DNA from: Planctomycetota bacterium
Lineage (GTDB): Bacteria; Planctomycetota; PLA2; JAEUHO01
DNA: 64,000 bases
Reading direction: 5' to 3'
Assembly (NCBI GenBank): GCA_020851795.1
Contig: JADZCA010000029.1
Coordinates: 49,271 to 113,270, forward strand
The notes under the pieces were generated by a model. That model did not search any database. It saw only the letters and a program-made list of their open reading frames with translations, and was not told the origin of the DNA. Both the position numbers and the translations under genes were made by a program. Below are positions 1 to 64,000 of this stretch, one piece after another. How positions within the stretch are numbered: position 1 is the first letter of the stretch; each line of letters begins with the position of its first letter.

Positions 1-90
1 GCGCCCGACACGGCGCTCGAGCCCGACGCGCTCTGCACGCCGTCGGCAGACGCCCCCACCGCCGAGGCGCGAGCCCCCGACACGACGGCT

Positions 91-150
91 CCCGCCGGGT
101 CGGGCCCCGCTGGGTCGGGCCCCGCTGGGTCGGGGGTCGCCGGGTCGGGG
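91..150. repeat. Four imperfect tandem copies of a 15-bp unit (CCCGC[CT]GGGTCGGG[CG]); in frame with the imuA-like ORF they encode PAGSG pentapeptide repeats
   Basis: Read directly: cccgccgggtcgggc / cccgctgggtcgggc / cccgctgggtcgggg / gtcgccgggtcgggg. The same frame is open from window position 1 into the GTG at 151. Confidence 0.6.
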
Positions 151-1086
151 GTGGCTGGGCCTGCGGTCGTCGGGCCCGGACTCGCGGGGGGACCGCGGTC
201 GCCCCGCGCCCGCGCGGGCCCCGGGGCGATCGCGGGATGGGCCCCGCCGCTGTCGATTCTCCTCCACCTCGCGCACCGCGCGCTCGACGACGCGTCGGGG
301 GCCGACGTCCTCGACGACCGCTCTGCGCCCGACGGCGAGGGCCTGCGGCTCGGGGCGTCCCCGGCAGCACCCCGCGCGGCGACACGCGACGCGACAGGCG
401 GTCGCCGTCGCGCGCCGTCCGCCCACGACGCGCGACCGGTGCTCTGGGTCGGGCGTCGGGTGTGGCCCTACCCGCGCGGGCTCGTGCGCACCACGGCCGG
501 CGCGCGCAGCCGGTGGCTGCTCGAGCGCTCGCTGTTCGTGGACGCCGACGACGACGGCGCGCGCCTGTGGGCGATCGACCTCGCGCTGCGCTGCCGCGCG
601 CTCGCCGCCGTCGTCGCCGACGCCCACGGGCTGCCGATGGCGGCGAGCCGACGGCTGCAGCTCGCGGCCGAGGCGGGCGACACGCTCGCGCTGCTCGCGC
701 GCCCGCCCGACGAGCTCCACGCGCCTTCGGCGGCGGCGGTGCGCTGGCTCGTCGCGCGCGAGCCGGGCGAGGTGCGCCCCGCGTGGCGCGTCACGCTGCG
801 CCGCGCCAAGGGCGCCTCGAGCGCCGCGGCGCGGGAGGCGGCGCGGCCCTTCCTCCTCGAAGGGGATCCCGTCCATGGCGTCCTCGAGGGTGTTCTCCCT
901 CTTCCTGCCGACCCTCTCGACCGACCGCGTCCGCCGGCGCCTGCGCCGCGAGGCCGCGAGCGCCGCCGCCTCGACGACGACGTCGCACGACCGGGGCGCC
1001 CGACCGCCGCGGCCGGCGTCCCCGTCTTCGTCCGCCGCGCCGCGAAGGAGCGAGGCCTCCCTCGCACGCCCGACCCGGCGCCATGA
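151..1086 (+). CDS. ImuA-like (SulA/RecA-fold) mutasome accessory protein; N-terminus may extend upstream of the window; 3' end overlaps imuB out of frame
   Basis: Position immediately upstream of imuB and dnaE2. Conserved-looking core 'RPVLWVGRRVWPYPRGLVRTT...LWAIDLALRCRALAAVV' resembles ImuA. The frame has no stop from nt 1. The last ~70 codons (875-1086) are low complexity. Confidence 0.45.
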   Translation: MAGPAVVGPGLAGGPRSPRARAGPGAIAGWAPPLSILLHLAHRALDDASGADVLDDRSAPDGEGLRLGASPAAPRAATRDATGGRRRAPSAHDARPVLWVGRRVWPYPRGLVRTTAGARSRWLLERSLFVDADDDGARLWAIDLALRCRALAAVVADAHGLPMAASRRLQLAAEAGDTLALLARPPDELHAPSAAAVRWLVAREPGEVRPAWRVTLRRAKGASSAAAREAARPFLLEGDPVHGVLEGVLPLPADPLDRPRPPAPAPRGRERRRLDDDVARPGRPTAAAGVPVFVRRAAKERGLPRTPDPAP

Positions 1087-2677
1087 CGCGCGCGCCGCGA
1101 GCACCCGACCTGCAACGCACGCGGTGACGGGCGTCGCCACGGGGCCCGCGCCGTGGACACGGCCCGTCCTCCTCGTCGTCGAGGAGCGCGGACGCCTCGT
1201 CGTCGCACGCCGCTGCCCCGCGGCGGCGGGAGCGGGCGTCGCGATCGGGATGGGGCTCGCCGAGGCGCGGGCGCTGCTGCCCGACGTCGCGCCCGTCGTC
1301 GAGCCGCACGACCCGCGTCGCGACCTCGAGACGCTCCGCGCCGTCGCCGCGTGGGCCGACCGCTTCGCGCCGCTCGTCGCGCTCGACCCGCCCGACGGGC
1401 TGCTGCTCGACGGCACGGGCTGCGCGCCGCTCTTCCACGGCGAGGAGCCGTTGCTCGAAGCGCTCGTGCGCGGCGTCGCGCGCTCCGGGCTCGCCGCGCG
1501 CGCGGCCGCCGCGGCCACGGCCGGGTGCGCGTGGGCGGTCGCGCGCTTCGCGCCCGCGCCGCGCACCGTCGTCGCGACGGGGGCCGAGCGCGAGACGCTC
1601 TCGGGCCTCCCCGTCGTCGCGCTGCGCGTGGGCGCGCAGGACGCGGCGACGCTCGCCGAGGTCGGCGTCGAACGGGTCGGTGACCTGCTGGCGCTGCCGC
1701 GGTCGGAGGTCGCGGCCCGCGTGCCCGCGGCGGTGCTCGTGCGCCTCGACCAGGCGCTCGGGCACGCCGAGGAGGCGCTCGTGCCGTACCGGCCGCGGCC
1801 GGTGCCGCGCGTCGAGCACGCCTTCCCCGGGCCCGTGAGCAGCCTCGAAGGGGTGCGCGCGACGGTGCGCCGCCTGCTCGAGGCCCTCGTCGCCGAGCTC
1901 GTGCGGGCCGGCCTCGCCGCGCTCGCCGTCGAGGTGCTGCTCGACCGCGCCGACGCGCCGCCGGTGCGCCTCGTGCGCGCGCTGTCGCGCCGGACGACCG
2001 ACGCGCGCCACCTCGCCGCACTGCTCGACCCGGCGGTCGAGACGGCCCCGCTCGGCCACGGCGTGGACCGCGTCGAGGTGCTCGCCCCGCGCACGGCGAG
2101 GGCGGCGGGCGCGGCGACGGGGGCGCTCGACCCCGCCGTGGGCGAGCCCGACCACGACCCCGCGCGCGAGCCGGGCCCGGAGCTGGCCGCGCTCCTCGAC
2201 GCGCTCGCCGGGCGGCTGGGCCCGTCGCAGGTCGTGCGCGTCGAGCCGGTCGCGACGCACGTGCCCGAGGCCGCGTTCCGCACGGTGCCCGTGCTCGCCG
2301 CCGACGGCGCGGCCGACGAGGTGTGCGCGCCCGCGTCGGACGCGGCGCCCGTCGTCGCCGCCGAGCGACCGTCGCTGCTCTACGCCCCGCCGGAGGCCGT
2401 CGAGGTGCTCCCGCCGCCGCCGGCGTGCGCGGACGACGGCGACGACGCGGGGCCCGTGGCGATCGCCTGGCGCGGGGAGGTGCTCGTGCGCGCCCGCGCG
2501 ACGGGGCCCGAGCGCATCGCGCCGCGCTGGTGGGAGCACGGATGCGGGCCGTCCGCGCCGCCGTTCCCCGAGGGCGCGCGCGACTACGTCGTGTGGACCT
2601 CGACGCGCGGGCGGCGGCTGTGGCTCTACGGCGAGACCGCGACGGGCCGCTGGTTCGTCCACGGCGAGTGGGCGTGA
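875..2677 (+). CDS. imuB: ImuB, catalytically inactive Y-family polymerase-like mutasome subunit
   Basis: N-terminus 'VFSLFLPTLSTDRVRRRL' matches the ImuB/Y-family start (WL.L.LP.L..D). 'PVLLVVEERGRLVVARRCPAAAGAGVAIGMGLAEARALLP' is the typical ImuB block. Lies directly upstream of dnaE2 with an 11-bp gap. Contains a ~70-aa low-complexity insert after the first motif. Confidence 0.75.
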   Translation: MASSRVFSLFLPTLSTDRVRRRLRREAASAAASTTTSHDRGARPPRPASPSSSAAPRRSEASLARPTRRHDARAASTRPATHAVTGVATGPAPWTRPVLLVVEERGRLVVARRCPAAAGAGVAIGMGLAEARALLPDVAPVVEPHDPRRDLETLRAVAAWADRFAPLVALDPPDGLLLDGTGCAPLFHGEEPLLEALVRGVARSGLAARAAAAATAGCAWAVARFAPAPRTVVATGAERETLSGLPVVALRVGAQDAATLAEVGVERVGDLLALPRSEVAARVPAAVLVRLDQALGHAEEALVPYRPRPVPRVEHAFPGPVSSLEGVRATVRRLLEALVAELVRAGLAALAVEVLLDRADAPPVRLVRALSRRTTDARHLAALLDPAVETAPLGHGVDRVEVLAPRTARAAGAATGALDPAVGEPDHDPAREPGPELAALLDALAGRLGPSQVVRVEPVATHVPEAAFRTVPVLAADGAADEVCAPASDAAPVVAAERPSLLYAPPEAVEVLPPPPACADDGDDAGPVAIAWRGEVLVRARATGPERIAPRWWEHGCGPSAPPFPEGARDYVVWTSTRGRRLWLYGETATGRWFVHGEWA

Positions 2678-2687
2678 GGGGGGCACG

Positions 2688-5600
2688 GTGCCCGACCGCC
2701 CGGCCCCGAAGATCGTCCCGCACCCCGCGCGCCAGCGGCGCGCGTTCCGCCCGCCGCGCGGAGCGGGCGCGGGCGGGGACGGGGCCCGCGACGTCGAGGC
2801 GTCGTGGACGCGGCGCCGCCTGCCGGCGCGTCGCACGACCTACGCCGAGCTCGCCGTCACGAGCAACCTCTCCTTCCTCGAGGGCGCCAGCCACCCCGAG
2901 GAGCTCGTCGAGCGGGCGGCCGCGCTCGGGCTCGCCGGCGTCGCGCTCACCGACCGCGGCACGCTGGGCGGGATCGTCCGCGCGCACGTCGCGGCGAAGG
3001 CGCTCGGGTTCCCGCTCGCGGTGGGCGCGCGGCTCGCGCTCGCGCGCGACCGCGCCGACGCGGCCCCGCTCGAGGTGCTCGTCTACGCGACCGACCGCGC
3101 GTCGTACGGGCGCCTGTGCCGGCTCCTCACCGTGGGCAAGCGCCGCGCGGGCAAGGGCGGCTGCGACCTCGCGCTCGACGACCTCCTCGCGGCGCACGAG
3201 GGCCTGCTCGCGGTCGCGCTCGCGCCCGCCGCCCCCGACGCCGCCTTCCTCGACGCGCTGCGCCGGCTGCACGACGCCTTCGACGACGACCGTCTCTCGC
3301 TCGGCGCGCAGAGCCCGCTCGCCGGAGACGACCGCGGCCGCGTGCGCCGTGCCCGCGCGCTCGCGCGCGACGCGGGCACGCCGCTCGTCGCGGTCGGCGA
3401 CGTCGCCTACCACGACGCGGCGCGGCGCCCGCTCCACGACGTGCTCGCCGCGGTGCGCCTCGGCACGACGGTGGCGGCCGCCGGCTTCTCGCTCGCGCCC
3501 AACGCCGAGCGCCGCCTCCACGGCGTCGCGGAGGTCGCGGCGCGCTTCACCGACGCCCCCGAGGCGCTCGCGCGCACGGGCGAGGTGCTGCGCCGCGCGG
3601 CGGCGTTCTCCCTCGACGCGCTGCGCTACGAGTACCCCGACGAGACGGGCCCGCCCGGTGTGGCGCCGCGCGAGCACCTGCGCGCGCTCGTGCTCGCCGG
3701 GGCCGCTCGCCGCTACCCGCGCGGCGTGCCCGAGAAGGTGCGCGCGCAGGTCGAGCACGAGCTCGCCGTCGTCGCGGACCTGCGCTACGAGCCGTACTTC
3801 CTCACCGTGCACGAGCTCGTCGACTTCGCGCGCTCGCGGGGGATCCTCTGCCAGGGACGCGGGGCCGCGGCCAACTCGGCCGTGTGCTACTGCCTCGGCA
3901 TCACCGCGCTCGACCCCGACCGCATGGACGTGCTCTTCGAGCGCTTCGTGAGCCGCGAGCGCGCCGAGCCGCCCGACATCGACATCGACTTCGAGCACGA
4001 GCGGCGCGAGGAGGTGATCCAGCACGTCTACGCGCGCTGGGGCCGCGACCGCGCCGCGCTCACCGCCGAGGTGATCTCCTACCGCGGGCGCAGCGCGGTG
4101 CGCGAGGTCGGCAAGGCGCTCGGCCTCTCGCGCGACGCCGTCGAGCGCCTCGCGCGCGCGGTGGACGCGTGGGCCGACGACGTGGACGGCGACCGCCTGC
4201 TCGTCGAGGCGGGCCTCGACCCCGCCGAGCCGTCGATGCGGCGCCTGCTCGCGCTGTCGAAGGAGGTGCTCGGCTTCCCGCGCCACCGCAGCCAGCACGT
4301 CGGCGGCTTCGTGGTCACGCGGGGCCCGCTCTGCGAGACCGTGCCGCTCGAGGACGCCGCGATGCCGGGCCGCACCGTGATCGAGTGGGACAAGGACGAC
4401 ATCGAGGCGCTGGGCATCCTCAAGGTGGACGTGCTCGGCCTCGGGATGCTCACGTGCGTGCGCAAGGCCTTCGCGCACGTCGAGGGCCCGCGCGGCGACC
4501 GCGCGCTCGCGACGGTGACGCAGGCGGGCGACGCGTACGGCGCGCTCGCGATGCACACCGTGCCGCCCGAGGACCCCGCCGTCTACGACATGCTCTGCGC
4601 GGCCGACACGGTCGGCGTGTTCCAGGTGGAGTCGCGGGCGCAGATGGCGATGCTGCCGCGCCTGCGGCCCCGCACGCTCTACGACCTCGCCATCGAGGTG
4701 GCGATCGTCCGCCCGGGGCCGATCCAGGGCGACATGGTGCACCCCTACCTGCGCCGCCGCCGCGGCGAGGAGCCGGTCACCTACCCGAGCCCCGACGTCG
4801 AGAAGGTGCTCGGGCGCACGCTCGGCGTGCCGCTGTTCCAGGAGCAGGCGATGGCGCTCGCCATCGTCGCCGCGGGCTTCACGCCCGGCGAGGCCGACCG
4901 CCTGCGGCGCGCGATGGCCGCGTGGAAGCGCAAGAGCCGCGAGATCGAGGTGCTGGGGCGCCAGCTCGTCGAGGGGATGGTGGCCCGCGGCTACCCGCGC
5001 GAGTTCGCCGACCGCTGCCACCGCCAGATCCACGGCTTCTCCGAGTACGGCTTCCCCGAGTCGCACGCCGCGTCGTTCGCGCTGATCGTGTACGTCTCGG
5101 CGTGGCTCAAGCGCCACCACCCCGCCGCCTTCGCCGCCGCGCTGCTCGACAGCCAGCCGATGGGCTTCTACGCCCCCGCGCAGATCGTGCGCGACGCGCG
5201 CGCCCACGGGGTGGACGTGCGCCCGGTCGACGTCAACGCGAGCGGGTTCGACTGCCGCCTCGAGCGCGAGCCCGGCCGGCCGCCCGCGCTGCGCCTCGGG
5301 ATGCGGCTCGTCACGGGGCTGTCGCGCACGCACGGCGAGGCCGTGGCGGCCGCGCGCGCCGCGGGCGCGCCCTTCGCCGCCCTCCCCGAGGTGCGGCGGC
5401 GCGCGGGCGTCCCCGCCGCCGCGCTGCGCGCGCTCGCCGCGGCCGACGCGTTCCGCTCGCTCGGGCTCGCGCGGCGCGAGGCGCTCTGGCAGGCGCGCGC
5501 GCTGCGCGACGAGGTGCTGCCGCTCTTCGACGCCCCCGCCGACGACGGGCGCCCCGATGCGGGCGCCGGCGCCACGACGGCGGACCTCGCGCTCGCCGAC

Positions 5601-6053
5601 GAGGGCCGGGCGCTGCCGCGGGCCTCGCTCCCGGCGGAGGTGGTCGCCGACTACGCGACGACGGGCCTCTCGCTCAAGGCGCACCCGATGTCGTTTCCGC
5701 GCGCCGCGCTCGCGGCGCGCGGCGTCGTGACGGCGGCGACGCTGTCCGACGACGAGCGCGCCCCCGACGGGTCGCGGGTGGCGGTGGCGGGCCTCGTGCT
5801 GGTGCGCCAGCGGCCCGTGACGGCGCACGGGATCCTCTTCGTGACGCTCGAGGACGAGACGGGGATCGCGAACCTGATCGTGCGGCCTCGCGAGCAGGAG
5901 CGGTTCCGCGCGGCCGCCCGCCACGCCGGCGTCGTGCTGGCCGTGGGCACGGTCGAGCGCGACGGCGCGGTCGTGCACGTCCTCGTGCGCCGCCTCGTCG
6001 CCTTCACCTCGCTCGCGACCGACGTGGACGCGCCCCGCCGCGAGTTCCGCTGA
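2688..6053 (+). CDS. dnaE2: Error-prone DNA polymerase III alpha subunit DnaE2 (ImuC)
   Basis: N-terminal PHP domain 'YAELAVTSNLSFLEGASHPEELVERAAALGLAGVALTDRGTLGGIVRAHVAAKALGFPLAVGARL'. About 1100 aa. Follows imuB. True start is probably a GTG/TTG near 2800-2840. Confidence 0.9.
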   Translation: MPDRPAPKIVPHPARQRRAFRPPRGAGAGGDGARDVEASWTRRRLPARRTTYAELAVTSNLSFLEGASHPEELVERAAALGLAGVALTDRGTLGGIVRAHVAAKALGFPLAVGARLALARDRADAAPLEVLVYATDRASYGRLCRLLTVGKRRAGKGGCDLALDDLLAAHEGLLAVALAPAAPDAAFLDALRRLHDAFDDDRLSLGAQSPLAGDDRGRVRRARALARDAGTPLVAVGDVAYHDAARRPLHDVLAAVRLGTTVAAAGFSLAPNAERRLHGVAEVAARFTDAPEALARTGEVLRRAAAFSLDALRYEYPDETGPPGVAPREHLRALVLAGAARRYPRGVPEKVRAQVEHELAVVADLRYEPYFLTVHELVDFARSRGILCQGRGAAANSAVCYCLGITALDPDRMDVLFERFVSRERAEPPDIDIDFEHERREEVIQHVYARWGRDRAALTAEVISYRGRSAVREVGKALGLSRDAVERLARAVDAWADDVDGDRLLVEAGLDPAEPSMRRLLALSKEVLGFPRHRSQHVGGFVVTRGPLCETVPLEDAAMPGRTVIEWDKDDIEALGILKVDVLGLGMLTCVRKAFAHVEGPRGDRALATVTQAGDAYGALAMHTVPPEDPAVYDMLCAADTVGVFQVESRAQMAMLPRLRPRTLYDLAIEVAIVRPGPIQGDMVHPYLRRRRGEEPVTYPSPDVEKVLGRTLGVPLFQEQAMALAIVAAGFTPGEADRLRRAMAAWKRKSREIEVLGRQLVEGMVARGYPREFADRCHRQIHGFSEYGFPESHAASFALIVYVSAWLKRHHPAAFAAALLDSQPMGFYAPAQIVRDARAHGVDVRPVDVNASGFDCRLEREPGRPPALRLGMRLVTGLSRTHGEAVAAARAAGAPFAALPEVRRRAGVPAAALRALAAADAFRSLGLARREALWQARALRDEVLPLFDAPADDGRPDAGAGATTADLALADEGRALPRASLPAEVVADYATTGLSLKAHPMSFPRAALAARGVVTAATLSDDERAPDGSRVAVAGLVLVRQRPVTAHGILFVTLEDETGIANLIVRPREQERFRAAARHAGVVLAVGTVERDGAVVHVLVRRLVAFTSLATDVDAPRREFR

Positions 6054-6076
6054 AGGGCGCGCAAGGCGCGCCCTTC
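6052..6076. terminator. GC-rich hairpin (11-bp perfect stem GAAGGGCGCGC / GCGCGCCCTTC, loop AAG) between convergent dnaE2 and TIR-WD40 genes
   Basis: Inverted repeat read directly. It overlaps the dnaE2 stop codon. There is no U-tract, so it is a terminator-like structure only. Confidence 0.45.
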
Positions 6077-6199
6077 CAAGGGCCGAGCAGACGGGGAGCA
6101 GGCTGGGCGGCCGCGAGGCAGATCGGAGGAGCCCGACGCGAGGGCGGGCGATGGCCCGCCGCCGGGTCGACCGCCGAGCGCCCGTCGTCCCGAGGCCCC

Positions 6200-9100
6200 T
6201 CAGCGCCGGAGCGGGAGCGTGCTCACGTCGCGCGCGACCGCCGCGGCCGCGCGACGCTCCCTCCGCAGAGGCAGGCAACGCACCTTCGACGTCTCGACGA
6301 GGACGATCGCCGTGTCGTCCAGGAACCCCACGGCACTGCAGGGCGAGTCCGTCCGCCACGAGAGCGCGAGCCGGCCGCTCACGACGTCCCAGAGCCGCAC
6401 CCACTGGTCGCCGTGCGCAACGAGCAGGAACTCGCCTTGCCGGTCCGCCTCCATCGCCGTCACCGCGTGCGGTGCGGGTCCCATCGTGAACACCGGTGCG
6501 CGGAACGTGTTCGGGTCCTCGGCGCGCTCGCCCCGCACCACGAGCGCGTGGAGAAGCGCACCCGACCGACCGTCCCAGACGCGCACGGACCCGTCGCCCT
6601 CCGCGCTCAGCAGCCGCCGGCCCGTCGGGTCGAACGCCATCGAGGTCACCACGGTGGGGGTCCGCGACAGATGCGCGGGGGACGCGGCGCCGTCCAGCGA
6701 GAGCAGGTGCATCCGACCGCTGTCGTCCATCAGCGCGACGCGATCCTCCTCGGGGCTGAGGCAGGCGAGCGAAGGCCAACCCAACGGGTCGAGGTCGGGC
6801 GCAGCCTCCGCCGCGAACCCGCGCCCTCGGTCTCGCCAGAGCGTGACACGACCGCTACCCGATCGCGTGAGGAGGGTCGTGCCGAGGGCGCCCAGCACCG
6901 CCTGGCGGTCCTCGCGCGGGAACACCTGGAGCGGCCGACGGGCCTCCAGCGGGTCGAGCGACCACAGCGCGACCCCCGACGAGCCGAAAGACACCGCGCG
7001 CCCGCCCCGCGACGCCACGGCCGCCCAGACCGTCTCCATCCCGCCCACCCGCACCCCGCCGCCCGACGTCGCCTCCACGGGCGACAGGGACGCGACCTCG
7101 CCGAGCGTCCGAGCGTCCACGACGCGCAAGACGCCCGTGTAGTACGGCGCGAGCAGGAGCCGGCTCCCATCGGCAAAGGGGACGAAGCTCAGCAGCGGCC
7201 CGTCCGTCGCCCGCACCGAGAGCGGCGCCGCCTCTCCGTCCACGTCCCACGCGAGAAGCTCTCCGGTGTGCGCCGCGACGTGGACGGTGCGAGGCCTGGC
7301 GCCGACCACGACCCGCGAGATCCCCTGCGGCACCGGCAACGACCGCTCCCGCACCCCTTGGGCCTCGCGCCACGCCCAGACGCGCAGCGTGCCGTCGCGT
7401 CCCGCGGTGACGACCTGGTCCGGGTCGTGGCCGAACGCGAGCGTGCTGAGCCCCTCGGCGACGTCCCACGCTGCGACCGACGCGCCGTCGCGGACACGGA
7501 GGACCGCGACGTCGCCCGAGTCCGTGCCCCAGAGGAGGTGCTCTCCCCGCGCATCGAAGGCGGTCGGGACTCCGACGGCGAGCGCCGCGGGTGAGCCTCG
7601 TGCCGGCGCCGCCGCCGTGCGCCAGGTGAGGGACTGCGTGTCGAGCAGGTGGATCCTCCCGTCCACGTCGTGCAGCGCGAGCAAGGTGTCGTCCGGGGCG
7701 AAGGACCACGACAGCGGTCGCGCCTCCTCCGGGGCGCGCGCGGCCTCGGCTCCGGTCCCGGCGGACAGGACGCGAAGGTCGCCCGCCGCGCCGGGGCAGA
7801 CGATCCACGCGCCTCGCGGGCTGAATCCGGTCCCGCGCGCTCCGGCCCCCGTAGGTGGCTTGGGAAGCTCGGCGGTCGTCGCCCCCGTGGAGAGGTCTAC
7901 CAAGCGTGCCCCTTCCGCTGTGATCACGAGGCCGCGGTCGCCATCCGGCGCCTCCAAGAATCGCGGGGGCGTCCCGCTGACCCCGCCGAGGTCTGACCGG
8001 ACCGTCCCGTCTCGCGCGTCGCAGACCACCGATCGCGTCCGGCTCAGCAGCACGACGAGCGAGGACCCGCGAGCGAACGCGCCGGCGTCCCAAGGTCCGG
8101 AGATCTCGCGTCGCTTCTCGCCGGACTTCACGTCCCAGAGCAGCGCGTCGGGCGACGTCCTGCTCGCGTTGTCGTGGACCAGCGTGAGCAGGAGCGCGCC
8201 GTCGCCGCCGAGGACCGCGTGGACGACGTTCCCGCGCGCGTAGAATGCATGCGGGGACGGCTCGCCGCCGGGCAGCGTCACGACCTGCGCGCGCACCGAG
8301 TCGCCGTGCTGGCGCAGCGTGACCGCAAGGCGGCCGTCCTGGGTGGCCCAGCCCTCGACCGTCCCGAAGAGCATGTTGCGGACGGTGGCCACCGGCTCGG
8401 TGCGCGAGAGGTCCCACGCGACGACGGGTTGGCCCCACGTCGGGGCCGCGAAGAGGACGGACCCGTCGGCGGACGGCCGCAGCTGCTCGACCTGCTCGGG
8501 CCGCCCCGAGAGCGTCCGACGGAGCCCGCGTGTCCGCGCCAGCGCCTCCCCGAGCAGGACCTGGCGCGCGGGCGAGCCCGGCTGCTCCGCGTACGCGTCG
8601 AGGAGGAGTCGCGTCGCGCGATCGATGTCACCGCGCACGAGCGCGTCGCGTCCGGCCTCCTCGCGCAGGTCTCCGAGCCGTTCGCTCGCCACGAGCATGC
8701 TGGCCGCCACCCGGTCGCGCTCGTCCCGCACCTGGCTCCGCTGGTTCAACGCGTAGGCGGACAGCCCGCCCAGCGCCGAGGCGAGGGCGGCGAACAGCAC
8801 GGCCGTGCGGCGCGCGCGACGTCGCTGGCGCTCCTGGTCGCGCTGGCGGAGCTCGTCGAAGCGACATCCGAGCACCGGCGCCAGGATCCGGAGCAGCGCG
8901 AGCCGGCGTTGCGCGCTGCGCGACTCGCCGGCGACGGGACGTGCGTCGGCCGCGAGCGGCTCGGGGAAGTCCACCGCCGACGGCCCGCCGACGGGTCCGC
9001 CCGTCGGACGGATCGCCCGCAGAGCCTCGGGGAACGACGCCTCCGGTGAGCCGTCGATCAGGAGCGCGAGGACCCGGCTCGCACGCCCGCGGGTGCGGAA

Positions 9101-9409
9101 CTCCTCGATCTCCCGGTTGACCCACTTCGACGCGGGCGCGCGGGGTGAGCACACGACCACGAGGAACCTCGACTCGTCCAGCGCCTGCGTGATCTGCGCG
9201 CTCAGGCTGTCCGAGGCCCACACTTCCTCCTCGTCGCGGAACACCTTCCCGACGCGAGCCGGCAGCCCCTCCCGGCGGAGCCGCTCCGGGACCGTGTACG
9301 TCTCGAGCGCGTTGTGGAGCCATCGCGCCCAGCGCCGGTCGGGCTCCACGTGGCGATAGCTGATGAACGCTGCAAAGCGCGAGGGCGCGTCGCCGTCTTC
9401 GATCTCCAT
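6200..9409 (-). CDS. TIR-domain / transmembrane / WD40 beta-propeller repeat protein (1069 aa)
   Basis: N-terminus 'FAAFISYRHVEPDRRWARWLHNALE...FRDEEEVWASDSL...FLVVVCSPRAPASKWVNREIEEF' is TIR-like. Hydrophobic helix 'RRTAVLFAALASALGGLSAYAL'. Many WD40-like repeats ('TLRVWAW', 'VRVWDGRSG', 'VRLWDVVSG'). Amino-acid composition is protein-like, unlike the overlapping R/P-rich frames. Confidence 0.75.
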   Translation of the reverse strand: MEIEDGDAPSRFAAFISYRHVEPDRRWARWLHNALETYTVPERLRREGLPARVGKVFRDEEEVWASDSLSAQITQALDESRFLVVVCSPRAPASKWVNREIEEFRTRGRASRVLALLIDGSPEASFPEALRAIRPTGGPVGGPSAVDFPEPLAADARPVAGESRSAQRRLALLRILAPVLGCRFDELRQRDQERQRRRARRTAVLFAALASALGGLSAYALNQRSQVRDERDRVAASMLVASERLGDLREEAGRDALVRGDIDRATRLLLDAYAEQPGSPARQVLLGEALARTRGLRRTLSGRPEQVEQLRPSADGSVLFAAPTWGQPVVAWDLSRTEPVATVRNMLFGTVEGWATQDGRLAVTLRQHGDSVRAQVVTLPGGEPSPHAFYARGNVVHAVLGGDGALLLTLVHDNASRTSPDALLWDVKSGEKRREISGPWDAGAFARGSSLVVLLSRTRSVVCDARDGTVRSDLGGVSGTPPRFLEAPDGDRGLVITAEGARLVDLSTGATTAELPKPPTGAGARGTGFSPRGAWIVCPGAAGDLRVLSAGTGAEAARAPEEARPLSWSFAPDDTLLALHDVDGRIHLLDTQSLTWRTAAAPARGSPAALAVGVPTAFDARGEHLLWGTDSGDVAVLRVRDGASVAAWDVAEGLSTLAFGHDPDQVVTAGRDGTLRVWAWREAQGVRERSLPVPQGISRVVVGARPRTVHVAAHTGELLAWDVDGEAAPLSVRATDGPLLSFVPFADGSRLLLAPYYTGVLRVVDARTLGEVASLSPVEATSGGGVRVGGMETVWAAVASRGGRAVSFGSSGVALWSLDPLEARRPLQVFPREDRQAVLGALGTTLLTRSGSGRVTLWRDRGRGFAAEAAPDLDPLGWPSLACLSPEEDRVALMDDSGRMHLLSLDGAASPAHLSRTPTVVTSMAFDPTGRRLLSAEGDGSVRVWDGRSGALLHALVVRGERAEDPNTFRAPVFTMGPAPHAVTAMEADRQGEFLLVAHGDQWVRLWDVVSGRLALSWRTDSPCSAVGFLDDTAIVLVETSKVRCLPLRRERRAAAAVARDVSTLPLRR

Positions 9410-9488
9410 AGGGGCTCATGATACGCACCGCGCCCGCTGCGGACGAGGCCCTCGCCCGCGACCGATGGGGGTGCGGCGCGGCGCGGGC

Positions 9489-9983
9489 TCAGCTGGAGAA
9501 CGAGCGGGACGGCCGCAGCCGCAGTCGGAACGGCAACCCCACCGAGGCGAGCTCGAGCCCGCGCGACGTCCGACGGGCGACCGCCTCGCGCCGAGACCGG
9601 CGTCCGTCGAGCGAGGCCAGCACGCCGGACAGCACGACATCGGAACCGCGACGGGCCCAGCGGCCGAAGACGACGGCCACGCCGTCGCCGTGGTCGTCTC
9701 GCCGCCGGACGCGAACCTGGAAGCGAGCGGAGCGGAAGAGCACGAGGCACACGTCGTGGAGGCCGGGCCACGGACCGAAGAGGAGGAGGGCACGCAGCGA
9801 GCACGTCCGTCGCTCGCGCGCCAACGCGACCGGCAGCACCGGCTCGCGCCCCGTCTCGACGGCCGCCCGCCTCGCCCACCGCCGCACGGGCCCGAGGTCG
9901 AGCGCGTAGGCGCGGAACGACTCGCGGGGGAGCCCGAGCGGGTCGGCGTGCGCGGCCGCAAGCACGCGCTCCGACGCTTGCAC
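9489..9983 (-). CDS. Hypothetical protein (164 aa, GTG start)
   Basis: Minus-strand frame with balanced composition (F/L/V/W present) and GC3 near 100%, while overlapping plus frames are R/P/S-rich. 80 bp upstream of the TIR-WD40 start. No recognisable family. Confidence 0.3.
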   Translation of the reverse strand: MQASERVLAAAHADPLGLPRESFRAYALDLGPVRRWARRAAVETGREPVLPVALARERRTCSLRALLLFGPWPGLHDVCLVLFRSARFQVRVRRRDDHGDGVAVVFGRWARRGSDVVLSGVLASLDGRRSRREAVARRTSRGLELASVGLPFRLRLRPSRSFSS

Positions 9984-10079
9984 CGTCCTTCGCCTCCGTG
10001 AGCGGAAGGTCCTGTCCACGCGCGCAGCATCCCCGATCGTCCGAGCGACGTCGAGCCCTCCACGGATACACTCGGCGAC

Positions 10080-10478
10080 ATGAGCCAAGCCCCCACGCCT
10101 GCCGAGGTCGTCCAGCGCGTGTACGCCGCGTTCGGGAGCGGCGACGTGAAGGCGCTCGTGGCCCTCGCCTCCCCCACGTCCACGTGGACGCTGCATGGCC
10201 CCCGGGCGCACCCCTGGGCGGGCACGTACCGCGGGACCGAAGGCCTCGGGCAGTTCCTCGCCGCGATTGCCACCGCCGTCGAGATCTCGACCTTCGAGGT
10301 CGGGGAGACGGTCGCGGCCGGCGCCACCGTGGTTGTGTTCGGCCGGGAGGCGGGCCGGTGGCGCGCCAGCGGCAAGCCCTACGGGACGACGTGGGTCCAC
10401 CGCTTCCGCGTCGAGGGCGGGCGCGTCGCCGCCTTCGACGAGTGGCTCGACACCGCGAGCGTGCTCGCGTCGCGGTAG
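10080..10478 (+). CDS. SnoaL-like / NTF2-like (ketosteroid-isomerase-fold) protein
   Basis: 132 aa; 'VYAAFGSGDVKALVALASPTSTWTLHGP...TTWVHRFRVEGGRVAAFDEWLD' is typical of the SnoaL_2/DUF4440 fold. Confidence 0.75.
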   Translation: MSQAPTPAEVVQRVYAAFGSGDVKALVALASPTSTWTLHGPRAHPWAGTYRGTEGLGQFLAAIATAVEISTFEVGETVAAGATVVVFGREAGRWRASGKPYGTTWVHRFRVEGGRVAAFDEWLDTASVLASR

Positions 10479-10484
10479 GAGGGC

Positions 10485-10535
10485 GGTGCCAGGAACGTTG
10501 TTTCCACGCCGCGTGAAAACAATTTTCCTGGCACC
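10485..10535. terminator. Long imperfect hairpin (24-nt arms, 3-nt loop) with AT-rich arms between convergent genes; arms carry TGTTTCCACG / CGTGAAAACA
   Basis: ggtgccaggaacgttgtttccacg-ccg-cgtgaaaacaattttcctggcacc read directly, with 3 mismatches. Lies between the SnoaL gene (ends 10478) and the DUF151 gene (ends 10576). Confidence 0.5.
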
Positions 10536-10575
10536 GCGGCGCGGCCCCGCGCCCGCGCGGGCTCCGCGGTCGGCG

Positions 10576-10974
10576 TCAGGCCGTGGCGGACTCTTCGATG
10601 ACCGCCTCGGCGACGAAGATCGGCGCCTTCGCCGCCGTGGCGAGCGCGATCGCGTCGCTCGGCCGCGCGTCCACCTCGGCCGAGGTGCCGTCGCGGCGCG
10701 CGAAGTGCAGCGTGGCGTAGAAGGTCCCCTCCTTGAGGTGGGTGATCTCGACCTTCTCGATCGCCCCCCCGAGCGCCTCGACGACGGCCCCGAACAGGTC
10801 GTGCGTCATCGGGCGGGGGTACTTCTCGCCGTGCACGAAGCGCTGGATCGCCTGCGCCTCGAAGAAGCCGATCACGATCGGGAACGTCCGCTCGCCGTCC
10901 TTCTCCTTGAGGAAGATGTACTGCTGGTCGCTGGTCTCGCTGATCAGGATGCGGTGCAGGACCATCTCGACCAT
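10576..10974 (-). CDS. Bifunctional nuclease (BFN / DUF151) family protein
   Basis: 'VLHRILISETSDQQYIFLKEKDGERTFPIVIGFFEAQAIQRFVHGEKYPRPMTHDLF' matches the DUF151 pattern (V.L.E..G.R.LPIWIG..EA.AI...L.G...PRP.THDL). Confidence 0.8.
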   Translation of the reverse strand: MVEMVLHRILISETSDQQYIFLKEKDGERTFPIVIGFFEAQAIQRFVHGEKYPRPMTHDLFGAVVEALGGAIEKVEITHLKEGTFYATLHFARRDGTSAEVDARPSDAIALATAAKAPIFVAEAVIEESATA

Positions 10975-11105
10975 GGCGCGGGCTCCGGGGCGACCATCCT
11001 AACGAAGGCCGAGGCGACCCGAGTGCGCAACGCACGCCGGGTCCCCGTCCGGGCCCGCGCACCCGGCGGCTGGCCCTCAGCCGCGCCCGGTGGTTTCCTC
11101 TGGCG

Positions 11106-12104
11106 ATGCCCCGAAGCGAACCGCTCGTCCGCGTCTCCCGGGGAGGGCTCGACGAGTCCTCCCACGCCGGCACGATCGTCCTCGTCGAGGACGGCCGTCC
11201 CGTGGTCGTCCGCGGCGACCCCCACCGCGTCGTCTTCTACCGCAGCGCGAGCAAGCCGCTGCAGGCGCTCGAGCTGGTCCGCTGCGGCGCCGCCGACGCG
11301 TACGGCCTGTCCGACGCCGAGGTGGCGATCGCGGCCGGCAGCCACAGCGGCGAGCCGCGCCACCTCGACACGGTGCGGTCGCTGCTGCGCAAGGCCGGCG
11401 TCCCCGAGGACGCGCTCCGCTGCGGTGGCCACCGCAGCGTCAACGCCGACGTCGCGTTCGCCCAGCGCCGCGACGGGGTCCCGGTGACGTCGCTGCTGTC
11501 GAACTGCTCGGGCAAGCACGCGGGCATGCTCGCGGCCGCGCGCCACCGAGGCGACCCGCTCGACGGCTACCTCGAGCTCGCCCACCCCGTGCAGCAAGCC
11601 ATCGTCGGCCACGTCGCCGCGTGCGCGGGCCTCGCGCGCGAGGCGGTGCTCGCCGGCGTGGACGGCTGCGGCGCGCCCGCGCTCGCCGTGCCCCTCGTCG
11701 CGATGGCCCGCTCGATCGCGGCGTTCGCCGTGCCCGACGCGCTGCCCGCCGACCTCGCGGCCGCGGCGCGGCGCGTCGCCGCGGCGATGCGCGCGCACCC
11801 CGAGATGGTCGCGGGCGAGGAGCGCTTCGACACCGACCTCATGGTCGCGAGCGGGGGCCGCATCCTCGCCAAGGCCGGCGCCGAGGGCGTGCACGTCGTC
11901 GCGGTGCCCGACGCACGCGTCGCGCTCGCCGTGAAGGTGGACGACGGCGCCGACCGCGGCTACCGCGCGGTCGTCGTCGAGCTGCTCCGTCGCCGCGGCC
12001 TCCTCGACGACGCCGCCGCCGACGCGCTGCGCAAGAAGCACGCCCCAGCCGTCGTCACCAACATGGCGGGACGCGCCGTCGGCCGCCTCGACCTCGCGTT
12101 CTAG
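11106..12104 (+). CDS. Asparaginase II-family protein (Pfam Asparaginase_II-like)
   Basis: 'VRVSRGGLDESSHAG...VVFYRSASKPLQAL...LSNCSGKHAGMLAAA...GVDGCGAPALAVPL' conserved blocks of the L-asparaginase II (PF06089) family. 332 aa. Confidence 0.85.
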   Translation: MPRSEPLVRVSRGGLDESSHAGTIVLVEDGRPVVVRGDPHRVVFYRSASKPLQALELVRCGAADAYGLSDAEVAIAAGSHSGEPRHLDTVRSLLRKAGVPEDALRCGGHRSVNADVAFAQRRDGVPVTSLLSNCSGKHAGMLAAARHRGDPLDGYLELAHPVQQAIVGHVAACAGLAREAVLAGVDGCGAPALAVPLVAMARSIAAFAVPDALPADLAAAARRVAAAMRAHPEMVAGEERFDTDLMVASGGRILAKAGAEGVHVVAVPDARVALAVKVDDGADRGYRAVVVELLRRRGLLDDAAADALRKKHAPAVVTNMAGRAVGRLDLAF

Positions 12105-12156
12105 GCTGGCGCCCGCAGCGACCGCCGACGGGCGGCGGCCACGGGCCCCGCGCCGG

Positions 12157-13098
12157 GTGGTTCCATGGAACCGACGGGGCCCCGCCCGCGTCCCCCTTCC
12201 GACGAGGGGCCGCCGGGGCCCCCGCACGCCCATGAACACCCCCTCCGACCCCGCCCGCCCGACCTCGCACGCGCGCCCGCACGCGACGGAGCGGCGCCGC
12301 ATCGTGCACGTGTCCGACCTCCACTTCGGCAGCGAGGGCGTCGAGGAGCGCGCCGAGGCCGTGCTCGCCACGACCGCCGCGCTGCGGCCCGACGTGATCG
12401 CGGTGTCGGGCGACCTGACCAAGCGAGCCCGCCCCGAGCAGTTCCGCGCCGCGCGCCGCTTCCTCGACCGGCTCGAGGCGCACGCCCCCGTGGTGGTCGT
12501 GCCGGGCAACCACGACGTGCCGCTCCAGCCCTTCGTCCGCTTCCGCTCGCGGCTCGCGCGCTACCGCCGCTACGTGCACCCCGACCCGCAGCCGTTCTTC
12601 ACCGACGGCCACGTCGCGCTCGCGGGCCTCGACACGACGCGCGCGTTCGCCATCGACGGCGGCCGCGCCCGACGCGCGGGCCTCGCGCGGCTCGCCGAGC
12701 GCCTCGCCGACCTCCCGACGCACGCGTACCGCGTCGTCGTCGCGCACCACCCGTTCGCGCGCACGCCGGGCTTGCGGCTCGGGGCCGTCGTGCAGCGCGC
12801 CGACCGCGCGCTCGCCGCCTTCGAGGCGGTCGCGGTGGACGCCGTCCTCTGGGGCCACCGCCACGAGACCGTCGTCGCGCCGGCGGACACGCTCGCGCGC
12901 GGCGTGTCGCGGGCGTTCCTCCTCGTGCAGGCCGGCACGGCGACCACGCGGCGCGGCCGCCGCAGCGAGCGCGGCCAGAACACGTTCATGGCGCTCGACG
13001 TCGCCGCGCGCGACGTCACGGTCACGCGGCTCGCCTACGACGACGCCGCCTCCGGCTTCGCCGCCGACGCGACCTGGACCTTCGCGCGGCCGGCGTAG
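12157..13098 (+). CDS. Calcineurin-like metallophosphoesterase (start may be the ATG at 12232)
   Basis: 'RIVHVSDLHFG...AVSGDLTKRARPEQF...VVVVPGNHD...VVVAHHPF...VLWGHRHE' are MPP motifs (D-x-H, GD, GNHD, GH-x-H). Confidence 0.8.
   Translation: MVPWNRRGPARVPLPTRGRRGPRTPMNTPSDPARPTSHARPHATERRRIVHVSDLHFGSEGVEERAEAVLATTAALRPDVIAVSGDLTKRARPEQFRAARRFLDRLEAHAPVVVVPGNHDVPLQPFVRFRSRLARYRRYVHPDPQPFFTDGHVALAGLDTTRAFAIDGGRARRAGLARLAERLADLPTHAYRVVVAHHPFARTPGLRLGAVVQRADRALAAFEAVAVDAVLWGHRHETVVAPADTLARGVSRAFLLVQAGTATTRRGRRSERGQNTFMALDVAARDVTVTRLAYDDAASGFAADATWTFARPA
12159..12172. promoter_or_regulatory. Perfect 14-bp palindrome GGTTCCATGGAACC at the 5' end of the metallophosphoesterase gene
   Basis: Read directly. 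Its arms (GTTCC/GGAAC) are identical to the parS-like arms at 40858 and 40903. Confidence 0.4.
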
Positions 13099-13254
13099 GC
13101 AGCCGGACTCACGGACGACGCGGCGGGTCGAGCGCCGCACGCACGTCGGGCCCCGCCCGGCGCGCGCGCCGCGGGCGACGCCCCTCCGGGCTACCAACGA
13201 CCGAACGGGCCCCGCACGAACCGCGGCCGGGCCGCCCTCGCTATCCTGACGAGG

Positions 13255-14139
13255 ATGGCCGACGAGGCGCCCCTCCCGCCGATCCCGCCCCGCGCGCGCG
13301 ACGCCCACAAGGCGTCCGTCGGACGCGTCCTCGTCGTCGGCGGCTCGCTCGGGATGGCCGGGGCGCCGGCGCTGGCGGCGCGCGGCGCGCTCCGCGCGGG
13401 GGCAGGCCTCGTCACGGTCGCGGTGCCCCGTGCGGTGCAACCCGTCGTCGCCGGGTTCCTCGCGGAGGCGATGACCGCGCCGCTCCCGTGCGACGACTCG
13501 GGCGTGCTCGGGCCCGACGCGCTCGACGCGCTCGTCCCGCTCCTGCCGCGCGCGGACGCGGTGGTGCTCGGGCCGGGGCTCGCGCGCGCGGAGGCGACCG
13601 CGGCGTTCGTCCGCGAGGTGGTCACGACGGTGCGCGCCCCCCTCGTCGTGGACGCCGACGCGCTGCACGCGCTGCGCGGCCGCCTCGACCTGCTCGCCCG
13701 CCGCCCCGGCGCGACGGTGGTGACGCCGCACGAGGGCGAGGCGGCGGGGCTGCTCGGCGACGCGGGCGGCCTCACGCCGGCGAGCCGCGCGGAGCGCGCC
13801 GCCCGCATCGCCACGGCGGGGCGCTGCGTGTGCGTGCTCAAGGGACCCGGCACGGTCGTCACCGACGGGACCCGCACCCGCGTCAACGGCACCGGGAACG
13901 CGGTCCTCGCCACGGGCGGGACCGGTGACGTGCTGGCCGGGGTCGTGGCGGCGTTCCTCGCCGGGCTGCCCGACACCGGCGGCGACGCGTTCGGCGCGGC
14001 GGCGCTCGCGGTCCACGTCCACGGCCGCGCCGGCGACCTGCTCGCCGCGCGGCGCGGCGACCGGGGCGCGCTCGCCAGCGAGGTCGCGGACGCGCTGCCC
14101 GAGGCGGTCCGCGAGCGCGTCGAAGCGGCGCGCCCTTGA
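13255..14139 (+). CDS. nnrD: ADP-dependent NAD(P)H-hydrate dehydratase (YjeF C-terminal domain)
   Basis: 'ASVGRVLVVGGSLGMAGAPALAARGALRAGAGLVTVAVP...VLATGGTGDVLAGVVAAFLAG' matches the carbohydrate-kinase-like YjeF_C domain. Confidence 0.85.
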   Translation: MADEAPLPPIPPRARDAHKASVGRVLVVGGSLGMAGAPALAARGALRAGAGLVTVAVPRAVQPVVAGFLAEAMTAPLPCDDSGVLGPDALDALVPLLPRADAVVLGPGLARAEATAAFVREVVTTVRAPLVVDADALHALRGRLDLLARRPGATVVTPHEGEAAGLLGDAGGLTPASRAERAARIATAGRCVCVLKGPGTVVTDGTRTRVNGTGNAVLATGGTGDVLAGVVAAFLAGLPDTGGDAFGAAALAVHVHGRAGDLLAARRGDRGALASEVADALPEAVRERVEAARP

Positions 14140-17100
14140 CGTCGCGCCGCACCGCGCTCGGGATCGCGCTGGCGGCCGCGCTCGTGCCTGCGGTCGGCGT
14201 GCGGGCCGACGAGCCGGGCCCGTGCTACGCGCCCGTGCCGCCGACGGTCGCCGCCGTCGTCGGCTCGCCCGAGGAGGAGGCGCTGGCCGCACGCGCCGTC
14301 GCGGCGCTCCCCGACGCCGACGCCGAGACCCTGCGACGAGCCGAGCGCGAGCTGCTCGCCGCGGGGCCGTCGGGCGTGCGCCACGCGGTCGAGCGCCTCG
14401 CCGCCGGCGGGCTCGCGGCGCCGGCGCGGCTCGCGCTCCTCGACGTCGTCGCGGCGTCGCCGCTCGCCGACGCGGACCGCGTGCTGGCCGCGGCCGCCGA
14501 CGAGGCGACGCCCGAGGCCCGCGCGGTCGCCGCACGCGGGCTCTCCGCCGGGCGCAGCGGCCTCGCCGTCGAGGCGCTCGCCCGCCTCGCCCGCGACCCC
14601 ACGCCCGCCGTGCGGGCCGCCGCGTTGCGCGGGCTGTTCGCGATCCCGAGCCCCGCCGCCGTCGCCACGCGCACCGCGCTCCCCGCCGACCCGGTCCCCG
14701 CGGTCGAGGCGCTGCGGCTGCGGCTGCACCGCCTGCGCGGCGACGCGGGTCCCGAGGTGGCGGCGCACGCGCTGCTCGCGCTCTCGGCGTCGCCCGACGC
14801 GGCGGCGCGTCTCGAGGGCGCGCGTCTCGCCGTGGCCTGCGGCGACGACGTGCCCGAGGCGACGCGGCTCGTCGTGATGCTCGCCTTCGCCCCCGACCTC
14901 CGCACCGCCCTCGCCGCGCGCGCGGCGCTCCGCGCGCCGCTCGGCGGCTACGACGCGGAGGGCGCCGCGCTCGCCTTCGTCGAGGCGCTCGTCGCGTGGC
15001 TCGGGCGCCCGACGACGCGAGGCGCGGTCCGGGCGGCGCTCACCGACGTCGCGGCCGAGCGGCTCGCACGTCCCGTCCACGACGGGGGGCGCACGGTGGA
15101 CGGCGAGGCGCGCGAGCTGCTCGCGATGCGGCTGGGCGACGCGGGCCCCGCACTGGTCCCGCCGATCGTCGAGCGGCTGCGGACGGGGCGCTTCGAGGAC
15201 CCCGCCGACGGCGTCCGGGTGCTGCTCGCGCTCCCGCGCGACGCCGCGACGGCGGCGCTCGCGTGGCTCGCCACCTCCGACGCACCGGCCGACGTCGTGG
15301 CGCACGTCTCCGGCGGCCTGCGCGACCTCGGCCGCGTGGGCGACGAAACCACGGCGCGACGGCTGCTCGACCCGAGCCAGCCCACCGGGGTGCGGCGCGA
15401 CGTCGTGCTCGCGCTCGCGGGCGAGCCGGGCGCCTTCGCGCTGCCGTTGCTCGAGGCCGCACTGCGCGACGACGACGACGACCTCGCGGGCGCCGCCAAG
15501 GAGGCGCTGCTGTCGCGCGGGGACGCGCCGTCGCGCGCGGTGCTCGACGCCTCGCTCCTCGACGGCCGCTGGCGCCGCTTCGAGGCAGACCTGCTGCACG
15601 AGCGGGTGCGCGCGGCCGACGACGCGGCCTTCGACCTGCTCGACCGGCTCCTCGCGCGCGGGCCCGTCGTCGCGCGGGTCGCGGTGTTCGACGAGATGAA
15701 GAACCCGGCCTCGCGCCTGCGCGGGCCCCGCGCGCTCGCGATCGTGGAGCGGGCGGTCGCCGACCCCTCGCTCGGGCTCGACGCGACGAAGATCTCGTCG
15801 GCCTACACCGCCGTGGACGGGCCTCGAGGCACGGCGTACGTGCGGTCGTTCTGGGACCCTCGCAAGGACCCGCCGGTCCCGCCGATCATGCTGCGCAACC
15901 TCCGCGTCGTGCGCGCACGCGAGGCGCTCGATCTGGCGCTCGAGGTGGCGGCGGCGCTGCCCGACGGTCACCCCCTGCTCTCCGAGCTGGCGCTGGTGCT
16001 CTCCGAGGCGCCCGCGCAGGACCCGCGCCGCACCGACCCGTTCTGGCGCCGCCTGCTCACCCGCGGGACGCCGGTGCTCGTCGAGCTCGCGCTCGTCAAG
16101 CTGGCGCGGACCGAGCACGGGCCGCTCTCCGACCTGCTCGTGCCGATCCTCTCCGACCGCGGCCGCGACGCGCGGCTGCGCCAGGAGGCGCTCGTCGCGT
16201 GCACGGGCGAGCCCGGGCAGCCGCCGGCGGCGCTGCTGTGGTCGATCGCGTCGGACCGCACCGAGGACGAGGACCTGCGCGCGGCGGCCGCCGAGGCGCT
16301 GTCGGGGCGGCGCGACGCGGCGACGCGCGAGCGCGCGCTCGCCTGGCTCGCCGAGCGCGTGGACGAGGAGAGCGAGACCGTCGTGCGCGTCGCGGCGGTC
16401 GCGGCAGCGGGGGCGAGCACCGGCGAGGCCGCGGACCTGCTCCAGATGTTCGACGACGAGGTCGCCTCGCTCTACGAGACGCGGCCGTACTACCGCTCGC
16501 GCGAGGACGAGGGCCGCACCGCGCGACGCGCCCGCGCGGCCGCGCTCGCCGGCGCCGTCGTCGCGACCGGCGACGCCGCGGCGGCCGAGGCGCTCGCGTC
16601 GCGGCTCCTCGACCCGCGCTTCGCCGCCTACTCCGCGGAAGCGCGGCGTCACGGCGCCTTCGGCCGCGGGCGCGGCGGCGGGCCGCTCGCCGCGCTCTCG
16701 GACCCGCCCGAGGCCGAGATCCTCCTGCACCAGGCCGAGGCGAACCCGAACGCGACCCCGACGCCGGCCGTGCCGCGCGAGGCGTGGGCGATCGTGCGCG
16801 CGCTCGCACGCCGCGGCGGCGACGAGGCCCCGCGACGCGTGGCGCGCGCGCTCGCGGAGGCGCGCGCGTCGGGACGGCTGGCCGCGTTCTCCGACCTCTA
16901 CGTCGTCTGGCTCGCGCTGGGCGCACGCACGCCCGGCGCCGAGGAGGACGGCCGTCCGCCGGGCACGACCGAGGACGGGGTCGCATCCGCGCTGCTCTCG
17001 GCGCTGGACCGCACCTATCCCGCCGCCGGCGCGGAGGAGACGCTCGCCGCCGAGCTCGCGACCGCGCGCGCCGCGACCGCCGGCGCGTGGACGGCGGCCG

Positions 17101-17483
17101 CGGACGCGGCGGACGCGGTCGCCACGCTCGCGGCGCGCACCGGGCTCGCCGACCTCGCCGCGGCGCGCTGGCTCGATCGCGGGCGTCGCCCGCCGCCGAC
17201 GTGGCTCGCGCTGCGCGCGCGGGTGGACCTGTACCGGGCCGCCGCGGCCGCCGCCGCGGGCAAGCTCGAGGAGGCGCGCGACCTGCGCTCGCGCGCGCTC
17301 GCGCGGGCCCCCGACGACGCGGCGACGCTGCGGCTCGCCGCGTCGCTGCTCCTCGCCACGCGCACCGACCTCGCGCAGGCCGAGCGCGACGCCCGCCGCG
17401 CCGTCGAGCTCGAACGCCGCCGCGGCCGCACCGACGACGACGGCACGACGCTCGTCGCGCGCATCGAGGCCGCGCGCAGGTAG
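14136..17483 (+). CDS. Secreted HEAT/armadillo-like repeat protein (1115 aa), TTG start overlapping nnrD stop
   Basis: Signal-peptide-like N-terminus 'RRTALGIALAAALVPAVGVRA'. Ala/Leu-rich helical repeats with recurring 'AVRAAALRGL'-type HEAT units; the C-terminus is TPR-like. GC3 is consistent with coding. Confidence 0.55.
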   Translation: MTSRRTALGIALAAALVPAVGVRADEPGPCYAPVPPTVAAVVGSPEEEALAARAVAALPDADAETLRRAERELLAAGPSGVRHAVERLAAGGLAAPARLALLDVVAASPLADADRVLAAAADEATPEARAVAARGLSAGRSGLAVEALARLARDPTPAVRAAALRGLFAIPSPAAVATRTALPADPVPAVEALRLRLHRLRGDAGPEVAAHALLALSASPDAAARLEGARLAVACGDDVPEATRLVVMLAFAPDLRTALAARAALRAPLGGYDAEGAALAFVEALVAWLGRPTTRGAVRAALTDVAAERLARPVHDGGRTVDGEARELLAMRLGDAGPALVPPIVERLRTGRFEDPADGVRVLLALPRDAATAALAWLATSDAPADVVAHVSGGLRDLGRVGDETTARRLLDPSQPTGVRRDVVLALAGEPGAFALPLLEAALRDDDDDLAGAAKEALLSRGDAPSRAVLDASLLDGRWRRFEADLLHERVRAADDAAFDLLDRLLARGPVVARVAVFDEMKNPASRLRGPRALAIVERAVADPSLGLDATKISSAYTAVDGPRGTAYVRSFWDPRKDPPVPPIMLRNLRVVRAREALDLALEVAAALPDGHPLLSELALVLSEAPAQDPRRTDPFWRRLLTRGTPVLVELALVKLARTEHGPLSDLLVPILSDRGRDARLRQEALVACTGEPGQPPAALLWSIASDRTEDEDLRAAAAEALSGRRDAATRERALAWLAERVDEESETVVRVAAVAAAGASTGEAADLLQMFDDEVASLYETRPYYRSREDEGRTARRARAAALAGAVVATGDAAAAEALASRLLDPRFAAYSAEARRHGAFGRGRGGGPLAALSDPPEAEILLHQAEANPNATPTPAVPREAWAIVRALARRGGDEAPRRVARALAEARASGRLAAFSDLYVVWLALGARTPGAEEDGRPPGTTEDGVASALLSALDRTYPAAGAEETLAAELATARAATAGAWTAAADAADAVATLAARTGLADLAAARWLDRGRRPPPTWLALRARVDLYRAAAAAAAGKLEEARDLRSRALARAPDDAATLRLAASLLLATRTDLAQAERDARRAVELERRRGRTDDDGTTLVARIEAARR

Positions 17484-17585
17484 GCTCCGCGCGAGCGGGC
17501 ACGACCGGACGCCGAGGTCCCCTTGTTGTGAGCCCGACGTCCCGGTTCGGGGACGCCGGCGGCGGCCGACGGTAGAGTCGGCGCG

Positions 17586-18632
17586 GTGACGCTCGCTCTC
17601 GGCCCCGTACGGATCGCGCACCCGCTCGCGCAGGCGGCGCTGAGCGGGTACAGCGACGCGCCGATGCGGCGCGTCGCGCGCCGCCACGGGGCCGCGTACG
17701 CGCTGGCCGAGGTGCTCATCGACCGGTTCGCCGTGGAAGGACGGTCGAGGAGCTTCGTGCGCCGTCACCTCCACCTCGAAGACGACGACCACCCCGTCGG
17801 CGGGCAGCTCATGGGCTCCGACCCCGAGCAGTTCACCGTGGCCGCGCGTCGGCTCGTCGAGGCCGGCTTCGACGTGATCGACGTCAATTTCGGCTGCCCG
17901 TCACGCTCCGCCGTCGGCGGCTGCCGCGGCGGCTACCACCTCGGTCAGCCCGCGCAGGCCCTCGAGATCCTCGCGCGCGTGCGCGACGCCGTGCCGAGCG
18001 GCGTGCCGGTCACCGTCAAGATGCGCCGCGGCCTCGACGACTCCGCGGCGAGCCGCGACCGGTGCCTCGAGATCCTCGCCGGCGCGTTCGAGCGCGGCCT
18101 CGCGGCGGCGACGCTGCACGGGCGCACCGTCGCGCAGGGCTACGTCGGCCCGAGCCGGTGGGCGTTCCTGCGCGAGGCGCGGGCGGCGTTCCCGGGCCGC
18201 ACGCTGCTCGGCAGCGGGGACCTGTTCACCGCCCGCGACTGCGTGCGGATGCTCGCGGAGACGGGCGTGGACGGGCTCTCGGTCGCGCGCGGGGCGATCG
18301 GCAACCCGTGGATCTTCTCGAGCGCGGCGGCGTTGCTGCGCGGCGAGCCGCACCCGGCGCCGCCGCGCGTCCACGCGCAGCGCGCCGTGATCGCCGAGCA
18401 CCTCGCGCTCGCGCGCACCGCCCACGGCGACGACGCGTGCGCGCCGCCGCTGCGCAAGCACCTCGTCAAGTACGCGCGCCTCCATCCCGACCACGCGACC
18501 GTGCGCAGCGCGTTCGGCAAGGTGCTGCGCGTCGCCGACGTCGAGGCCGTGCTCGCGCTCCACTACGCCGACGACCGCGACGGCACCTGGGGCGACGCGG
18601 TCGAGGCGGAACCGCAGGCGGCGACCGCGTAG
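17586..18632 (+). CDS. tRNA-dihydrouridine synthase (Dus family)
   Basis: 'IAHPLAQAALSGYSDAPMRRVARRHGAAYALAEV...VIDVNFGCPSRS...VTVKMRRGLD' are Dus TIM-barrel motifs including NFGCP. Confidence 0.85.
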   Translation: MTLALGPVRIAHPLAQAALSGYSDAPMRRVARRHGAAYALAEVLIDRFAVEGRSRSFVRRHLHLEDDDHPVGGQLMGSDPEQFTVAARRLVEAGFDVIDVNFGCPSRSAVGGCRGGYHLGQPAQALEILARVRDAVPSGVPVTVKMRRGLDDSAASRDRCLEILAGAFERGLAAATLHGRTVAQGYVGPSRWAFLREARAAFPGRTLLGSGDLFTARDCVRMLAETGVDGLSVARGAIGNPWIFSSAAALLRGEPHPAPPRVHAQRAVIAEHLALARTAHGDDACAPPLRKHLVKYARLHPDHATVRSAFGKVLRVADVEAVLALHYADDRDGTWGDAVEAEPQAATA

Positions 18633-18725
18633 CCCGCGGGGCCCGAGCGCCGGCGAGGTCGGGGGCGCCGCCGTCCGTGCGTTCGGCGGGCCACGTCGTC
18701 GACGCCGGTCGCCGACCGCCGCGCG

Positions 18726-18941
18726 TCAGCCGGTCTCGTCGTCCCCGCGCGACCTCCACGCCAGCACGATCGCGACGGCGACGACGTTGGCCGCCACGGG
18801 CACCAGGTCGGCGGCCACCGCGCGCCACTCGAGCGACCGCCCCGCGAGCCCGCGTGCACCCACCGCGACGACGACCGCGACGAGCACGCCGACGATCAAC
18901 GCGAGCCCCAGCCGACGCACGAGCCGCGGCCGCGACCTCAC
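18726..18941 (-). CDS. Possible small two-TM membrane protein (71 aa), GTG start overlapping upstream stop as GTGA
   Basis: Translation 'VRSRPRLVRRLGLALIVGVLVAVVVAVGARGLAGRSLEWRAVAADLVPVAANVVAVAIVLAWRSRGDDETG' has two hydrophobic helices. The GTGA junction with gene 18938..19930 suggests coupling. Confidence 0.35.
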   Translation of the reverse strand: MRSRPRLVRRLGLALIVGVLVAVVVAVGARGLAGRSLEWRAVAADLVPVAANVVAVAIVLAWRSRGDDETG

Positions 18942-19930
18942 TTCGGCGCGAGCCAGGCGACCCACCACTTCGCGAGCGCGATCAGCGGCTCGATGGCCGA
19001 GACCTTGCGGTAGGCGTCCCAGTCGAGGTCGAGGAAGCCGCCGAGCCAGAGCACGCGCGTCGGCGTGCCCGAGGAGGCGACGACGGCCGGCATGCCACGG
19101 TCGCCCGCCGCGACCTCGACGAGCACCGAGGCGCCGGGCGCCGGACCGGTGACGACCGGCACGAACGGGGTCTTCCACGCCCCCTCGCCCTCGGTGCGGC
19201 GCTTCCAGAGCTTCTCGCTCCAGCCCGTGTAGGGCACGAGCCGCGTCGTCGGGTGCTTGGTGCCTTCGGCGGTGATGCGGAACGGTCGCGCCGGCGAGAG
19301 CACGCCGGGCACCGGCCCGCCGGGTGCGTCGGGCTTGAGCGGCCTGACGCCGGCGACCGGAGCGACGGATGCGAGGCTCGGCTGCGTGGCGAGCGCGTGC
19401 GCGTGGAGGTGGTCGGGCACGAAGAGCAGCCCCATGCGCCCGCTCTGCACGCGCTCGACGGTGCGCGACCACAGGTCGGCGGGGAGGCTCGCGGGATCGA
19501 GCCCGGCGAGGACGAGCACGTCGGTCGCGTCGAGGTCGGCGGCCTCGGGCGCGCGCTCGAGCGGCGCGACGCCCTCGGTCGCACGCGGCGCGCCATCGGG
19601 CAGCGGCATCGCGTACCACGAGCGCCACTCGACGTTGTCCATGTTGCCCCACGTCTGCTGCAGCCACACGACGAAGGGCGCCACCCGATCGCCCAGCACG
19701 AGCACGCGCACGAGCTTCTCGAGCACCGGCGTGTCGGGCTTGGGCTCGGCGAGCGGCTCGACCGCCGCGAGGTCGGTGGACGAGACGGTCGGCGCTGCGG
19801 GCGGCGGCGTGGGCGTCCCGGGCGTGGTGCCGGGCTCGACGGCTGGCGTCGGCTGGAACACGCCGAGGAACCAGAGGGCCACCGCGAGGGTCGCGAGGAA
19901 CGGTCCGACGATCAGGAGGACGCGCTTCAT
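18938..19930 (-). CDS. Membrane-anchored hypothetical protein (330 aa) with Pro/Thr linker and a putative class-I amidotransferase/ThuA-like domain
   Basis: Real start 'MKRVLLIVGPFLATLAVALWFLGVF' (TM anchor), then 'TTPGTPTPPPAAPT' linker, then 'VRVLVLGDR...ATDVLVLAGLDPASLPADLWSRTVERVQSGRMGLLFVPDH'. It is the C-terminal part of a 1637-aa shadow ORF whose remainder is antisense to plus-strand genes. Confidence 0.55.
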   Translation of the reverse strand: MKRVLLIVGPFLATLAVALWFLGVFQPTPAVEPGTTPGTPTPPPAAPTVSSTDLAAVEPLAEPKPDTPVLEKLVRVLVLGDRVAPFVVWLQQTWGNMDNVEWRSWYAMPLPDGAPRATEGVAPLERAPEAADLDATDVLVLAGLDPASLPADLWSRTVERVQSGRMGLLFVPDHLHAHALATQPSLASVAPVAGVRPLKPDAPGGPVPGVLSPARPFRITAEGTKHPTTRLVPYTGWSEKLWKRRTEGEGAWKTPFVPVVTGPAPGASVLVEVAAGDRGMPAVVASSGTPTRVLWLGGFLDLDWDAYRKVSAIEPLIALAKWWVAWLAPK

Positions 19931-20056
19931 GGAGAGGCGACGGTACCCGGAGCCGTTGGGAGCGCCAGCACCCCCCGGGCTGACCGACCAGGGACCGGGG
20001 GGAGTGCATCGGGGCGGGCCTGACGTTCTCATGGGCGTCGCCGTCGAGGAGGTCCC

Positions 20057-21298
20057 ATGGGCCGTCGTCTCGTGCTGCTCGCGTCGCTCTCGTTCACCGG
20101 GGGTCTCCCCGCGCTCGCCGACGTCGTCACGACCAGGGACGGGCTCGTCCTCGAGGGCACCGTCGAGCGCACCCCCGACGGCGGCGTGCGCGTGCGCACC
20201 GACGACGGCGACGTGCAGCTCTCCGCCGACGCGGTCGCGTCGGTCGCGCCGGGCGACGGCCCCCGCACCGAGGCCCGGCGCAGCCTCGCCACGCTGCCCG
20301 CGTCGGACGTGACCGGGCGCTACCGCGTGGCGGTGGCCGCGCAGGCCCGCGGCCTCGACGACGTCGCGCGCGACGCCTACGCCTCCGTCCTCGCGGCCGA
20401 GCCCGACCACCCCGCGGCGCGCCGCGCCCTCGGCTACGAGCGCGTGGACGGCCGGTGGATGACGACGGCGCAGGCCCGTGCGGCCGGCGGGCTCGTGCTC
20501 TACGAAGGCCGGTGGATGCTCCCGACCGAGGTGGACCTCGCGCTGCGCGGGCGGCGTCGGCAGGTCACCGTGCGGGCGACCGACCTCGTCACCGCGGCCA
20601 AGACCGCCGCGACGGGCGCCCCGGCGCTCGCCGCCGCCGCGGAGCGCAAGGTGCTCGCGGCCCCGCGCGGGGAGCGGCTCGAGACCGCGACGGGTCTCCT
20701 CGTCCACTCCGACGCGAAGGTGCGGACCTGGGCGGCGCGCGAGCTCGGGCGGCTCGTCGACGAGAGCGCGATGCGCCCGCTCTTCGCCGTCGCGGCCCGC
20801 GACCGCGACGAGGGCGTGCGTCACGCGGCGGTCGCGGCGCTGGCCGCCTACGGGCGCGACGACGTGGCGCTGCCCTTCGTGCGCGCGCTGTGGTCGGAGC
20901 ACCCGTCGGTGACCGCGCACGCCGCGCAGGCGCTCGCCTGGCTCGGCGACCCGCGCGCGGTCGTCTACGTCGTCAAGCGTGTCACGAGCCACGGCGGCTC
21001 GCCGCGCGCGAACTTCTCGACGATGTCGCAGCGTGCCTACGTGCAGGACTTCGACGTCGAGGTCGCGCAGACCTCCTACATCGCCGACCCGCAGATCGGC
21101 GTCGTCCAGGAGGGCGCCGTGCAGGACGTGCAGGTGCTCGACGCCTCGATCGAGACGACGTGGGTCGAGACCGTGCTCGTGCGCAGCGTCGCCTCGCTCG
21201 CCAAGGTCGAGCTCGCCGACCGCGCGGGGCTCGCCGCGTGGTGGAAGGAGAACGAGGCCCGCTTCCCCGGGTTCCCCCCCGTCGCCGCCCACCGCTAG
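20057..21298 (+). CDS. Secreted HEAT-repeat (PBS-lyase-like) protein
   Basis: Signal peptide 'RRLVLLASLSFTGGLPALA'. HEAT-like units 'AKVRTWAARELGRLVDESAMRPLFAVAARDRDEGVRHAAVAALAAYGRDD...HPSVTAHAAQALAWLGDPRAV'. Confidence 0.6.
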   Translation: MGRRLVLLASLSFTGGLPALADVVTTRDGLVLEGTVERTPDGGVRVRTDDGDVQLSADAVASVAPGDGPRTEARRSLATLPASDVTGRYRVAVAAQARGLDDVARDAYASVLAAEPDHPAARRALGYERVDGRWMTTAQARAAGGLVLYEGRWMLPTEVDLALRGRRRQVTVRATDLVTAAKTAATGAPALAAAAERKVLAAPRGERLETATGLLVHSDAKVRTWAARELGRLVDESAMRPLFAVAARDRDEGVRHAAVAALAAYGRDDVALPFVRALWSEHPSVTAHAAQALAWLGDPRAVVYVVKRVTSHGGSPRANFSTMSQRAYVQDFDVEVAQTSYIADPQIGVVQEGAVQDVQVLDASIETTWVETVLVRSVASLAKVELADRAGLAAWWKENEARFPGFPPVAAHR

Positions 21299-21778
21299 AT
21301 TGCGTCGCGCGCTGCGTTGAGGAGGGTGCGCCCGCGCTCGCTGAGGCCCGGGCCCCTCGGTCGCCCCGCGCTGCGCCGGCTCGCGCGGTGCGTGACGGGA
21401 CCCCGATCGTGTCTCGTCACCCCTCGGGGAATGCGGTCGTCGGGGCGCAGCGCCCCTCCGACCCTCCTCTCCGGCTCTCGCGCGCTGCGCTGGCTCGCGC
21501 GCTCGTGCCCGGCCCGACGGGCCGGGCACCGCCTCCGTAAGGTCGCAGACTCCTCGTCGTCGGGCCGCGGCTCGGCGTACGGCGGTGCGAGTACGCGGTC
21601 GCCGCGGCCGCTCCCGCGGGCCTGAGCGAATCGCGGGCGGCGCGAGAGGGTCACCCCCCGCGTCGAATTCGAACCCAAAGCGTCGAACGCACGTCAGGCC
21701 CCGGTCGGGGCTCGCGGATCCGACCCGCGCGGCCGGACGGCGGTCGGGGGCCCGCGGGACGGCCCGTACGATGACGGG

Positions 21779-23821
21779 ATGCCCGCCGCGTTCCTGCCGA
21801 CCACCGCCGACGAGATCCGCGCGCTCGGCTGGGAGCGCCCCGACGTCGTCCTCGTGTCCGGCGACGCGTACGTGGACCACCCGTCGTTCGCGGCGGCGGT
21901 GATCGGCCGCGTGCTCGAGGCGCGCGGGTGGAAGGTCGCCGTGCTCCCGCAGCCCGACTGGCGCAGCGCCGACGCGTGGCGCGCGCTCGGGCGGCCCCGG
22001 CTCTTCTGGGCCGTGAGCGCCGGGAACATGGACTCGATGATCAACCACTACACGGCGAACCGGAAGCGCCGCAACGACGACGCGTACTCGCCCGGCGGCC
22101 GCATCGGGCTGCGCCCGGACCGCCCCACCGCGATCTACGCGCAGCGGTGCCGCGAGGCGTTCCCGGGCGTGCCGGTGGTGCTCGGCGGCGTCGAGGCGTC
22201 GCTGCGCCGCATCGCGCACTTCGACTACTGGAGCGAGACCGTCCGGCCGTCGATGCTGGTCTCGAGCAAGGCCGACCTGCTCGTCTACGGCATGGGCGAG
22301 AAGCCGGTCGTCGAGATCGCACGGCGCCTCGACGCGGGCGAGCCGGTGACGGCGCTGCGCGACCTGCGCGGCGTCGCCTACCTGCTCGGGCGCACCGAGG
22401 CGCTCGCCGAGCACCGCTTCCCCGGCGCGAGCAACGACCCGCGCACCGTCGAGCTGCCCTCGCTCGAGGAGGTCTCCTCCGACCCGCGCGCGTTCGCGCG
22501 GATGACCGCGCTGCACCACCACGAGACGAGCCCGCTCAACGCGCGCCGCGTCGTGCAGCGCCACGGCGACCGGCTCCTCGTGCAGAACCCGCCGACCCTC
22601 CCGCTCACCGAGGCGGAGATGGACGCGGTGTACGACCTCCCCTACGCGCGCCGCCCGCACCCGCGCTACGCCGAGCCCGTGCCCGCGTTCGAGATGATCA
22701 AGGACTCTGTGACGATCATGCGCGGGTGCTTCGGCGGCTGCACGTTCTGCAGCATCACGATGCACCAGGGGCGCATCATCCAGAGCCGCAGCCCCGAGTC
22801 GGTGGTGCGCGAGGTCGAGCGCATCGCGAAGGACCCGGCGTTCCGCGGCACGATCAGCGACGTCGGCGGGCCGACGGCGAACATGTACCGCATGCGCTGC
22901 ACGAAGCCCGAGGTCGAGGCCAAGTGCCGGCGCCTCTCGTGCATCCACCCCGTCGTGTGCCCGCTGCTCGGGACCGACCACGGGCCCACGGTGGACCTGC
23001 TGCGCCGCACGCGCGCGGTGCCGGGCGTCAAGCGCGTGCACGTCGCCTCCGGCATCCGCATGGACCTCGCGGCGAAGGACGACGCCTACCTCGACGAGCT
23101 CGTGCGCCACCACGTCGGCGGCCACCTCAAGGTCGCGCCCGAGCACGTCAGCGACACCGTGCTCGAGAAGATGAAGAAGCCGCCGCAGGCGACCTTCGAG
23201 ACGTTCTCGGAGCGCTTCGCCGCGGCGAGCCGCCGCGCGGGCCGCGAGCAGTACCTCGTCCCCTACTTCATCGCCGGCCACCCGGGCTCGGGGGTCGCCG
23301 AGATGATCGAGCTCGCCGAGTTCCTGCGCCGCACCGGCTACCGTCCGCGGCAGGTGCAGGACTTCATCCCCGCGCCGATGGACATCGCGACGTGCATGTG
23401 GCACACGGGCCTCGACCCGTTCACGATGGAGCCCGTCACGTCGGCCAAGCGCCTGCGCGACCGCGTCGTGCAGCGCGCGCTGATGCAGTTCTTCGACCCC
23501 AAGCACTGGTTCACCGTGCGGCGCGCCTTGCTCGACGCAGGCCGCGGCGACCTGATCGGCGACGGGCCGCGCTGCCTGATCCCGTCGCACCCGCCCCCCG
23601 AGGCGCTCGAGGCGCGTCGTGCCGCGGCCGAGGCGGCGGCGCGCCGCGGGACGGCCGCGGAGGCGCGGGCACGGCTCGAGGGCGACGCCGACGAGGACCC
23701 GACGGGGGGCGAGGACGGCGGCGACGAGACCTACGTCCACGCGCAGGACGCGGGCACGTCCCCCACCGTCGGCTACCGTCCGGGTCGGCCCGGCGCCCGC
23801 CGCCGTCGCCCCGGCCGCTGA
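21779..23821 (+). CDS. ygiQ: YgiQ-family radical SAM protein (UPF0313)
   Basis: N-terminal '[39 protein letters not shown]' and radical-SAM core '[20 protein letters not shown]' are characteristic of YgiQ. Low-complexity C-terminal tail. Confidence 0.9.
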
Positions 23822-23916
23822 CGCACGCCGGACGGCAGGCCACGCCTCCACCCGGGCGGGCCGTGGGCGCTCCGGTTGTGCTTGCAGGCGCTGGGGGCCG
23901 GGCGTAGCAGGGAGGC

Positions 23917-26640
23917 ATGGCCGTCGCGCACCCCGCGTGGCACGCCCTCCCCGCCGCGGAGGCGGCGTCGCGCCTCGGGGTCCCGCCGGCCGTCGGGCTC
24001 TCGACGGCCGAGGCCTCGCTGCGGGCCGCGCGCCACGGGCCCAACGCGCTCCCCGAGCCCCGGTCGCGCTCGCGGGTCGCGATCTTCCTCGCGCAGGTGC
24101 GCAGCCCGCTCATCTACCTGCTGCTGGTCGCCGCCGCGGTGGCGGCCGCGATGGACGAGACGACCGACGCCGTCGTCATCGTCGCCGTGGTGCTCCTCAA
24201 CGCCGCCGTCGGTGCGTTCCAGGAGGGTCGCGCCGAGCGCAGCCTCGCGGCGCTGCGCCGGCTGGTCGTCGTGCGCACGCGCGTGCGGCGCGACGGCGCC
24301 GAGCGCGAGCTCGACGCGCGCGAGCTGGTCCCGGGCGACGTCCTCGTGCTCTCCACCGGCGACCGCGTGGGCGCCGACGCGCGCCTGCTCGAGGCCGAGG
24401 GCCTGCGCGCCGCCGAGGCCGCGCTGACCGGCGAGTCGCAGCCGGTGGACAAGGACCCCGCGCCGCTGCCCGAGACGACCGACCTCGCCGAGCGCCGCAA
24501 CATGGCCTACGCGGGGACGCACGTCACCGCCGGCCGCGGCACCGCGCTCGTGGTCGCCACGGGGCTCGGGACCGAGCTGGGCCGCATCGCCGCCTTGACC
24601 GCGGCGGCGGAGGAGCCGCCCACGCCGCTGGCGCGCCGCATCGACCGATTCAGCCGCTTCCTCCTCGTCGTCGCCGCGGTGCTGCTCGCCGTCGTGGTCG
24701 GCGGCGGCCTGCTGCGCGGGGTCGCGCTCGGCGACATCGTGCTCGTCGGCATCAGCCAGGTCGTCTCGCTGGTGCCCGAGGGGCTGCCCGTCGCGCTCAC
24801 GATCGCGCTCGCGGTCGGCGTGCGGCGCATGAGCCTGCGCGGCGCGATCGTGCGGCGCCTCTCCGCGGTCGAGACGCTGGGCTCGGTGACGACGATCTGC
24901 ACCGACAAGACCGGCACGCTGACGCGCAACGAGATGACGGTGGTCGAGGTGCGCCGGCCCGGCGCGGCGACCGTGGCGGTCGAGGGCCGCGGGTACGCGC
25001 CCGAGGGTCGCTTCGTCGTGGACGGCGCGCCGACGGACCCGCTCGCCGACGCCGACCTGCGCGCGCTGCTCGAGGCGTTCGCGCTGTGCAACGACGCGGT
25101 GCTCTCGCGCGATCCCGACGACCCGGCGCGCTGGCACGCGGTGGGCGACCCCACCGAGGCCGCCCTCGTCACGCTCGCCGAGAAGGCGGGGCTCGACGTG
25201 GCTGCGCTGCGCCGCGCCCGCCCGCGCACGGCCGAGGTGGCCTTCGACTCGACGACGCGGCGCATGGCGACGGCGCACGCGGGCGACGGCGGGCCCTGCG
25301 TGGTCGTCAAGGGCGCCCCCGACGCGGTGCTCGCGCTGTGCGGCGCGCTCCGCCGCGACGGTCGCGACGCGCCGCTCGACGACGCGGCTGCCCGCGACGT
25401 CCTCGCCGCGGTGGACGCGATGGCCGCGCGCGCGCTGCGCGTGCTCGCCGTCGCGCGCGTCGCCGACGCGACGCTCGCCGGTGGCGTCGCGCCGCTGCGG
25501 GGCCGCGGCGTGCTGCTCGGGCTCGTCGGCCAGATCGACCCGCCGCGCGCCGAGGTCGCGGCCGCGGTCGCCGAGTGCCGCACGGCGCGCGTGCGCCCGG
25601 TCATGGTGACCGGCGACCAGCTGGCGACGGGCGTCGCGGTCGCGCGCGAGATCGGGCTCGTGGACGGCCACGCGACCGCGCGGACGGGCGCCGACCTCGA
25701 CGCCGCGGGCCCCGCGGGGCTGGCCGCGGAGACGGCGCGCGTCGGCGTGTGGGCCCGCGTGCGGCCCGAGCAGAAGCTCCGCATCGTCGAGGCGCTGCAG
25801 GCGCGCGGCGAGGTCGTCGCGATGACCGGCGACGGCGTCAACGACGCCCCGGCGCTCGCGCGCGCCGACGTCGGCGTCGCGATGGGCCTCTCGGGGACCG
25901 AGGCGGCGCGCGAGGCGAGCAAGGTCGTCGTGACCGACGACAACTTCGCGACGATCGTCGCGGCCGTGCGCGAGGGGCGCATCGTCGGGCGCAACCTCCG
26001 CAAGGCGATCCTGCTGCAGCTCTCGACCTCGGTGGCCGAGGTGCTGATCCTGCTCGGCGCGCTGTTCCTGGGCTTCCCCGTGCCCTTCACGGCCGCGCAG
26101 ATCCTGTGGAACAACGTCGTGACCGAGACGGTCATCACGGTGAACCTCGTGCTCGAGCCCGCCGAGGGCGACGAGATGCGGACGGCCCCGCCGCCCGTGG
26201 ACGAGCCGCTGCTCCCCGGCTTCTCGCTGCTCCGGGCCGCGCTGATGGCGCTGGTGATCGCCGGGTCGGTGCTCGGCTTCTACGCGTGGCACCTCTCGCG
26301 CGACCTCCCCTTCGCGCAGACGCAGACCGCGACGTTCACGGTGCTCGCGGTGTGCGAGTGGGCCAACGTCCTCAACGTGCGCTCCGCGCGGCGCTCGGGC
26401 CTCGACCGCTCGATCTTCCTCAACCCGTGGCTCGTCGGCGGGCTCGTGGTCGCCAACCTCCTGCAGGCGGCGGTGGTCTTCGTGCCGGCGCTCAACGCCG
26501 TGTTCCGCACGACGCCGATCCCGTGGGGCGAGGTCGTCGCGATCGGGCTGGCGGGCAGCGTGGTCCTGTGGGTCGAGGAGGCCCGCAAGGCGGGCGCGCG
26601 GTGGCGGGACCGCCGGGCCGCGACGGGAGGTGCGACGTGA
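23917..26640 (+). CDS. P-type cation-transporting ATPase (type II, Ca2+/Mg2+-like)
   Basis: 'ICTDKTGTLTRNEM' phosphorylation motif, 'MTGDGVNDAPALARADVGVAMG' hinge motif, N-terminal Cation_ATPase_N-like segment; 907 aa. Confidence 0.9.
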   Translation: MAVAHPAWHALPAAEAASRLGVPPAVGLSTAEASLRAARHGPNALPEPRSRSRVAIFLAQVRSPLIYLLLVAAAVAAAMDETTDAVVIVAVVLLNAAVGAFQEGRAERSLAALRRLVVVRTRVRRDGAERELDARELVPGDVLVLSTGDRVGADARLLEAEGLRAAEAALTGESQPVDKDPAPLPETTDLAERRNMAYAGTHVTAGRGTALVVATGLGTELGRIAALTAAAEEPPTPLARRIDRFSRFLLVVAAVLLAVVVGGGLLRGVALGDIVLVGISQVVSLVPEGLPVALTIALAVGVRRMSLRGAIVRRLSAVETLGSVTTICTDKTGTLTRNEMTVVEVRRPGAATVAVEGRGYAPEGRFVVDGAPTDPLADADLRALLEAFALCNDAVLSRDPDDPARWHAVGDPTEAALVTLAEKAGLDVAALRRARPRTAEVAFDSTTRRMATAHAGDGGPCVVVKGAPDAVLALCGALRRDGRDAPLDDAAARDVLAAVDAMAARALRVLAVARVADATLAGGVAPLRGRGVLLGLVGQIDPPRAEVAAAVAECRTARVRPVMVTGDQLATGVAVAREIGLVDGHATARTGADLDAAGPAGLAAETARVGVWARVRPEQKLRIVEALQARGEVVAMTGDGVNDAPALARADVGVAMGLSGTEAAREASKVVVTDDNFATIVAAVREGRIVGRNLRKAILLQLSTSVAEVLILLGALFLGFPVPFTAAQILWNNVVTETVITVNLVLEPAEGDEMRTAPPPVDEPLLPGFSLLRAALMALVIAGSVLGFYAWHLSRDLPFAQTQTATFTVLAVCEWANVLNVRSARRSGLDRSIFLNPWLVGGLVVANLLQAAVVFVPALNAVFRTTPIPWGEVVAIGLAGSVVLWVEEARKAGARWRDRRAATGGAT

Positions 26641-27473
26641 CCGAAGGCCACGACGGACCGCGGCTCGACGCGCTGACGCCGCCGGAGATGGCCGAGCGCG
26701 CCGAAGCGGTGGGCGTCGCCAAGGCCTCGCTCCCGACGAGCACGACGTTCGTGCTCGCGGTGCTCGCGGGCGCCTTCATCGCGCTCGGCGGGATGTTCTC
26801 GCAGGCCGTCGCGGCGGGCGGGCCGGGCTCGCTGCCGTGGGGCGTGTGGCGGCTCGTCGTCGGGACGGCGTTCTCCCTCGGGCTCGTGCTCGTCGTGGTG
26901 GGCGGGGCCGAGCTCTTCACGGGCAACGTCCTGCTCGTGATGGCGTGGTCGTCGGGCCGGCTGCGGGCGGGGGCGGTGCTGCGCAACTGGGCGGTGGTCC
27001 TCCTCGGGAACGCGGTCGGGGCGCTGGGCACGGCGGCCCTCGCCGTCGCGGCGGGGCACCACCGCCTCGGCGCGGGCGCCGTGGGCGCGGCGGCGCTCGC
27101 GGCCGCGGAGGCGAAGTGCGACCTCCCCTTCGTGCGCGCGTTCGCGCTCGGGGTGCTCTGCAACACCCTCGTGTGCCTCGCGGTGTGGCTCAACATGAGC
27201 GCACGCACGGCGGCGGACCGCGTGCTCGTGACGATCCCGCCGATCGCCGCCTTCGTCACGTGCGGCTTCGAGCACAGCGTCGCCAACCTCTACCTCGTGC
27301 CGGTGGCGCTCCTCGCGCGCGACGTCGGCGGCCTCGACGCCGCCGCCGCCCCGCACCTCGCGTGGGACCGCTTCCTCGTGGGCAACCTCCTCCCCGTGAC
27401 GCTGGGCAACGTCGTCGGGGGCGCGGTGCTCGTGGGCGCCGTCTACGCGTTCGTCTACCTCCGACGCCGCTGA
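26637..27473 (+). CDS. Formate/nitrite transporter (FNT family) channel, GTG start overlapping ATPase stop (GTGA)
   Basis: 'FVLAVLAGAFIALGGMFS...GAELFTGNVLL...LLGNAVGALG...CGFEHSVANLYLVP' are FocA/NirC-type motifs. Listed in the track as the tail of a 1284-aa shadow ORF. Confidence 0.8.
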   Translation: MTEGHDGPRLDALTPPEMAERAEAVGVAKASLPTSTTFVLAVLAGAFIALGGMFSQAVAAGGPGSLPWGVWRLVVGTAFSLGLVLVVVGGAELFTGNVLLVMAWSSGRLRAGAVLRNWAVVLLGNAVGALGTAALAVAAGHHRLGAGAVGAAALAAAEAKCDLPFVRAFALGVLCNTLVCLAVWLNMSARTAADRVLVTIPPIAAFVTCGFEHSVANLYLVPVALLARDVGGLDAAAAPHLAWDRFLVGNLLPVTLGNVVGGAVLVGAVYAFVYLRRR

Positions 27474-27669
27474 ACGTCCGGCGCCGACGAGCCGCCGGAC
27501 GTCCCCGGCCGGCGCCCGGCCCGCCCGCGGCGGGCCGGGCCCCCTTCGTCCCCGAAGGCGGTCGGCTCGGTCACCCGCACAGGCGGCGCCCGCCGCGCGC
27601 TCTTTCGCGGACCCGGAACGCTCGCGCGCGGGAGCGTGCTCGTGCCGACGAGGCCTGCGGCGGTCGTCG

Positions 27670-28641
27670 CTATCCCTTCCACCACTCGACGCCGGCGGCG
27701 GAGACGGCCTTCCCCGCCTCGAGCAGCGCGCGGCGACGCTCGGGGTCGAGCGGCTTGGCTTCCGCCGCGACCCGCGCGGCGACGTCGACCTCCTCGGGCG
27801 TGGCGCAGCCGACCGCCGCGGTGGAGATGTCGAGGCCGTAGGCGAAGCGCAGGCAGTCCTCCGCCGGGAGCGCCGAGGGGCCCGCCAGCGCGCGTCCGGC
27901 GGCGAACACCTTCATCGCCACGCGCGCCACGCCCGCCGTGACGGCCGCGGGCAGCGTGCCGTCCACGAAGGACTGCTTGTGCACGTCCACCGGGCTCAGC
28001 GGCATGAGGATCGAGTCCCACGACCAGCGCTCGAGCGCGGCCTTCATCACGGCCGGGTCGCGGTGGCCCGTGACGCCCACGAAGCGCACGAGCCCCTCCT
28101 CCTTCGCGCGCAGGATCGCCGCGAGCGGGCCCCGGTCGGAGAGGATGCGGTCGAGCTCGGCGGCGTCGCGCACGCAGTGAACCTGCAGCAGGTCCACGTG
28201 GTCGGTCTTCAGGCGCGTCAGGCTCTGCTCGAGCTCGCGCCGCGCCGCGGTGCCGTCGCGCTCGAGCGTCTTCGTCGCGAGGAAGACGCGGTCGCGGCGG
28301 CCGGCGAGCGCGAGCCCGACGCGCCGCTCCGAGAGCCCGCGGACGTAGGAGGGCGCGGTGTCGAAGTACGTGCAGCCGCGCTCGAGGGCGCGCGCGACGA
28401 TGGCGACGCCGGCGTCGTCGTCGGCCGCCGCACCGACGTAGAAGCAGCCGAGCCCGAACACCGTCACCGTGCGCCCCGTGCGCCCGAACGGGCGCGTGGG
28501 CAGCGCGGGGGCGGGCGCCGGCGCAGGATCGGCGCGCAAGACCCGCGGCACCGCGAACGACGCCCCGACGCCGACGGCGGCCGACAGGACGTTCCGACGC
28601 GTGATCGCCGCGTCAGGGCGGGCGGGCGTGGGGTCGGGCAC
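27670..28641 (-). CDS. Aldo/keto reductase with twin-arginine (Tat) signal peptide
   Basis: 'ITRRNVLSAAVGVGASFAVP' Tat motif. 'TYFDTAPSYVRGLSERRVGLAL...DRVFLATK...DHVDLLQVHC' are AKR catalytic motifs. Confidence 0.85.
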   Translation of the reverse strand: MPDPTPARPDAAITRRNVLSAAVGVGASFAVPRVLRADPAPAPAPALPTRPFGRTGRTVTVFGLGCFYVGAAADDDAGVAIVARALERGCTYFDTAPSYVRGLSERRVGLALAGRRDRVFLATKTLERDGTAARRELEQSLTRLKTDHVDLLQVHCVRDAAELDRILSDRGPLAAILRAKEEGLVRFVGVTGHRDPAVMKAALERWSWDSILMPLSPVDVHKQSFVDGTLPAAVTAGVARVAMKVFAAGRALAGPSALPAEDCLRFAYGLDISTAAVGCATPEEVDVAARVAAEAKPLDPERRRALLEAGKAVSAAGVEWWKG

Positions 28642-28908
28642 GGGCGGCCTCGCGCAGGGAGGCTCGCAGCCTACCGGGCCGGAAGGCCCCGACCGCGCGC
28701 GCGCTCCGGATCGAGCCGCGTCCCGTCACGCCCGGGCCGAAGACGCCGCCCCGACCTCGTCGGCTCGTGAACTCGGCGGGCTAGGCCCGCGTCGCGTACG
28801 CACGGCCGTCCGGTCCGCAGCGCCGCTCGCGACACAAGCCCCCGCGCGGAGCCCCGACGAGGGACCGGGCCTAGGGGCCGAGCCTGGGGCCGAGACGAGG
28901 GGCCGAGA

Positions 28909-29034
28909 CTAGGGAAACGTGCCGTGGAGACGGCGGCGACGGTTGACGATCTTGCGCCCGTTCTTGGTCTTCATGCGAGCGCGGAAGCCGACGCGGCGGC
29001 GCTTCGTCTTCGAGTTGCGGACGTGGAGCCTCAT
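28909..29034 (-). CDS. rpmH: 50S ribosomal protein L34
   Basis: 'MRLHVRNSKTKRRRVGFRARMKTKNGRKIVNRRRRLHGTFP' matches the L34 core HGFRARM.TKNGR.V...RR.KGR. 41 aa. The C-terminus is atypical and no rnpA follows. Confidence 0.7.
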   Translation of the reverse strand: MRLHVRNSKTKRRRVGFRARMKTKNGRKIVNRRRRLHGTFP

Positions 29035-29231
29035 CGGCGGAATCTCCGGCCTCCCCCGAAGGGGAGCCCGGTGATGTTCGGGGGCGAGGGGCGGACCGTC
29101 AAGGCGGGGCACGGCCCCTCGCGCCCACCCACCCGACACGAACAACCTCGGAACGGCGGGCCGGTCCCGCGGCGAGCGCGCGGCGCGGGGCCCGGGCCCG
29201 GCGTCGACCGGGGCACCGGTGGATCCGTACG

Positions 29232-29828
29232 ATGGCGCCCATGGACGCAGGACGCTGCCGCTCGTGCGGACGGCCGTTCACCTCCGGCGAGGTGACCGGC
29301 GTGGGCATCCTGCGTCCGCGCCCGGCGACGGCCGGCGGTCCGTTCGTCGAGTTCGCCTGCCCGGGCTGCAAGACGGTGCTGCGCCTCGTGCCACACGGCC
29401 AAGGTCGCTACGGCGTGCCCGGCGCGCCGCCGCCACCTCCCCCGAGCGAAGACGCGCGCCGCGTCCCTTGGACGCGGGCCACGACCGGCACCGCCGAGCG
29501 CGAGGCGCCCGCGGCGCGGCCCGCGCCGCCCCCGCGCGCCGCCCGCGCGCACGACGAAGGGCCGGCCCCCGAGCCGGAACGCGCGCCGCCGCCGCGCCGC
29601 GAGGGCGCGGCGCCGACCGAGGAGGACCCGAAGGACGCGCTGGCCGCGCTCCGCGTGCTGGGCGTGCGCGAGACCGCGACGATCGCCGAGATCGAGAGCG
29701 CGTACCGCGACCTCGCGCTGCGCTGCCATCCCGACAAGGTCGCGCACCTCGACCCCGACTTCGTCGCGCTCGCCGAGCGCAAGTTCCGTCGTCTGCAGGC
29801 CGCGCGCGACCTGCTGCTCGGGTCCTGA
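29232..29828 (+). CDS. J-domain (DnaJ-like) protein with N-terminal MJ0042-type zinc ribbon
   Basis: 'CRSCGRPFTS...FACPGCKTVLRL' is CxxC...CxxC. C-terminal 'IAEIESAYRDLALRCHPDKVAHLDPDFVALAERKFRRLQAARDLL' is a J domain with HPD. Pro-rich linker. Confidence 0.65.
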   Translation: MAPMDAGRCRSCGRPFTSGEVTGVGILRPRPATAGGPFVEFACPGCKTVLRLVPHGQGRYGVPGAPPPPPPSEDARRVPWTRATTGTAEREAPAARPAPPPRAARAHDEGPAPEPERAPPPRREGAAPTEEDPKDALAALRVLGVRETATIAEIESAYRDLALRCHPDKVAHLDPDFVALAERKFRRLQAARDLLLGS

Positions 29829-29830
29829 CC

Positions 29831-31660
29831 ATGGACGCGATGCGCGTCGAGCGCTGCGGCGGATGCGGGGCCCGCTACAACGTGACGCGGCTCGCGCCGG
29901 GCTCGCGCTTCGCGTGCCGCCGCTGCGGCGGGGTCGTCGTCGTCAGCGTGACGCCGGACGCGTCGTCGCCGCCGCGCACGCCGCGCGCGCCGTTCGTCGT
30001 CGGCGGCCTGCTGCTCCTCGTCGCGGCGGTGGCGCGCTCGTGGCCGGGCGTCGTCGCCGGCGCGCCCGACGACCCGTGGGGCCGCGTCGTGCTCGGGCTC
30101 CCGCTCGTGGACGCGACCTCGCTCGCCTGGCTCGCGCTCACCGGCGGCCTCGCGCTCGCCGCCGCGGCGCCCGCCGCGGGACGCGGCCTGCACGGCGTGC
30201 TCGCCGTCGCCGCGCTGACGATGTTCCTGCGCTCGCACGCCCCCGACGGCGCGATGTTCCTGCTGCGGGCCCCCGCGCCGCTCGCGGGTGCGGCGCTCGC
30301 CGCGCTCGGCGCGGGCGCGCTCCTGCTCGGCGCCTCGGCGCCGACGGCCCGCGGCACGGCCCGCCCGTTCGTGCTCGGCGGTGCGCTCGCCTTCGTCGCG
30401 GCGCTCGCGACGACGCCGGGCGCGCACGGCGCGTCGTCGCTCGCGGCGCGGGCCGACGACGTGGTCGCCTGGCTCGTCGCCGTGTGGCGGGGCGACGAGG
30501 GACGCGACGCGGGGTCCGCGTGGCCCCACGCGCTGCCCGACACGCTGGTCGCGCTCGGCGCGCTCGCGGCCGGGCTCGCGGTCCTGTGGCCCGGGCGCCG
30601 GACCGGCGGCGTGTCGCGCACGGCGGGGCGGCTCGCCTACGCGGCGTTCCTCGTCGCGCTCGCCGCGCCGGGGCTCGCCGACGCGTGGGCCGTGCGTGAC
30701 CGGTGGCTCGCCGGCGACGGCGCGTCCGTCGTCGCCGCGCAGGTCGCGGCGACCGCGCTCGACCGCGGGCTCGCGCCGTGGCTCGTGCTCTCGGCGCTGG
30801 CCGCGACCGCGGCGCTCCCGCGGGGCGGCACGCCGCGCGGCACCGCCTCCACGGGGCTCGCGCACCTCGCGGTGGCCGGCGCGGCCGCGGCCCTGCTCGT
30901 CGCGGCGCGAGGCGCGGGGTCCGCGACGCTCGACGCCGTGCACGCGCTCGCCGCCGACGTCGCCCGGGCGCCGGCGACCGCGCAGCACACGGCCCTGCTC
31001 GTCGCCGGCGGCGCGGCGCTGCTGCTCGCGACGGTGCGCCCGCTGCGCCGTCGCGGCGGGCCCGCCTTCGGCGTGCTCGCGCTCGCGCTGGCGGCCACCG
31101 ACCTCGGCGTGCCCAGCGTCGGCGTGCCGCGGGCCGCGTGGGCCGTGCTCGTCGCGGCGGTCGGCGGTGCGATGGTGGCCCGGCGCGGCGCGCGCTGGGA
31201 CGGACGCGGGCGCGTCCCCGTGCTCGTCGCGGCCGGCACGCTCGTCGCGCTGCTCGCGTTCCCCGTCCACGGTCCCGAGGCCGAGGGCGGCGCGTACACG
31301 TCGGCGCTCTCGGCGCTCGTCGCCGCGTGCACGCCGACCGACGCCACGACGTCGTGGTGGACCGTCGCCCTCGACCCCGACGTCGCGCTCCCCGCGTGCG
31401 CGGCGGTCGCCGTGGCGGCCGCGCTCCTCGCGTCCGCGACCGGCCCGCGCACGCCCCTCGTCGGCCTCGCCGTGCTGGCCGCGGTCGTCGCCGCCGTGCA
31501 CGGCCCCGTGGCCGCGGCGGTGGGCGCCGCGGGCCCCGCGCCGACCCCGTGGGACGCGCTGCTCGCCGCCGCGGCGCACGCCGTCGGGGCGACCGCGGTC
31601 CCGGCCGCCCTCGGCGCCCTCGCGGCGTCGGGCGACGCCGTGGGCGGCCGGCCCGGCTGA
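29831..31660 (+). CDS. Zinc-ribbon (MJ0042-like) polytopic membrane protein (610 aa)
   Basis: 'MDAMRVERCGGCGARYNVTRLAPGSRFACRRCGGVVVV' followed by more than 10 hydrophobic segments. ATG is 2 nt after the J-protein stop. Same frame as the track's 813-aa ORF. Confidence 0.55.
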   Translation: MDAMRVERCGGCGARYNVTRLAPGSRFACRRCGGVVVVSVTPDASSPPRTPRAPFVVGGLLLLVAAVARSWPGVVAGAPDDPWGRVVLGLPLVDATSLAWLALTGGLALAAAAPAAGRGLHGVLAVAALTMFLRSHAPDGAMFLLRAPAPLAGAALAALGAGALLLGASAPTARGTARPFVLGGALAFVAALATTPGAHGASSLAARADDVVAWLVAVWRGDEGRDAGSAWPHALPDTLVALGALAAGLAVLWPGRRTGGVSRTAGRLAYAAFLVALAAPGLADAWAVRDRWLAGDGASVVAAQVAATALDRGLAPWLVLSALAATAALPRGGTPRGTASTGLAHLAVAGAAAALLVAARGAGSATLDAVHALAADVARAPATAQHTALLVAGGAALLLATVRPLRRRGGPAFGVLALALAATDLGVPSVGVPRAAWAVLVAAVGGAMVARRGARWDGRGRVPVLVAAGTLVALLAFPVHGPEAEGGAYTSALSALVAACTPTDATTSWWTVALDPDVALPACAAVAVAAALLASATGPRTPLVGLAVLAAVVAAVHGPVAAAVGAAGPAPTPWDALLAAAAHAVGATAVPAALGALAASGDAVGGRPG

Positions 31661-31745
31661 CCGGTCGCCAGATCCAGCGAACCCTCCACGCGGTCGGGCA
31701 CGTTTCAATGAAGGCCGGATCGGCACGCCCCCCGCTGGAGCCCTC

Positions 31746-33470
31746 GTGATCGTCCTGCGCATCGACGTCCGCGGTCACAGCGCCGACGTGCGGTGGTCGG
31801 GCGCCGAAGCCGTCGTCGGCGCCGGCGAGCGGGCGGCGATCCAGCGCGACGACGCCGGCTGGGCCCCTCGCGAAGCGGTCTTGATCCACCGGGGCGACGA
31901 GGTGCTGCTCGTGCCCGCCGACGGGCGCGACCCGGTCCGCCTGCGCGTCGGCGACTCGACCCGCCTCGGCGCGGCGACGCTCACGCTCGTCGGGCTCGTG
32001 CCGCTGCCGCCCGAGGCCGACGACGAGGAGGCGCCGACGCCCGTCGCGCGGGCCCGCACCGACCTCCCGACGCCGACGCCGGCCTTCGCGCTCGAGCCCG
32101 ACCCCCGCGCCGTGCCCGCGACGAGCGGCACGGCCGCCGCGAGCGCCGCGTCGGGCCCCGCCCCCGTGACGACGCCGTCTCCCGCCGGCGGCGCGGCGCC
32201 CGTCCCGCCGCGCACGCTGCGCCCGTCGAGCTTCGAGGACGAGCTCCTCAGCGTGCTGCGCCGCTCGCCGTGGTGGGCGATCTCCGTCGCCGTCCACGCC
32301 CTCGTGATCGTGGCGCTGATGCTGTTCGTGCCCGAACGGCCGCTGCGCGACCTGCGCCTGCCGACCTACGGGCTCGTCCACGCGACCGACCCCAACGAGG
32401 ACCCGCTGCTGTCGGGCGGCGTCGAGGACCCCGAGCCCACGGTCGAGGAGCCCGAGGAGCGGACGGCGCCCGAGCCCGAGCCCCTGCCGCCCACCGAGCG
32501 CGACCTCGAGCCCCTCCCCGACGTCTCGTCCCGCGACACGACGCCGGCGCCGATCGACCCGCCGCCGGAGGAGGACACGGCGCCGCCGGTCGTGCTCGTC
32601 GGCCCCTCGGGCGCGGCCCCGTCGCTGCGCGTCGCGCCGAAGAACGCGCTGTCGAAGCCGACGTCGAAGAACGACCTCGACGGCCTCAACGCCGACGAAC
32701 AGCGCGCGCTCGAGGTCAACCGGCAGGCGGCCGCGCGCGTGCGCGACGCGATCGAGCGCGGCGGCGGCGCGCTGGGCAAGGTGCTCAAGGGGCTGCGCTC
32801 GAGCGACGTGCTCGTCGTGCGCGGCACCTTCGACCACATGGAGACCGTGCTCGAGGAGCTCGGCGTCCCGTTCGTGCTGCGGGCGCCGTCCGAGGTCGCC
32901 GCCGAGGGCGGGCTCTCGCGCCACAAGGTCGTCTTCTGGAACTGCGGCGAGAACGTGCTCGCCCCCCACCTGCAGACCCGCGCCGTCGAGGCCGTGCGCG
33001 CGTTCGTGCGCGACGGCGGCTACTTGTTCACCACCGACTGGGCGCTCGCCAACCTCGTCATCCCCGCGTTCCCGGGCTTCCTCGCCACCGAGGGCCGCAT
33101 CCGCCCGCTCCCCGAGCTCATCGTCACGGTCGTCGCGCCGGCCGCGGCGCAGGGCCACGCCCTGCTCGACGGCGTGCTCGAGGAGGACGCGCCGCCGCGC
33201 TGGTGGCTCGAGTCGGCCTCGTTCGACGTGAAGGTGCTCAAGCGCGACGCGGTGGAGGTGCTGCTCGAGGCGCCCGCGCTGGAGCGCCCGCCGCTCCTCC
33301 GCAGCCCGGTCGTCGCGGCGACGTTCAGCTACGGGCGCGGGCGCGTGCTGCACGTGATGGGGCACTACTACCAGCAGAAGGGCAACCTCGCGGGCGCGGT
33401 CGGCGCCCAGCGCCTGCCGCTCAACTTCGTGCGCCTGCGGGTCGAGCAGGACAAGACGCCGACGCGCTGA
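31746..33470 (+). CDS. FHA-like domain membrane protein with C-terminal putative class-I amidotransferase/ThuA-like domain
   Basis: GGAG RBS 6 nt before the GTG. N-terminus 'VLRIDVRGHSADVRW...EAVLIHRGDEVLLVPADG...RLRVGDSTRLG' is FHA-like. TM 'WWAISVAVHALVIVALMLFV'. C-terminus 'HKVVFWNCGENVLAPHL...VRDGGYLFTTDWALANL...RVLHVMGHY'. Confidence 0.55.
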   Translation: MIVLRIDVRGHSADVRWSGAEAVVGAGERAAIQRDDAGWAPREAVLIHRGDEVLLVPADGRDPVRLRVGDSTRLGAATLTLVGLVPLPPEADDEEAPTPVARARTDLPTPTPAFALEPDPRAVPATSGTAAASAASGPAPVTTPSPAGGAAPVPPRTLRPSSFEDELLSVLRRSPWWAISVAVHALVIVALMLFVPERPLRDLRLPTYGLVHATDPNEDPLLSGGVEDPEPTVEEPEERTAPEPEPLPPTERDLEPLPDVSSRDTTPAPIDPPPEEDTAPPVVLVGPSGAAPSLRVAPKNALSKPTSKNDLDGLNADEQRALEVNRQAAARVRDAIERGGGALGKVLKGLRSSDVLVVRGTFDHMETVLEELGVPFVLRAPSEVAAEGGLSRHKVVFWNCGENVLAPHLQTRAVEAVRAFVRDGGYLFTTDWALANLVIPAFPGFLATEGRIRPLPELIVTVVAPAAAQGHALLDGVLEEDAPPRWWLESASFDVKVLKRDAVEVLLEAPALERPPLLRSPVVAATFSYGRGRVLHVMGHYYQQKGNLAGAVGAQRLPLNFVRLRVEQDKTPTR

Positions 33471-33505
33471 CGCGCGCGCGGCCCGGGCCCCGTACACTCG
33501 CCGAC

Positions 33506-34402
33506 GTGGACCCCAAGGCCGTCGTCGAGCTCGTCCGTCCCTTCACCATGCTGGCCCCCGCGGTGGGCGTGCTCTGCGGCGCCGGCGCCGCCGCGGCGCG
33601 CACGGGCACGCGCTTCGACCCCGGCCTCGTCGGGCTCGCGATCGCCGCCGCCGTGCTCGCCAACGGCGCGAGCAACGCGTGGAACCAGGCGTTCGACGCC
33701 GACATCGACCGCGTGAACAAGCCGCAGCGCCCGGTCCCGTCGGGCCGCGCGACGGTGCGCGGCGCGCTGCGCCTCGGTCACCTCTGCGCCGTCGGCGGGC
33801 TCGCGGTCGCGGCGCTGCACGCGCTCCTCGTCGGCCACCCGGCCTTCCTCGCGTGCGTCCTCGTGGGCGTCGTCGCGACGTGGGCGTACAGCGCACCGCC
33901 GCTGCGCACGAAGGCGCGCCTGTGGCTCGCCAACCCCACGATCGCGCTGCCGCGCGGCTTCCTCGTCCCCGTGGCCGGGTGGTCCGTGCTCGCGTGGCCG
34001 GGGACGCCCGAGCCGTTCGCGCTCGGGCTCGTGCCGGGGCTCTTCGTGCTCGGCGCCGCCACGACCAAGGACTTCGCCGACGTGGACGGCGACCGCGCGC
34101 ACGGCTGCCGGACGCTGCCCGTCGTGCTCGGGGCCGAGCGCGCGGCGCGGGTCGTCGCACCGTTCCTCGTCGCGCCGTTCGTGCTCTACCCGTTGCTCTC
34201 GCTCGCGGGCCTGCTCGCGCGGCCCTTCGTCGCGTGGGCGGCCGTCGGGACGCTGCTCGGCGCCGGCGGGGCGTGGACGGCGCGCGCGCTGCTCGCCGAC
34301 CCGCGCTCGCTCGCGACCGAGCGCAACCACCCGGCGTGGCGCGGGATGTACCTGCTGATGGTCGCCAACCAGCTCGCGGTGCTCGCCGTCTACGCGCTCT
34401 GA
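33506..34402 (+). CDS. UbiA-family prenyltransferase
   Basis: 'ELVRPFTMLAPAVGVLCGA' N-terminal helix. 'NAWNQAFDADIDRVNKPQRPVPSG' Asp-rich motif (NxxxDxxxD). Second motif 'KDFADVDGDRAHG'. 8-9 TM segments. Confidence 0.75.
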   Translation: MDPKAVVELVRPFTMLAPAVGVLCGAGAAAARTGTRFDPGLVGLAIAAAVLANGASNAWNQAFDADIDRVNKPQRPVPSGRATVRGALRLGHLCAVGGLAVAALHALLVGHPAFLACVLVGVVATWAYSAPPLRTKARLWLANPTIALPRGFLVPVAGWSVLAWPGTPEPFALGLVPGLFVLGAATTKDFADVDGDRAHGCRTLPVVLGAERAARVVAPFLVAPFVLYPLLSLAGLLARPFVAWAAVGTLLGAGGAWTARALLADPRSLATERNHPAWRGMYLLMVANQLAVLAVYAL

Positions 34403-34460
34403 GCGCGCGCGACGGGCCGCCGCCCGCGCGCGCCGACGGCGCGGGCGGGCGCCCGCGCCG

Positions 34461-35495
34461 TCAGGCGAGCTTCACGCAGCGGAAGCCGATGTTCTCGAAC
34501 TTGTCCTTGGCCGACTGCTCGAGGCGCGCGTCGGCGCGCAGGAACTCGGGCGTGTCGCTGTAGCAGCCGCCCTTGACGACGAGGAGGCCTTCGCCGTCGG
34601 CGGCGGGCGTGGACGTCCACTCCCACACGTTGCCCGCGAGGTCGAGCGCGCCGCACGGGCTCGCGCCGCGCACGCTCGCCTGCACCGGCGCGGTGCCGCC
34701 CGTCTCCGCGTCGCGGCCGAAGCACGCGTGCTCCTCGGTCGGCGCGGCCTCGCCCCACGGGAACGAGCGCCCGTCGGTGCCGCGCGCGGCCTTCTCCCAC
34801 TGCTCCTCGGTGGGCAGGTCCTTGCCGGCCCACTTGCAGTACTTGAGCGCGTCCGCGGCGCTGACGCCGACCACCGGCTGCTCCGGCCCGTTGAAGCGCG
34901 GGTCGGTCCAGCACTTGGGCCAGCGGTACTGCGTCGCGCGGCAGAACGCGCCGTACTGACGGTTCGTGACGGGGAACTTGTCCACGTAGAACGCGCCGAG
35001 CGACTTCGGCACGCGGTCCGCGCCGAAGAGGAACGGACCCGGCGCGACGAGCAGCATCGGGCCGTGCTCGTCGATCTCCTTCGGGAGCGTGACGGCGACG
35101 GGCGCCATCGGCGCGGGCGCGTCGCCCAGCGGCTCGAGCGCGACGCCGATGTCCTCGAAGAACCCTTCGATGTCGGCGAGCCGGTCGTCGACCGCGTCCC
35201 ACGCTTCACCGGAGAGCTTGCGGCTGTGCTCGAGCCACCAGCGCGCGCGGCGGAAGTAGTCGGCGCGCTTCGTCTCGTCGTCGAAGGCGAAGCCGAGCTC
35301 GAACAGCAGGATGCCGACGTAGTAGCACTCGGGGTTGTCGAGGTTGGCAGGGCGCCGGTAGTGCTCCTCGAGCACCCGCAGCGCGGCCTCCTCGTCGAGA
35401 ACGCCGTGCTCTCCGGGGTCGATGTACTTGAGGTACACGTACTCCGAGATCTTGCGAATCTGGTCGGTCACGAGCGCTCCGTCGGCCCCCGGCAT
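34461..35495 (-). CDS. Formylglycine-generating-enzyme (FGE-sulfatase / SUMF1) family protein with extra N-terminal domain
   Basis: C-terminal 'FLFGADRVPKSLGAFYVDKFPVTNRQYGAFC...GNVWEWTS...GGCYSDTPEFLRADAR' matches the FGE-sulfatase domain. Confidence 0.8.
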   Translation of the reverse strand: MPGADGALVTDQIRKISEYVYLKYIDPGEHGVLDEEAALRVLEEHYRRPANLDNPECYYVGILLFELGFAFDDETKRADYFRRARWWLEHSRKLSGEAWDAVDDRLADIEGFFEDIGVALEPLGDAPAPMAPVAVTLPKEIDEHGPMLLVAPGPFLFGADRVPKSLGAFYVDKFPVTNRQYGAFCRATQYRWPKCWTDPRFNGPEQPVVGVSAADALKYCKWAGKDLPTEEQWEKAARGTDGRSFPWGEAAPTEEHACFGRDAETGGTAPVQASVRGASPCGALDLAGNVWEWTSTPAADGEGLLVVKGGCYSDTPEFLRADARLEQSAKDKFENIGFRCVKLA

Positions 35496-35894
35496 CGAGG
35501 CGAAGAGGGCCCACGGTAGGAGGGCCGCGGACGGTCGTCAAAGCCCGACCCGAGCGGGTGTCCCCGACCGGTGTCCCCTCCCGGACCCATCCGCCGCACA
35601 GAACGAGCGGCGCCGCACGGTCGGCGGCCGCCGGCCCACCCTCCGAGGGGGGATGCGCGCCCGCCCGCGGTCCGAGCGAGGGCCCCGGGCGACCGTTTCG
35701 TCGCAACCTGTTGCCGGGCCATTGGTTACGTAAGACCGACGCCACTTGAAGGCCGCCCACCCCGCCGCGGGCGACGCTCCGAGGCGGATTCTCTGTGACC
35801 CGAGACGGCTTCCGCGCGTCTGAAAGGGTGCGCGCGCGGCGCAACACCTCCGTCGCCCGGCCCGTCGTCGGCCCCCTCGGGCCCCGGCAGAGCT

Positions 35895-35910
35895 TGGCAC
35901 AGGGGTTGCT
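35895..35910 (+). promoter_or_regulatory. Candidate sigma-54 (RpoN) promoter TGGCAC-N5-TTGCT, ~35 nt upstream of the DUF2203 gene
   Basis: cTTGGCACaggggTTGCTcc read directly. It fits the -24/-12 consensus TGGCAC-N5-TTGCW exactly. Confidence 0.45.
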
Positions 35911-35945
35911 CCAATGCCGCTGTCCGGCCCGTTTGGAGTCCCGCC

Positions 35946-36359
35946 ATGAAAGGCAAGATCTTCACCGTCGACGAGGCGAACCGCATGCTGCCGTTGGTCG
36001 CCCGGATCGCGGACGACATCGTCCGCACGTACGGGGAGGTCAACACGGCGCTCCAGGCCTACGAGGCGGCCAAGGCGGCCGCCGGCGGGGACGACGCGAG
36101 CGAGGCCGAGCTGCGCCGGCGCGACGCCGAGGTGGGCGAGGTCCTCGACCGCTTCCAGGCCCTGATCCAGGAGATCGAGGCCCTCGGCGGCACCGTCAAG
36201 GACTACGAGCGCGGGTTCATCGACTTCTACGGCGACGTCGCCGGAGAGATCGTCTACCTCTGCTGGACCCGCGGCGAGACCTCGATCGGCCACTGGCACC
36301 GCCTCGAAGAGGGCTACGCCAAGCGTCGGGCGCTGCCCGTGCTGGGCGCGGCCGCCTGA
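35946..36359 (+). CDS. DUF2203-family protein
   Basis: 'MKGKIFTVDEANRMLPLVARIADDIV...FQALIQEIEALGGTVKDYERGFIDFYGDVAGEIVYLCWTRGETSIGHWH' resembles the DUF2203 family. Confidence 0.65.
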   Translation: MKGKIFTVDEANRMLPLVARIADDIVRTYGEVNTALQAYEAAKAAAGGDDASEAELRRRDAEVGEVLDRFQALIQEIEALGGTVKDYERGFIDFYGDVAGEIVYLCWTRGETSIGHWHRLEEGYAKRRALPVLGAAA

Positions 36360-36483
36360 CGCCTTCCGGGACCGCCCCCCCGGGTCGGCGGTCGCCGCGC
36401 GCCTGTCCGGTTCGCGGCGCCGCCCTATACTCCGCCGCTCCGTGCGACCCTCGGGCCGAGGCTCGCCGGAGCGGGAGGTTGCC

Positions 36484-37728
36484 GTGGACCCGAGCCTGAC
36501 GCCGTCGGCGCAGACCTGGAAGGAGAAGGCGCGCGAGTTCTCCGAGCGCTTCGTCCGGCCGGTCGCGGCCAAGTACGACCGCCTCCAGGAGTACCCCTGG
36601 GAGGTGAAGAGCAAGCTCGCCGAGCACGGCTTCATGGGGGTCTGGATCCCCAAGGAGTACGGCGGCCAGGGCGGCGGCGTGCTCGACCTCTGCGTGGTCG
36701 TCGAGGAGATCGCGCGCGGCTGCGGCGGCATGGGCGTCATGTACGCCGTCAACGCGCTCGGCTCGTTCCCGATCATCCTCGGCGGCACGGAGGCGCAGAA
36801 GCGCAAGTACCTCCCCGAGATCGCCGCGGGCCGCAAGCTCATCGCGTTCGGGCTCTCCGAGCGCGGTGCCGGCTCGGACGCGGGCGGGCTCTCGACGCGC
36901 GCGGTCGTCGACGGCGGCACGATCACCGTGGACGGCGACAAGAAGTGGACGACCAACGGCGGCGCCGCCGACGTCTACACCGTCTTCGCGGTGTCCGACC
37001 CCGAGTCGCGCAGCCGCCGCATCAGCGGCGTGATCGTCGAGAAGGGCGACCCGGGCTTCGAGATCGGGCGCGCCGAGGACAAGATGGGCATCCGCTGCGT
37101 GCCCGTCGTCGAGCTGCACTTCCGCGGCTGCAAGGTGTCGACGGACCGCCTCCTCGGCGGCGAGCGCGGCTACGGCTTCAAGCACGCGATGATGACGCTC
37201 GACTGCGCACGCCCCGGCGTCGCAGCACAGGCGGTGGGCCTCGCGCAGGGCGCGCTCGAGTACGCGCTCGTCTACACGCAGAACCGCCAGCAGTTCGGCC
37301 AGCCCATCTCGAGCTTCCAGATGGTGCAGCAGATGCTCGCGGACATGGCGACGCGCGTCGAGGCGGCGCGCCAGCTCGTCTACGCGGCCGCGCGCGCGCT
37401 CGACGCGGGCCCCTCGGCGGGCGGCAACCCGACCAAGCTCGCGGCGCAGGCCAAGCTCTTCGCCACCGACGTCGCGATGGAAGTCACGACGAACGCGGTG
37501 CAGCTGCTCGGCGGGTACGGCTACATGCGCGACTACCCCGTCGAGAAGTACATGCGCGACGCGAAGATCACGCAGATCTACGAGGGCACCAACCAGGTGC
37601 AGCGCCTCGTCGTCGCCCGCGCCCTGCTCAAGGAGGCCATGGGGCTCGACGGCCTCAAGGCCTACATGCCGCTGCCGGACCACCCGAACACGGCGCTCGA
37701 CCGCGACCGCGCGGCCGGGCGCGCCTGA
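36484..37728 (+). CDS. Acyl-CoA dehydrogenase
   Basis: 'GFMGVWIPKEYGGQGGG...LSERGAGSDAGGL...KKWTTNGGAADVYTVFA...QLLGGYGYMRDYPVEKYMRDAKITQIYEGTNQVQRLVVAR' ACAD motifs. GGGAGG RBS 5 nt before GTG 36484. Confidence 0.85.
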   Translation: MDPSLTPSAQTWKEKAREFSERFVRPVAAKYDRLQEYPWEVKSKLAEHGFMGVWIPKEYGGQGGGVLDLCVVVEEIARGCGGMGVMYAVNALGSFPIILGGTEAQKRKYLPEIAAGRKLIAFGLSERGAGSDAGGLSTRAVVDGGTITVDGDKKWTTNGGAADVYTVFAVSDPESRSRRISGVIVEKGDPGFEIGRAEDKMGIRCVPVVELHFRGCKVSTDRLLGGERGYGFKHAMMTLDCARPGVAAQAVGLAQGALEYALVYTQNRQQFGQPISSFQMVQQMLADMATRVEAARQLVYAAARALDAGPSAGGNPTKLAAQAKLFATDVAMEVTTNAVQLLGGYGYMRDYPVEKYMRDAKITQIYEGTNQVQRLVVARALLKEAMGLDGLKAYMPLPDHPNTALDRDRAAGRA

Positions 37729-37779
37729 CCGAACCGACCCCCTCCGCGCGCCCAAGCGCCCGGACCCGGAGCCGTCCCG

Positions 37780-39093
37780 ATGGCCGACACCGCCTCCACC
37801 GCCAAGCCCGACGAGCACGCGCCGACGCTCGACCCGGCGCTCGCCCGCAAGGTCCGTCGCGTCGCGTGGATCGCGGCCGCCGCCCTCGTCGCCGGCACCG
37901 CGTGGTTCGTCTTCCGCGCCGTCAACGACACGAAGAGCGCGGAGCGCTGGGAGGCCCTCGACCGGGTCGAGCGGCGCTACTTCGACGACTCGACGCGCTC
38001 GTGGCTGCTGCCGACGACGTCGCCGGTGGACGCCCGCTCGCGCGACGAGCACGTGCGCGAGCTCGAGGAGTTCCTCGCCAAGAGCGAGGACGACGACGCG
38101 CTCGCCGCGCACCTGCATGCGCGCATCGCCGAGCTGCTCCTCACGCAGGTCTTCGGCCTCACCGCCGGCGGCTCGCGCGAGCCGCTCGCGCCGCGCATGG
38201 ACGCCGCCAAGCGCCACCTCGAGACGCTGCGCGACCGCTACCCCGACGCGCAGGTGAACTGGAGCGCGTTCGCGCGCGGGCGCGCGGGCTCGGTCGTGCG
38301 CCTCGCGCTCGACACGCTCGAGCAGAACCGCCGCTGGTACGACAAGTACGGCCTCAAGTCCGTCGAGCCCGACGCGGACAACGTCGTCGTCCTGCGCACG
38401 ACCGAGGGCGACCTCGTCCTGCGCCTCTACGCGACGGCGAGCCCCGCCGCGGCGAAGGCGTTCCTCGACCTCGTCTGCTCCGGCGGCCTCGACGGCGTGC
38501 GGATCTTCGAGCGTCGCGACGACACCGACGAGTCGTGGGTGCGCGTCGGCGACGCGCGCACGAAGAAGGCCGACCCGACCGAGCAGGACCGCATCGCGTG
38601 GGCGGACGCGTCGCCGGGCGAGTCGCGCAACGCCGACGTCGGTCGCTACCGCGTGCTCCACACCAAGGGCGTCGTGACGTCCTGGCACGCGCCCGGTGAG
38701 CCCAACGACGACGCGCAGCAGTTCCTCTTCGTCACGAAGGACAGCCCGGGCCTCGACTTCGTCCACACGCCGTTCGCGCGCGTGGTGGACGGCCCGTCGA
38801 TGGCCACGCTCGAGCGCATCGCCGCGCGCGACACGCAGGTGAAGGCGACGCCCGACCTGCGCACCGACCCGAAGCGCTCGGCGCTCGCCGACCAGCTCGT
38901 CACGCCGGTCGTGATCAAGAAGGCGCTCGCCTACGAGAAGGGCGCGCTCCGCGCGTGCCACGACGCGTCGAAGGTGGACGCCGACGAGAAGTCGCTCGAC
39001 GGCTTGGTCGCCGACCGCCTCCGCGAGACGCCGCCGGCCCCGCCGGCCCCGCCGGCCGCGCCGCCCGCCGGCGGTGATGCCGCGATGAAGTAG
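37780..39093 (+). CDS. Membrane-anchored protein with cyclophilin-type peptidyl-prolyl isomerase-like domain
   Basis: TM 'VAWIAAAALVAGTAWFVF'. 'VVLRTTEGDLVLRLYATASPAAAKAFLDLVCSGGLDGVRIFER...WVRVGD...QFLFVTKDSPGLDFVHTPFARVVDG' is a cyclophilin-like fold. Confidence 0.6.
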   Translation: MADTASTAKPDEHAPTLDPALARKVRRVAWIAAAALVAGTAWFVFRAVNDTKSAERWEALDRVERRYFDDSTRSWLLPTTSPVDARSRDEHVRELEEFLAKSEDDDALAAHLHARIAELLLTQVFGLTAGGSREPLAPRMDAAKRHLETLRDRYPDAQVNWSAFARGRAGSVVRLALDTLEQNRRWYDKYGLKSVEPDADNVVVLRTTEGDLVLRLYATASPAAAKAFLDLVCSGGLDGVRIFERRDDTDESWVRVGDARTKKADPTEQDRIAWADASPGESRNADVGRYRVLHTKGVVTSWHAPGEPNDDAQQFLFVTKDSPGLDFVHTPFARVVDGPSMATLERIAARDTQVKATPDLRTDPKRSALADQLVTPVVIKKALAYEKGALRACHDASKVDADEKSLDGLVADRLRETPPAPPAPPAAPPAGGDAAMK

Positions 39094-39953
39094 CGCGCGG
39101 GTCGCGCACGCGCCCCGCCCGTTCGCCTCGCCCATGGGCCCGCCGAGGCGGAGCCCTGCCCACCGAGCGCGCACGCGGCGACGTGGGACGACCGAAACGG
39201 GACCGCGGGCGTCGCGCAAAGGACGCCCGTTGACCGGTGCGCCGATCGCTCGTGGCCGCCCAAGGCCCGACCCCCTCCCCCACCGCGATGCCGACCTCGC
39301 GTACGGTCGCCCCCACGTTCCGGACTCGCGCCCGCGCCGGCGCCCGCTCCCGCGTCGTCCCGCGGTTCCCGCCCGCCGCGGCGCGGACACCCTGCGAAAT
39401 ACGAACAGCATACGAACATCACCCGCCGCACCTCGAAGCCCGCGTCGCGAATCGGGTCCCGCGCCCGCCCTCGGGCACGTCGCCGCCGGACGCCCCTCCG
39501 CACGCGACCGGGCGAGCGCGACCGTGGCCTGATCGAGCGCCGCGCCGAGGAGGGCGCCGACGCCCACCGTCGCAGCGAGCTGGGCTTCCCGATCTCCCGC
39601 CGACCCTCCAGAGGTCGTACGGCCCTTCGAGCCGAGCGGTCCCGCCGATGGACGATGCGGCCCCCATGACACCCTCGGGCCCCCCAACGCCCCGGCCACC
39701 GCGGTCGCCACGGAAGCCTCGGCCGACATTGGCCGAGCCGCCCCACCGCGATCCCGATCGAGTCGCCCGGCGCCGTCCGCCCTACGCGACGCGGCGGAGG
39801 GCACGGTCGCCGCAGCCGCCGCGCGACTGTAGCGCCGCGAGAGGGGCCGCAGCGTCCAGACCGTGCGGCCGCCCTGCCGACATCCCGCGCCGTCCCACGA
39901 GCCACGCGCTCGCGTCCGACGGTCCGCCGATCCGCCGATCCGGCGGTGGCCCG

Positions 39954-40808
39954 CTACGAGACCCCCCAACGCTCAAGGATCGCGTCGAGCTGCGTGCTGT
40001 CGGCGTAGTCCACCTCGATGGTGCCCCCACGGCCCCGGCCTCGCACGCGGACCGACGCCCCGAGCGCCCGGCGAATCCGGTCCTCGATGTCCTTGAGGAA
40101 CGGGTCTGCCGCCTTCCCCGCCTTGCGCTTCGCGCCGGGCGCAAGCTGCGCGAGGCGCTCGATGTCACGCACGGACCACTGCTTCTCGATCGTCCAGGTC
40201 GCCACTTGGCTGCGCTTGGCGTCCGTCGGGAACTGGAGGATCGCCTTCGCCTGGCTCGCGGAGAGCCGCCCGTCCTCCAGGGCGAGCCTCACGTCCTCGG
40301 GGAGCTCGAGCAGGCGCAGCAGGTTGGCGACGGTCGCACGGTCCTTCCCCACGCGCTCCGCGACGCCCTCCTGCGTCAGCCCCTGCGTGTCCATCATGGC
40401 CTTCAGCGCACGCGCCTTCTCCAGCGCGTTCAGGTCGGCCCGCTGGAGGTTCTCCACGATCGCGAGCGTCTGCATGCCGGCGTCGTCCACGTCGCGCACG
40501 ACGGCGCGGATCCGGCTCCAGCCGAGCGCGCGGCACGCCCGCAGGCGGCGCTCGCCCGCGACCACCTCGTAGCCCCCCAAGGGCCCGCGGCGCACGACAA
40601 TGGGTTGCAGGAGGCCGTGCGCGGCGATGGAGGCCCGCAACTCCTCGAGGGCGTCCGGGTCGAAGACGCGCCGAGGCTGGTAGGGGTTGGCGCGGATCTC
40701 CTGCACCGGGAGCTCGTCGGCCGCCCGCGCCTCCTCGGCGCTCGGCTCGGCCACGGTGCTCTGGATCAGACCGCCGAGTCCACGGCCCAGACGTCGAGGT
40801 TGGTTCAT
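39954..40808 (-). CDS. parB: Chromosome partitioning protein ParB (Spo0J)
   Basis: Start 'MNQPRRLGRGLGGLI'. CTP-binding 'VVAGERRLRACRALG'. HTH 'QEGVAERVGKDRATVANLLRLLELP'. C-terminal dimerisation segment. The track ORF has a 47-aa spurious N-terminal extension. Confidence 0.9.
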   Translation of the reverse strand: MNQPRRLGRGLGGLIQSTVAEPSAEEARAADELPVQEIRANPYQPRRVFDPDALEELRASIAAHGLLQPIVVRRGPLGGYEVVAGERRLRACRALGWSRIRAVVRDVDDAGMQTLAIVENLQRADLNALEKARALKAMMDTQGLTQEGVAERVGKDRATVANLLRLLELPEDVRLALEDGRLSASQAKAILQFPTDAKRSQVATWTIEKQWSVRDIERLAQLAPGAKRKAGKAADPFLKDIEDRIRRALGASVRVRGRGRGGTIEVDYADSTQLDAILERWGVS

Positions 40809-40857
40809 GGGGGGGCTCCTTCGCGACCACCCCAAGATAGGCGATCCCGGCGACAGG

Positions 40858-40873
40858 TGTTCCCCGTGGAACA
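40858..40873. promoter_or_regulatory. parS-like site TGTTCCCCGTGGAACA (1 mismatch to TGTTCCACGTGGAACA)
   Basis: Read directly, 50 bp upstream of the parB start codon. Confidence 0.6.
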
Positions 40874-40902
40874 TCGATGGCCCGGGCGGCTCGGCCGCGC
40901 GA

Positions 40903-40918
40903 TGTTCCCCGTGGAACA
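40903..40918. promoter_or_regulatory. Second identical parS-like site TGTTCCCCGTGGAACA
   Basis: Read directly. 45 bp from the first copy, in the parB / membrane-protein divergent region. Confidence 0.6.
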
Positions 40919-40947
40919 TCACCGCGGGGCGCGTACACTCCCCGCCC

Positions 40948-41610
40948 ATGCTGCCTCGCGCCGCCTTCCCTTGGAGCCGACACCGCGCCGCGCGGGCGCT
41001 CCGCGCGCCCGGGCTGTGGGTCGCCGCAGGCCTGGGCGCGACCGCGGTCGTGGTCGGCTTCGGCCTCGACCTCCTCGCGTTCGATCACCCGGGCCAGCGG
41101 GGATGGTCCCTCGCGGTCTCGACGGCCACCGTGGTGTTCATCGCGTGGTGCCTCTGGGACCCGGAACTCCAAGACGAACAAGCCGACCGGTCGGTCCTTG
41201 AGGCATCGGCTCTCGGCGACGTCGGCCGATGGGCGGGCGCTCTCGCCGCCCGGAGCGCTTGGGCCGGGGCCCTAGCGGCGATGTGCCTGCTCTTAGCAAC
41301 TGTATTCTGCAAGCAAATGGGGGAGAGCGACGCTCCGAGCGTCCACGGGCTGGCCTGCGTTGCACTCGCGGCCTTCCCGGTGGTGGGGTGGGCGCACGCC
41401 ATCGCGGCCTGGCGCCCCGGGCCGACCGGGGCGGTGGTCGCGCTCGCGGCGTGGGTCGCCGGCCATGCGCTGCCCCCGCACGGCGTCGCGGCCCTGCTGC
41501 CGGCCCCCGCCGCGCCATCCGTGGATGCCGCGGCCGCGGCGCGTGGGGTCCTCGTGACCGCGGGCACGCTCCTCGTCGCCGCCGCCGGTCGACTCCGCCG
41601 TCGCGCGTGA
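40948..41610 (+). CDS. Hypothetical polytopic membrane protein (about 220 aa)
   Basis: 'GLWVAAGLGATAVVVGFGLDLLAF', 'VSTATVVFIAWCLW', 'LAAMCLLLATVF', 'LACVALAAFPVVGWAHAIAAW' are hydrophobic helices. ATG at 40948 chosen inside a 307-aa track ORF. Confidence 0.45.
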   Translation: MLPRAAFPWSRHRAARALRAPGLWVAAGLGATAVVVGFGLDLLAFDHPGQRGWSLAVSTATVVFIAWCLWDPELQDEQADRSVLEASALGDVGRWAGALAARSAWAGALAAMCLLLATVFCKQMGESDAPSVHGLACVALAAFPVVGWAHAIAAWRPGPTGAVVALAAWVAGHALPPHGVAALLPAPAAPSVDAAAAARGVLVTAGTLLVAAAGRLRRRA

Positions 41611-41685
41611 CGGCGCTTCGCGGGTGCTCGGCGCCCGCGCCGGTAGGCTGTCGCGCCCGGCGCCGACGCCGGCAGGTTCCCGCTC

Positions 41686-42411
41686 GTGCGCTACGCGATC
41701 CTCGGTGACATCCACTCCAACGTCGAAGCCCTCGAGGCCGTGCTCGACGCCCTCGACGGCGAGCGCGTGAGCACCGTGCTGTGCACGGGCGACATCGTCG
41801 GCTACGGGGCCGCCCCGCGCGAGTGCATCCGCCTCGTGCGCGAGCTCTCGCCGCACCTGCTGGTGGGCGGCAACCACGACTGGGCCGCCGCGGGGCGGCT
41901 CGAGCTCGAGTACTTCAACCCGTACGCACGCGAGGCCATCGAGTGGACGCGCTCGGTGCTCGACCCCACCGAGCTCGCGTGGCTGGGCGCGCACCCGGCG
42001 CTCGCCACCGACGGCTCGGTCACCGTGGCGCACGGCACGATCCACGACCCCGAGGCGTTCGACTACCTGCAGAGCGCCTACGACGCGCACCTCTCGTTCG
42101 CGCACCTCAAGACGCCGTACGCGTTCGTCGGCCACAGCCACGTGCCGGTCACCTTCCGCAGCGGCGCCGCGGTCACCTACGTGCTCGGCGACCTCGTCGA
42201 GCTCGGCGACGCGGCGCAGGCCGTGATGAACGTCGGCAGCGTCGGCCAGCCCCGCGACGAGGACCCTCGCGCCGCGTACGGCGTGTTCGACGACGACGCA
42301 CGCGTGCTGCGCATCGAGCGCGTGCCCTACGACGTGGAAGCCGCCGTCGCGCGCATCCGCCGCGCACGTCTCCCCGAGTTCCTCGGGGACCGCCTGCGCA
42401 TCGGCCGCTGA
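41686..42411 (+). CDS. Metallophosphoesterase (YfcE/MPP superfamily)
   Basis: 'MRYAILGDIHSNVEALEAVL...VLCTGDIVGYG...LLVGGNHD...AFVGHSHVP' MPP motifs. Confidence 0.8.
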   Translation: MRYAILGDIHSNVEALEAVLDALDGERVSTVLCTGDIVGYGAAPRECIRLVRELSPHLLVGGNHDWAAAGRLELEYFNPYAREAIEWTRSVLDPTELAWLGAHPALATDGSVTVAHGTIHDPEAFDYLQSAYDAHLSFAHLKTPYAFVGHSHVPVTFRSGAAVTYVLGDLVELGDAAQAVMNVGSVGQPRDEDPRAAYGVFDDDARVLRIERVPYDVEAAVARIRRARLPEFLGDRLRIGR

Positions 42412-42476
42412 GCGCGCACCCGCGGCGGCGTGACGACGGCCACGCCGGCGTCACGGCGCGCGCGGTCGCGCCGCGC

Positions 42477-42983
42477 TCAGCCCGCGCGACGCGCGCGCTT
42501 GGACGGGATCTCGACCTGCACGGTCACTTCGCGCGGACGGCCGCGACGGCCCACGAAGCCGCGCACGACGCGCGCGCGCCCCGCGCCACCGCCCGACACG
42601 AGGAACACGTACGACACGTCCACCGGCCTGCCTTCGCCGCCCGCCGCGCGCGACGCGGAGAGCAGGCCCGCGGCGTCCGACTCCGACAGGCGCGCGGGGC
42701 CGCGCAGGTGGCCGTGCCACACGCCGACCACCGTGAGGCCGCGCTCGCGCGCGTCGCGCGCGGCCGCGACCGCCCCCGACGCGGGGAGGAGGAACGCGCG
42801 GTCGGGGTTGGCGTGCACGTTCTCGAGGACCTTGACCTCGGCGATGCGGACCGCGGTGGGCGCGGTGGTGCCGAGCATGAGCCCGCACGGCTCCTTCGCG
42901 CCGCCGACCGCCGCCTGGTGCGCGGCGAGGACACGCGCCATCGCGTCCGCGGAGATGAAGACTTTGGGCGGGGGCGTGCGCAC
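42477..42983 (-). CDS. JAB/MPN (JAMM) metalloprotease-family protein
   Basis: 'KEPCGLMLG...GVWHGHLRGPARLSESD' fits the JAMM motif E-x(n)-H-x-H-x(7)-S-x2-D. 168 aa. Confidence 0.7.
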   Translation of the reverse strand: MRTPPPKVFISADAMARVLAAHQAAVGGAKEPCGLMLGTTAPTAVRIAEVKVLENVHANPDRAFLLPASGAVAAARDARERGLTVVGVWHGHLRGPARLSESDAAGLLSASRAAGGEGRPVDVSYVFLVSGGGAGRARVVRGFVGRRGRPREVTVQVEIPSKRARRAG

Positions 42984-43034
42984 GGGGACCTCGATCGGTG
43001 GAGGAGCGCCGCGAGAAGACGCGGTGCGAAGCCC

Positions 43035-44417
43035 CTAGGATGGCCTCGTCGGCTCTCGAAGGTAAGCGAGGGACGAGGGCAAGTGCTCGAAACCGTCCTC
43101 GCCCAGGCGATGGGCGAACAGCGCCTCGAGGTCGGACAAGGGACGTTCGTCCCCCCGGAACCGGACGGTGGTCGCGGCCGGGTTGCCGGCGGCGAGCAGG
43201 ATGACGTCCATCAGCTGTCGGGCGTCCACCGACTGCTCGCCCATCGCCATCTCGACCGGGAGCCCGTGCCGCTGCACGACTCGCACGATGAGACCCGCGG
43301 GGCGCAGGTGGAGCTTCCTGCCGGGGGGGAGGGCGAGCTCGACCTCGCGCACCCGGCTGTACCCGTCGAGCAACGCCTTCGCCACCGCGCGCGCCTCGGC
43401 GAAGCACGCCGCCGCGTTGCGCACGCCGAAGTGCAGCGCACGCCGCAGCACGTCGCGGTGGGGGAGGAGCTCGTCGAGACGGAGGCGCGCGGGCGTCGCC
43501 TTCGGGGCGGCGGACACGCGGCCCCACAACGTCAGCAGGTACGCCACCGCCTCGAGCAGGTGCAGCAGGATGCTCACGTAGCCGCGGAACGTGCGCAGGC
43601 GCGGGTCCACCGCCTCGAGCACGCTGCCGGCGACCGCCGCGTCGTAGCCGGACTGCACGGCGTGCATGCGCACGCGCACCTCGTGCGCGGCCGCGTCGCC
43701 GAAGGCACCCCGCGCGACCGCCTCGAGCCCGTCGTCGTCGTCGGGCACGCGGACCGCCTCGACCGCGTCGGCGACGCGGAGGAACGCCGCGGCCGCGGCA
43801 CGCACGCGGTCGCGCTCGTCGCCCTCCTCGGGCACCTCCGCGTCCTGCGGGAGGCGCCAGCGCGCCTCCTCGCCCCGCAGCGCGGCGGGGTCGAAGGGCA
43901 CGTCGGGCGCGCGCATCGCCAGCCGGTCGGCCTCGGCGCGCAGCGACGCGAGCACCGCCTCGACGCGGTCCGACAGCCACGCGACCTGCACGTCGAGGTC
44001 GTGCCGGAACGTCGCGAGGTCGGCCCGGTCGCCCAGGTAGCGCCGGATGCGCCCGCGCAGGTGCAGCAGCGCGTGCAGCGTCTTCGCCGCGACGCGCAGC
44101 GCCGAGACCGCCTCGGCGAAGAACGCGTACCGTCGGTTGCCGCGCGCCCCGACCTCGAGCAGGCCCTGCTCGAGCCGCTCCGCGTCCTCGGCGACGCGGA
44201 GGCAGAACCGCCGCGAGAGGTCGCCCTCCACCCCGCCGCGCAGGTAGAGCTCGAGCGAGAGCAGCTCGGCCGCCTCCGCGGCGAGCCGGTCGCGGTACTC
44301 CGCCTCGGGCAGCACGCGGTCGAACGCCGCCGCCGCCGTCTCCCCCTCGACGGCGATCCGCCGCGCCGCGGGGGCGGACGCGTCGGGCCGGTCGGCAGGC
44401 GGCCTCGGGGCGTTCAT
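43035..44417 (-). CDS. Hypothetical 460-aa protein with C-terminal HPr-like (PTS phosphocarrier fold) domain
   Basis: C-terminus 'GRKLHLRPAGLIVRVVQRHGLPVEMAMGEQSVDARQLMDVILLAAGNPAATTVRFRGDE' aligns with HPr 'GIHARPATVLVQ...VNLKSIMGVMSLG...'. His15 equivalent is present and Ser46 is replaced by Gln. The N-terminal ~360 aa are helical with no recognised family. Confidence 0.55.
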   Translation of the reverse strand: MNAPRPPADRPDASAPAARRIAVEGETAAAAFDRVLPEAEYRDRLAAEAAELLSLELYLRGGVEGDLSRRFCLRVAEDAERLEQGLLEVGARGNRRYAFFAEAVSALRVAAKTLHALLHLRGRIRRYLGDRADLATFRHDLDVQVAWLSDRVEAVLASLRAEADRLAMRAPDVPFDPAALRGEEARWRLPQDAEVPEEGDERDRVRAAAAAFLRVADAVEAVRVPDDDDGLEAVARGAFGDAAAHEVRVRMHAVQSGYDAAVAGSVLEAVDPRLRTFRGYVSILLHLLEAVAYLLTLWGRVSAAPKATPARLRLDELLPHRDVLRRALHFGVRNAAACFAEARAVAKALLDGYSRVREVELALPPGRKLHLRPAGLIVRVVQRHGLPVEMAMGEQSVDARQLMDVILLAAGNPAATTVRFRGDERPLSDLEALFAHRLGEDGFEHLPSSLAYLREPTRPS

Positions 44418-44543
44418 CGGGAGGGCGGTCAGACCTCGCTACCTCGCGCCGCACGGGGCCGTCGGCGCGAACGACCCCCGGATCGTACCGCCCCGGTACG
44501 CCGCCCGGCCACGGTGCGCCGCGGCGGGGGCTCGCCCCACGCT

Positions 44544-44573
44544 TCGTCGGCCCTGCGCTTGCCCCGTAGAATC
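44544..44573 (+). promoter_or_regulatory. Putative sigma-70-type promoter (TTCGTC -18 nt- TAGAAT) upstream of small ORF 44600
   Basis: TAGAAT is an unusually AT-rich hexamer for this genome. GGAG RBS 8 nt upstream of ATG 44600. Confidence 0.4.
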
Positions 44574-44599
44574 CCGCGCCCCGCCCTCGGAGTAACGAC

Positions 44600-45088
44600 A
44601 TGGCCCCCGGAGAGACCGTCTTCCGCTTCGCTGCGGAGGGGATCGACCTCGAGTTCGCCGGCAGCGAGGAGTTCGTCGAGAAGCAGCTCGCGCGCTTCCA
44701 GCCGTTCCTCCGCCACGCCGTCGGCGGCGGGGACTCGGCCCCGGCGGCGAGCCCGGCCGCCCCGAGCGCGCCGTCGGCCGCGCCCAAGGAGAGCCTCGAG
44801 GCGTTCTACGCGGCGCGTCCGCTGCGCGAGGGTCGCGGCGCGATCCAGGACCGCATCCTGCTCTTCATCCACTACCTCCAGCACGTGCAGGGCAAGCGCG
44901 AGGTCTCGGGCGACGACATCGTGTGGTGCTTCCAGCAGCTCGGCATCCCCGAGCCGAAGAACCTCCACAACGCGCTCGGGATCCTCAAGCGCAAGATCGG
45001 CCACCTCCAGGAGGGGAGCAAGCGCGGCCTCTACTCGCTCTCGCCCGAGGGCATCACCTACGTCGAGGGCCGCTTCCGCACGCGCTGA
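44600..45088 (+). CDS. Hypothetical two-domain small protein (162 aa)
   Basis: High GC3, good RBS and promoter. N-terminal 45 aa, A/P/S linker, C-terminal 'ILLFIHYLQHVQGKREVSGDDIVWCFQQLGIPEPKNLHNALGILKRKIGHLQEGSKRGLYSLSPEGITYVEG' which may be winged-helix-like. No family recognised. Confidence 0.6.
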   Translation: MAPGETVFRFAAEGIDLEFAGSEEFVEKQLARFQPFLRHAVGGGDSAPAASPAAPSAPSAAPKESLEAFYAARPLREGRGAIQDRILLFIHYLQHVQGKREVSGDDIVWCFQQLGIPEPKNLHNALGILKRKIGHLQEGSKRGLYSLSPEGITYVEGRFRTR

Positions 45089-45141
45089 GCGTGGGCGCGC
45101 CGACGGACCGCGGGGGTGCGCTCCGCGGTCCGCCCGCCGGC

Positions 45142-46293
45142 TCAGCCTCGCGCGTCGTCCTCGTCGGGCACGAAGTCCACGAGCACGGCGTTGAGGACGT
45201 CGATCCCCGCCGGCGTGCACCGCAGGCGGTCGCCGTCCCGTTCGAGGCGCCCGGCGACGACGTGGCGCTCGATGGCGTCGCGGTGCTCGACGCGCGGGTC
45301 CACGCCGTGGCGCGCCGCCAGCGCCGCGAGGTCCACGCCCTCGTCGACGAGGCGCAGGCCCATCATCAGCGACTCGAACAGCGCGCTGCGCGGCGCCGGC
45401 TGCTCCTCCCACGCGACGGCCTCGCCCGCCGCCGCGACGCGCGCCGCGTAGGCCGCGGGGTCGTCCACGTTCTTCCACCGGCGGCCGCCGACGTGGGAGT
45501 GCGCCCCGGCGCCGAGCCCGAGCCACTGCGCGTTGCGCCAGTAGCCGAGGTTGTGCCGACACTCCGCGCCCGGCTTGGCGTGGTTGGACACCTCGTAGCG
45601 ACGGTAGCCCGCGGCGGCGAGGTCTTCGCACGCGGCGCGCAGGTGCGCGAGGTCGCGTCCCTCGATGGGCGCCTCGAGGCGGCCCTCCTCGAGCGACTTC
45701 GTGAACGCCGTGCCCTCCTCGAAGGTGAGGACGTACGTGCTCACGTGCTCGGGGCCCAGCGCGACCGCGCGCGCCACGTCGCGGCGCTGCTCGCCGACCG
45801 ACTGGCCCGGCGTGGCGAGGATCAGGTCGAGCGAGACCCGCTCGACGCCGCCGTCGCGCAGCACCTCGACGCTGCGCACGGTGTCGCGCGCGTCGTGCGC
45901 GCGGCCGAGGACCCGCAGGCGCCGCTCGTCGAACGACTGCGCCCCGAGGCTGACGCGCGTCACGCCGTGGCGGCGCAGGACGCGCACCTTCTCGGGCGTG
46001 AGCGTGCCGGGGTTCGCCTCGACGGTCACCTCGGTCAGCCGCGACGTCGTCACCGCCGACATCACGCCGTCGAGCATGCGGTCGATCGCCTCCGCCGACG
46101 GCCACGTCGGCGTGCCGCCGCCGACGAACACCGTGGCGGGGGCGACGTCACGCGCCCGCGCGCGCGCCTCCGCGACGAGCGCCTCGACGTAGGCCGGCAC
46201 CTCCCCGTCGCGGCCCGCGTGCGAGTTGAAGTCGCAGTAGGGGCACTTCGACGCGCAGAAGGGGACGTGGACGTAGAGGTGGTCGACCGGCAC
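45142..46293 (-). CDS. hemW: Radical SAM heme chaperone HemW (coproporphyrinogen-III-oxidase-like)
   Basis: 'LYVHVPFCASKCPYCDFNS' CxxxCxxC plus HemN-like C-terminal domain. 383 aa. Confidence 0.9.
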   Translation of the reverse strand: MPVDHLYVHVPFCASKCPYCDFNSHAGRDGEVPAYVEALVAEARARARDVAPATVFVGGGTPTWPSAEAIDRMLDGVMSAVTTSRLTEVTVEANPGTLTPEKVRVLRRHGVTRVSLGAQSFDERRLRVLGRAHDARDTVRSVEVLRDGGVERVSLDLILATPGQSVGEQRRDVARAVALGPEHVSTYVLTFEEGTAFTKSLEEGRLEAPIEGRDLAHLRAACEDLAAAGYRRYEVSNHAKPGAECRHNLGYWRNAQWLGLGAGAHSHVGGRRWKNVDDPAAYAARVAAAGEAVAWEEQPAPRSALFESLMMGLRLVDEGVDLAALAARHGVDPRVEHRDAIERHVVAGRLERDGDRLRCTPAGIDVLNAVLVDFVPDEDDARG

Positions 46294-46384
46294 CCGCCCA
46301 TCCTCGCAGGCGCCCCGGGCCCCGCGCCGGACCGACCCGGCCGCCGCGCGCCCGGGCCGGGCCCGCGGGCCCCGACGGCGTCCC

Positions 46385-47296
46385 TCAGGCGTCGAGCGAG
46401 CCGCGCAGGCGCTCGAGGGCCGAGCGCTCGAGCTGGCGCACGCGCTCGCGCGACAGCCCGAGGTGGCGGCCGATCTCGCGCAGCGTGAGGCTCTTGCCCT
46501 CGGTGCCGACGCCGAGCCCGAAGCGCAGCCGCAGCACCTCGGCCTCGCGCGGCTCGAGCCGGCCGAGCGCGTCGCGGACGCGCTCGACGTCGCTCGCGTC
46601 GAGGTCGGCGGCGACCGGGTCGGTCGCGCGCGGGTCGGCCACGCGCTGGTCCTCGTCGAAGAGCGCGTCGAGCGACACGGTCGCGCCGGAGAGCCCGACG
46701 CTCGCGTAGACGCGCTGGAGGATCCGGCGGCGCGCCGCCGAACCGGGCATCGCGCGCGCCACCTCCTCGGCGTCGGGCGCGCGCCCCTCGCGCTGCTCGA
46801 AGCGGCGGGCCCACTCGCGCCAGCGCGCGAGCTCCTGCGACATGTGGCGCGGGATGCGGACCGTGCGCACGCTGTGCACGAGCGCGCGCCGGATCGCCTG
46901 GCGGATCCACCACGTCGCGTACGTCGAGAAACGGATGTTTCGCGCCGGGTCGAAGAGCTCGACCGCGTGGTAGAGGCCGACGTTGCCCTCCTCGACGAGG
47001 TCGGGGAGCGAGAGGCCGCGCGAGGTCCACCGCTTGGCCTCGGCGACGACGAGGCGCAGGTTGCGCACCGTGAGCTCGAAGCGGGCCTCCTGCGCGCGCT
47101 GCTCGTCCACCATCGCCTGCAGCGCGGCGAGCGGCGACGCCTCGGCGGCCTTGCGGCGGCGCCCGAAGCCCGCGCTCGTCGGCGAGGCGACCTGGATGCG
47201 GCGCGCGAGGTCCTTCTCCTCGTCGGCGGTGAGGAGCGGGTAGGCCCGGATCTCCCGCAGGTAGGTGTCGAAGGGAGACTCGGCCCGGCGCGGCAT
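46385..47296 (-). CDS. Sigma-70 family RNA polymerase sigma factor (303 aa)
   Basis: Region 2 '[40 protein letters not shown]'. Region 4 '[29 protein letters not shown]'. The track ORF is 541 aa with a spurious N-terminal part. Confidence 0.85.
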
Positions 47297-47307
47297 GGCC
47301 GCAGAGC

Positions 47308-48462
47308 CTACGCGCCCGCGGCCGGGGGCGAAGCGGCGCCTGCGCCGCCGACCGCCCGCCGGTACACCGCCTCGTAGAGCGGCACGACGCGGTCCCGGCC
47401 GAAGCGCTCGACGGCCCCCGCGCGGGCGGCCTCGGAGAGCTCCCGGAGGCGGGCGGGCGCGCCGAGCAGGTCGAGCACCGCGCGCGCCATCGCCGCGTCG
47501 TCGCAGGGCGGCAGCAGCCGCCCGTCCACCCCGTCGCGGACGACCTCGGGGAGGCCGCCGGCCTCGAACGCCACGGCCGGCGTCCCGCACGCCATCGACT
47601 CGAGCACCGCGAGCCCGAACGACTCGAACTCGCTGGGCAGCAGGAACAGGTCGGCGAGCGGGAGCAGCGTCTCGACCTCGGTCTGCGCGCCGACGAAGCG
47701 GACGCGGTCGCGCACGCCGAGCTCGCGCGCGCGGGCCTCGCAGGCGGCGCGGTCGGGGCCCTCGCCGACCATGAGCAGCACCGCGGGGCGCTCGGCGTGG
47801 ACCTTCGCGAGCACCTCGACGGCCGACACGGCGCGCTTGACGGGGCGGAAGTTGCTCACGTGCACGAGCAGCGCGTCGTCGGGCCGCGCGAACGCGCGGC
47901 GGCGCGCGCGGTCGGGCTGCGGCGCGAAGCGGACGGGGTCGACGAAGTTCGGCACGACGTCGATCTCGCGCGTCGGCCCGAAGACGCGGTCGGTCTCCGC
48001 ACGCAGCCACCCCGACACCGACGTCACGGCGTCGGAGGCGCGGATCGCGTGGCGGGTCATGCGCGCGTACGCGCGGTCCTGGCCGACGATGGTGATGTCG
48101 GTCCCGTGGAGCGTCGTGACCACCGGGAGCCGCCGCGGCGCGACGACCTCGCGCGCGAGCACCGCCGCGAGCGCGTGCGGGATCGCGTAGTGCACGTGGA
48201 CGACGTCGAGGCCCTCCTCCTCCGCGGTCTCGGCGATGCGCGAGGCGAGGGCCGCGTCGTAGGGCGGGTAGCGGAACAGCGGGTAGCTGGTGACCTCGAC
48301 CTCGTGGTAGCGGATGCGGTCGTCGAAGGCCGGCAGCCGCAGCGGCGGGGCGTAGGAGAGCACGTGCAGCGCGTGCCCGCGGTCGGCCAGCGCCATCGCG
48401 AGCTCGGTGGCGACGACGCCGGACCCGCCGGCGGTCGGGTAGCAGACGACGCCGATCCTCAC
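47308..48462 (-). CDS. bshA: BshA-like GT4 glycosyltransferase (N-acetyl-alpha-D-glucosaminyl L-malate synthase)
   Basis: '[30 protein letters not shown]...[16 protein letters not shown]...[11 protein letters not shown]...TTLHGTDIT' closely parallels B. subtilis BshA blocks. GTG start overlaps the bshB1 stop (GTGA). Confidence 0.85.
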
Positions 48463-49208
48463 CGCACCATCCCGTCGCGCTTGCGCAGCGCCGCCACCGG
48501 GTCGTCGAGCGGGACGACGCGGTCGGCGAGGAAGGGCTCGCCGAACTCCGCGCCGATGCGCGAGCCCCAGTAGCGGTAGCGCGCCTCGACGCGCGCGAGG
48601 AACGCGGGCGAGGTCAGGTTCGTGGCCGGGCCCTTCGCGCCGTCGAGGCCGAGCTGCGACGCGTAGCAGCGCATCACCTCGAGGCGCTCCTCCCACACCG
48701 CGCTGACGTCCACGACGAAGGTGGGGGTCGTCTCCTGGTGCCCGAAGTAGTGGATCAGCGCGTCGGGGCGGTGGGCCGGCAGCTCGCCGCCCTTGGCCTT
48801 GCCCACCGTGGCGAGGTAGTACGCGCGACGCACGAGCGTCGCCGCCTCGACGTGGTCGGGGTGCAGGTCCACGGGGCACGGTGCGACGACGAGGCGCGGG
48901 CGCCAGCGGCGGATCGCGGCGACCACCGGCTCGGTGGCGGCGGCGGTGGCCTCGACGGCGCCGTCGGGCATCCCGAGGTTCTCGCGCCCGACGAGCCCGA
49001 GCCGGCGCGACGCCTCCGCGGTCTCGGCGGCGCGCGTCTCCGGCGTCCCGCGCGAGCCCGCCTCGCCGCGCGTGAGGTCCACGACCGCGCAGCGGTAGCC
49101 CGCCTTGCGCAGCGTGAGCATGAGCCCGCCCGCGCAGAACTCCACGTCGTCGGGGTGGGGCCCGAACGCGAGGACGTCGGCGGGCTCGGGCAGGGCGGGC
49201 GCGGACAT
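48459..49208 (-). CDS. bshB1: BshB1-like PIG-L/LmbE-family deacetylase
   Basis: '[20 protein letters not shown]...HPDHVEA' are PIG-L motifs. Lies between bshC and bshA. Confidence 0.85.
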
Positions 49209-49270
49209 GGACGGGCCATCCTACGCGCCCCGCAGGCGCCCCGGGCGCCCGACCGGCCCGCGGCCGCGCG

Positions 49271-50710
49271 TCACACGACGACGAAGTCGTCCGCGGCCGC
49301 GACCGCCTCGAGCCCCTGCCGCACCCCCTCGACGCCCCGTCGGGCCACGATCGACACCGGCGACAGGACCCGCTCCTGCGCGCGCCCGCGCGGGCGCAGC
49401 GCCTCGACCGCGCGCCGCCGCCGCGCCACGGCGCGCTCGGCGTCGGCGCCGAGCGCCCGCCGGTGGGCCTCGGCCGCGTCGCGCAGGCCGCGCACCGCCC
49501 CGCCGAGCGCGTGCGCGACGCCCGGCTCGCGCGAGAGCCGCGCGAGCACCGCCTCGACCTCGTCGGCGGTGCGCCGCAGCGCCGCGGCCTCGTCGTCGTC
49601 GGGCGTGGCGACCTCGAGCGCCGCGGCGGGGACCGGCGCGCCCCGCGCGACCGCGCGCGCGTCGAGCCCGGCCTCGGCGAGCGCGGCGAGCGCCCGCTCG
49701 TCGGCCCACGCGCCGCTCGGCCGCGCCACGACCTCGGGGGCGCCGAGCCCGAGCACGGCGTGCGCGGGCGCCACCGCGGCCACGTAGGCCGCCTCGGTGG
49801 GGCCCGCGACCTGCGCGACGACGGGCAGCAGCGCGTCCTGCAGCAGCACGCGGCCGACGACGTCGGCGCTGCCGAGGCTCGGGTCGCGCTCGAGCGCCGC
49901 GGCGAGCGTCGCGCGGTCGAACGCGCTCGGCTCGCCGCGCAGCCGCACGCGCGCACCGTCGAAGCCGACGCGCAGGCGCGGGCCCCGGGGCGCCGACCGC
50001 ACGAACAGCGGCGCCTCGTCGGGTCGCGGGTCCACGGGCACCGCGAGGCCGGCCGCGCGGCGGCGGCCGACCTCGGCGCGCACCGCGTCGCCGATGGCGT
50101 CGGCGTGCCGCACGAGCGCGGCGAGGGCCGGTCCCGACCACGGCGCCAGCACGCGCGGCTCGACGAAGACGAGGCCGACGTCGCCGAGCACGCGGGCGAG
50201 CACCTCGGTGGACCACGTCGCGAGGTCGGTGGTCTCCGACGACGGCCGCGCCAGCGCCAGCGCCTCGCGGCCCCGCTCGGTGGCCGGGAGCGCCGCGGCG
50301 AGCGCGTCGAGGACGCGCCCCGTCGCCGCCGGGTCGAGCGGCACGTCGGCGACGCTGCGCCCCGCGCCGTCCACGCCGAGCGAGAGCACGCGCGGCGCGC
50401 CCACGGCGTCGAGCACCGTCGCGGTGTCCATCTCGTCCCAGTCGTGGTCGTCGGAGGCGACCCAGAACACGGCGACGACGGGCGCTCCGGGCCGGCTGCG
50501 CCGGCGGGCCTGCGCGAGCGCGCCGACGGCCTTGTGCAGCGAGAGCAGCGGGCCACCGAGGAGCCCCGGCTGCTGTCCCGTCGCGACCACCGTCGCGCCG
50601 TCGAGCAGCGCGCGCGCCGCACGCTCCGCCGCCGGGCCGGCGCCGACGCGGCGCTGGTGCGCGACGAGCGCGTCCACGAGCGCCGCGGGGACGGGCGGAC
50701 GGCCGCTCAC
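49271..50710 (-). CDS. bshC: BshC-like bacillithiol biosynthesis cysteine-adding enzyme
   Basis: 'VVATGQQPGLLGGPLLSLHK' and 'VFWVASDDHDWDE' match the recalled BshC/YllA blocks VVGGQQAGLLTGPLYTIHK / IFWVAGEDHDLDE. Start assigned to the GTG overlapping the methyltransferase stop (GTGA). The upstream part of the 730-aa track ORF is shadow. Confidence 0.8.
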   Translation of the reverse strand: MSGRPPVPAALVDALVAHQRRVGAGPAAERAARALLDGATVVATGQQPGLLGGPLLSLHKAVGALAQARRRSRPGAPVVAVFWVASDDHDWDEMDTATVLDAVGAPRVLSLGVDGAGRSVADVPLDPAATGRVLDALAAALPATERGREALALARPSSETTDLATWSTEVLARVLGDVGLVFVEPRVLAPWSGPALAALVRHADAIGDAVRAEVGRRRAAGLAVPVDPRPDEAPLFVRSAPRGPRLRVGFDGARVRLRGEPSAFDRATLAAALERDPSLGSADVVGRVLLQDALLPVVAQVAGPTEAAYVAAVAPAHAVLGLGAPEVVARPSGAWADERALAALAEAGLDARAVARGAPVPAAALEVATPDDDEAAALRRTADEVEAVLARLSREPGVAHALGGAVRGLRDAAEAHRRALGADAERAVARRRRAVEALRPRGRAQERVLSPVSIVARRGVEGVRQGLEAVAAADDFVVV

Positions 50711-51513
50711 CGGCCGGCCCGCCGCCGCGCGACCCGCACGAAGCGCGGGGCCTGCGCCGAGGCCGGCGCGCCGAGCAGGTCGCCGCACGGCTCGCCGACC
50801 GGCTCGAGGCCCGCCGCGACGAGCAGCCGGTCGATCGACGCGCGGTCGTGGACGCGCACGCGCTCCTCGACGTCGAACACGTCGCGGCCCGTGCGCAGGT
50901 CGGAGACGACGATTCGCTTGCGCACGTACGGGCCGCCCGGTGTCGTCGGGTCGAGGCGGCGACGGAACGTCACCCGCCACGGTGGCCGCAGGTCCTCGCC
51001 GTCGGCGTCGGGGGCGGCGAGCACCGCCTCCGCGTTGAGCACGTCGAGGAGGAAGCGGCCGCCGGGCACGAGCGCGCGCGCCACCGACGCCACGACGCGC
51101 GCGTCGTCCTCGGGGCGCTCGAAGTAGCCGAACGACGTGAACAGGCTGACGGCGCCGTCGAACTGCGGGCCGAAGGGGAGGTCGCGCATGTCGGCGCGCA
51201 CGTAGGTGGGCGCGCCCGGCAGCCCGGGCGAGCGCCTTCTCGCCTGCGCGAGCAGCGCCTCGGAGAGGTCCACGCCCGTGACGCGCAGGCCGAGCGCGGC
51301 GAGCGCGCGGGCGTAGCGCCCGGCTCCGCAGCCGACGTCGAGCACGCGCGCGCCCGGCGGGAGCGCGAGCAGGCGCGCGATCCCGGGCGCGTTGCGCGTC
51401 GCCTCGGCGTCGTCGCGGTGCGCGTAGACGACCGGGTACCACGCGCCGAACGCGCGCACCCACCAGGGCGCGCCGTCGCCGCCGGGCTCAGACGACGCGA
51501 CGTCGCGCGGCAT
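50707..51513 (-). CDS. Class I SAM-dependent methyltransferase (Methyltransf_11-like)
   Basis: 'VLDVGCGAGRYARALAALGLRVTGVDLSEALL...GAVSLFTSFGY' SAM-binding motifs. Coupled to bshC. Confidence 0.75.
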   Translation of the reverse strand: MPRDVASSEPGGDGAPWWVRAFGAWYPVVYAHRDDAEATRNAPGIARLLALPPGARVLDVGCGAGRYARALAALGLRVTGVDLSEALLAQARRRSPGLPGAPTYVRADMRDLPFGPQFDGAVSLFTSFGYFERPEDDARVVASVARALVPGGRFLLDVLNAEAVLAAPDADGEDLRPPWRVTFRRRLDPTTPGGPYVRKRIVVSDLRTGRDVFDVEERVRVHDRASIDRLLVAAGLEPVGEPCGDLLGAPASAQAPRFVRVARRRAGR

Positions 51514-52372
51514 CGAGCTCCTCCTTCGCCGCCCGCGCGGCCGCCTCGACGGCGGCGCGCCACGGCGTGGTCGGGTCCTTCGGCGTCGGGAACGTCACGC
51601 TGCGGGAGGCGTTGACGACGGCGCCGCGCCCGCCGGCGAGGTGGGCCGCCGCGGTGTCGGCGGCGGTGGCGCCCTGCGCGCCGTAGCCGGGGACGAGGAA
51701 CGGCGTCGTGGGCAGCGCCGCACGGAGCGCGCGCAGCTGCTCGGGCCACGTCGCGCCGACGACGGCCCCGACGCACGAGAGCCCGCTCCGCCCGCGGTGG
51801 CGCTCGCCCACCGCGCGCACCATCGCCGCCGTGCGCTCGTAGACGCGGGCGCCGCCGACGTCGAGGTCCTGGAGGTCGGCCGCGCCGGGGTTGCTGGTGC
51901 GCACGAGCACGTAGAGCCCCTTGCCGTGGGCGGCCGCCACCTCCACGAACGGCGCGAGCGAGTCGGCGCCCATGTAGGGGGCGACCGTGAGGGCGTCCAC
52001 CTCGAAGTCGCCGCCGGGCGCGAGGTGCGCCTGCGCGTACGCCTCCGCCGTCGTCGAGAGGTCGCCGCGCTTGCCGTCGCCGATCACGAGCAGCCCGCGC
52101 GTGCGCGCGCCCGCGACGATGCCGGCGTAGGCGGCGAGCCCGCCGAGGCCGAACGCCTCGAAGAAGCCGAGGTTGGGCTTGACGCAGGCGGCGTGCGGCG
52201 CGACGAGGTCGAGCACCTCGAGGCCGAAGCGCAGCAGCGCCTTGCCGGGATCGCCGCCTGCCGCGGCGCGGACGTCGGCGGGGAGCTTGTCGAGCCGCGG
52301 GTCGAGGCCCACGCACAGCGGAGACGACTTCGAGGTGATCGCGGCTTCGAGGCGGTCGGCGTACGCGTCCAT
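51488..52372 (-). CDS. pyrF: Orotidine 5'-phosphate decarboxylase (type 2, long form)
   Basis: 'LCVGLDPRLDKLP...VKPNLGFFEAFG...LVIGDGKRGDLSTT' are type-2 PyrF motifs. 294 aa. Confidence 0.85.
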   Translation of the reverse strand: MDAYADRLEAAITSKSSPLCVGLDPRLDKLPADVRAAAGGDPGKALLRFGLEVLDLVAPHAACVKPNLGFFEAFGLGGLAAYAGIVAGARTRGLLVIGDGKRGDLSTTAEAYAQAHLAPGGDFEVDALTVAPYMGADSLAPFVEVAAAHGKGLYVLVRTSNPGAADLQDLDVGGARVYERTAAMVRAVGERHRGRSGLSCVGAVVGATWPEQLRALRAALPTTPFLVPGYGAQGATAADTAAAHLAGGRGAVVNASRSVTFPTPKDPTTPWRAAVEAAARAAKEELDAARRRVV

Positions 52373-52516
52373 GCCGACGATCGTACCGGCGCGACGGCGC
52401 GTCCCGGCACCGCGCCGCGGAGCGGACGACGCGTCGCGGGGCGACCCACGTCGCCCCCGGGCCCCGCGCCGCGCCGACGTCTTCGGGTCGTGCGCCCGGT
52501 GGGCCGGGAGCCCGCG

Positions 52517-53188
52517 TCAGCGGACGACCCGCGCCCGTCGGGCCGGCAGTCCGCACGAGGCGAGGAACGCCGAGAGCAGACGCGTCCCGTGCGGCGTCAG
52601 ATACGACTCGGGGTGGAACTGCACGCCGACGACCGGAAGGGTGCGGTGCGCGAGCGCCATGATCTCGCCCTCGGGCGACCACGCGTGCGCCTCGAGCACC
52701 GTCGGCAGCGCGTGCGGCGAGACGACGAGGCTGTGGTAGCGCGCGGCGGGGAACGGGTCGGGCAGGCCTGCGAGGACGCCGTGCCCATCGTGGCGGACGG
52801 GGAGCGCACGACCGTGCACGGGGACGCGGGCGCGGACGACCCGCGCGCCGAAGGCCGCCCCGATCGCCTGGTGGCCGAGGCACACGCCGAGCAGCGGCAC
52901 CGGCTCGTCGGCGCCGGCGCACGCGCGCACGAGCGGCACGCAGATCCCCGCCTCGGTGGGCGAGAGCGGCCCCGGCGAGAGGACCACACCGCGCGGCCGC
53001 GCCGCGAGCACGTCGGCGACGCTCACCTCGTCGTGGCGGACGACCTGCACGTCCGCGCCGAGCTGCGCGAGCAGGTGCGCGAGGTTGAGCGTGAACGAGT
53101 CGTAGTTGTCCACGAGCACGACGCCGCGCGCCCCGGCCCGCTCGAGGACGGGGGCACGACGGAGGCGACCGGGGACGGCGTCGGGCAC
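52517..53188 (-). CDS. Class I glutamine amidotransferase TrpG/PabA-type (anthranilate/aminodeoxychorismate synthase component II); start uncertain
   Basis: 'VVLVDNYDSFTLNLAHLL...GVCLGHQAIGAAFG...VGVQFHPES' triad motifs. N-terminal 240 aa of the track ORF are antisense to the cysteine desulfurase gene. Start set to GTG 53188. Confidence 0.75.
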   Translation of the reverse strand: MPDAVPGRLRRAPVLERAGARGVVLVDNYDSFTLNLAHLLAQLGADVQVVRHDEVSVADVLAARPRGVVLSPGPLSPTEAGICVPLVRACAGADEPVPLLGVCLGHQAIGAAFGARVVRARVPVHGRALPVRHDGHGVLAGLPDPFPAARYHSLVVSPHALPTVLEAHAWSPEGEIMALAHRTLPVVGVQFHPESYLTPHGTRLLSAFLASCGLPARRARVVR

Positions 53189-53255
53189 GGGGGCGATCTC
53201 GGCGGGCTCTCGCGCCCGCCACCGTATCCTCGCGCCCGCCTCCGTGCCTCCCCCG

Positions 53256-54401
53256 ATGTCCCCGCGCCTCGACCTCGACCGCAACGCGACCGCGCCCACC
53301 GACCCCACGGTCGTCGAGGCGATGGTGCGCCTGCTCGGCGAGCCGCTGGGCAACCCGAGCTCGCCCCACACGGCGGGGCGGCGGGCGCGCGACGTGCTCG
53401 AGGCCGCGCGCGACGGCGTGGCGCGCACGCTCGGCTGCCGCGCGAGAGAGATCGTCTTCACCAGCGGCGGGACCGAGGCGTGCCACCTCGCGGTGCAGGG
53501 CGCCGCGCGCGCCCGCGTGGGCTCGGGCCGGCGCCTCGTCGTGTCCGCGGTCGAGCACCCCGCCGTGCTCGACGCGGCCGACGCGCTCGTCCCCGAGGGC
53601 TTCGAGGTCGTCCGGGTGGCCCCGGGCCCCGACGGGCAGGTGGACGCGGCGCGCTTCGTCGCCGCGTGCGGGCCGGGGACGACCGTCGCGGCGCTCATGC
53701 TCGCCAACCACGAGACGGGCGCGTTGCAGCCCGTCCGCGAGGTGGCGGCGGCGCTGCGCCCCCGGGGCGTCACCACGGTGTGCGACGCCGCGCTCGCGCC
53801 GGGGCTGCTCGAGGTGGCCCCCGAAGCGCTCGGCGTGGACCTCCTCGCGCTCTCGTCGCACAAGGTGGGCGGTCCGACGGGCGTGGGGGCGCTCTACGTC
53901 CGCCGCCGCACGCGTCTCGTGCCGTTGCAGCGAGGGGGCGTCCAGGAGGACCGCGTCCGGGGCGGCACCGAGAACGTGGTGGGCGCCCACGGCTTCGCCC
54001 TCGCCCTGGCGCGTGCCGTCGCGGCGCGTCCCGCGCGCGCCGCGGCGTGCGCCGCCCTGCGCGCCCGCCTGCTCGAACGGGTGCTCGCGCTCCCGGGGAC
54101 CCGGCTCGTCGGGCCGCACGACGGGCTGCCGAGCACCGCGACGGTCGCGTTCGAGGGCTGCGAGGGCGAGTCGATGCTCGTCAACCTCGACCTCGAGGGG
54201 ATCGCCGTCAGCACCGGGAGCGCGTGCGCGGTGGGGGGCACGGAGGCGAGCCCGGTGCTGCTCGCCATGGGTCTCTCCCCGCGCGTCGCGGCCTCCACGC
54301 TGCGCTTCAGCGTCGGCGACGACCTCCGTCTCGACGACGTGGATCGGGTGGGCGTCGTCGTCGCTCGCGTCGTCGGTCGGCTCCGCTCGCTCTCGCGGTG
54401 A
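53256..54401 (+). CDS. Cysteine desulfurase (class V aminotransferase, IscS/NifS-like)
   Basis: 'GNPSSPHTAGRRARDVLEAARDGVA...EIVFTSGGTEACHLA...LSSHKVGGPTGVGALYV...STGSACA' PLP-lysine and active-site Cys motifs. Confidence 0.85.
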   Translation: MSPRLDLDRNATAPTDPTVVEAMVRLLGEPLGNPSSPHTAGRRARDVLEAARDGVARTLGCRAREIVFTSGGTEACHLAVQGAARARVGSGRRLVVSAVEHPAVLDAADALVPEGFEVVRVAPGPDGQVDAARFVAACGPGTTVAALMLANHETGALQPVREVAAALRPRGVTTVCDAALAPGLLEVAPEALGVDLLALSSHKVGGPTGVGALYVRRRTRLVPLQRGGVQEDRVRGGTENVVGAHGFALALARAVAARPARAAACAALRARLLERVLALPGTRLVGPHDGLPSTATVAFEGCEGESMLVNLDLEGIAVSTGSACAVGGTEASPVLLAMGLSPRVAASTLRFSVGDDLRLDDVDRVGVVVARVVGRLRSLSR

Positions 54402-54495
54402 CGCCGGGGAAGGCGCGTCGCCCACCCCGATCGTGGGGCCGTCGTAGTGAACACCGAGTTCTCTGACCGCATCTTCGCGGCTTGTGCGCCCGACG

Positions 54496-54524
54496 TTGAC
54501 GACCCGTCCCGACGCCCGTAGGTT
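54496..54524 (+). promoter_or_regulatory. Candidate sigma-70 promoter for dnaA: TTGACG -17 nt- TAGGTT
   Basis: gTTGACGacccgtcccgacgcccgTAGGTTc read directly, about 50 nt upstream of the dnaA start. Confidence 0.4.
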
Positions 54525-54575
54525 CCGCGCCCCGCTCGGCGGAACGACCCGCGAGCCCGACCACGGACGCCCCGA

Positions 54576-56018
54576 ATGACGGCCTCGAACGACCCGCGCT
54601 CCGACCTGCAGCGCCGGATCCTCGAGGCGGTGCGGCGGCGGCTCAAGAAGCGCCAGTTCGAGACGTGGTTCGCCCGGGCCTCCGTGCTGCGCCTGACGGA
54701 GGCCGAAGTCGTCGTGGGGGTCCCGAACTCCTTCCAGCAGGAGTGGATGACGAAGGAGTTCACCGGGGTGGTGTCCCAGGCCGCCCTCGAGATCACCGGG
54801 GCCCCGGTGGCCGCCCGGTTCGAGGTCGAGGGGGGCGCTGCCCCCCGGTCGGCCGACTCACCGGCGCCGCCCCCGACCCCGCACGACGTGCCCGCGCCCG
54901 TCGCGCCGGCCGTCGAGCCGATCGAGCCGGCCCGCCACGGCCGCCCGGCGCCCGCCGCCGCGCCGGTCCCGCCGCCGCCCCCCGACGCGACGGCCCCGCT
55001 GCCGCTCCAGCCGCACTACACGTTCGACCACTTCGTCGTCGGCCCGAGCAACCAGTTCGCCCACGCGGTCGCCCGCGCCGTCGCCGACCACCCGGGCGGC
55101 GAGAACAACCCGCTCTTCCTCTACGGCTCGGTCGGGCTCGGCAAGACGCACCTGCTCCAGGCGATCTGCCACGAGATCCTGCGCCGCAACCCGACGCTGC
55201 GGATCGGCTACCTCTCCTGCGAGCAGTTCACCAACGAGTACGTGTCGGCGGTGCAGCGCAACGCCACCGAGGCCTTCCGCGCGCGCCTGCGCAACGTGGA
55301 CATGCTCGTCATCGACGACATCCACTTCCTGGCGAACAAGGAACGGACGCAGGAAGAGTTCTTCCACACGTTCAACTCGCTCTACCACCAGCGCAAGCCG
55401 ATCATCCTGTCGAGCGACGCCGCGCCCAACGAGATCCCCACGCTCCAGGAGCGCCTCGTGTCGCGGTTCCGCTGGGGCGTCGTCGCGCAGCTCGAGCCGC
55501 CCGAGGTCGAGACCCGCATGGCGATCGTGCGGCGCAAGGCGGAACAGACCGGCCTGCAGCTGCCGCCCGACGTCGTGGAGTTCATGGCCACGAGCGTGCG
55601 CAACAACGTGCGCGAGCTCGAGGGCGCCCTCGCGAGCATCCGCAGCCGCGCGGCGATCGAGCAGCGCCCGATCGACCTCACGCTCGCCCGCACGGCGCTC
55701 GAGCCGCTGCTCCGCCAAGAGCCGACGCCGGTCTCGATCGAGCGGATCACCGAGACCGTCGCCGGCCACTTCGGCCTCAAGCTCTCCGACCTGCGGTCCT
55801 CCAAGCGCACGAAGAGCGTGTCGCAGCCCCGCCAGGTCGCGATGTGGCTCGCCCGCGAGCTCACGTCGCTCTCCTTGGTCGAGATCGGCGACTACTTCGG
55901 CGGCCGCGACCACACGACCGTGCTCTACGCCGTCGAGCGGACGGCGGACCGCGTCGCACAGCACGACGGGCTGCGGCAGACGGCCGAGCGGCTGCGCGAC
56001 CGGTTGCGCGCCCGCTGA
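54576..56018 (+). CDS. dnaA: Chromosomal replication initiator DnaA
   Basis: 'NPLFLYGSVGLGKTHLLQAICHEI' Walker A. 'MLVIDDIHFLANKERTQEEFFHTFN' box. C-terminal DNA-binding 'RQVAMWLARELTSLSLVEIGDYFGGRDHTTVLYA'. Confidence 0.95.
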   Translation: MTASNDPRSDLQRRILEAVRRRLKKRQFETWFARASVLRLTEAEVVVGVPNSFQQEWMTKEFTGVVSQAALEITGAPVAARFEVEGGAAPRSADSPAPPPTPHDVPAPVAPAVEPIEPARHGRPAPAAAPVPPPPPDATAPLPLQPHYTFDHFVVGPSNQFAHAVARAVADHPGGENNPLFLYGSVGLGKTHLLQAICHEILRRNPTLRIGYLSCEQFTNEYVSAVQRNATEAFRARLRNVDMLVIDDIHFLANKERTQEEFFHTFNSLYHQRKPIILSSDAAPNEIPTLQERLVSRFRWGVVAQLEPPEVETRMAIVRRKAEQTGLQLPPDVVEFMATSVRNNVRELEGALASIRSRAAIEQRPIDLTLARTALEPLLRQEPTPVSIERITETVAGHFGLKLSDLRSSKRTKSVSQPRQVAMWLARELTSLSLVEIGDYFGGRDHTTVLYAVERTADRVAQHDGLRQTAERLRDRLRAR

Positions 56019-56543
56019 CCGAACGGGTCACGGCGTTCCCCGACCGACCGCCCTGTTGGGCGGCGGGATTCCCCATGCCCATGCCGATGCAACTCGTTGG
56101 CCACCGGGCGGTTGGGTTGATCTCCCACGGACTTTCCACAGCCGCTGCCGCTGCGTCCTCCCACACGGTCGCCCCCGGCTCGATCGCCGCGAGCACCCCT
56201 ACGGCTAGCGGTCCTCTCGGTGCGATTCTTGGGGAAGGCGGGCGGAGCCGCGGGGACGTTCTCGGGACAGTCGGCGCGGCCCCGACACGACCCCGAGAAG
56301 GGGTCCTGCGAAGTCCCGAATTCGTTGTCAGCGTCCCCCTCGTCTCCGTACAATCCGTCCCCGGATCGAGGCCGTCTGGAACCCCGGTTGGACTCGTCGT
56401 AACCCCTTTGAATAAAGGGGGATAGGGCGAATGAGACAGCCGTGTTTCCACGAACGGACAGGGCTCAGGGAGACGAGGGAGAGAACCCAGAGTTCTCCCT
56501 CTCTTCCGGGACCCAGAGCAACCCGCTCCGACGAGAGGCAGTC
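56019..56543. other. Putative oriC (dnaA-dnaN intergenic, 525 bp) with DnaA-box-like 9-mers and an AT-rich inverted repeat
   Basis: CTTTCCACA at 56132-56140, TCTCCCACG at 56121-56129, TGTTTCCACG at 56443-56452, and CCCCTTTgaatAAAGGGG inverted repeat at 56403-56420. It is the longest intergenic region next to dnaA. Confidence 0.5.
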
Positions 56544-57656
56544 ATGCGCCTGAACGTCCCGACCGCCCCGCTGCTCGAAGCCGTCGGACTCGCCTCGGCG
56601 GTGGCCGCCTCGAAGAGCCCCAAGCGCATCCTCGAATGCGTGGCGCTCCGTGCGTCGCGGGCCGACGGGATCCGAGTCGAAGCGAGCGACCTCGACGTCA
56701 CCATCGCGATGCGCCTCGATGCGGGCGAGGTGGTCGAGGACGGCGTGGTCGCCGTGCCCGCGACGCGGCTCGTCAGCGTGCTGCGCGAGGTGGGCGAGGG
56801 CCGCAAGGACCTCACGCTCGTCGGGCAGGGCGGCCGGCTCGAGGTGGACACCCCCGACTGCCAGTTCCGCATCCACGGCGAGGACCCACAGGAGCTGCAC
56901 CCGTCCGAGGCCTTCCCCGGCGCCGCCGCGGCCACGCTGCCGTTCTCGGTGCTGCGCTCGATGATCGACCGGACCCAGTTCGCCACCGCGCGCGAGCCGG
57001 GTCGCTTCGCGCTGCACGGCGTGCAGTTCCGCTTCACGTCGAAGGAGCTCGAGGTCGTCGCCACCGACGGCCGCCGCTTGGCGAAAGCCGTGCACCCCGT
57101 GGCCTCCGGCCCGGCGACCGAGCTCAAGGTGATCGTGGGCACGAAGCCCCTCGCGCTCGTCTCGCGCCTGGCGGCCGACCCGACCGCGCAGGTCGAGGTC
57201 GCCGTCCACGACCGGCGGATCTACTTCCGCGTCGGACGCTGCCTGCTCTCCTCGCGCCTGATCGACGGCGCCTTCCCGCCGTACGAGCAGGTGATCCCGC
57301 AGTCGAGCGCCAAGGGCTTCGTGGCGAAGGCCGAGCGGCTCGCGACCGCGCTGCGCCGCGCCTCGCTGCTGACGACGCGCGAGATGCGCTCGGTCACGCT
57401 CGACTTCGGGCCCAACCTCCTCGTGCTCTCCTCGCGCGCCCCCGACGTCGGCGAGGCGAAGGTCTCGCTCGAGGTCCCCTACACCGAGGCTCCCGAGAAG
57501 CTCGGCTTCAACCCCGACTACCTGCTCGACGCGCTCAAGGTGATGGACCCGCAGGCGGACGTCCGCTTCGAGGTGACCTCGGCGCGCTCGCCCGGCAAGC
57601 TCACCGCGGGCGACGGCTACGTCTACGTCGTCAGCCCGGTGTCGGTGACGGAGTGA
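56544..57656 (+). CDS. dnaN: DNA polymerase III beta sliding clamp
   Basis: 'MRLNVPTAPLLEAVGLASAVAASKSPKRILECVALRA...' three-domain clamp. GAGAGG RBS before ATG 56544. 370 aa. Confidence 0.9.
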   Translation: MRLNVPTAPLLEAVGLASAVAASKSPKRILECVALRASRADGIRVEASDLDVTIAMRLDAGEVVEDGVVAVPATRLVSVLREVGEGRKDLTLVGQGGRLEVDTPDCQFRIHGEDPQELHPSEAFPGAAAATLPFSVLRSMIDRTQFATAREPGRFALHGVQFRFTSKELEVVATDGRRLAKAVHPVASGPATELKVIVGTKPLALVSRLAADPTAQVEVAVHDRRIYFRVGRCLLSSRLIDGAFPPYEQVIPQSSAKGFVAKAERLATALRRASLLTTREMRSVTLDFGPNLLVLSSRAPDVGEAKVSLEVPYTEAPEKLGFNPDYLLDALKVMDPQADVRFEVTSARSPGKLTAGDGYVYVVSPVSVTE

Positions 57657-58015
57657 CCGGAGCCCGGGCCCCGACCCCGACCGGTCCGTCGCGCGAGCCT
57701 GCGAGGGGCGGCCCCGCCCGCGCGATCGGGCAGGTGCTGCCGACGGCGATGCGCGGCCTCGGCCTGCCGCCGCGGGCGCTCGTGCACCGCGTCGAGGAAG
57801 CCTGGAAGGCCGTGGCCGACCCGGCGTGGGCGGCGCGCACGCGCATCGTCGCGCTGCAGCACGGCACGCTCCTCGTCGGCGTCGCCTCCGCGCCGCTGCG
57901 CGACGAGCTCGCCCGATTCCACGCCGAGCGCCTCCTCGAGGCGATGCGCGCCCGGCTGACCAAGGACCCGCTGGTGGCGCTGCGCTTCGTCGCGGCGGCC
58001 GAGGAACCCCGATGA
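57653..58015 (+). CDS. DUF721-domain protein (DciA-like), start uncertain (GTG 57653 / GTG 57734 / ATG 57749)
   Basis: 'AIGQVLPTAMRGLGLPPRALVHRVEEAWKAVADPAWAARTRIVALQHGTLLVGVASAPLRDELARFHAERLLEAMRARL' resembles DUF721. Sits at the dnaN-gyrB position. GTGA overlap with dnaN and ATGA overlap with gyrB. Confidence 0.6.
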   Translation: MTGARAPTPTGPSREPARGGPARAIGQVLPTAMRGLGLPPRALVHRVEEAWKAVADPAWAARTRIVALQHGTLLVGVASAPLRDELARFHAERLLEAMRARLTKDPLVALRFVAAAEEPR

Positions 58016-60639
58016 GCGTGCCCCCGAAGAAGCGCGACGACGCCCGCAAGCCCGCCGAGGAGCCGAAGGACCGGGCGCCGGCCTCGAAGGACGGCGCGGG
58101 GGCCAAGGACGCCGCCCCGCGACGCGACGAGCCGCCCGCCGCCCCGCCCAAGGACGACGCGGAGTACGGCGCCGACAAGATCCAGGTGCTCGAGGGGCTC
58201 GAGGCGGTGCGTCGCCGCCCGGGCATGTACATCGGCGACACGACGACCCGCGGGCTCCACCACCTCGTCTACGAGATCGTGGACAACTCGGTGGACGAGC
58301 ACCTCGCCGGCCACGCGCGCACGATCCAGGTGCGCGTCACGGCCGACGACGGCATCGTCGTCACCGACGACGGGCGAGGCATCCCGACCGACGAGGTCCC
58401 GGGCCAGGGGCTCTCGGGCGTCACGGTCGCGTACACGAAGCTGCACGCGGGCGGCAAGTTCGACCACGGCGCCTACAAGGTCTCCGGCGGCCTCCACGGC
58501 GTCGGCGCGAGCGTGGTCAACGCGCTCTCCGAGCGCTGCGAGGTCGAGGTCTACCAGCGCGGCAAGGTGCACTTCCAGGCGTTCGAGCGCGGTCGCGCGC
58601 TCACCAAGCTCGAGGTGCGCGGGCGGACCGACAAGCGCGGCACGAAGGTCTACTTCAAGCCCGACCCGAAGATCTTCCCGGTGACGAAGTTCGACGCCGG
58701 GACGATCGCGACGCGCCTGCGCGAGCTCGCGTTCCTCAACAAGGGCCTCGAGATCCTCTTCACCGACGAGCGCAACGACCCGCCCAAGGAGGAACGTTTC
58801 CGCTACGAGGGCGGCATCAAGGAGTTCGTCACCTGGCTCAACGAGGGCAAGGAGACGCTCCACAACGACGTCTTCTACATGGACCGCGAGCAGGACGGCG
58901 TCCGGGTCGAGATCGCGTTCCAGTTCAACAACGGGTTCAGCCAGGTCGAGCAGACCTTCGCCAACAACATCCACACGGTGGAGGGCGGGACGCACCTGTC
59001 CGGCTTCCGCACCGCGCTCACGCGGCGCCTGGCCGACTACAGCAAGCGCGAGAAGTACTTCTCGCCCGACGAGAAGCCGAGCGGCGACCACTTCCGCGAG
59101 GGGCTCACCGCGGTCATCTCGGTGAAGGTGCCCGACCCGCAGTTCGAGGGCCAGACCAAGACCAAGCTCGGCAACGGCGAGGTCGAGGGCATCGTCAACA
59201 GCGCCTTCGGCGACGCGCTCGCGACCTTCCTCGAGGAGAGCCCGCGCGCCGCCAAGTCGATCTGCGAGAAGGCGGTGCTCGCCTTCCGCGCCTACGAGGC
59301 GGCCCGCAAGGCCAAGGACCTCGTGCGCCGCAAGGGCGCGCTCGCCAGCGGCAACCTGCCGGGCAAGCTCGCCGACTGCCAGAACCGCGACCTCGAGTCC
59401 ACCGAGCTGTTCATCGTCGAGGGCGAGTCCGCCGGCGGCACCGCCAAGAGCGGCCGCGACCGCACGACGCAGGCGATCCTGCCGCTGCGCGGCAAGATCC
59501 TCAACGTCGAGAAGGCGCGCCTCGACAAGATGCTCGGGCACGAGGAGATCCGCACGCTGATCCAGGCGATCGGCACCGGGATCGGCCGCGAGGAGCCTGC
59601 CGGCGAGGGCTTCGACCTCTCGCGCCTGCGCTACGGCAAGGTCATCATCATGACCGACGCCGACGTGGACGGCAGCCACATCCGCACGCTGCTGCTCACG
59701 TTCTTCTTCCGCCACATGCTGCCGCTGGTCGAGGCGGGACGCGTCTACGTCGCGCAGCCGCCGCTGTTCAAGGTCGCGCGCAAGAAGTCGGAGGAGTACG
59801 TCTTCGAGGAGCGCGCCCTGCGCGCCAAGCTCCTCAAGCTCGGCTGCGAGAGCGCGCGCTTCGAGCCCGCGGGCCCGAAGGCCACCGCGGTGCAGGGCAA
59901 GGACTTCGCCGCGCTCGTCGAAGGCCTCGCCAAGCTCGAGGAGCTCGCGCGCGCCGTCGAGCGGCGCAGCGTCCCGCTCGCCACCTACCTCGCGGCGGAG
60001 AAGGACGGCCGGCTGCCGCTCGCGATCTGGCGCCCGGGCAAGGCCTCCGGCGGCGGCGCGGGCAAGGCCGCCCCGACCGAGCTCGACTTCGTGCGGACCG
60101 AGGACGGCATGAAGCGCCGGCTCGAGGAGCTCAAGGGGAAGCTCGGCCGCGACCCCGTGATCTTCGAGGAGGGCGACGACCCCAAGACGCGCGACAACGC
60201 CGACGTCGCGCTGACGCGCATCTACGAGCACGCCGAGATCGCGCGTGCCGCGAAGGCGCTCGAGCGCTTCGGCGTGGACCCGCGCACGTGGACGGTGCCG
60301 CTCGGGCCCGACGGCAAGCCCGCCAAGGCGCTCGGCCGCCTCGTGGTCGAGGGCGCCGACCCCGTGGACGTGGGCAGCCTGCGCGACCTGCTCGTCGAGG
60401 TGCGCAAGGCCGGCCAGCGCGGCGTGGACGTCCAGCGCTACAAGGGGCTCGGCGAGATGAACGCCGACCAGCTCAAGAGCACGACGATGGACCCCGAGCG
60501 GCGCACGCTCCTGCAGGTGCGGCTCTCCGACGTGGCCGAGTCCGACCGGCTCTTCGGGCTGCTCATGGGCGAGAGCGTCGAGCCGCGCAAGGTGTTCATC
60601 GAGGCGCACGCGCTCGAGGTGACCAACCTCGACGTCTGA
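58012..60639 (+). CDS. gyrB: DNA gyrase subunit B, with ~55-aa Lys/Asp/Pro-rich N-terminal extension
   Basis: 'YGADKIQVLEGLEAVRRRPGMYIGDT', 'LHAGGKFD', 'ELFIVEGESAGGTAK', 'PLRGKILNVEKA', 'IIMTDADVDGSHIRTLLLTFF', 'QRYKGLGEMN'. Confidence 0.95.
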   Translation: MSVPPKKRDDARKPAEEPKDRAPASKDGAGAKDAAPRRDEPPAAPPKDDAEYGADKIQVLEGLEAVRRRPGMYIGDTTTRGLHHLVYEIVDNSVDEHLAGHARTIQVRVTADDGIVVTDDGRGIPTDEVPGQGLSGVTVAYTKLHAGGKFDHGAYKVSGGLHGVGASVVNALSERCEVEVYQRGKVHFQAFERGRALTKLEVRGRTDKRGTKVYFKPDPKIFPVTKFDAGTIATRLRELAFLNKGLEILFTDERNDPPKEERFRYEGGIKEFVTWLNEGKETLHNDVFYMDREQDGVRVEIAFQFNNGFSQVEQTFANNIHTVEGGTHLSGFRTALTRRLADYSKREKYFSPDEKPSGDHFREGLTAVISVKVPDPQFEGQTKTKLGNGEVEGIVNSAFGDALATFLEESPRAAKSICEKAVLAFRAYEAARKAKDLVRRKGALASGNLPGKLADCQNRDLESTELFIVEGESAGGTAKSGRDRTTQAILPLRGKILNVEKARLDKMLGHEEIRTLIQAIGTGIGREEPAGEGFDLSRLRYGKVIIMTDADVDGSHIRTLLLTFFFRHMLPLVEAGRVYVAQPPLFKVARKKSEEYVFEERALRAKLLKLGCESARFEPAGPKATAVQGKDFAALVEGLAKLEELARAVERRSVPLATYLAAEKDGRLPLAIWRPGKASGGGAGKAAPTELDFVRTEDGMKRRLEELKGKLGRDPVIFEEGDDPKTRDNADVALTRIYEHAEIARAAKALERFGVDPRTWTVPLGPDGKPAKALGRLVVEGADPVDVGSLRDLLVEVRKAGQRGVDVQRYKGLGEMNADQLKSTTMDPERRTLLQVRLSDVAESDRLFGLLMGESVEPRKVFIEAHALEVTNLDV

Positions 60640-60694
60640 CGTCGAAGCGGGGCCGCCCGGGGGCACCCGGGTTCAAGGCGGAGGCTCCCCCCGG

Positions 60695-60704
60695 CCGATA
60701 TCGG
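60695..60704. promoter_or_regulatory. Perfect 10-bp palindrome CCGATATCGG, 15 nt upstream of the MshEN-like gene
   Basis: Read directly. AT-rich centre in GC-rich context. GGAG RBS follows. Confidence 0.3.
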
Positions 60705-60718
60705 TCGCGGAGCCACCC

Positions 60719-61252
60719 GTGGACCCCTACGAGAAGTTCCTGCGCCGCCCCCTCGACGAGGTCCTCGTCGCCCAGGGGGTCCTCAACCGCGAGACCGCCG
60801 ACCAGCTGCGCGAGAGCGCGGAGGCGGCCGGCGAGCCGTTCGCGACCGCCGTGCTCGACTCCGGCGCGCTCACCCCGTGGGACCTCGCGCGCCTGATCGC
60901 CGTCCACTACCAGATCCCGGTCCACCCGCTCACGGGCTTCAAGTTCGGCAAGGAGCTCTTCGAGGGCACGCGCGCGGACCTGCTCCACCGCTACCAGTTC
61001 GTGCCGGTGGGCGTGTTCGGGGCGACGCGCACGTTCGCGGTCCTCGAGCCGCCGCCGCGGTCGCTCGTCGAGGAGCTGCGCGGCAACCACGGCGAGAACG
61101 TCTTCTTCTTCGTCTCGGAGAGCACCGAGATCGCGCGCGCCCTGTCCAACGAGGTCAAGGTCGTCGACACCGAGTCCGACCGCGGCTGGCAGAAGCTCTT
61201 CGACAGCGCCGAGGCGGAGATCTCCCGCAACGGCGAGGAGTCCACGAGCTGA
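60719..61252 (+). CDS. Small protein with MshEN / T2SSE_N-like (putative c-di-GMP-binding) domain
   Basis: 'RPLDEVLVAQGVLNRETADQLRES' fits motif RLGxxLLxxGxLxxxxLxxALxxQ. 'ALTPWDLARLIAVHYQIPVHPL' fits the second half-motif (LxxxLAxxxGxPxxxL). 177 aa. Confidence 0.6.
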   Translation: MDPYEKFLRRPLDEVLVAQGVLNRETADQLRESAEAAGEPFATAVLDSGALTPWDLARLIAVHYQIPVHPLTGFKFGKELFEGTRADLLHRYQFVPVGVFGATRTFAVLEPPPRSLVEELRGNHGENVFFFVSESTEIARALSNEVKVVDTESDRGWQKLFDSAEAEISRNGEESTS

Positions 61253-61299
61253 CGCGCTTCGGCGCGCGCCCGGCTCGGCTCGGGTCGCGCCGCGCCGGG

Positions 61300-61695
61300 T
61301 CAGACCGGCGGCGGGTCGTCGTCGTACGGCGCGCGCGTCGGCGCGTCGGACGTGCGCGGCGGCGCCGCCGTGCGCGGCTCCGCAATCGGCGCCGTCACCG
61401 GCGCGGGCGGCGGGGCCGCCGACGCCACGGGCCCCGTGCCGAGGCGCGGGTCGGGCCCGGGCGCGAAGGTCGTCGCCGCGGGCGTCGGCGGCGTCGGGCG
61501 ATACGGCGGGCGCGCCACCGCGTCCGGCTTCATCACGTTGCGCGAGAGGTCGTCGAAGCCGCGTCGGAACGTGCGGTACGCGCCGCCGAGCGAGCGCATG
61601 ACCTCGGGGAGCCGCCCGCCGAAGAGCAGCAGCGCGACGATGCCGACGACGACCATCTCGCCGAAGCCGATGTCGAAGAACGCGAGCGGCGTCAT
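61300..61695 (-). CDS. tatA: Twin-arginine translocase subunit TatA/E with Pro-rich C-terminal tail
   Basis: 'MTPLAFFDIGFGEMVVVGIVALLLFGGRLPEVMRSLGGAYRTFRRG' is the TatA TM plus amphipathic helix. 131 aa. ATGA overlap with the upstream gene. Confidence 0.8.
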   Translation of the reverse strand: MTPLAFFDIGFGEMVVVGIVALLLFGGRLPEVMRSLGGAYRTFRRGFDDLSRNVMKPDAVARPPYRPTPPTPAATTFAPGPDPRLGTGPVASAAPPPAPVTAPIAEPRTAAPPRTSDAPTRAPYDDDPPPV

Positions 61696-63980
61696 TTCTT
61701 GGGCAGCCCCATGACGAAGTCGGCGCCCTCGACGTCGGCGGCGCCGGTCCGCGTGTCGTAGGAGAAGCGGCGGCCCCGCCCCGAGAAGCCCGGGCGGTCC
61801 ACGAGCACGCCGTCGCGGCCGGTGAGCTCGAGCTTGCCCGTGCGGCCCTCGTAGACGAGCCGGTCGCCCGCGGCGCGCGTGGACGTGCCACCGGCGCCCG
61901 CGCCCGTCTCGATGCGCGTGCCGGGCCCTTCGGCGACGAAGCGCTCGACCTCGGTGCGGCTCGCGCCGAAGCCGCCCGTCGTCGTGAGCTCGATGCGCGG
62001 GGTCGCGAGCGCCACCGACCCTCCGAACTCCGTCTTGCCGTCCTCGCGCACGGTGCGCGTGACGAGCACCGGCGTCGCGGCGCTGCCCTCGATCACCACG
62101 CGGCCGACGGCGTCGAGGGTGAGCGGGCCCGCCTCGGAGCGCAGGACGAGGCGCTCGGTGCGCTTGGCCTTGGCGTCGCGGGCGTGGACGAGCGCCGAGA
62201 CGGGCGCGGCGAAGCGCGCGCCGACGAGCGACGTCCCCGAGACGTCGAACTCGACGGTGGGGGACGCGATGCGCTGCGGGAGGTCGGGCTGGTCGGCCGA
62301 CACGAGCGCGCGTCCGCCCGGCCGCGCCTCGAGCCGGCCGCGCAGCAGCCCGCCGTCGGAGCGGACCGACAGACGCTCGCCGTCGAAGCGGCGCGTCCCG
62401 CCGTCGTCGCCCGCGCCGGTGGCGCGCACGCCGCCGGTCGCGTCGAGCCGACGCAGCGCGTCGGCCCCGCGGTCGCCGGGCCCCGTCGCGACCTCGACCT
62501 CGAGGGTCGCGCAATCGAGCGTCCACCGCGTGGCGTCGACGGGCGCGGGGCGGCGAGCGGTCGGGTCCGCCTTCGGCTTGCCGGCGGCCGGGGACGCGGG
62601 GCCCGCCGTCGGCGCGGCCGCCGCGGTCGGCTCCGCGGTCTTCGGCGCGGCGCGCTCGACGAGCACCACGCTGATCGTCGTCGCCGAGACGCGGTCGGCC
62701 GGCGCGCCGTCCACGCGGTTCTCGAGCGAGGCCCCGTCCCGCGCGCGCACGACGACGGTGCGCTCGCCCGCGCCCGTGCGGCCCGCGCTCGCCTCGAGGC
62801 CCGAGCCGGCGCGCAGCGCGACGCTGCGGCGCCCCTTGCCGGGCCGTCCGCGGCGGTCGAGGTCGGCCCCCGTCCAGACGACCGCGCGCGCGCCGTCGCG
62901 CGCCCACAGCGATGCGGTGCTCGTCCCGAGGCGGAAGCCGACCACCGGCGCTTCGATCGACTGGTCGCGGCCGCGCTCCCCGGGGTACGTCAGCACCGCC
63001 GGCCGCTCCTTCGAGCCGCGCAGCTCGCCGCCGTCGGCGGCGGCGTAGGTGAGGGAGTCGCCGGTGAACGAGACCGGCAGGTCGCCCGGCCGCGGCGAGA
63101 GGGAGCCCCGCACCTGACCGACGGCGTCGAGGCGGTCGGGGGCCCACGCCCCGCGTTCGCGGCGCGACGCCTTCTTGCCCTTGCCGTCGTCGGAGGCCGA
63201 GGCGCCGTCCTTGGCGTCGGGCTTCTTCGCGCGCGCGCGCGGGGCCGTCGCGTCCTCGGTCACCTCGACCCAGGCGTCGGGCCCCGTCACGACGAGTCGC
63301 CACGCGTCGTCGCGGTCGAGGTCGAACGCCTTCATCTCGCGGGCGCGGCCGACCACCGTCGGCCCCGAGAGGCGCACGTCGCCGCCGGAGGCCACGAACG
63401 CGATCGCGACGCGGTCCTCGGGGCGGTTGCGCGCGGCCGGCGTGGGGGAGCCGCGCTTCTCGTCGGGCGCGTCGGTCGCGCGGCGCAGGAAGAGGCGGAT
63501 CCGGTCGGCCTCGATGCGCTGACGCTCGCCGTCGGCGGTCTCCGAGCCCTCGATGCGCACGGCGCCGACGAGGTCCACCACCGCGTCGCAGCCCTGCGGG
63601 GCGTCCGAGCCCGGGGCGGGCGGCGCGTAGGAGAGGCGCTCGCGGCACGTCGCGGTCACGAAGCCGCGGCGCGCGCCGCCGCCGGGGAGCGAGAGGTCGC
63701 CGTGGTAGCGCAGCGTCGTCGCGCCCTCGAGCAGCGCGGTGCCGCCGCCGTCGTCGTCGAAGCGGCCGACGAGGCGGTCCGTCTGCAGCGACACGGACCG
63801 CACGACCTCGTGCGACGGGCCCTCGCGCGTGCGGCTCTCGGCCGACACGGCGCCGTCCGCGGTGATCCGCGCCAGCCGGAAGCGGCCGCGGTCGCCCGCG
63901 AGCAGCGGGGCCCCGGCCACCGCGGCGTCCTTCGCCGCGGGCCGCGGCGCGGCGTCGCCGCGGGGCTCGAGGACGAGCAC
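61692..63980 (-). CDS. Large hypothetical beta-rich (D/G/T/V-rich) probably periplasmic protein; frame is open to the window edge so the gene may extend past 64000
   Basis: Frame composition is protein-like ('ERLVLRSEAGPLTLDAVGRVVIEGSAATPVLVTRTV', 'GRTGKLELTGRDGVLVD'), unlike the overlapping Arg-rich frame 61300..63648. Coupled to tatA. Confidence 0.45.
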   Translation of the reverse strand: MLVLEPRGDAAPRPAAKDAAVAGAPLLAGDRGRFRLARITADGAVSAESRTREGPSHEVVRSVSLQTDRLVGRFDDDGGGTALLEGATTLRYHGDLSLPGGGARRGFVTATCRERLSYAPPAPGSDAPQGCDAVVDLVGAVRIEGSETADGERQRIEADRIRLFLRRATDAPDEKRGSPTPAARNRPEDRVAIAFVASGGDVRLSGPTVVGRAREMKAFDLDRDDAWRLVVTGPDAWVEVTEDATAPRARAKKPDAKDGASASDDGKGKKASRRERGAWAPDRLDAVGQVRGSLSPRPGDLPVSFTGDSLTYAAADGGELRGSKERPAVLTYPGERGRDQSIEAPVVGFRLGTSTASLWARDGARAVVWTGADLDRRGRPGKGRRSVALRAGSGLEASAGRTGAGERTVVVRARDGASLENRVDGAPADRVSATTISVVLVERAAPKTAEPTAAAAPTAGPASPAAGKPKADPTARRPAPVDATRWTLDCATLEVEVATGPGDRGADALRRLDATGGVRATGAGDDGGTRRFDGERLSVRSDGGLLRGRLEARPGGRALVSADQPDLPQRIASPTVEFDVSGTSLVGARFAAPVSALVHARDAKAKRTERLVLRSEAGPLTLDAVGRVVIEGSAATPVLVTRTVREDGKTEFGGSVALATPRIELTTTGGFGASRTEVERFVAEGPGTRIETGAGAGGTSTRAAGDRLVYEGRTGKLELTGRDGVLVDRPGFSGRGRRFSYDTRTGAADVEGADFVMGLPKK

Positions 63981-64000
63981 GACCTCGCGGGCTTCGAGGC

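Follow-up and report, generated by a model that had tools for sequence, protein, structure and literature searches.

A stand-alone MshEN-fold protein with degenerate c-di-GMP motifs, encoded beside gyrB in Planctomycetota

[quoted passage not shown] The first-pass annotation of the window, that is, the whole 64-kb stretch of DNA that was analysed, had read this product as a stand-alone MshEN-like domain that could act as a c-di-GMP receptor or adaptor. To our knowledge, MshEN and PilZ are the sole c-di-GMP receptor domains that are broadly spread over bacterial phyla, with ComFB recently proposed as a third. Genome censuses often score each match to the Pfam family PF05157 (MshEN) as a c-di-GMP receptor. 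A protein that retains the fold and has changed the binding residues would be miscounted in such a census, and the sequence of gene X allowed us to ask whether this is the case here.

The gene and its predicted fold

Gene X occupies positions 60719..61252 of the plus strand (stop codon included), with a GTG start and a TGA stop at 61250-61252, and encodes 177 amino acids. Its placement immediately downstream of gyrB was confirmed exactly, the reading frame opening 79 nt past the gyrB stop at 60639. In a window of 76.6% G+C overall, third-position G+C of gene X was 0.99 and second-position G+C was 0.43, which is the signature of a true coding frame in this host genome. A GGAG ribosome-binding site was read from the sequence at 60709-60712 on the plus strand, 6 nt 5' of the GTG, and GGAG, GGGAG or GGAA was found at the aligned position in the orthologues. 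The product is 100% identical to the NCBI entry 'MAG: hypothetical protein IT460_05425 [Planctomycetes bacterium]'. It is acidic (pI 4.8), as were all relatives that were checked (pI 4.3-5.1).

The gene closes a dnaA-dnaN-dciA-gyrB cluster. The called dnaA gene lies at 54576-56018, with a class-V aminotransferase gene listed before it, and is followed in the cluster by dnaN, by dciA (helicase operator; 57653..58015, plus strand; Pfam DciA, E 4.8e-11) and by gyrB (58012..60639, plus strand; Pfam HATPase_c, DNA_gyraseB, Toprim and DNA_gyraseB_C). On the other side, a tatA-like gene (61300..61695, minus strand; Pfam TatA_B_E) is convergent with gene X, and the minus-strand genes listed after it encode a long protein that matches LptD_N faintly and a Hydrolase_3-family (HAD) protein. 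With these neighbours, gene X stands outside any pil or gsp cluster, and the open reading frames scanned across the 64-kb window included no pilus, gsp, secretin or other secretion gene and no GGDEF/EAL gene. PADLOC gave no anti-phage defence match. DnaA boxes (TTATCCACA, allowing at most one mismatch) were absent from the window, and oriC was therefore not placed.

The first-pass annotation had named the lack of a profile hit, along with a lack of c-di-GMP binding, as grounds for giving up its reading. A search against Pfam matched PF05157 at 27.0 bits, above the gathering cut-off of 23.1 (E 4.6e-6, residues 64-143), and a precomputed match to the same family was present in 36 of 40 proteins, namely the window protein and 39 relatives from the homologue search. 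The NCBIfam PilB equivalog aligned residues 12-157 with positions 2-147 of its 564 (E 2e-12); with only the N-terminal part of the model matched, the score was 46 bits where the cut-off is 676. When a profile of 40 orthologues was compared with the PDB, it retrieved the N-termini of Geobacter and Myxococcus PilB, Xanthomonas PilB-N and V. cholerae MshE, with E-values from 1e-15 to 2e-8. An AlphaFold2 model (pLDDT 85.9, pTM 0.74) predicted both subdomains of the MshEN fold, an N-terminal four-helix bundle at residues 12-64 and a C-terminal three-stranded alpha/beta subdomain at approximately residues 78-145, with strands at 94-100, 103-108 and 127-132. All four lines of evidence agree on a stand-alone MshEN-like domain. 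No ATPase family match was obtained for a C-terminal T2SSE AAA+ ATPase domain, and the protein ends at residue 177. Gene X is a conserved small Planctomycetota gene with an MshEN-type fold.

The c-di-GMP half-sites

Characterised MshEN members bind c-di-GMP with a Kd of 14 nM to 0.5 uM. The nucleotide is held almost wholly by the N-terminal bundle of the domain (PMC5013675). In gene X, the MshEN_C alpha/beta subdomain (residues 64-145; 60908..61153, plus strand) is the sole part matched by PF05157. Since that match covers only residues 64-143, it is uninformative on the nucleotide site, and counting such matches may mislabel non-receptors. We therefore turned to the motifs themselves. The canonical MshEN motif has R-L-G at positions 1-2-3, L at positions 17 and 21 and Q at position 24. 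Arg1 stacks on guanine, Gln24 bonds ribose and phosphate, and Leu-type residues at positions 2, 17 and 21 build hydrophobic clusters round each guanine (Wang et al. 2016).

With the family profile, residues 12-143 of gene X aligned without gaps to residues 5-136 of M. xanthus PilB. The Leu of RLG is thereby matched by L12 and the first Gln by A34, while R-I-G corresponds to P40-F41-A42 and the second Gln to H63. Combined with the 24+5+24 spacing, this gapless alignment assigns residues 11-34 to motif 1 and residues 40-63 to motif 2, that is, two tandem 24-residue repeats joined by a 5-residue spacer (35-39) in a module of 53 residues. A good first motif had earlier been seen in residues 10-33, one residue off register: in that frame R10 falls on the motif Arg, and Q19 then falls on the turn Gly. 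The second half-motif had been put at residues 51-72, of which only 51-63 belong, as the tail of motif 2.

In the corrected register both motifs are degenerate. Motif 1 (PLDEVLVAQGVLNRETADQLRESA; 60749..60820, plus strand) carries P-L-D at positions 1-2-3, A at 17, R at 21 and A at 24, so that the canonical R1, G3, L21 and Q24 are replaced by P, D, R and A. Motif 2 (PFATAVLDSGALTPWDLARLIAVH; 60836..60907, plus strand) carries P-F-A at positions 1-2-3, L at 17, I at 21 and H at 24, with R1, G3 and Q24 replaced by P, A and H. At the hydrophobic-cluster positions, gene X retains L12, F41, L56 and I60; motif 1 has Ala27 at position 17 and Arg31 at position 21, the latter a site that is hydrophobic in most orthologues. 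The relaxed search pattern [RKPN]hGxxhhxx[GAS]hhxxxxhxxxhxx[QNKRYWST], in which Gly3 is strict (Wang et al. 2016), was failed by the gene X protein, and Pro at position 1 is allowed only in this relaxed form.

The substitutions were fixed across the orthologue family, which rules out a sequencing quirk. Among the 40 orthologues, identity to the window protein is 42-83%, with 12 invariant columns and 35 columns conserved at 90% or more. Motif 1 passed the relaxed pattern in none of these proteins and motif 2 in two, and neither motif had R or K at position 1 in any orthologue. Position 1 of motif 1 was P in 23 and S in 14, Gly3 was present in 2, and position 24 was Ala in 39 of the 40. In motif 2, position 1 was P in 33/40, Gly3 was kept in 16/40, and position 24 was His in 29/40 and Gln in 7/40; this motif also holds a family-specific W54-D55 pair that is near-invariant among the orthologues. 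An entire orthologue family can thus retain the MshEN fold and spacing yet fix residues associated with non-binding.

We compared these residues with members of the family for which binding has been measured. The N-domain of V. cholerae MshE (PDB 5htl) is the founding c-di-GMP receptor of the MshEN type. It has in common with gene X the 24+5+24 spacing, the turn glycines (G20 and G49 in gene X), most core hydrophobic residues and a basic patch, in which the near-invariant R9-R10 of gene X aligns with R7-K8 of MshE. The two differ at MshE R9, G11, L29, Q32, R38, G40 and Q61, which are P, D, R, A, P, A and H in gene X. Among mutants of MshE, binding was undetectable for G11L and was reduced 72-fold for G40I, 28-fold for L29A, 12-fold for Q61A and 9-fold for Q32A. 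The first GSPII domain of T. thermophilus PilF (GSPII-A; PDB 9g1w) did not bind c-di-GMP in ITC and NMR experiments (PMC12002112). It deviates solely at H33, S39, A41, I55, I59 and R62, and restoring the consensus alone gives no rescue (PMC12002112). Like gene X, PilF GSPII-A lacks Gln at position 24 in both motifs, and in motif 2 it has a residue other than Arg at position 1 and Ala at position 3; gene X deviates beyond it: each of its motifs opens with Pro, and Asp replaces Gly3 in motif 1. PilF GSPII-A comes first among three N-terminal domains in a pilus ATPase, whereas gene X is free-standing, adjacent to gyrB and equipped with a W-x-x-L-F-D helix. [quoted passage not shown] The structures nearest to the gene X model were PilF GSPII-A and XpsE-N, both experimentally shown to be non-binders, a likeness that counts as weak evidence because AlphaFold2 models tend to be apo-like.

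Judged by its sequence, gene X has lost the nucleotide-holding residues of the MshEN site. The replacement of the key residues, the MshE mutant data and the likeness to non-binders together make canonical c-di-GMP binding by gene X unlikely. The retained spacing, turn glycines, core hydrophobic residues and R9-R10 led us to regard residual or altered nucleotide binding as improbable rather than to set its chance at zero. Of the two roles first suggested for the protein, that of receptor is accordingly the unlikely one, with Arg, Gly and Gln gone from both half-sites, and that of adaptor is plausible.

One alternative to an adaptor would be a working c-di-GMP receptor with a modified site, in which R9/R10 stand in for the motif Arg, W54 or H63 supply new contacts and the signal passes through the C-terminal helix. 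The complete fold with its exact spacing, the alignment of R9-R10 with the basic patch of MshE and the tolerance of the relaxed motif for Pro at position 1 all speak for such a site, as do gyrB-linked relatives of the P0285 type that carry both half-sites. We nevertheless consider it doubtful. Gly3 is mandatory even in the relaxed motif, half-site 1 has Asp there, and the G11L change abolishes binding by MshE. Gln24 has become Ala almost throughout the family in half-site 1 and mostly His in half-site 2, L21 of motif 1 has become Arg, and PilF GSPII-A fails to bind by ITC or NMR with milder changes (H33, S39, A41, R62). In the window's clade (clade A), both half-sites were intact in none of the 40 orthologues. 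For the distant gyrB-linked relatives with both motifs intact, a receptor role is plausible on the basis of their sequences.

Relatives, gyrB linkage and candidate functions

The first search gave 39 relatives of the window protein, mostly of 173-198 aa and with no fused domain on record. The few with a name in their source were labelled either 'hypothetical protein' or 'PilB'. Planctomycetota MAGs were the origin of all eight genome loci found for the family. An exhaustive profile search gave 7359 matches at E <=1e-3, in which the tight family (clade A) made up four clusters at 50% identity and the next tier consisted of free-standing proteins of 170-230 aa matching the profile end to end. 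Among the best 150 representatives by score, 66 were shorter than 250 aa and 105 shorter than 400 aa. Free-standing MshEN proteins are therefore common and not exceptional. The first-pass annotation was right about the domain and the stand-alone architecture of gene X. Gene X belongs among the uncharacterised stand-alone 'GspE/PulE/PilB domain-containing protein' entries of Planctomycetota MAGs. A metagenome scan with the relative P0190 alone gave only N-termini of full-length ATPase-sized reading frames and no stand-alone relatives. MshEN proteins of 276 aa (P0253) form an outgroup with an unrelated context.

The half-sites decay by degrees across four clades. In clade D (P0285, P0278, P0276 and P0190) they are near-canonical, for example KLGELL...EALKEQ and PIGNVL...Q, and the gyrB-linked P0285 has both intact (KLG...Q and PIG...Q). 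Clade C (P0064 and relatives) retains motif 1. In clade B (53 sequences), motif 1 reads [RK]L[SA]...S...L and motif 2 PLG...H, and clade A has the most degenerate motifs of the four. The members of clade B include MHC4821090.1 and MCK6480557.1. The simplest reading of this series is an ancestral c-di-GMP sensor joined to a C-terminal effector peptide, whose ligand site was lost in some lineages.

The C-terminal peptide was recognised by its conservation, as the motif W-x-x-[LI]-F-D-x-A-x-x-x-[VI] at residues 157-168 (WQKLFDSAEAEI; 61187..61222, plus strand). W157, F161 and D162 are near-invariant in the gene X family, and W157 and F161 belong to the handful of positions retained in all four clades, which are approximately 25% identical to one another. 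In a wider form, W-x-x-[LI]-F-[DE]-x-[AG]-x-x-x-[VIM], the motif follows an acidic Ala-rich linker and is repeated in some relatives; DWMSIFEEAEKKM, WKSLFDSANESV and WEKLFDMANESI are further examples. The corresponding helix was modelled at residues 155-172 with low confidence (pLDDT 50-62), and we propose that it is a docking peptide. A beta-clamp-binding motif in WQKLFD was considered and rejected: the distance from Q to F is one residue shorter than in QLxLF, and the Q is missing in clades B to D.

We then examined where the family lies in the genome. Of the 17 assessable loci, 15 have it next to the gyrB 3' end, in four Planctomycetota clades with approximately 25% mutual identity, and this linkage is the firmest of the new observations; three loci that duplicate the window (L009-L011) were left out of the count. 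In clade A all eight genome loci abut the gyrB 3' end, six of them co-directional and two (L006, L007) inverted and convergent. The order dnaA-dnaN-dciA-gyrB-X also occurs in clade B (L012-L014), clade C (L019) and clade D (L025, L026). The exceptions are L016 and L018; at L016 the gene for P0190, which has canonical motifs, shares 4 nt with the end of a secretin gene. What lies downstream depends on the locus: tatA on either strand, Ser/Thr kinases or an FGE-sulfatase protein. The fact that downstream genes vary while gyrB stays constant upstream favours a true link to gyrB over plain block synteny. Gene order near the origin is unusually stable, so the linkage stays circumstantial evidence and may merely reflect frozen origin-proximal gene order. 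A literature search gave no paper on the gene X family, on the C-terminal motif or on the linkage to gyrB, and none that assigns the family a function, ligand or context. The MshEN family itself is already known, and its stand-alone copies are generically annotated; the C-terminal motif and the gyrB linkage appear to be new.

On balance we lean towards gene X as a ligand-independent adaptor derived from an MshEN c-di-GMP sensor and probably transcribed from its own promoter. The product would be a cytoplasmic single-domain protein with a complete MshEN/GSPII fold and a short conserved C-terminal helix, descended from a c-di-GMP-sensing MshEN protein. The nucleotide site would have been lost in the window's clade, and it is this loss that makes a ligand-independent protein-protein adaptor the most likely role. 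One or more partners would dock on the remodelled four-helix face and on the amphipathic acidic W-x-x-[LI]-F-D helix, with R9, R10, Q19, W54, D55 and H63-Y64-Q65-x-P67 as the conserved bundle-surface residues proposed for contact. A precedent may be found in degenerate MshEN domains that serve as docking modules, namely XpsE/EpsE-N, which binds GspL, and Xanthomonas PilB-N, which binds PilZ. The XpsE/EpsE N-domain (2d27/2d28, 2bh1) and the X. citri PilB-N:PilZ complex (7lko) come from proteins with ATPase domains encoded in gsp or pil clusters, whereas gene X has neither an ATPase domain nor gsp or pil neighbours. Since the sole positional clue to a partner is the gyrB linkage within dnaA-dnaN-dciA-gyrB, the replication/topology module is the leading candidate. 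A pilus or secretion machine comes second, because of the homology to PilB and the one secretin-linked relative. A functional gyrB linkage would suggest that the replication or topology module has an accessory factor not yet described.

The second partner candidate leads to an explanation in which gene X is a detached N-domain acting in trans on PilB/GspE or on partners of the PilM/GspL/PilZ type, with gyrB incidental. PilB N-termini are indeed the nearest sequence relatives of known function, the degenerate N-domains of XpsE/EpsE and Xanthomonas PilB serve docking, and the secretin gene next to that of P0190 fits such a role. We judge this explanation unlikely, since the contexts adjoin gyrB in all but two cases and not pilus genes, the window yielded no pil, gsp or secretin gene among its scanned reading frames, and the secretin context is one locus only. 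MshEN domains are found fused to many non-pilus outputs, and homology alone is therefore insufficient.

A broader proposal is that the gyrB-adjacent family of MshEN plus helix is a Planctomycetota-specific regulator tying a second messenger to gyrase, to DciA-dependent helicase loading or to replication initiation. The motif-keeping clades would be c-di-GMP-responsive and the window's clade ligand-independent. This we regard as a long shot; if it were true, it would be the first MshEN-type link of c-di-GMP to chromosome replication or topology. The cell-cycle machinery of Planctomycetota is poorly understood. The degenerate motif weakens the original appeal of gene X as a receptor, and the gyrB linkage and the motif series offer a modest testable lead: a series from intact to degenerate motifs at one gyrB-adjacent site is a handy system for following a sensor domain after ligand loss.

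That gene X is a dispensable passenger or decaying remnant, kept by origin-proximal gene order, is hardly credible: the motifs do decay progressively from clade D to clade A and the gene evolves fast (approximately 25% identity between clades against approximately 52% for gyrB), but the frame is intact at every locus and has the high third-position G+C noted above, the invariant and near-invariant columns persist among the 40 orthologues, the replacement residues A34, P40, W54 and D55 are fixed, and both the C-terminal helix and an upstream box are conserved.

Elements upstream of gene X

A palindrome preceding the gene, reported in the first-pass annotation, is indeed present (CCGATATCGG, 60695-60704) and occurs once in the window, which is no more than chance would give. 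Allowing at most one mismatch, one occurrence was observed against 1.6 expected, and at least one was found in 86 of 100 shuffles. What is conserved is a box, GGnCGATA(G/T), at 60693..60701 on the plus strand, which overlaps the palindrome. Its G, G, C, G, A, T and A are invariant in all nine clade-A upstream regions, 17-33 nt before the start codon, and it occurs once in the whole window. The versions in orthologues, CCGATAGG or TCGATAGG, are non-palindromic, so the palindrome is a window-specific variant of the conserved box. We therefore rejected the palindrome as an operator, only its GGnCGATA half being conserved.

The box was also found at both loci where gene X is inverted relative to gyrB. 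The fact that it travels with the inverted gene suggests that gene X probably has its own promoter, rather than depending on read-through from gyrB. The box itself is possibly a -10-like promoter element or an operator. A -35-like hexamer, TTCAAG, can be read at 60672..60677 on the plus strand, 18-19 nt 5' of the box, and the aligned hexamer is TTCAAG, CTCAAG, TTCAGA, TTCAGG, TTCGAG or TTCATG in seven of nine loci, L003 and L007 deviating. A scan of 60300-61800 for sigma-70 consensus promoters and terminators found none, and the box does not match the sigma-70 consensus; by inference, we read the hexamer and box as a candidate promoter. Predicted folding of the spacer RNA between gyrB and gene X gave -50.1 kcal/mol with a z-score of only -1.7, no better than shuffles, and for this reason we claim no RNA element. 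Upstream of the clade B genes, which encode proteins 23-26% identical to that of gene X beside gyrB proteins 52% identical to that of the window, a different and more classical pair, TTGCCG-17 nt-TAGCAT, is conserved.

C-terminal motif copies and a secretin-linked relative

In the protein encoded directly downstream of gyrB, a stand-alone MshEN-like protein, the C-terminal motif is a W-x-x-[LI]-F-D helix. Among its relatives, P0071, P0140 and P0143 carried a Lys/Pro-rich tail in which the motif, in the form [LI]FD-x-A-x-x-x-V, was present in two or three copies, and a TPR-like C-terminus was additionally found in P0135 and P0147. These repeats and added C-termini are consistent with the motif serving as a modular docking peptide.

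We found a single pilus- or secretion-linked context among those recovered for the family, at locus L016. Here the gene for P0190, a relative with canonical c-di-GMP motifs (L016:629-1210), shared its first 4 nt with the 3' end of a gene for a secretin (L016:3-632; Pfam Secretin, E 1e-46), and was followed by biotin-synthesis genes.

A promoter-like pair in clade B

Upstream of the clade-B orthologues, between gyrB and the MshEN-like gene (L012:6825-7001, L013:6866-7001 and L014:6518-6616), we observed a conserved TTGCCG (or TTGTCC) separated by ~17 nt from TAGCAT. This pair differs from the clade-A box and resembles a sigma-70 promoter of the classical type.

Gene order around dnaA and gyrB

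The dnaN-gyrB interval of the window was occupied by dciA (DUF721; 57653-58015, + strand) and not by recF, with 4-nt overlaps between dciA and each of its two neighbors. The order dnaN-dciA-gyrB was common to all related Planctomycetota loci examined. A ParB gene (39954-40949, - strand) encoding ParB_N, HTH_ParB and ParB_C domains was located ~14 kb ahead of dnaA, which is consistent with a position of the window near the origin. The lowest G+C nearby (0.64-0.70) was found in the dnaA-dnaN spacer (56019-56543). The consensus DnaA box TTATCCACA did not occur anywhere in the window, with up to one mismatch allowed.

Other genes in and beside the window

Past the right end of the window, SMC_ScpA and both domains of methionyl-tRNA formyltransferase (Formyl_trans_N, Formyl_trans_C) fell within one called gene of 583 aa (L009:15548-17299), which represents either a true fusion or a merger of two genes by the gene caller. 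Within the window, the next gene after an IMS/ImuB-like Y-family polymerase gene (875-2677, + strand) encoded a Pol III alpha subunit of the DnaE type (2688-6053, + strand; 1121 aa), an order matching that of an imuB-dnaE2 mutagenesis cassette. The product of the gene at 6200-9409 (- strand) is 1069 aa long and has a TIR domain (TIR_2 / ThsB_TIR) at its N-terminus and WD40 repeats at its C-terminus; it may be an NTPase-less TIR protein of defence or signalling.
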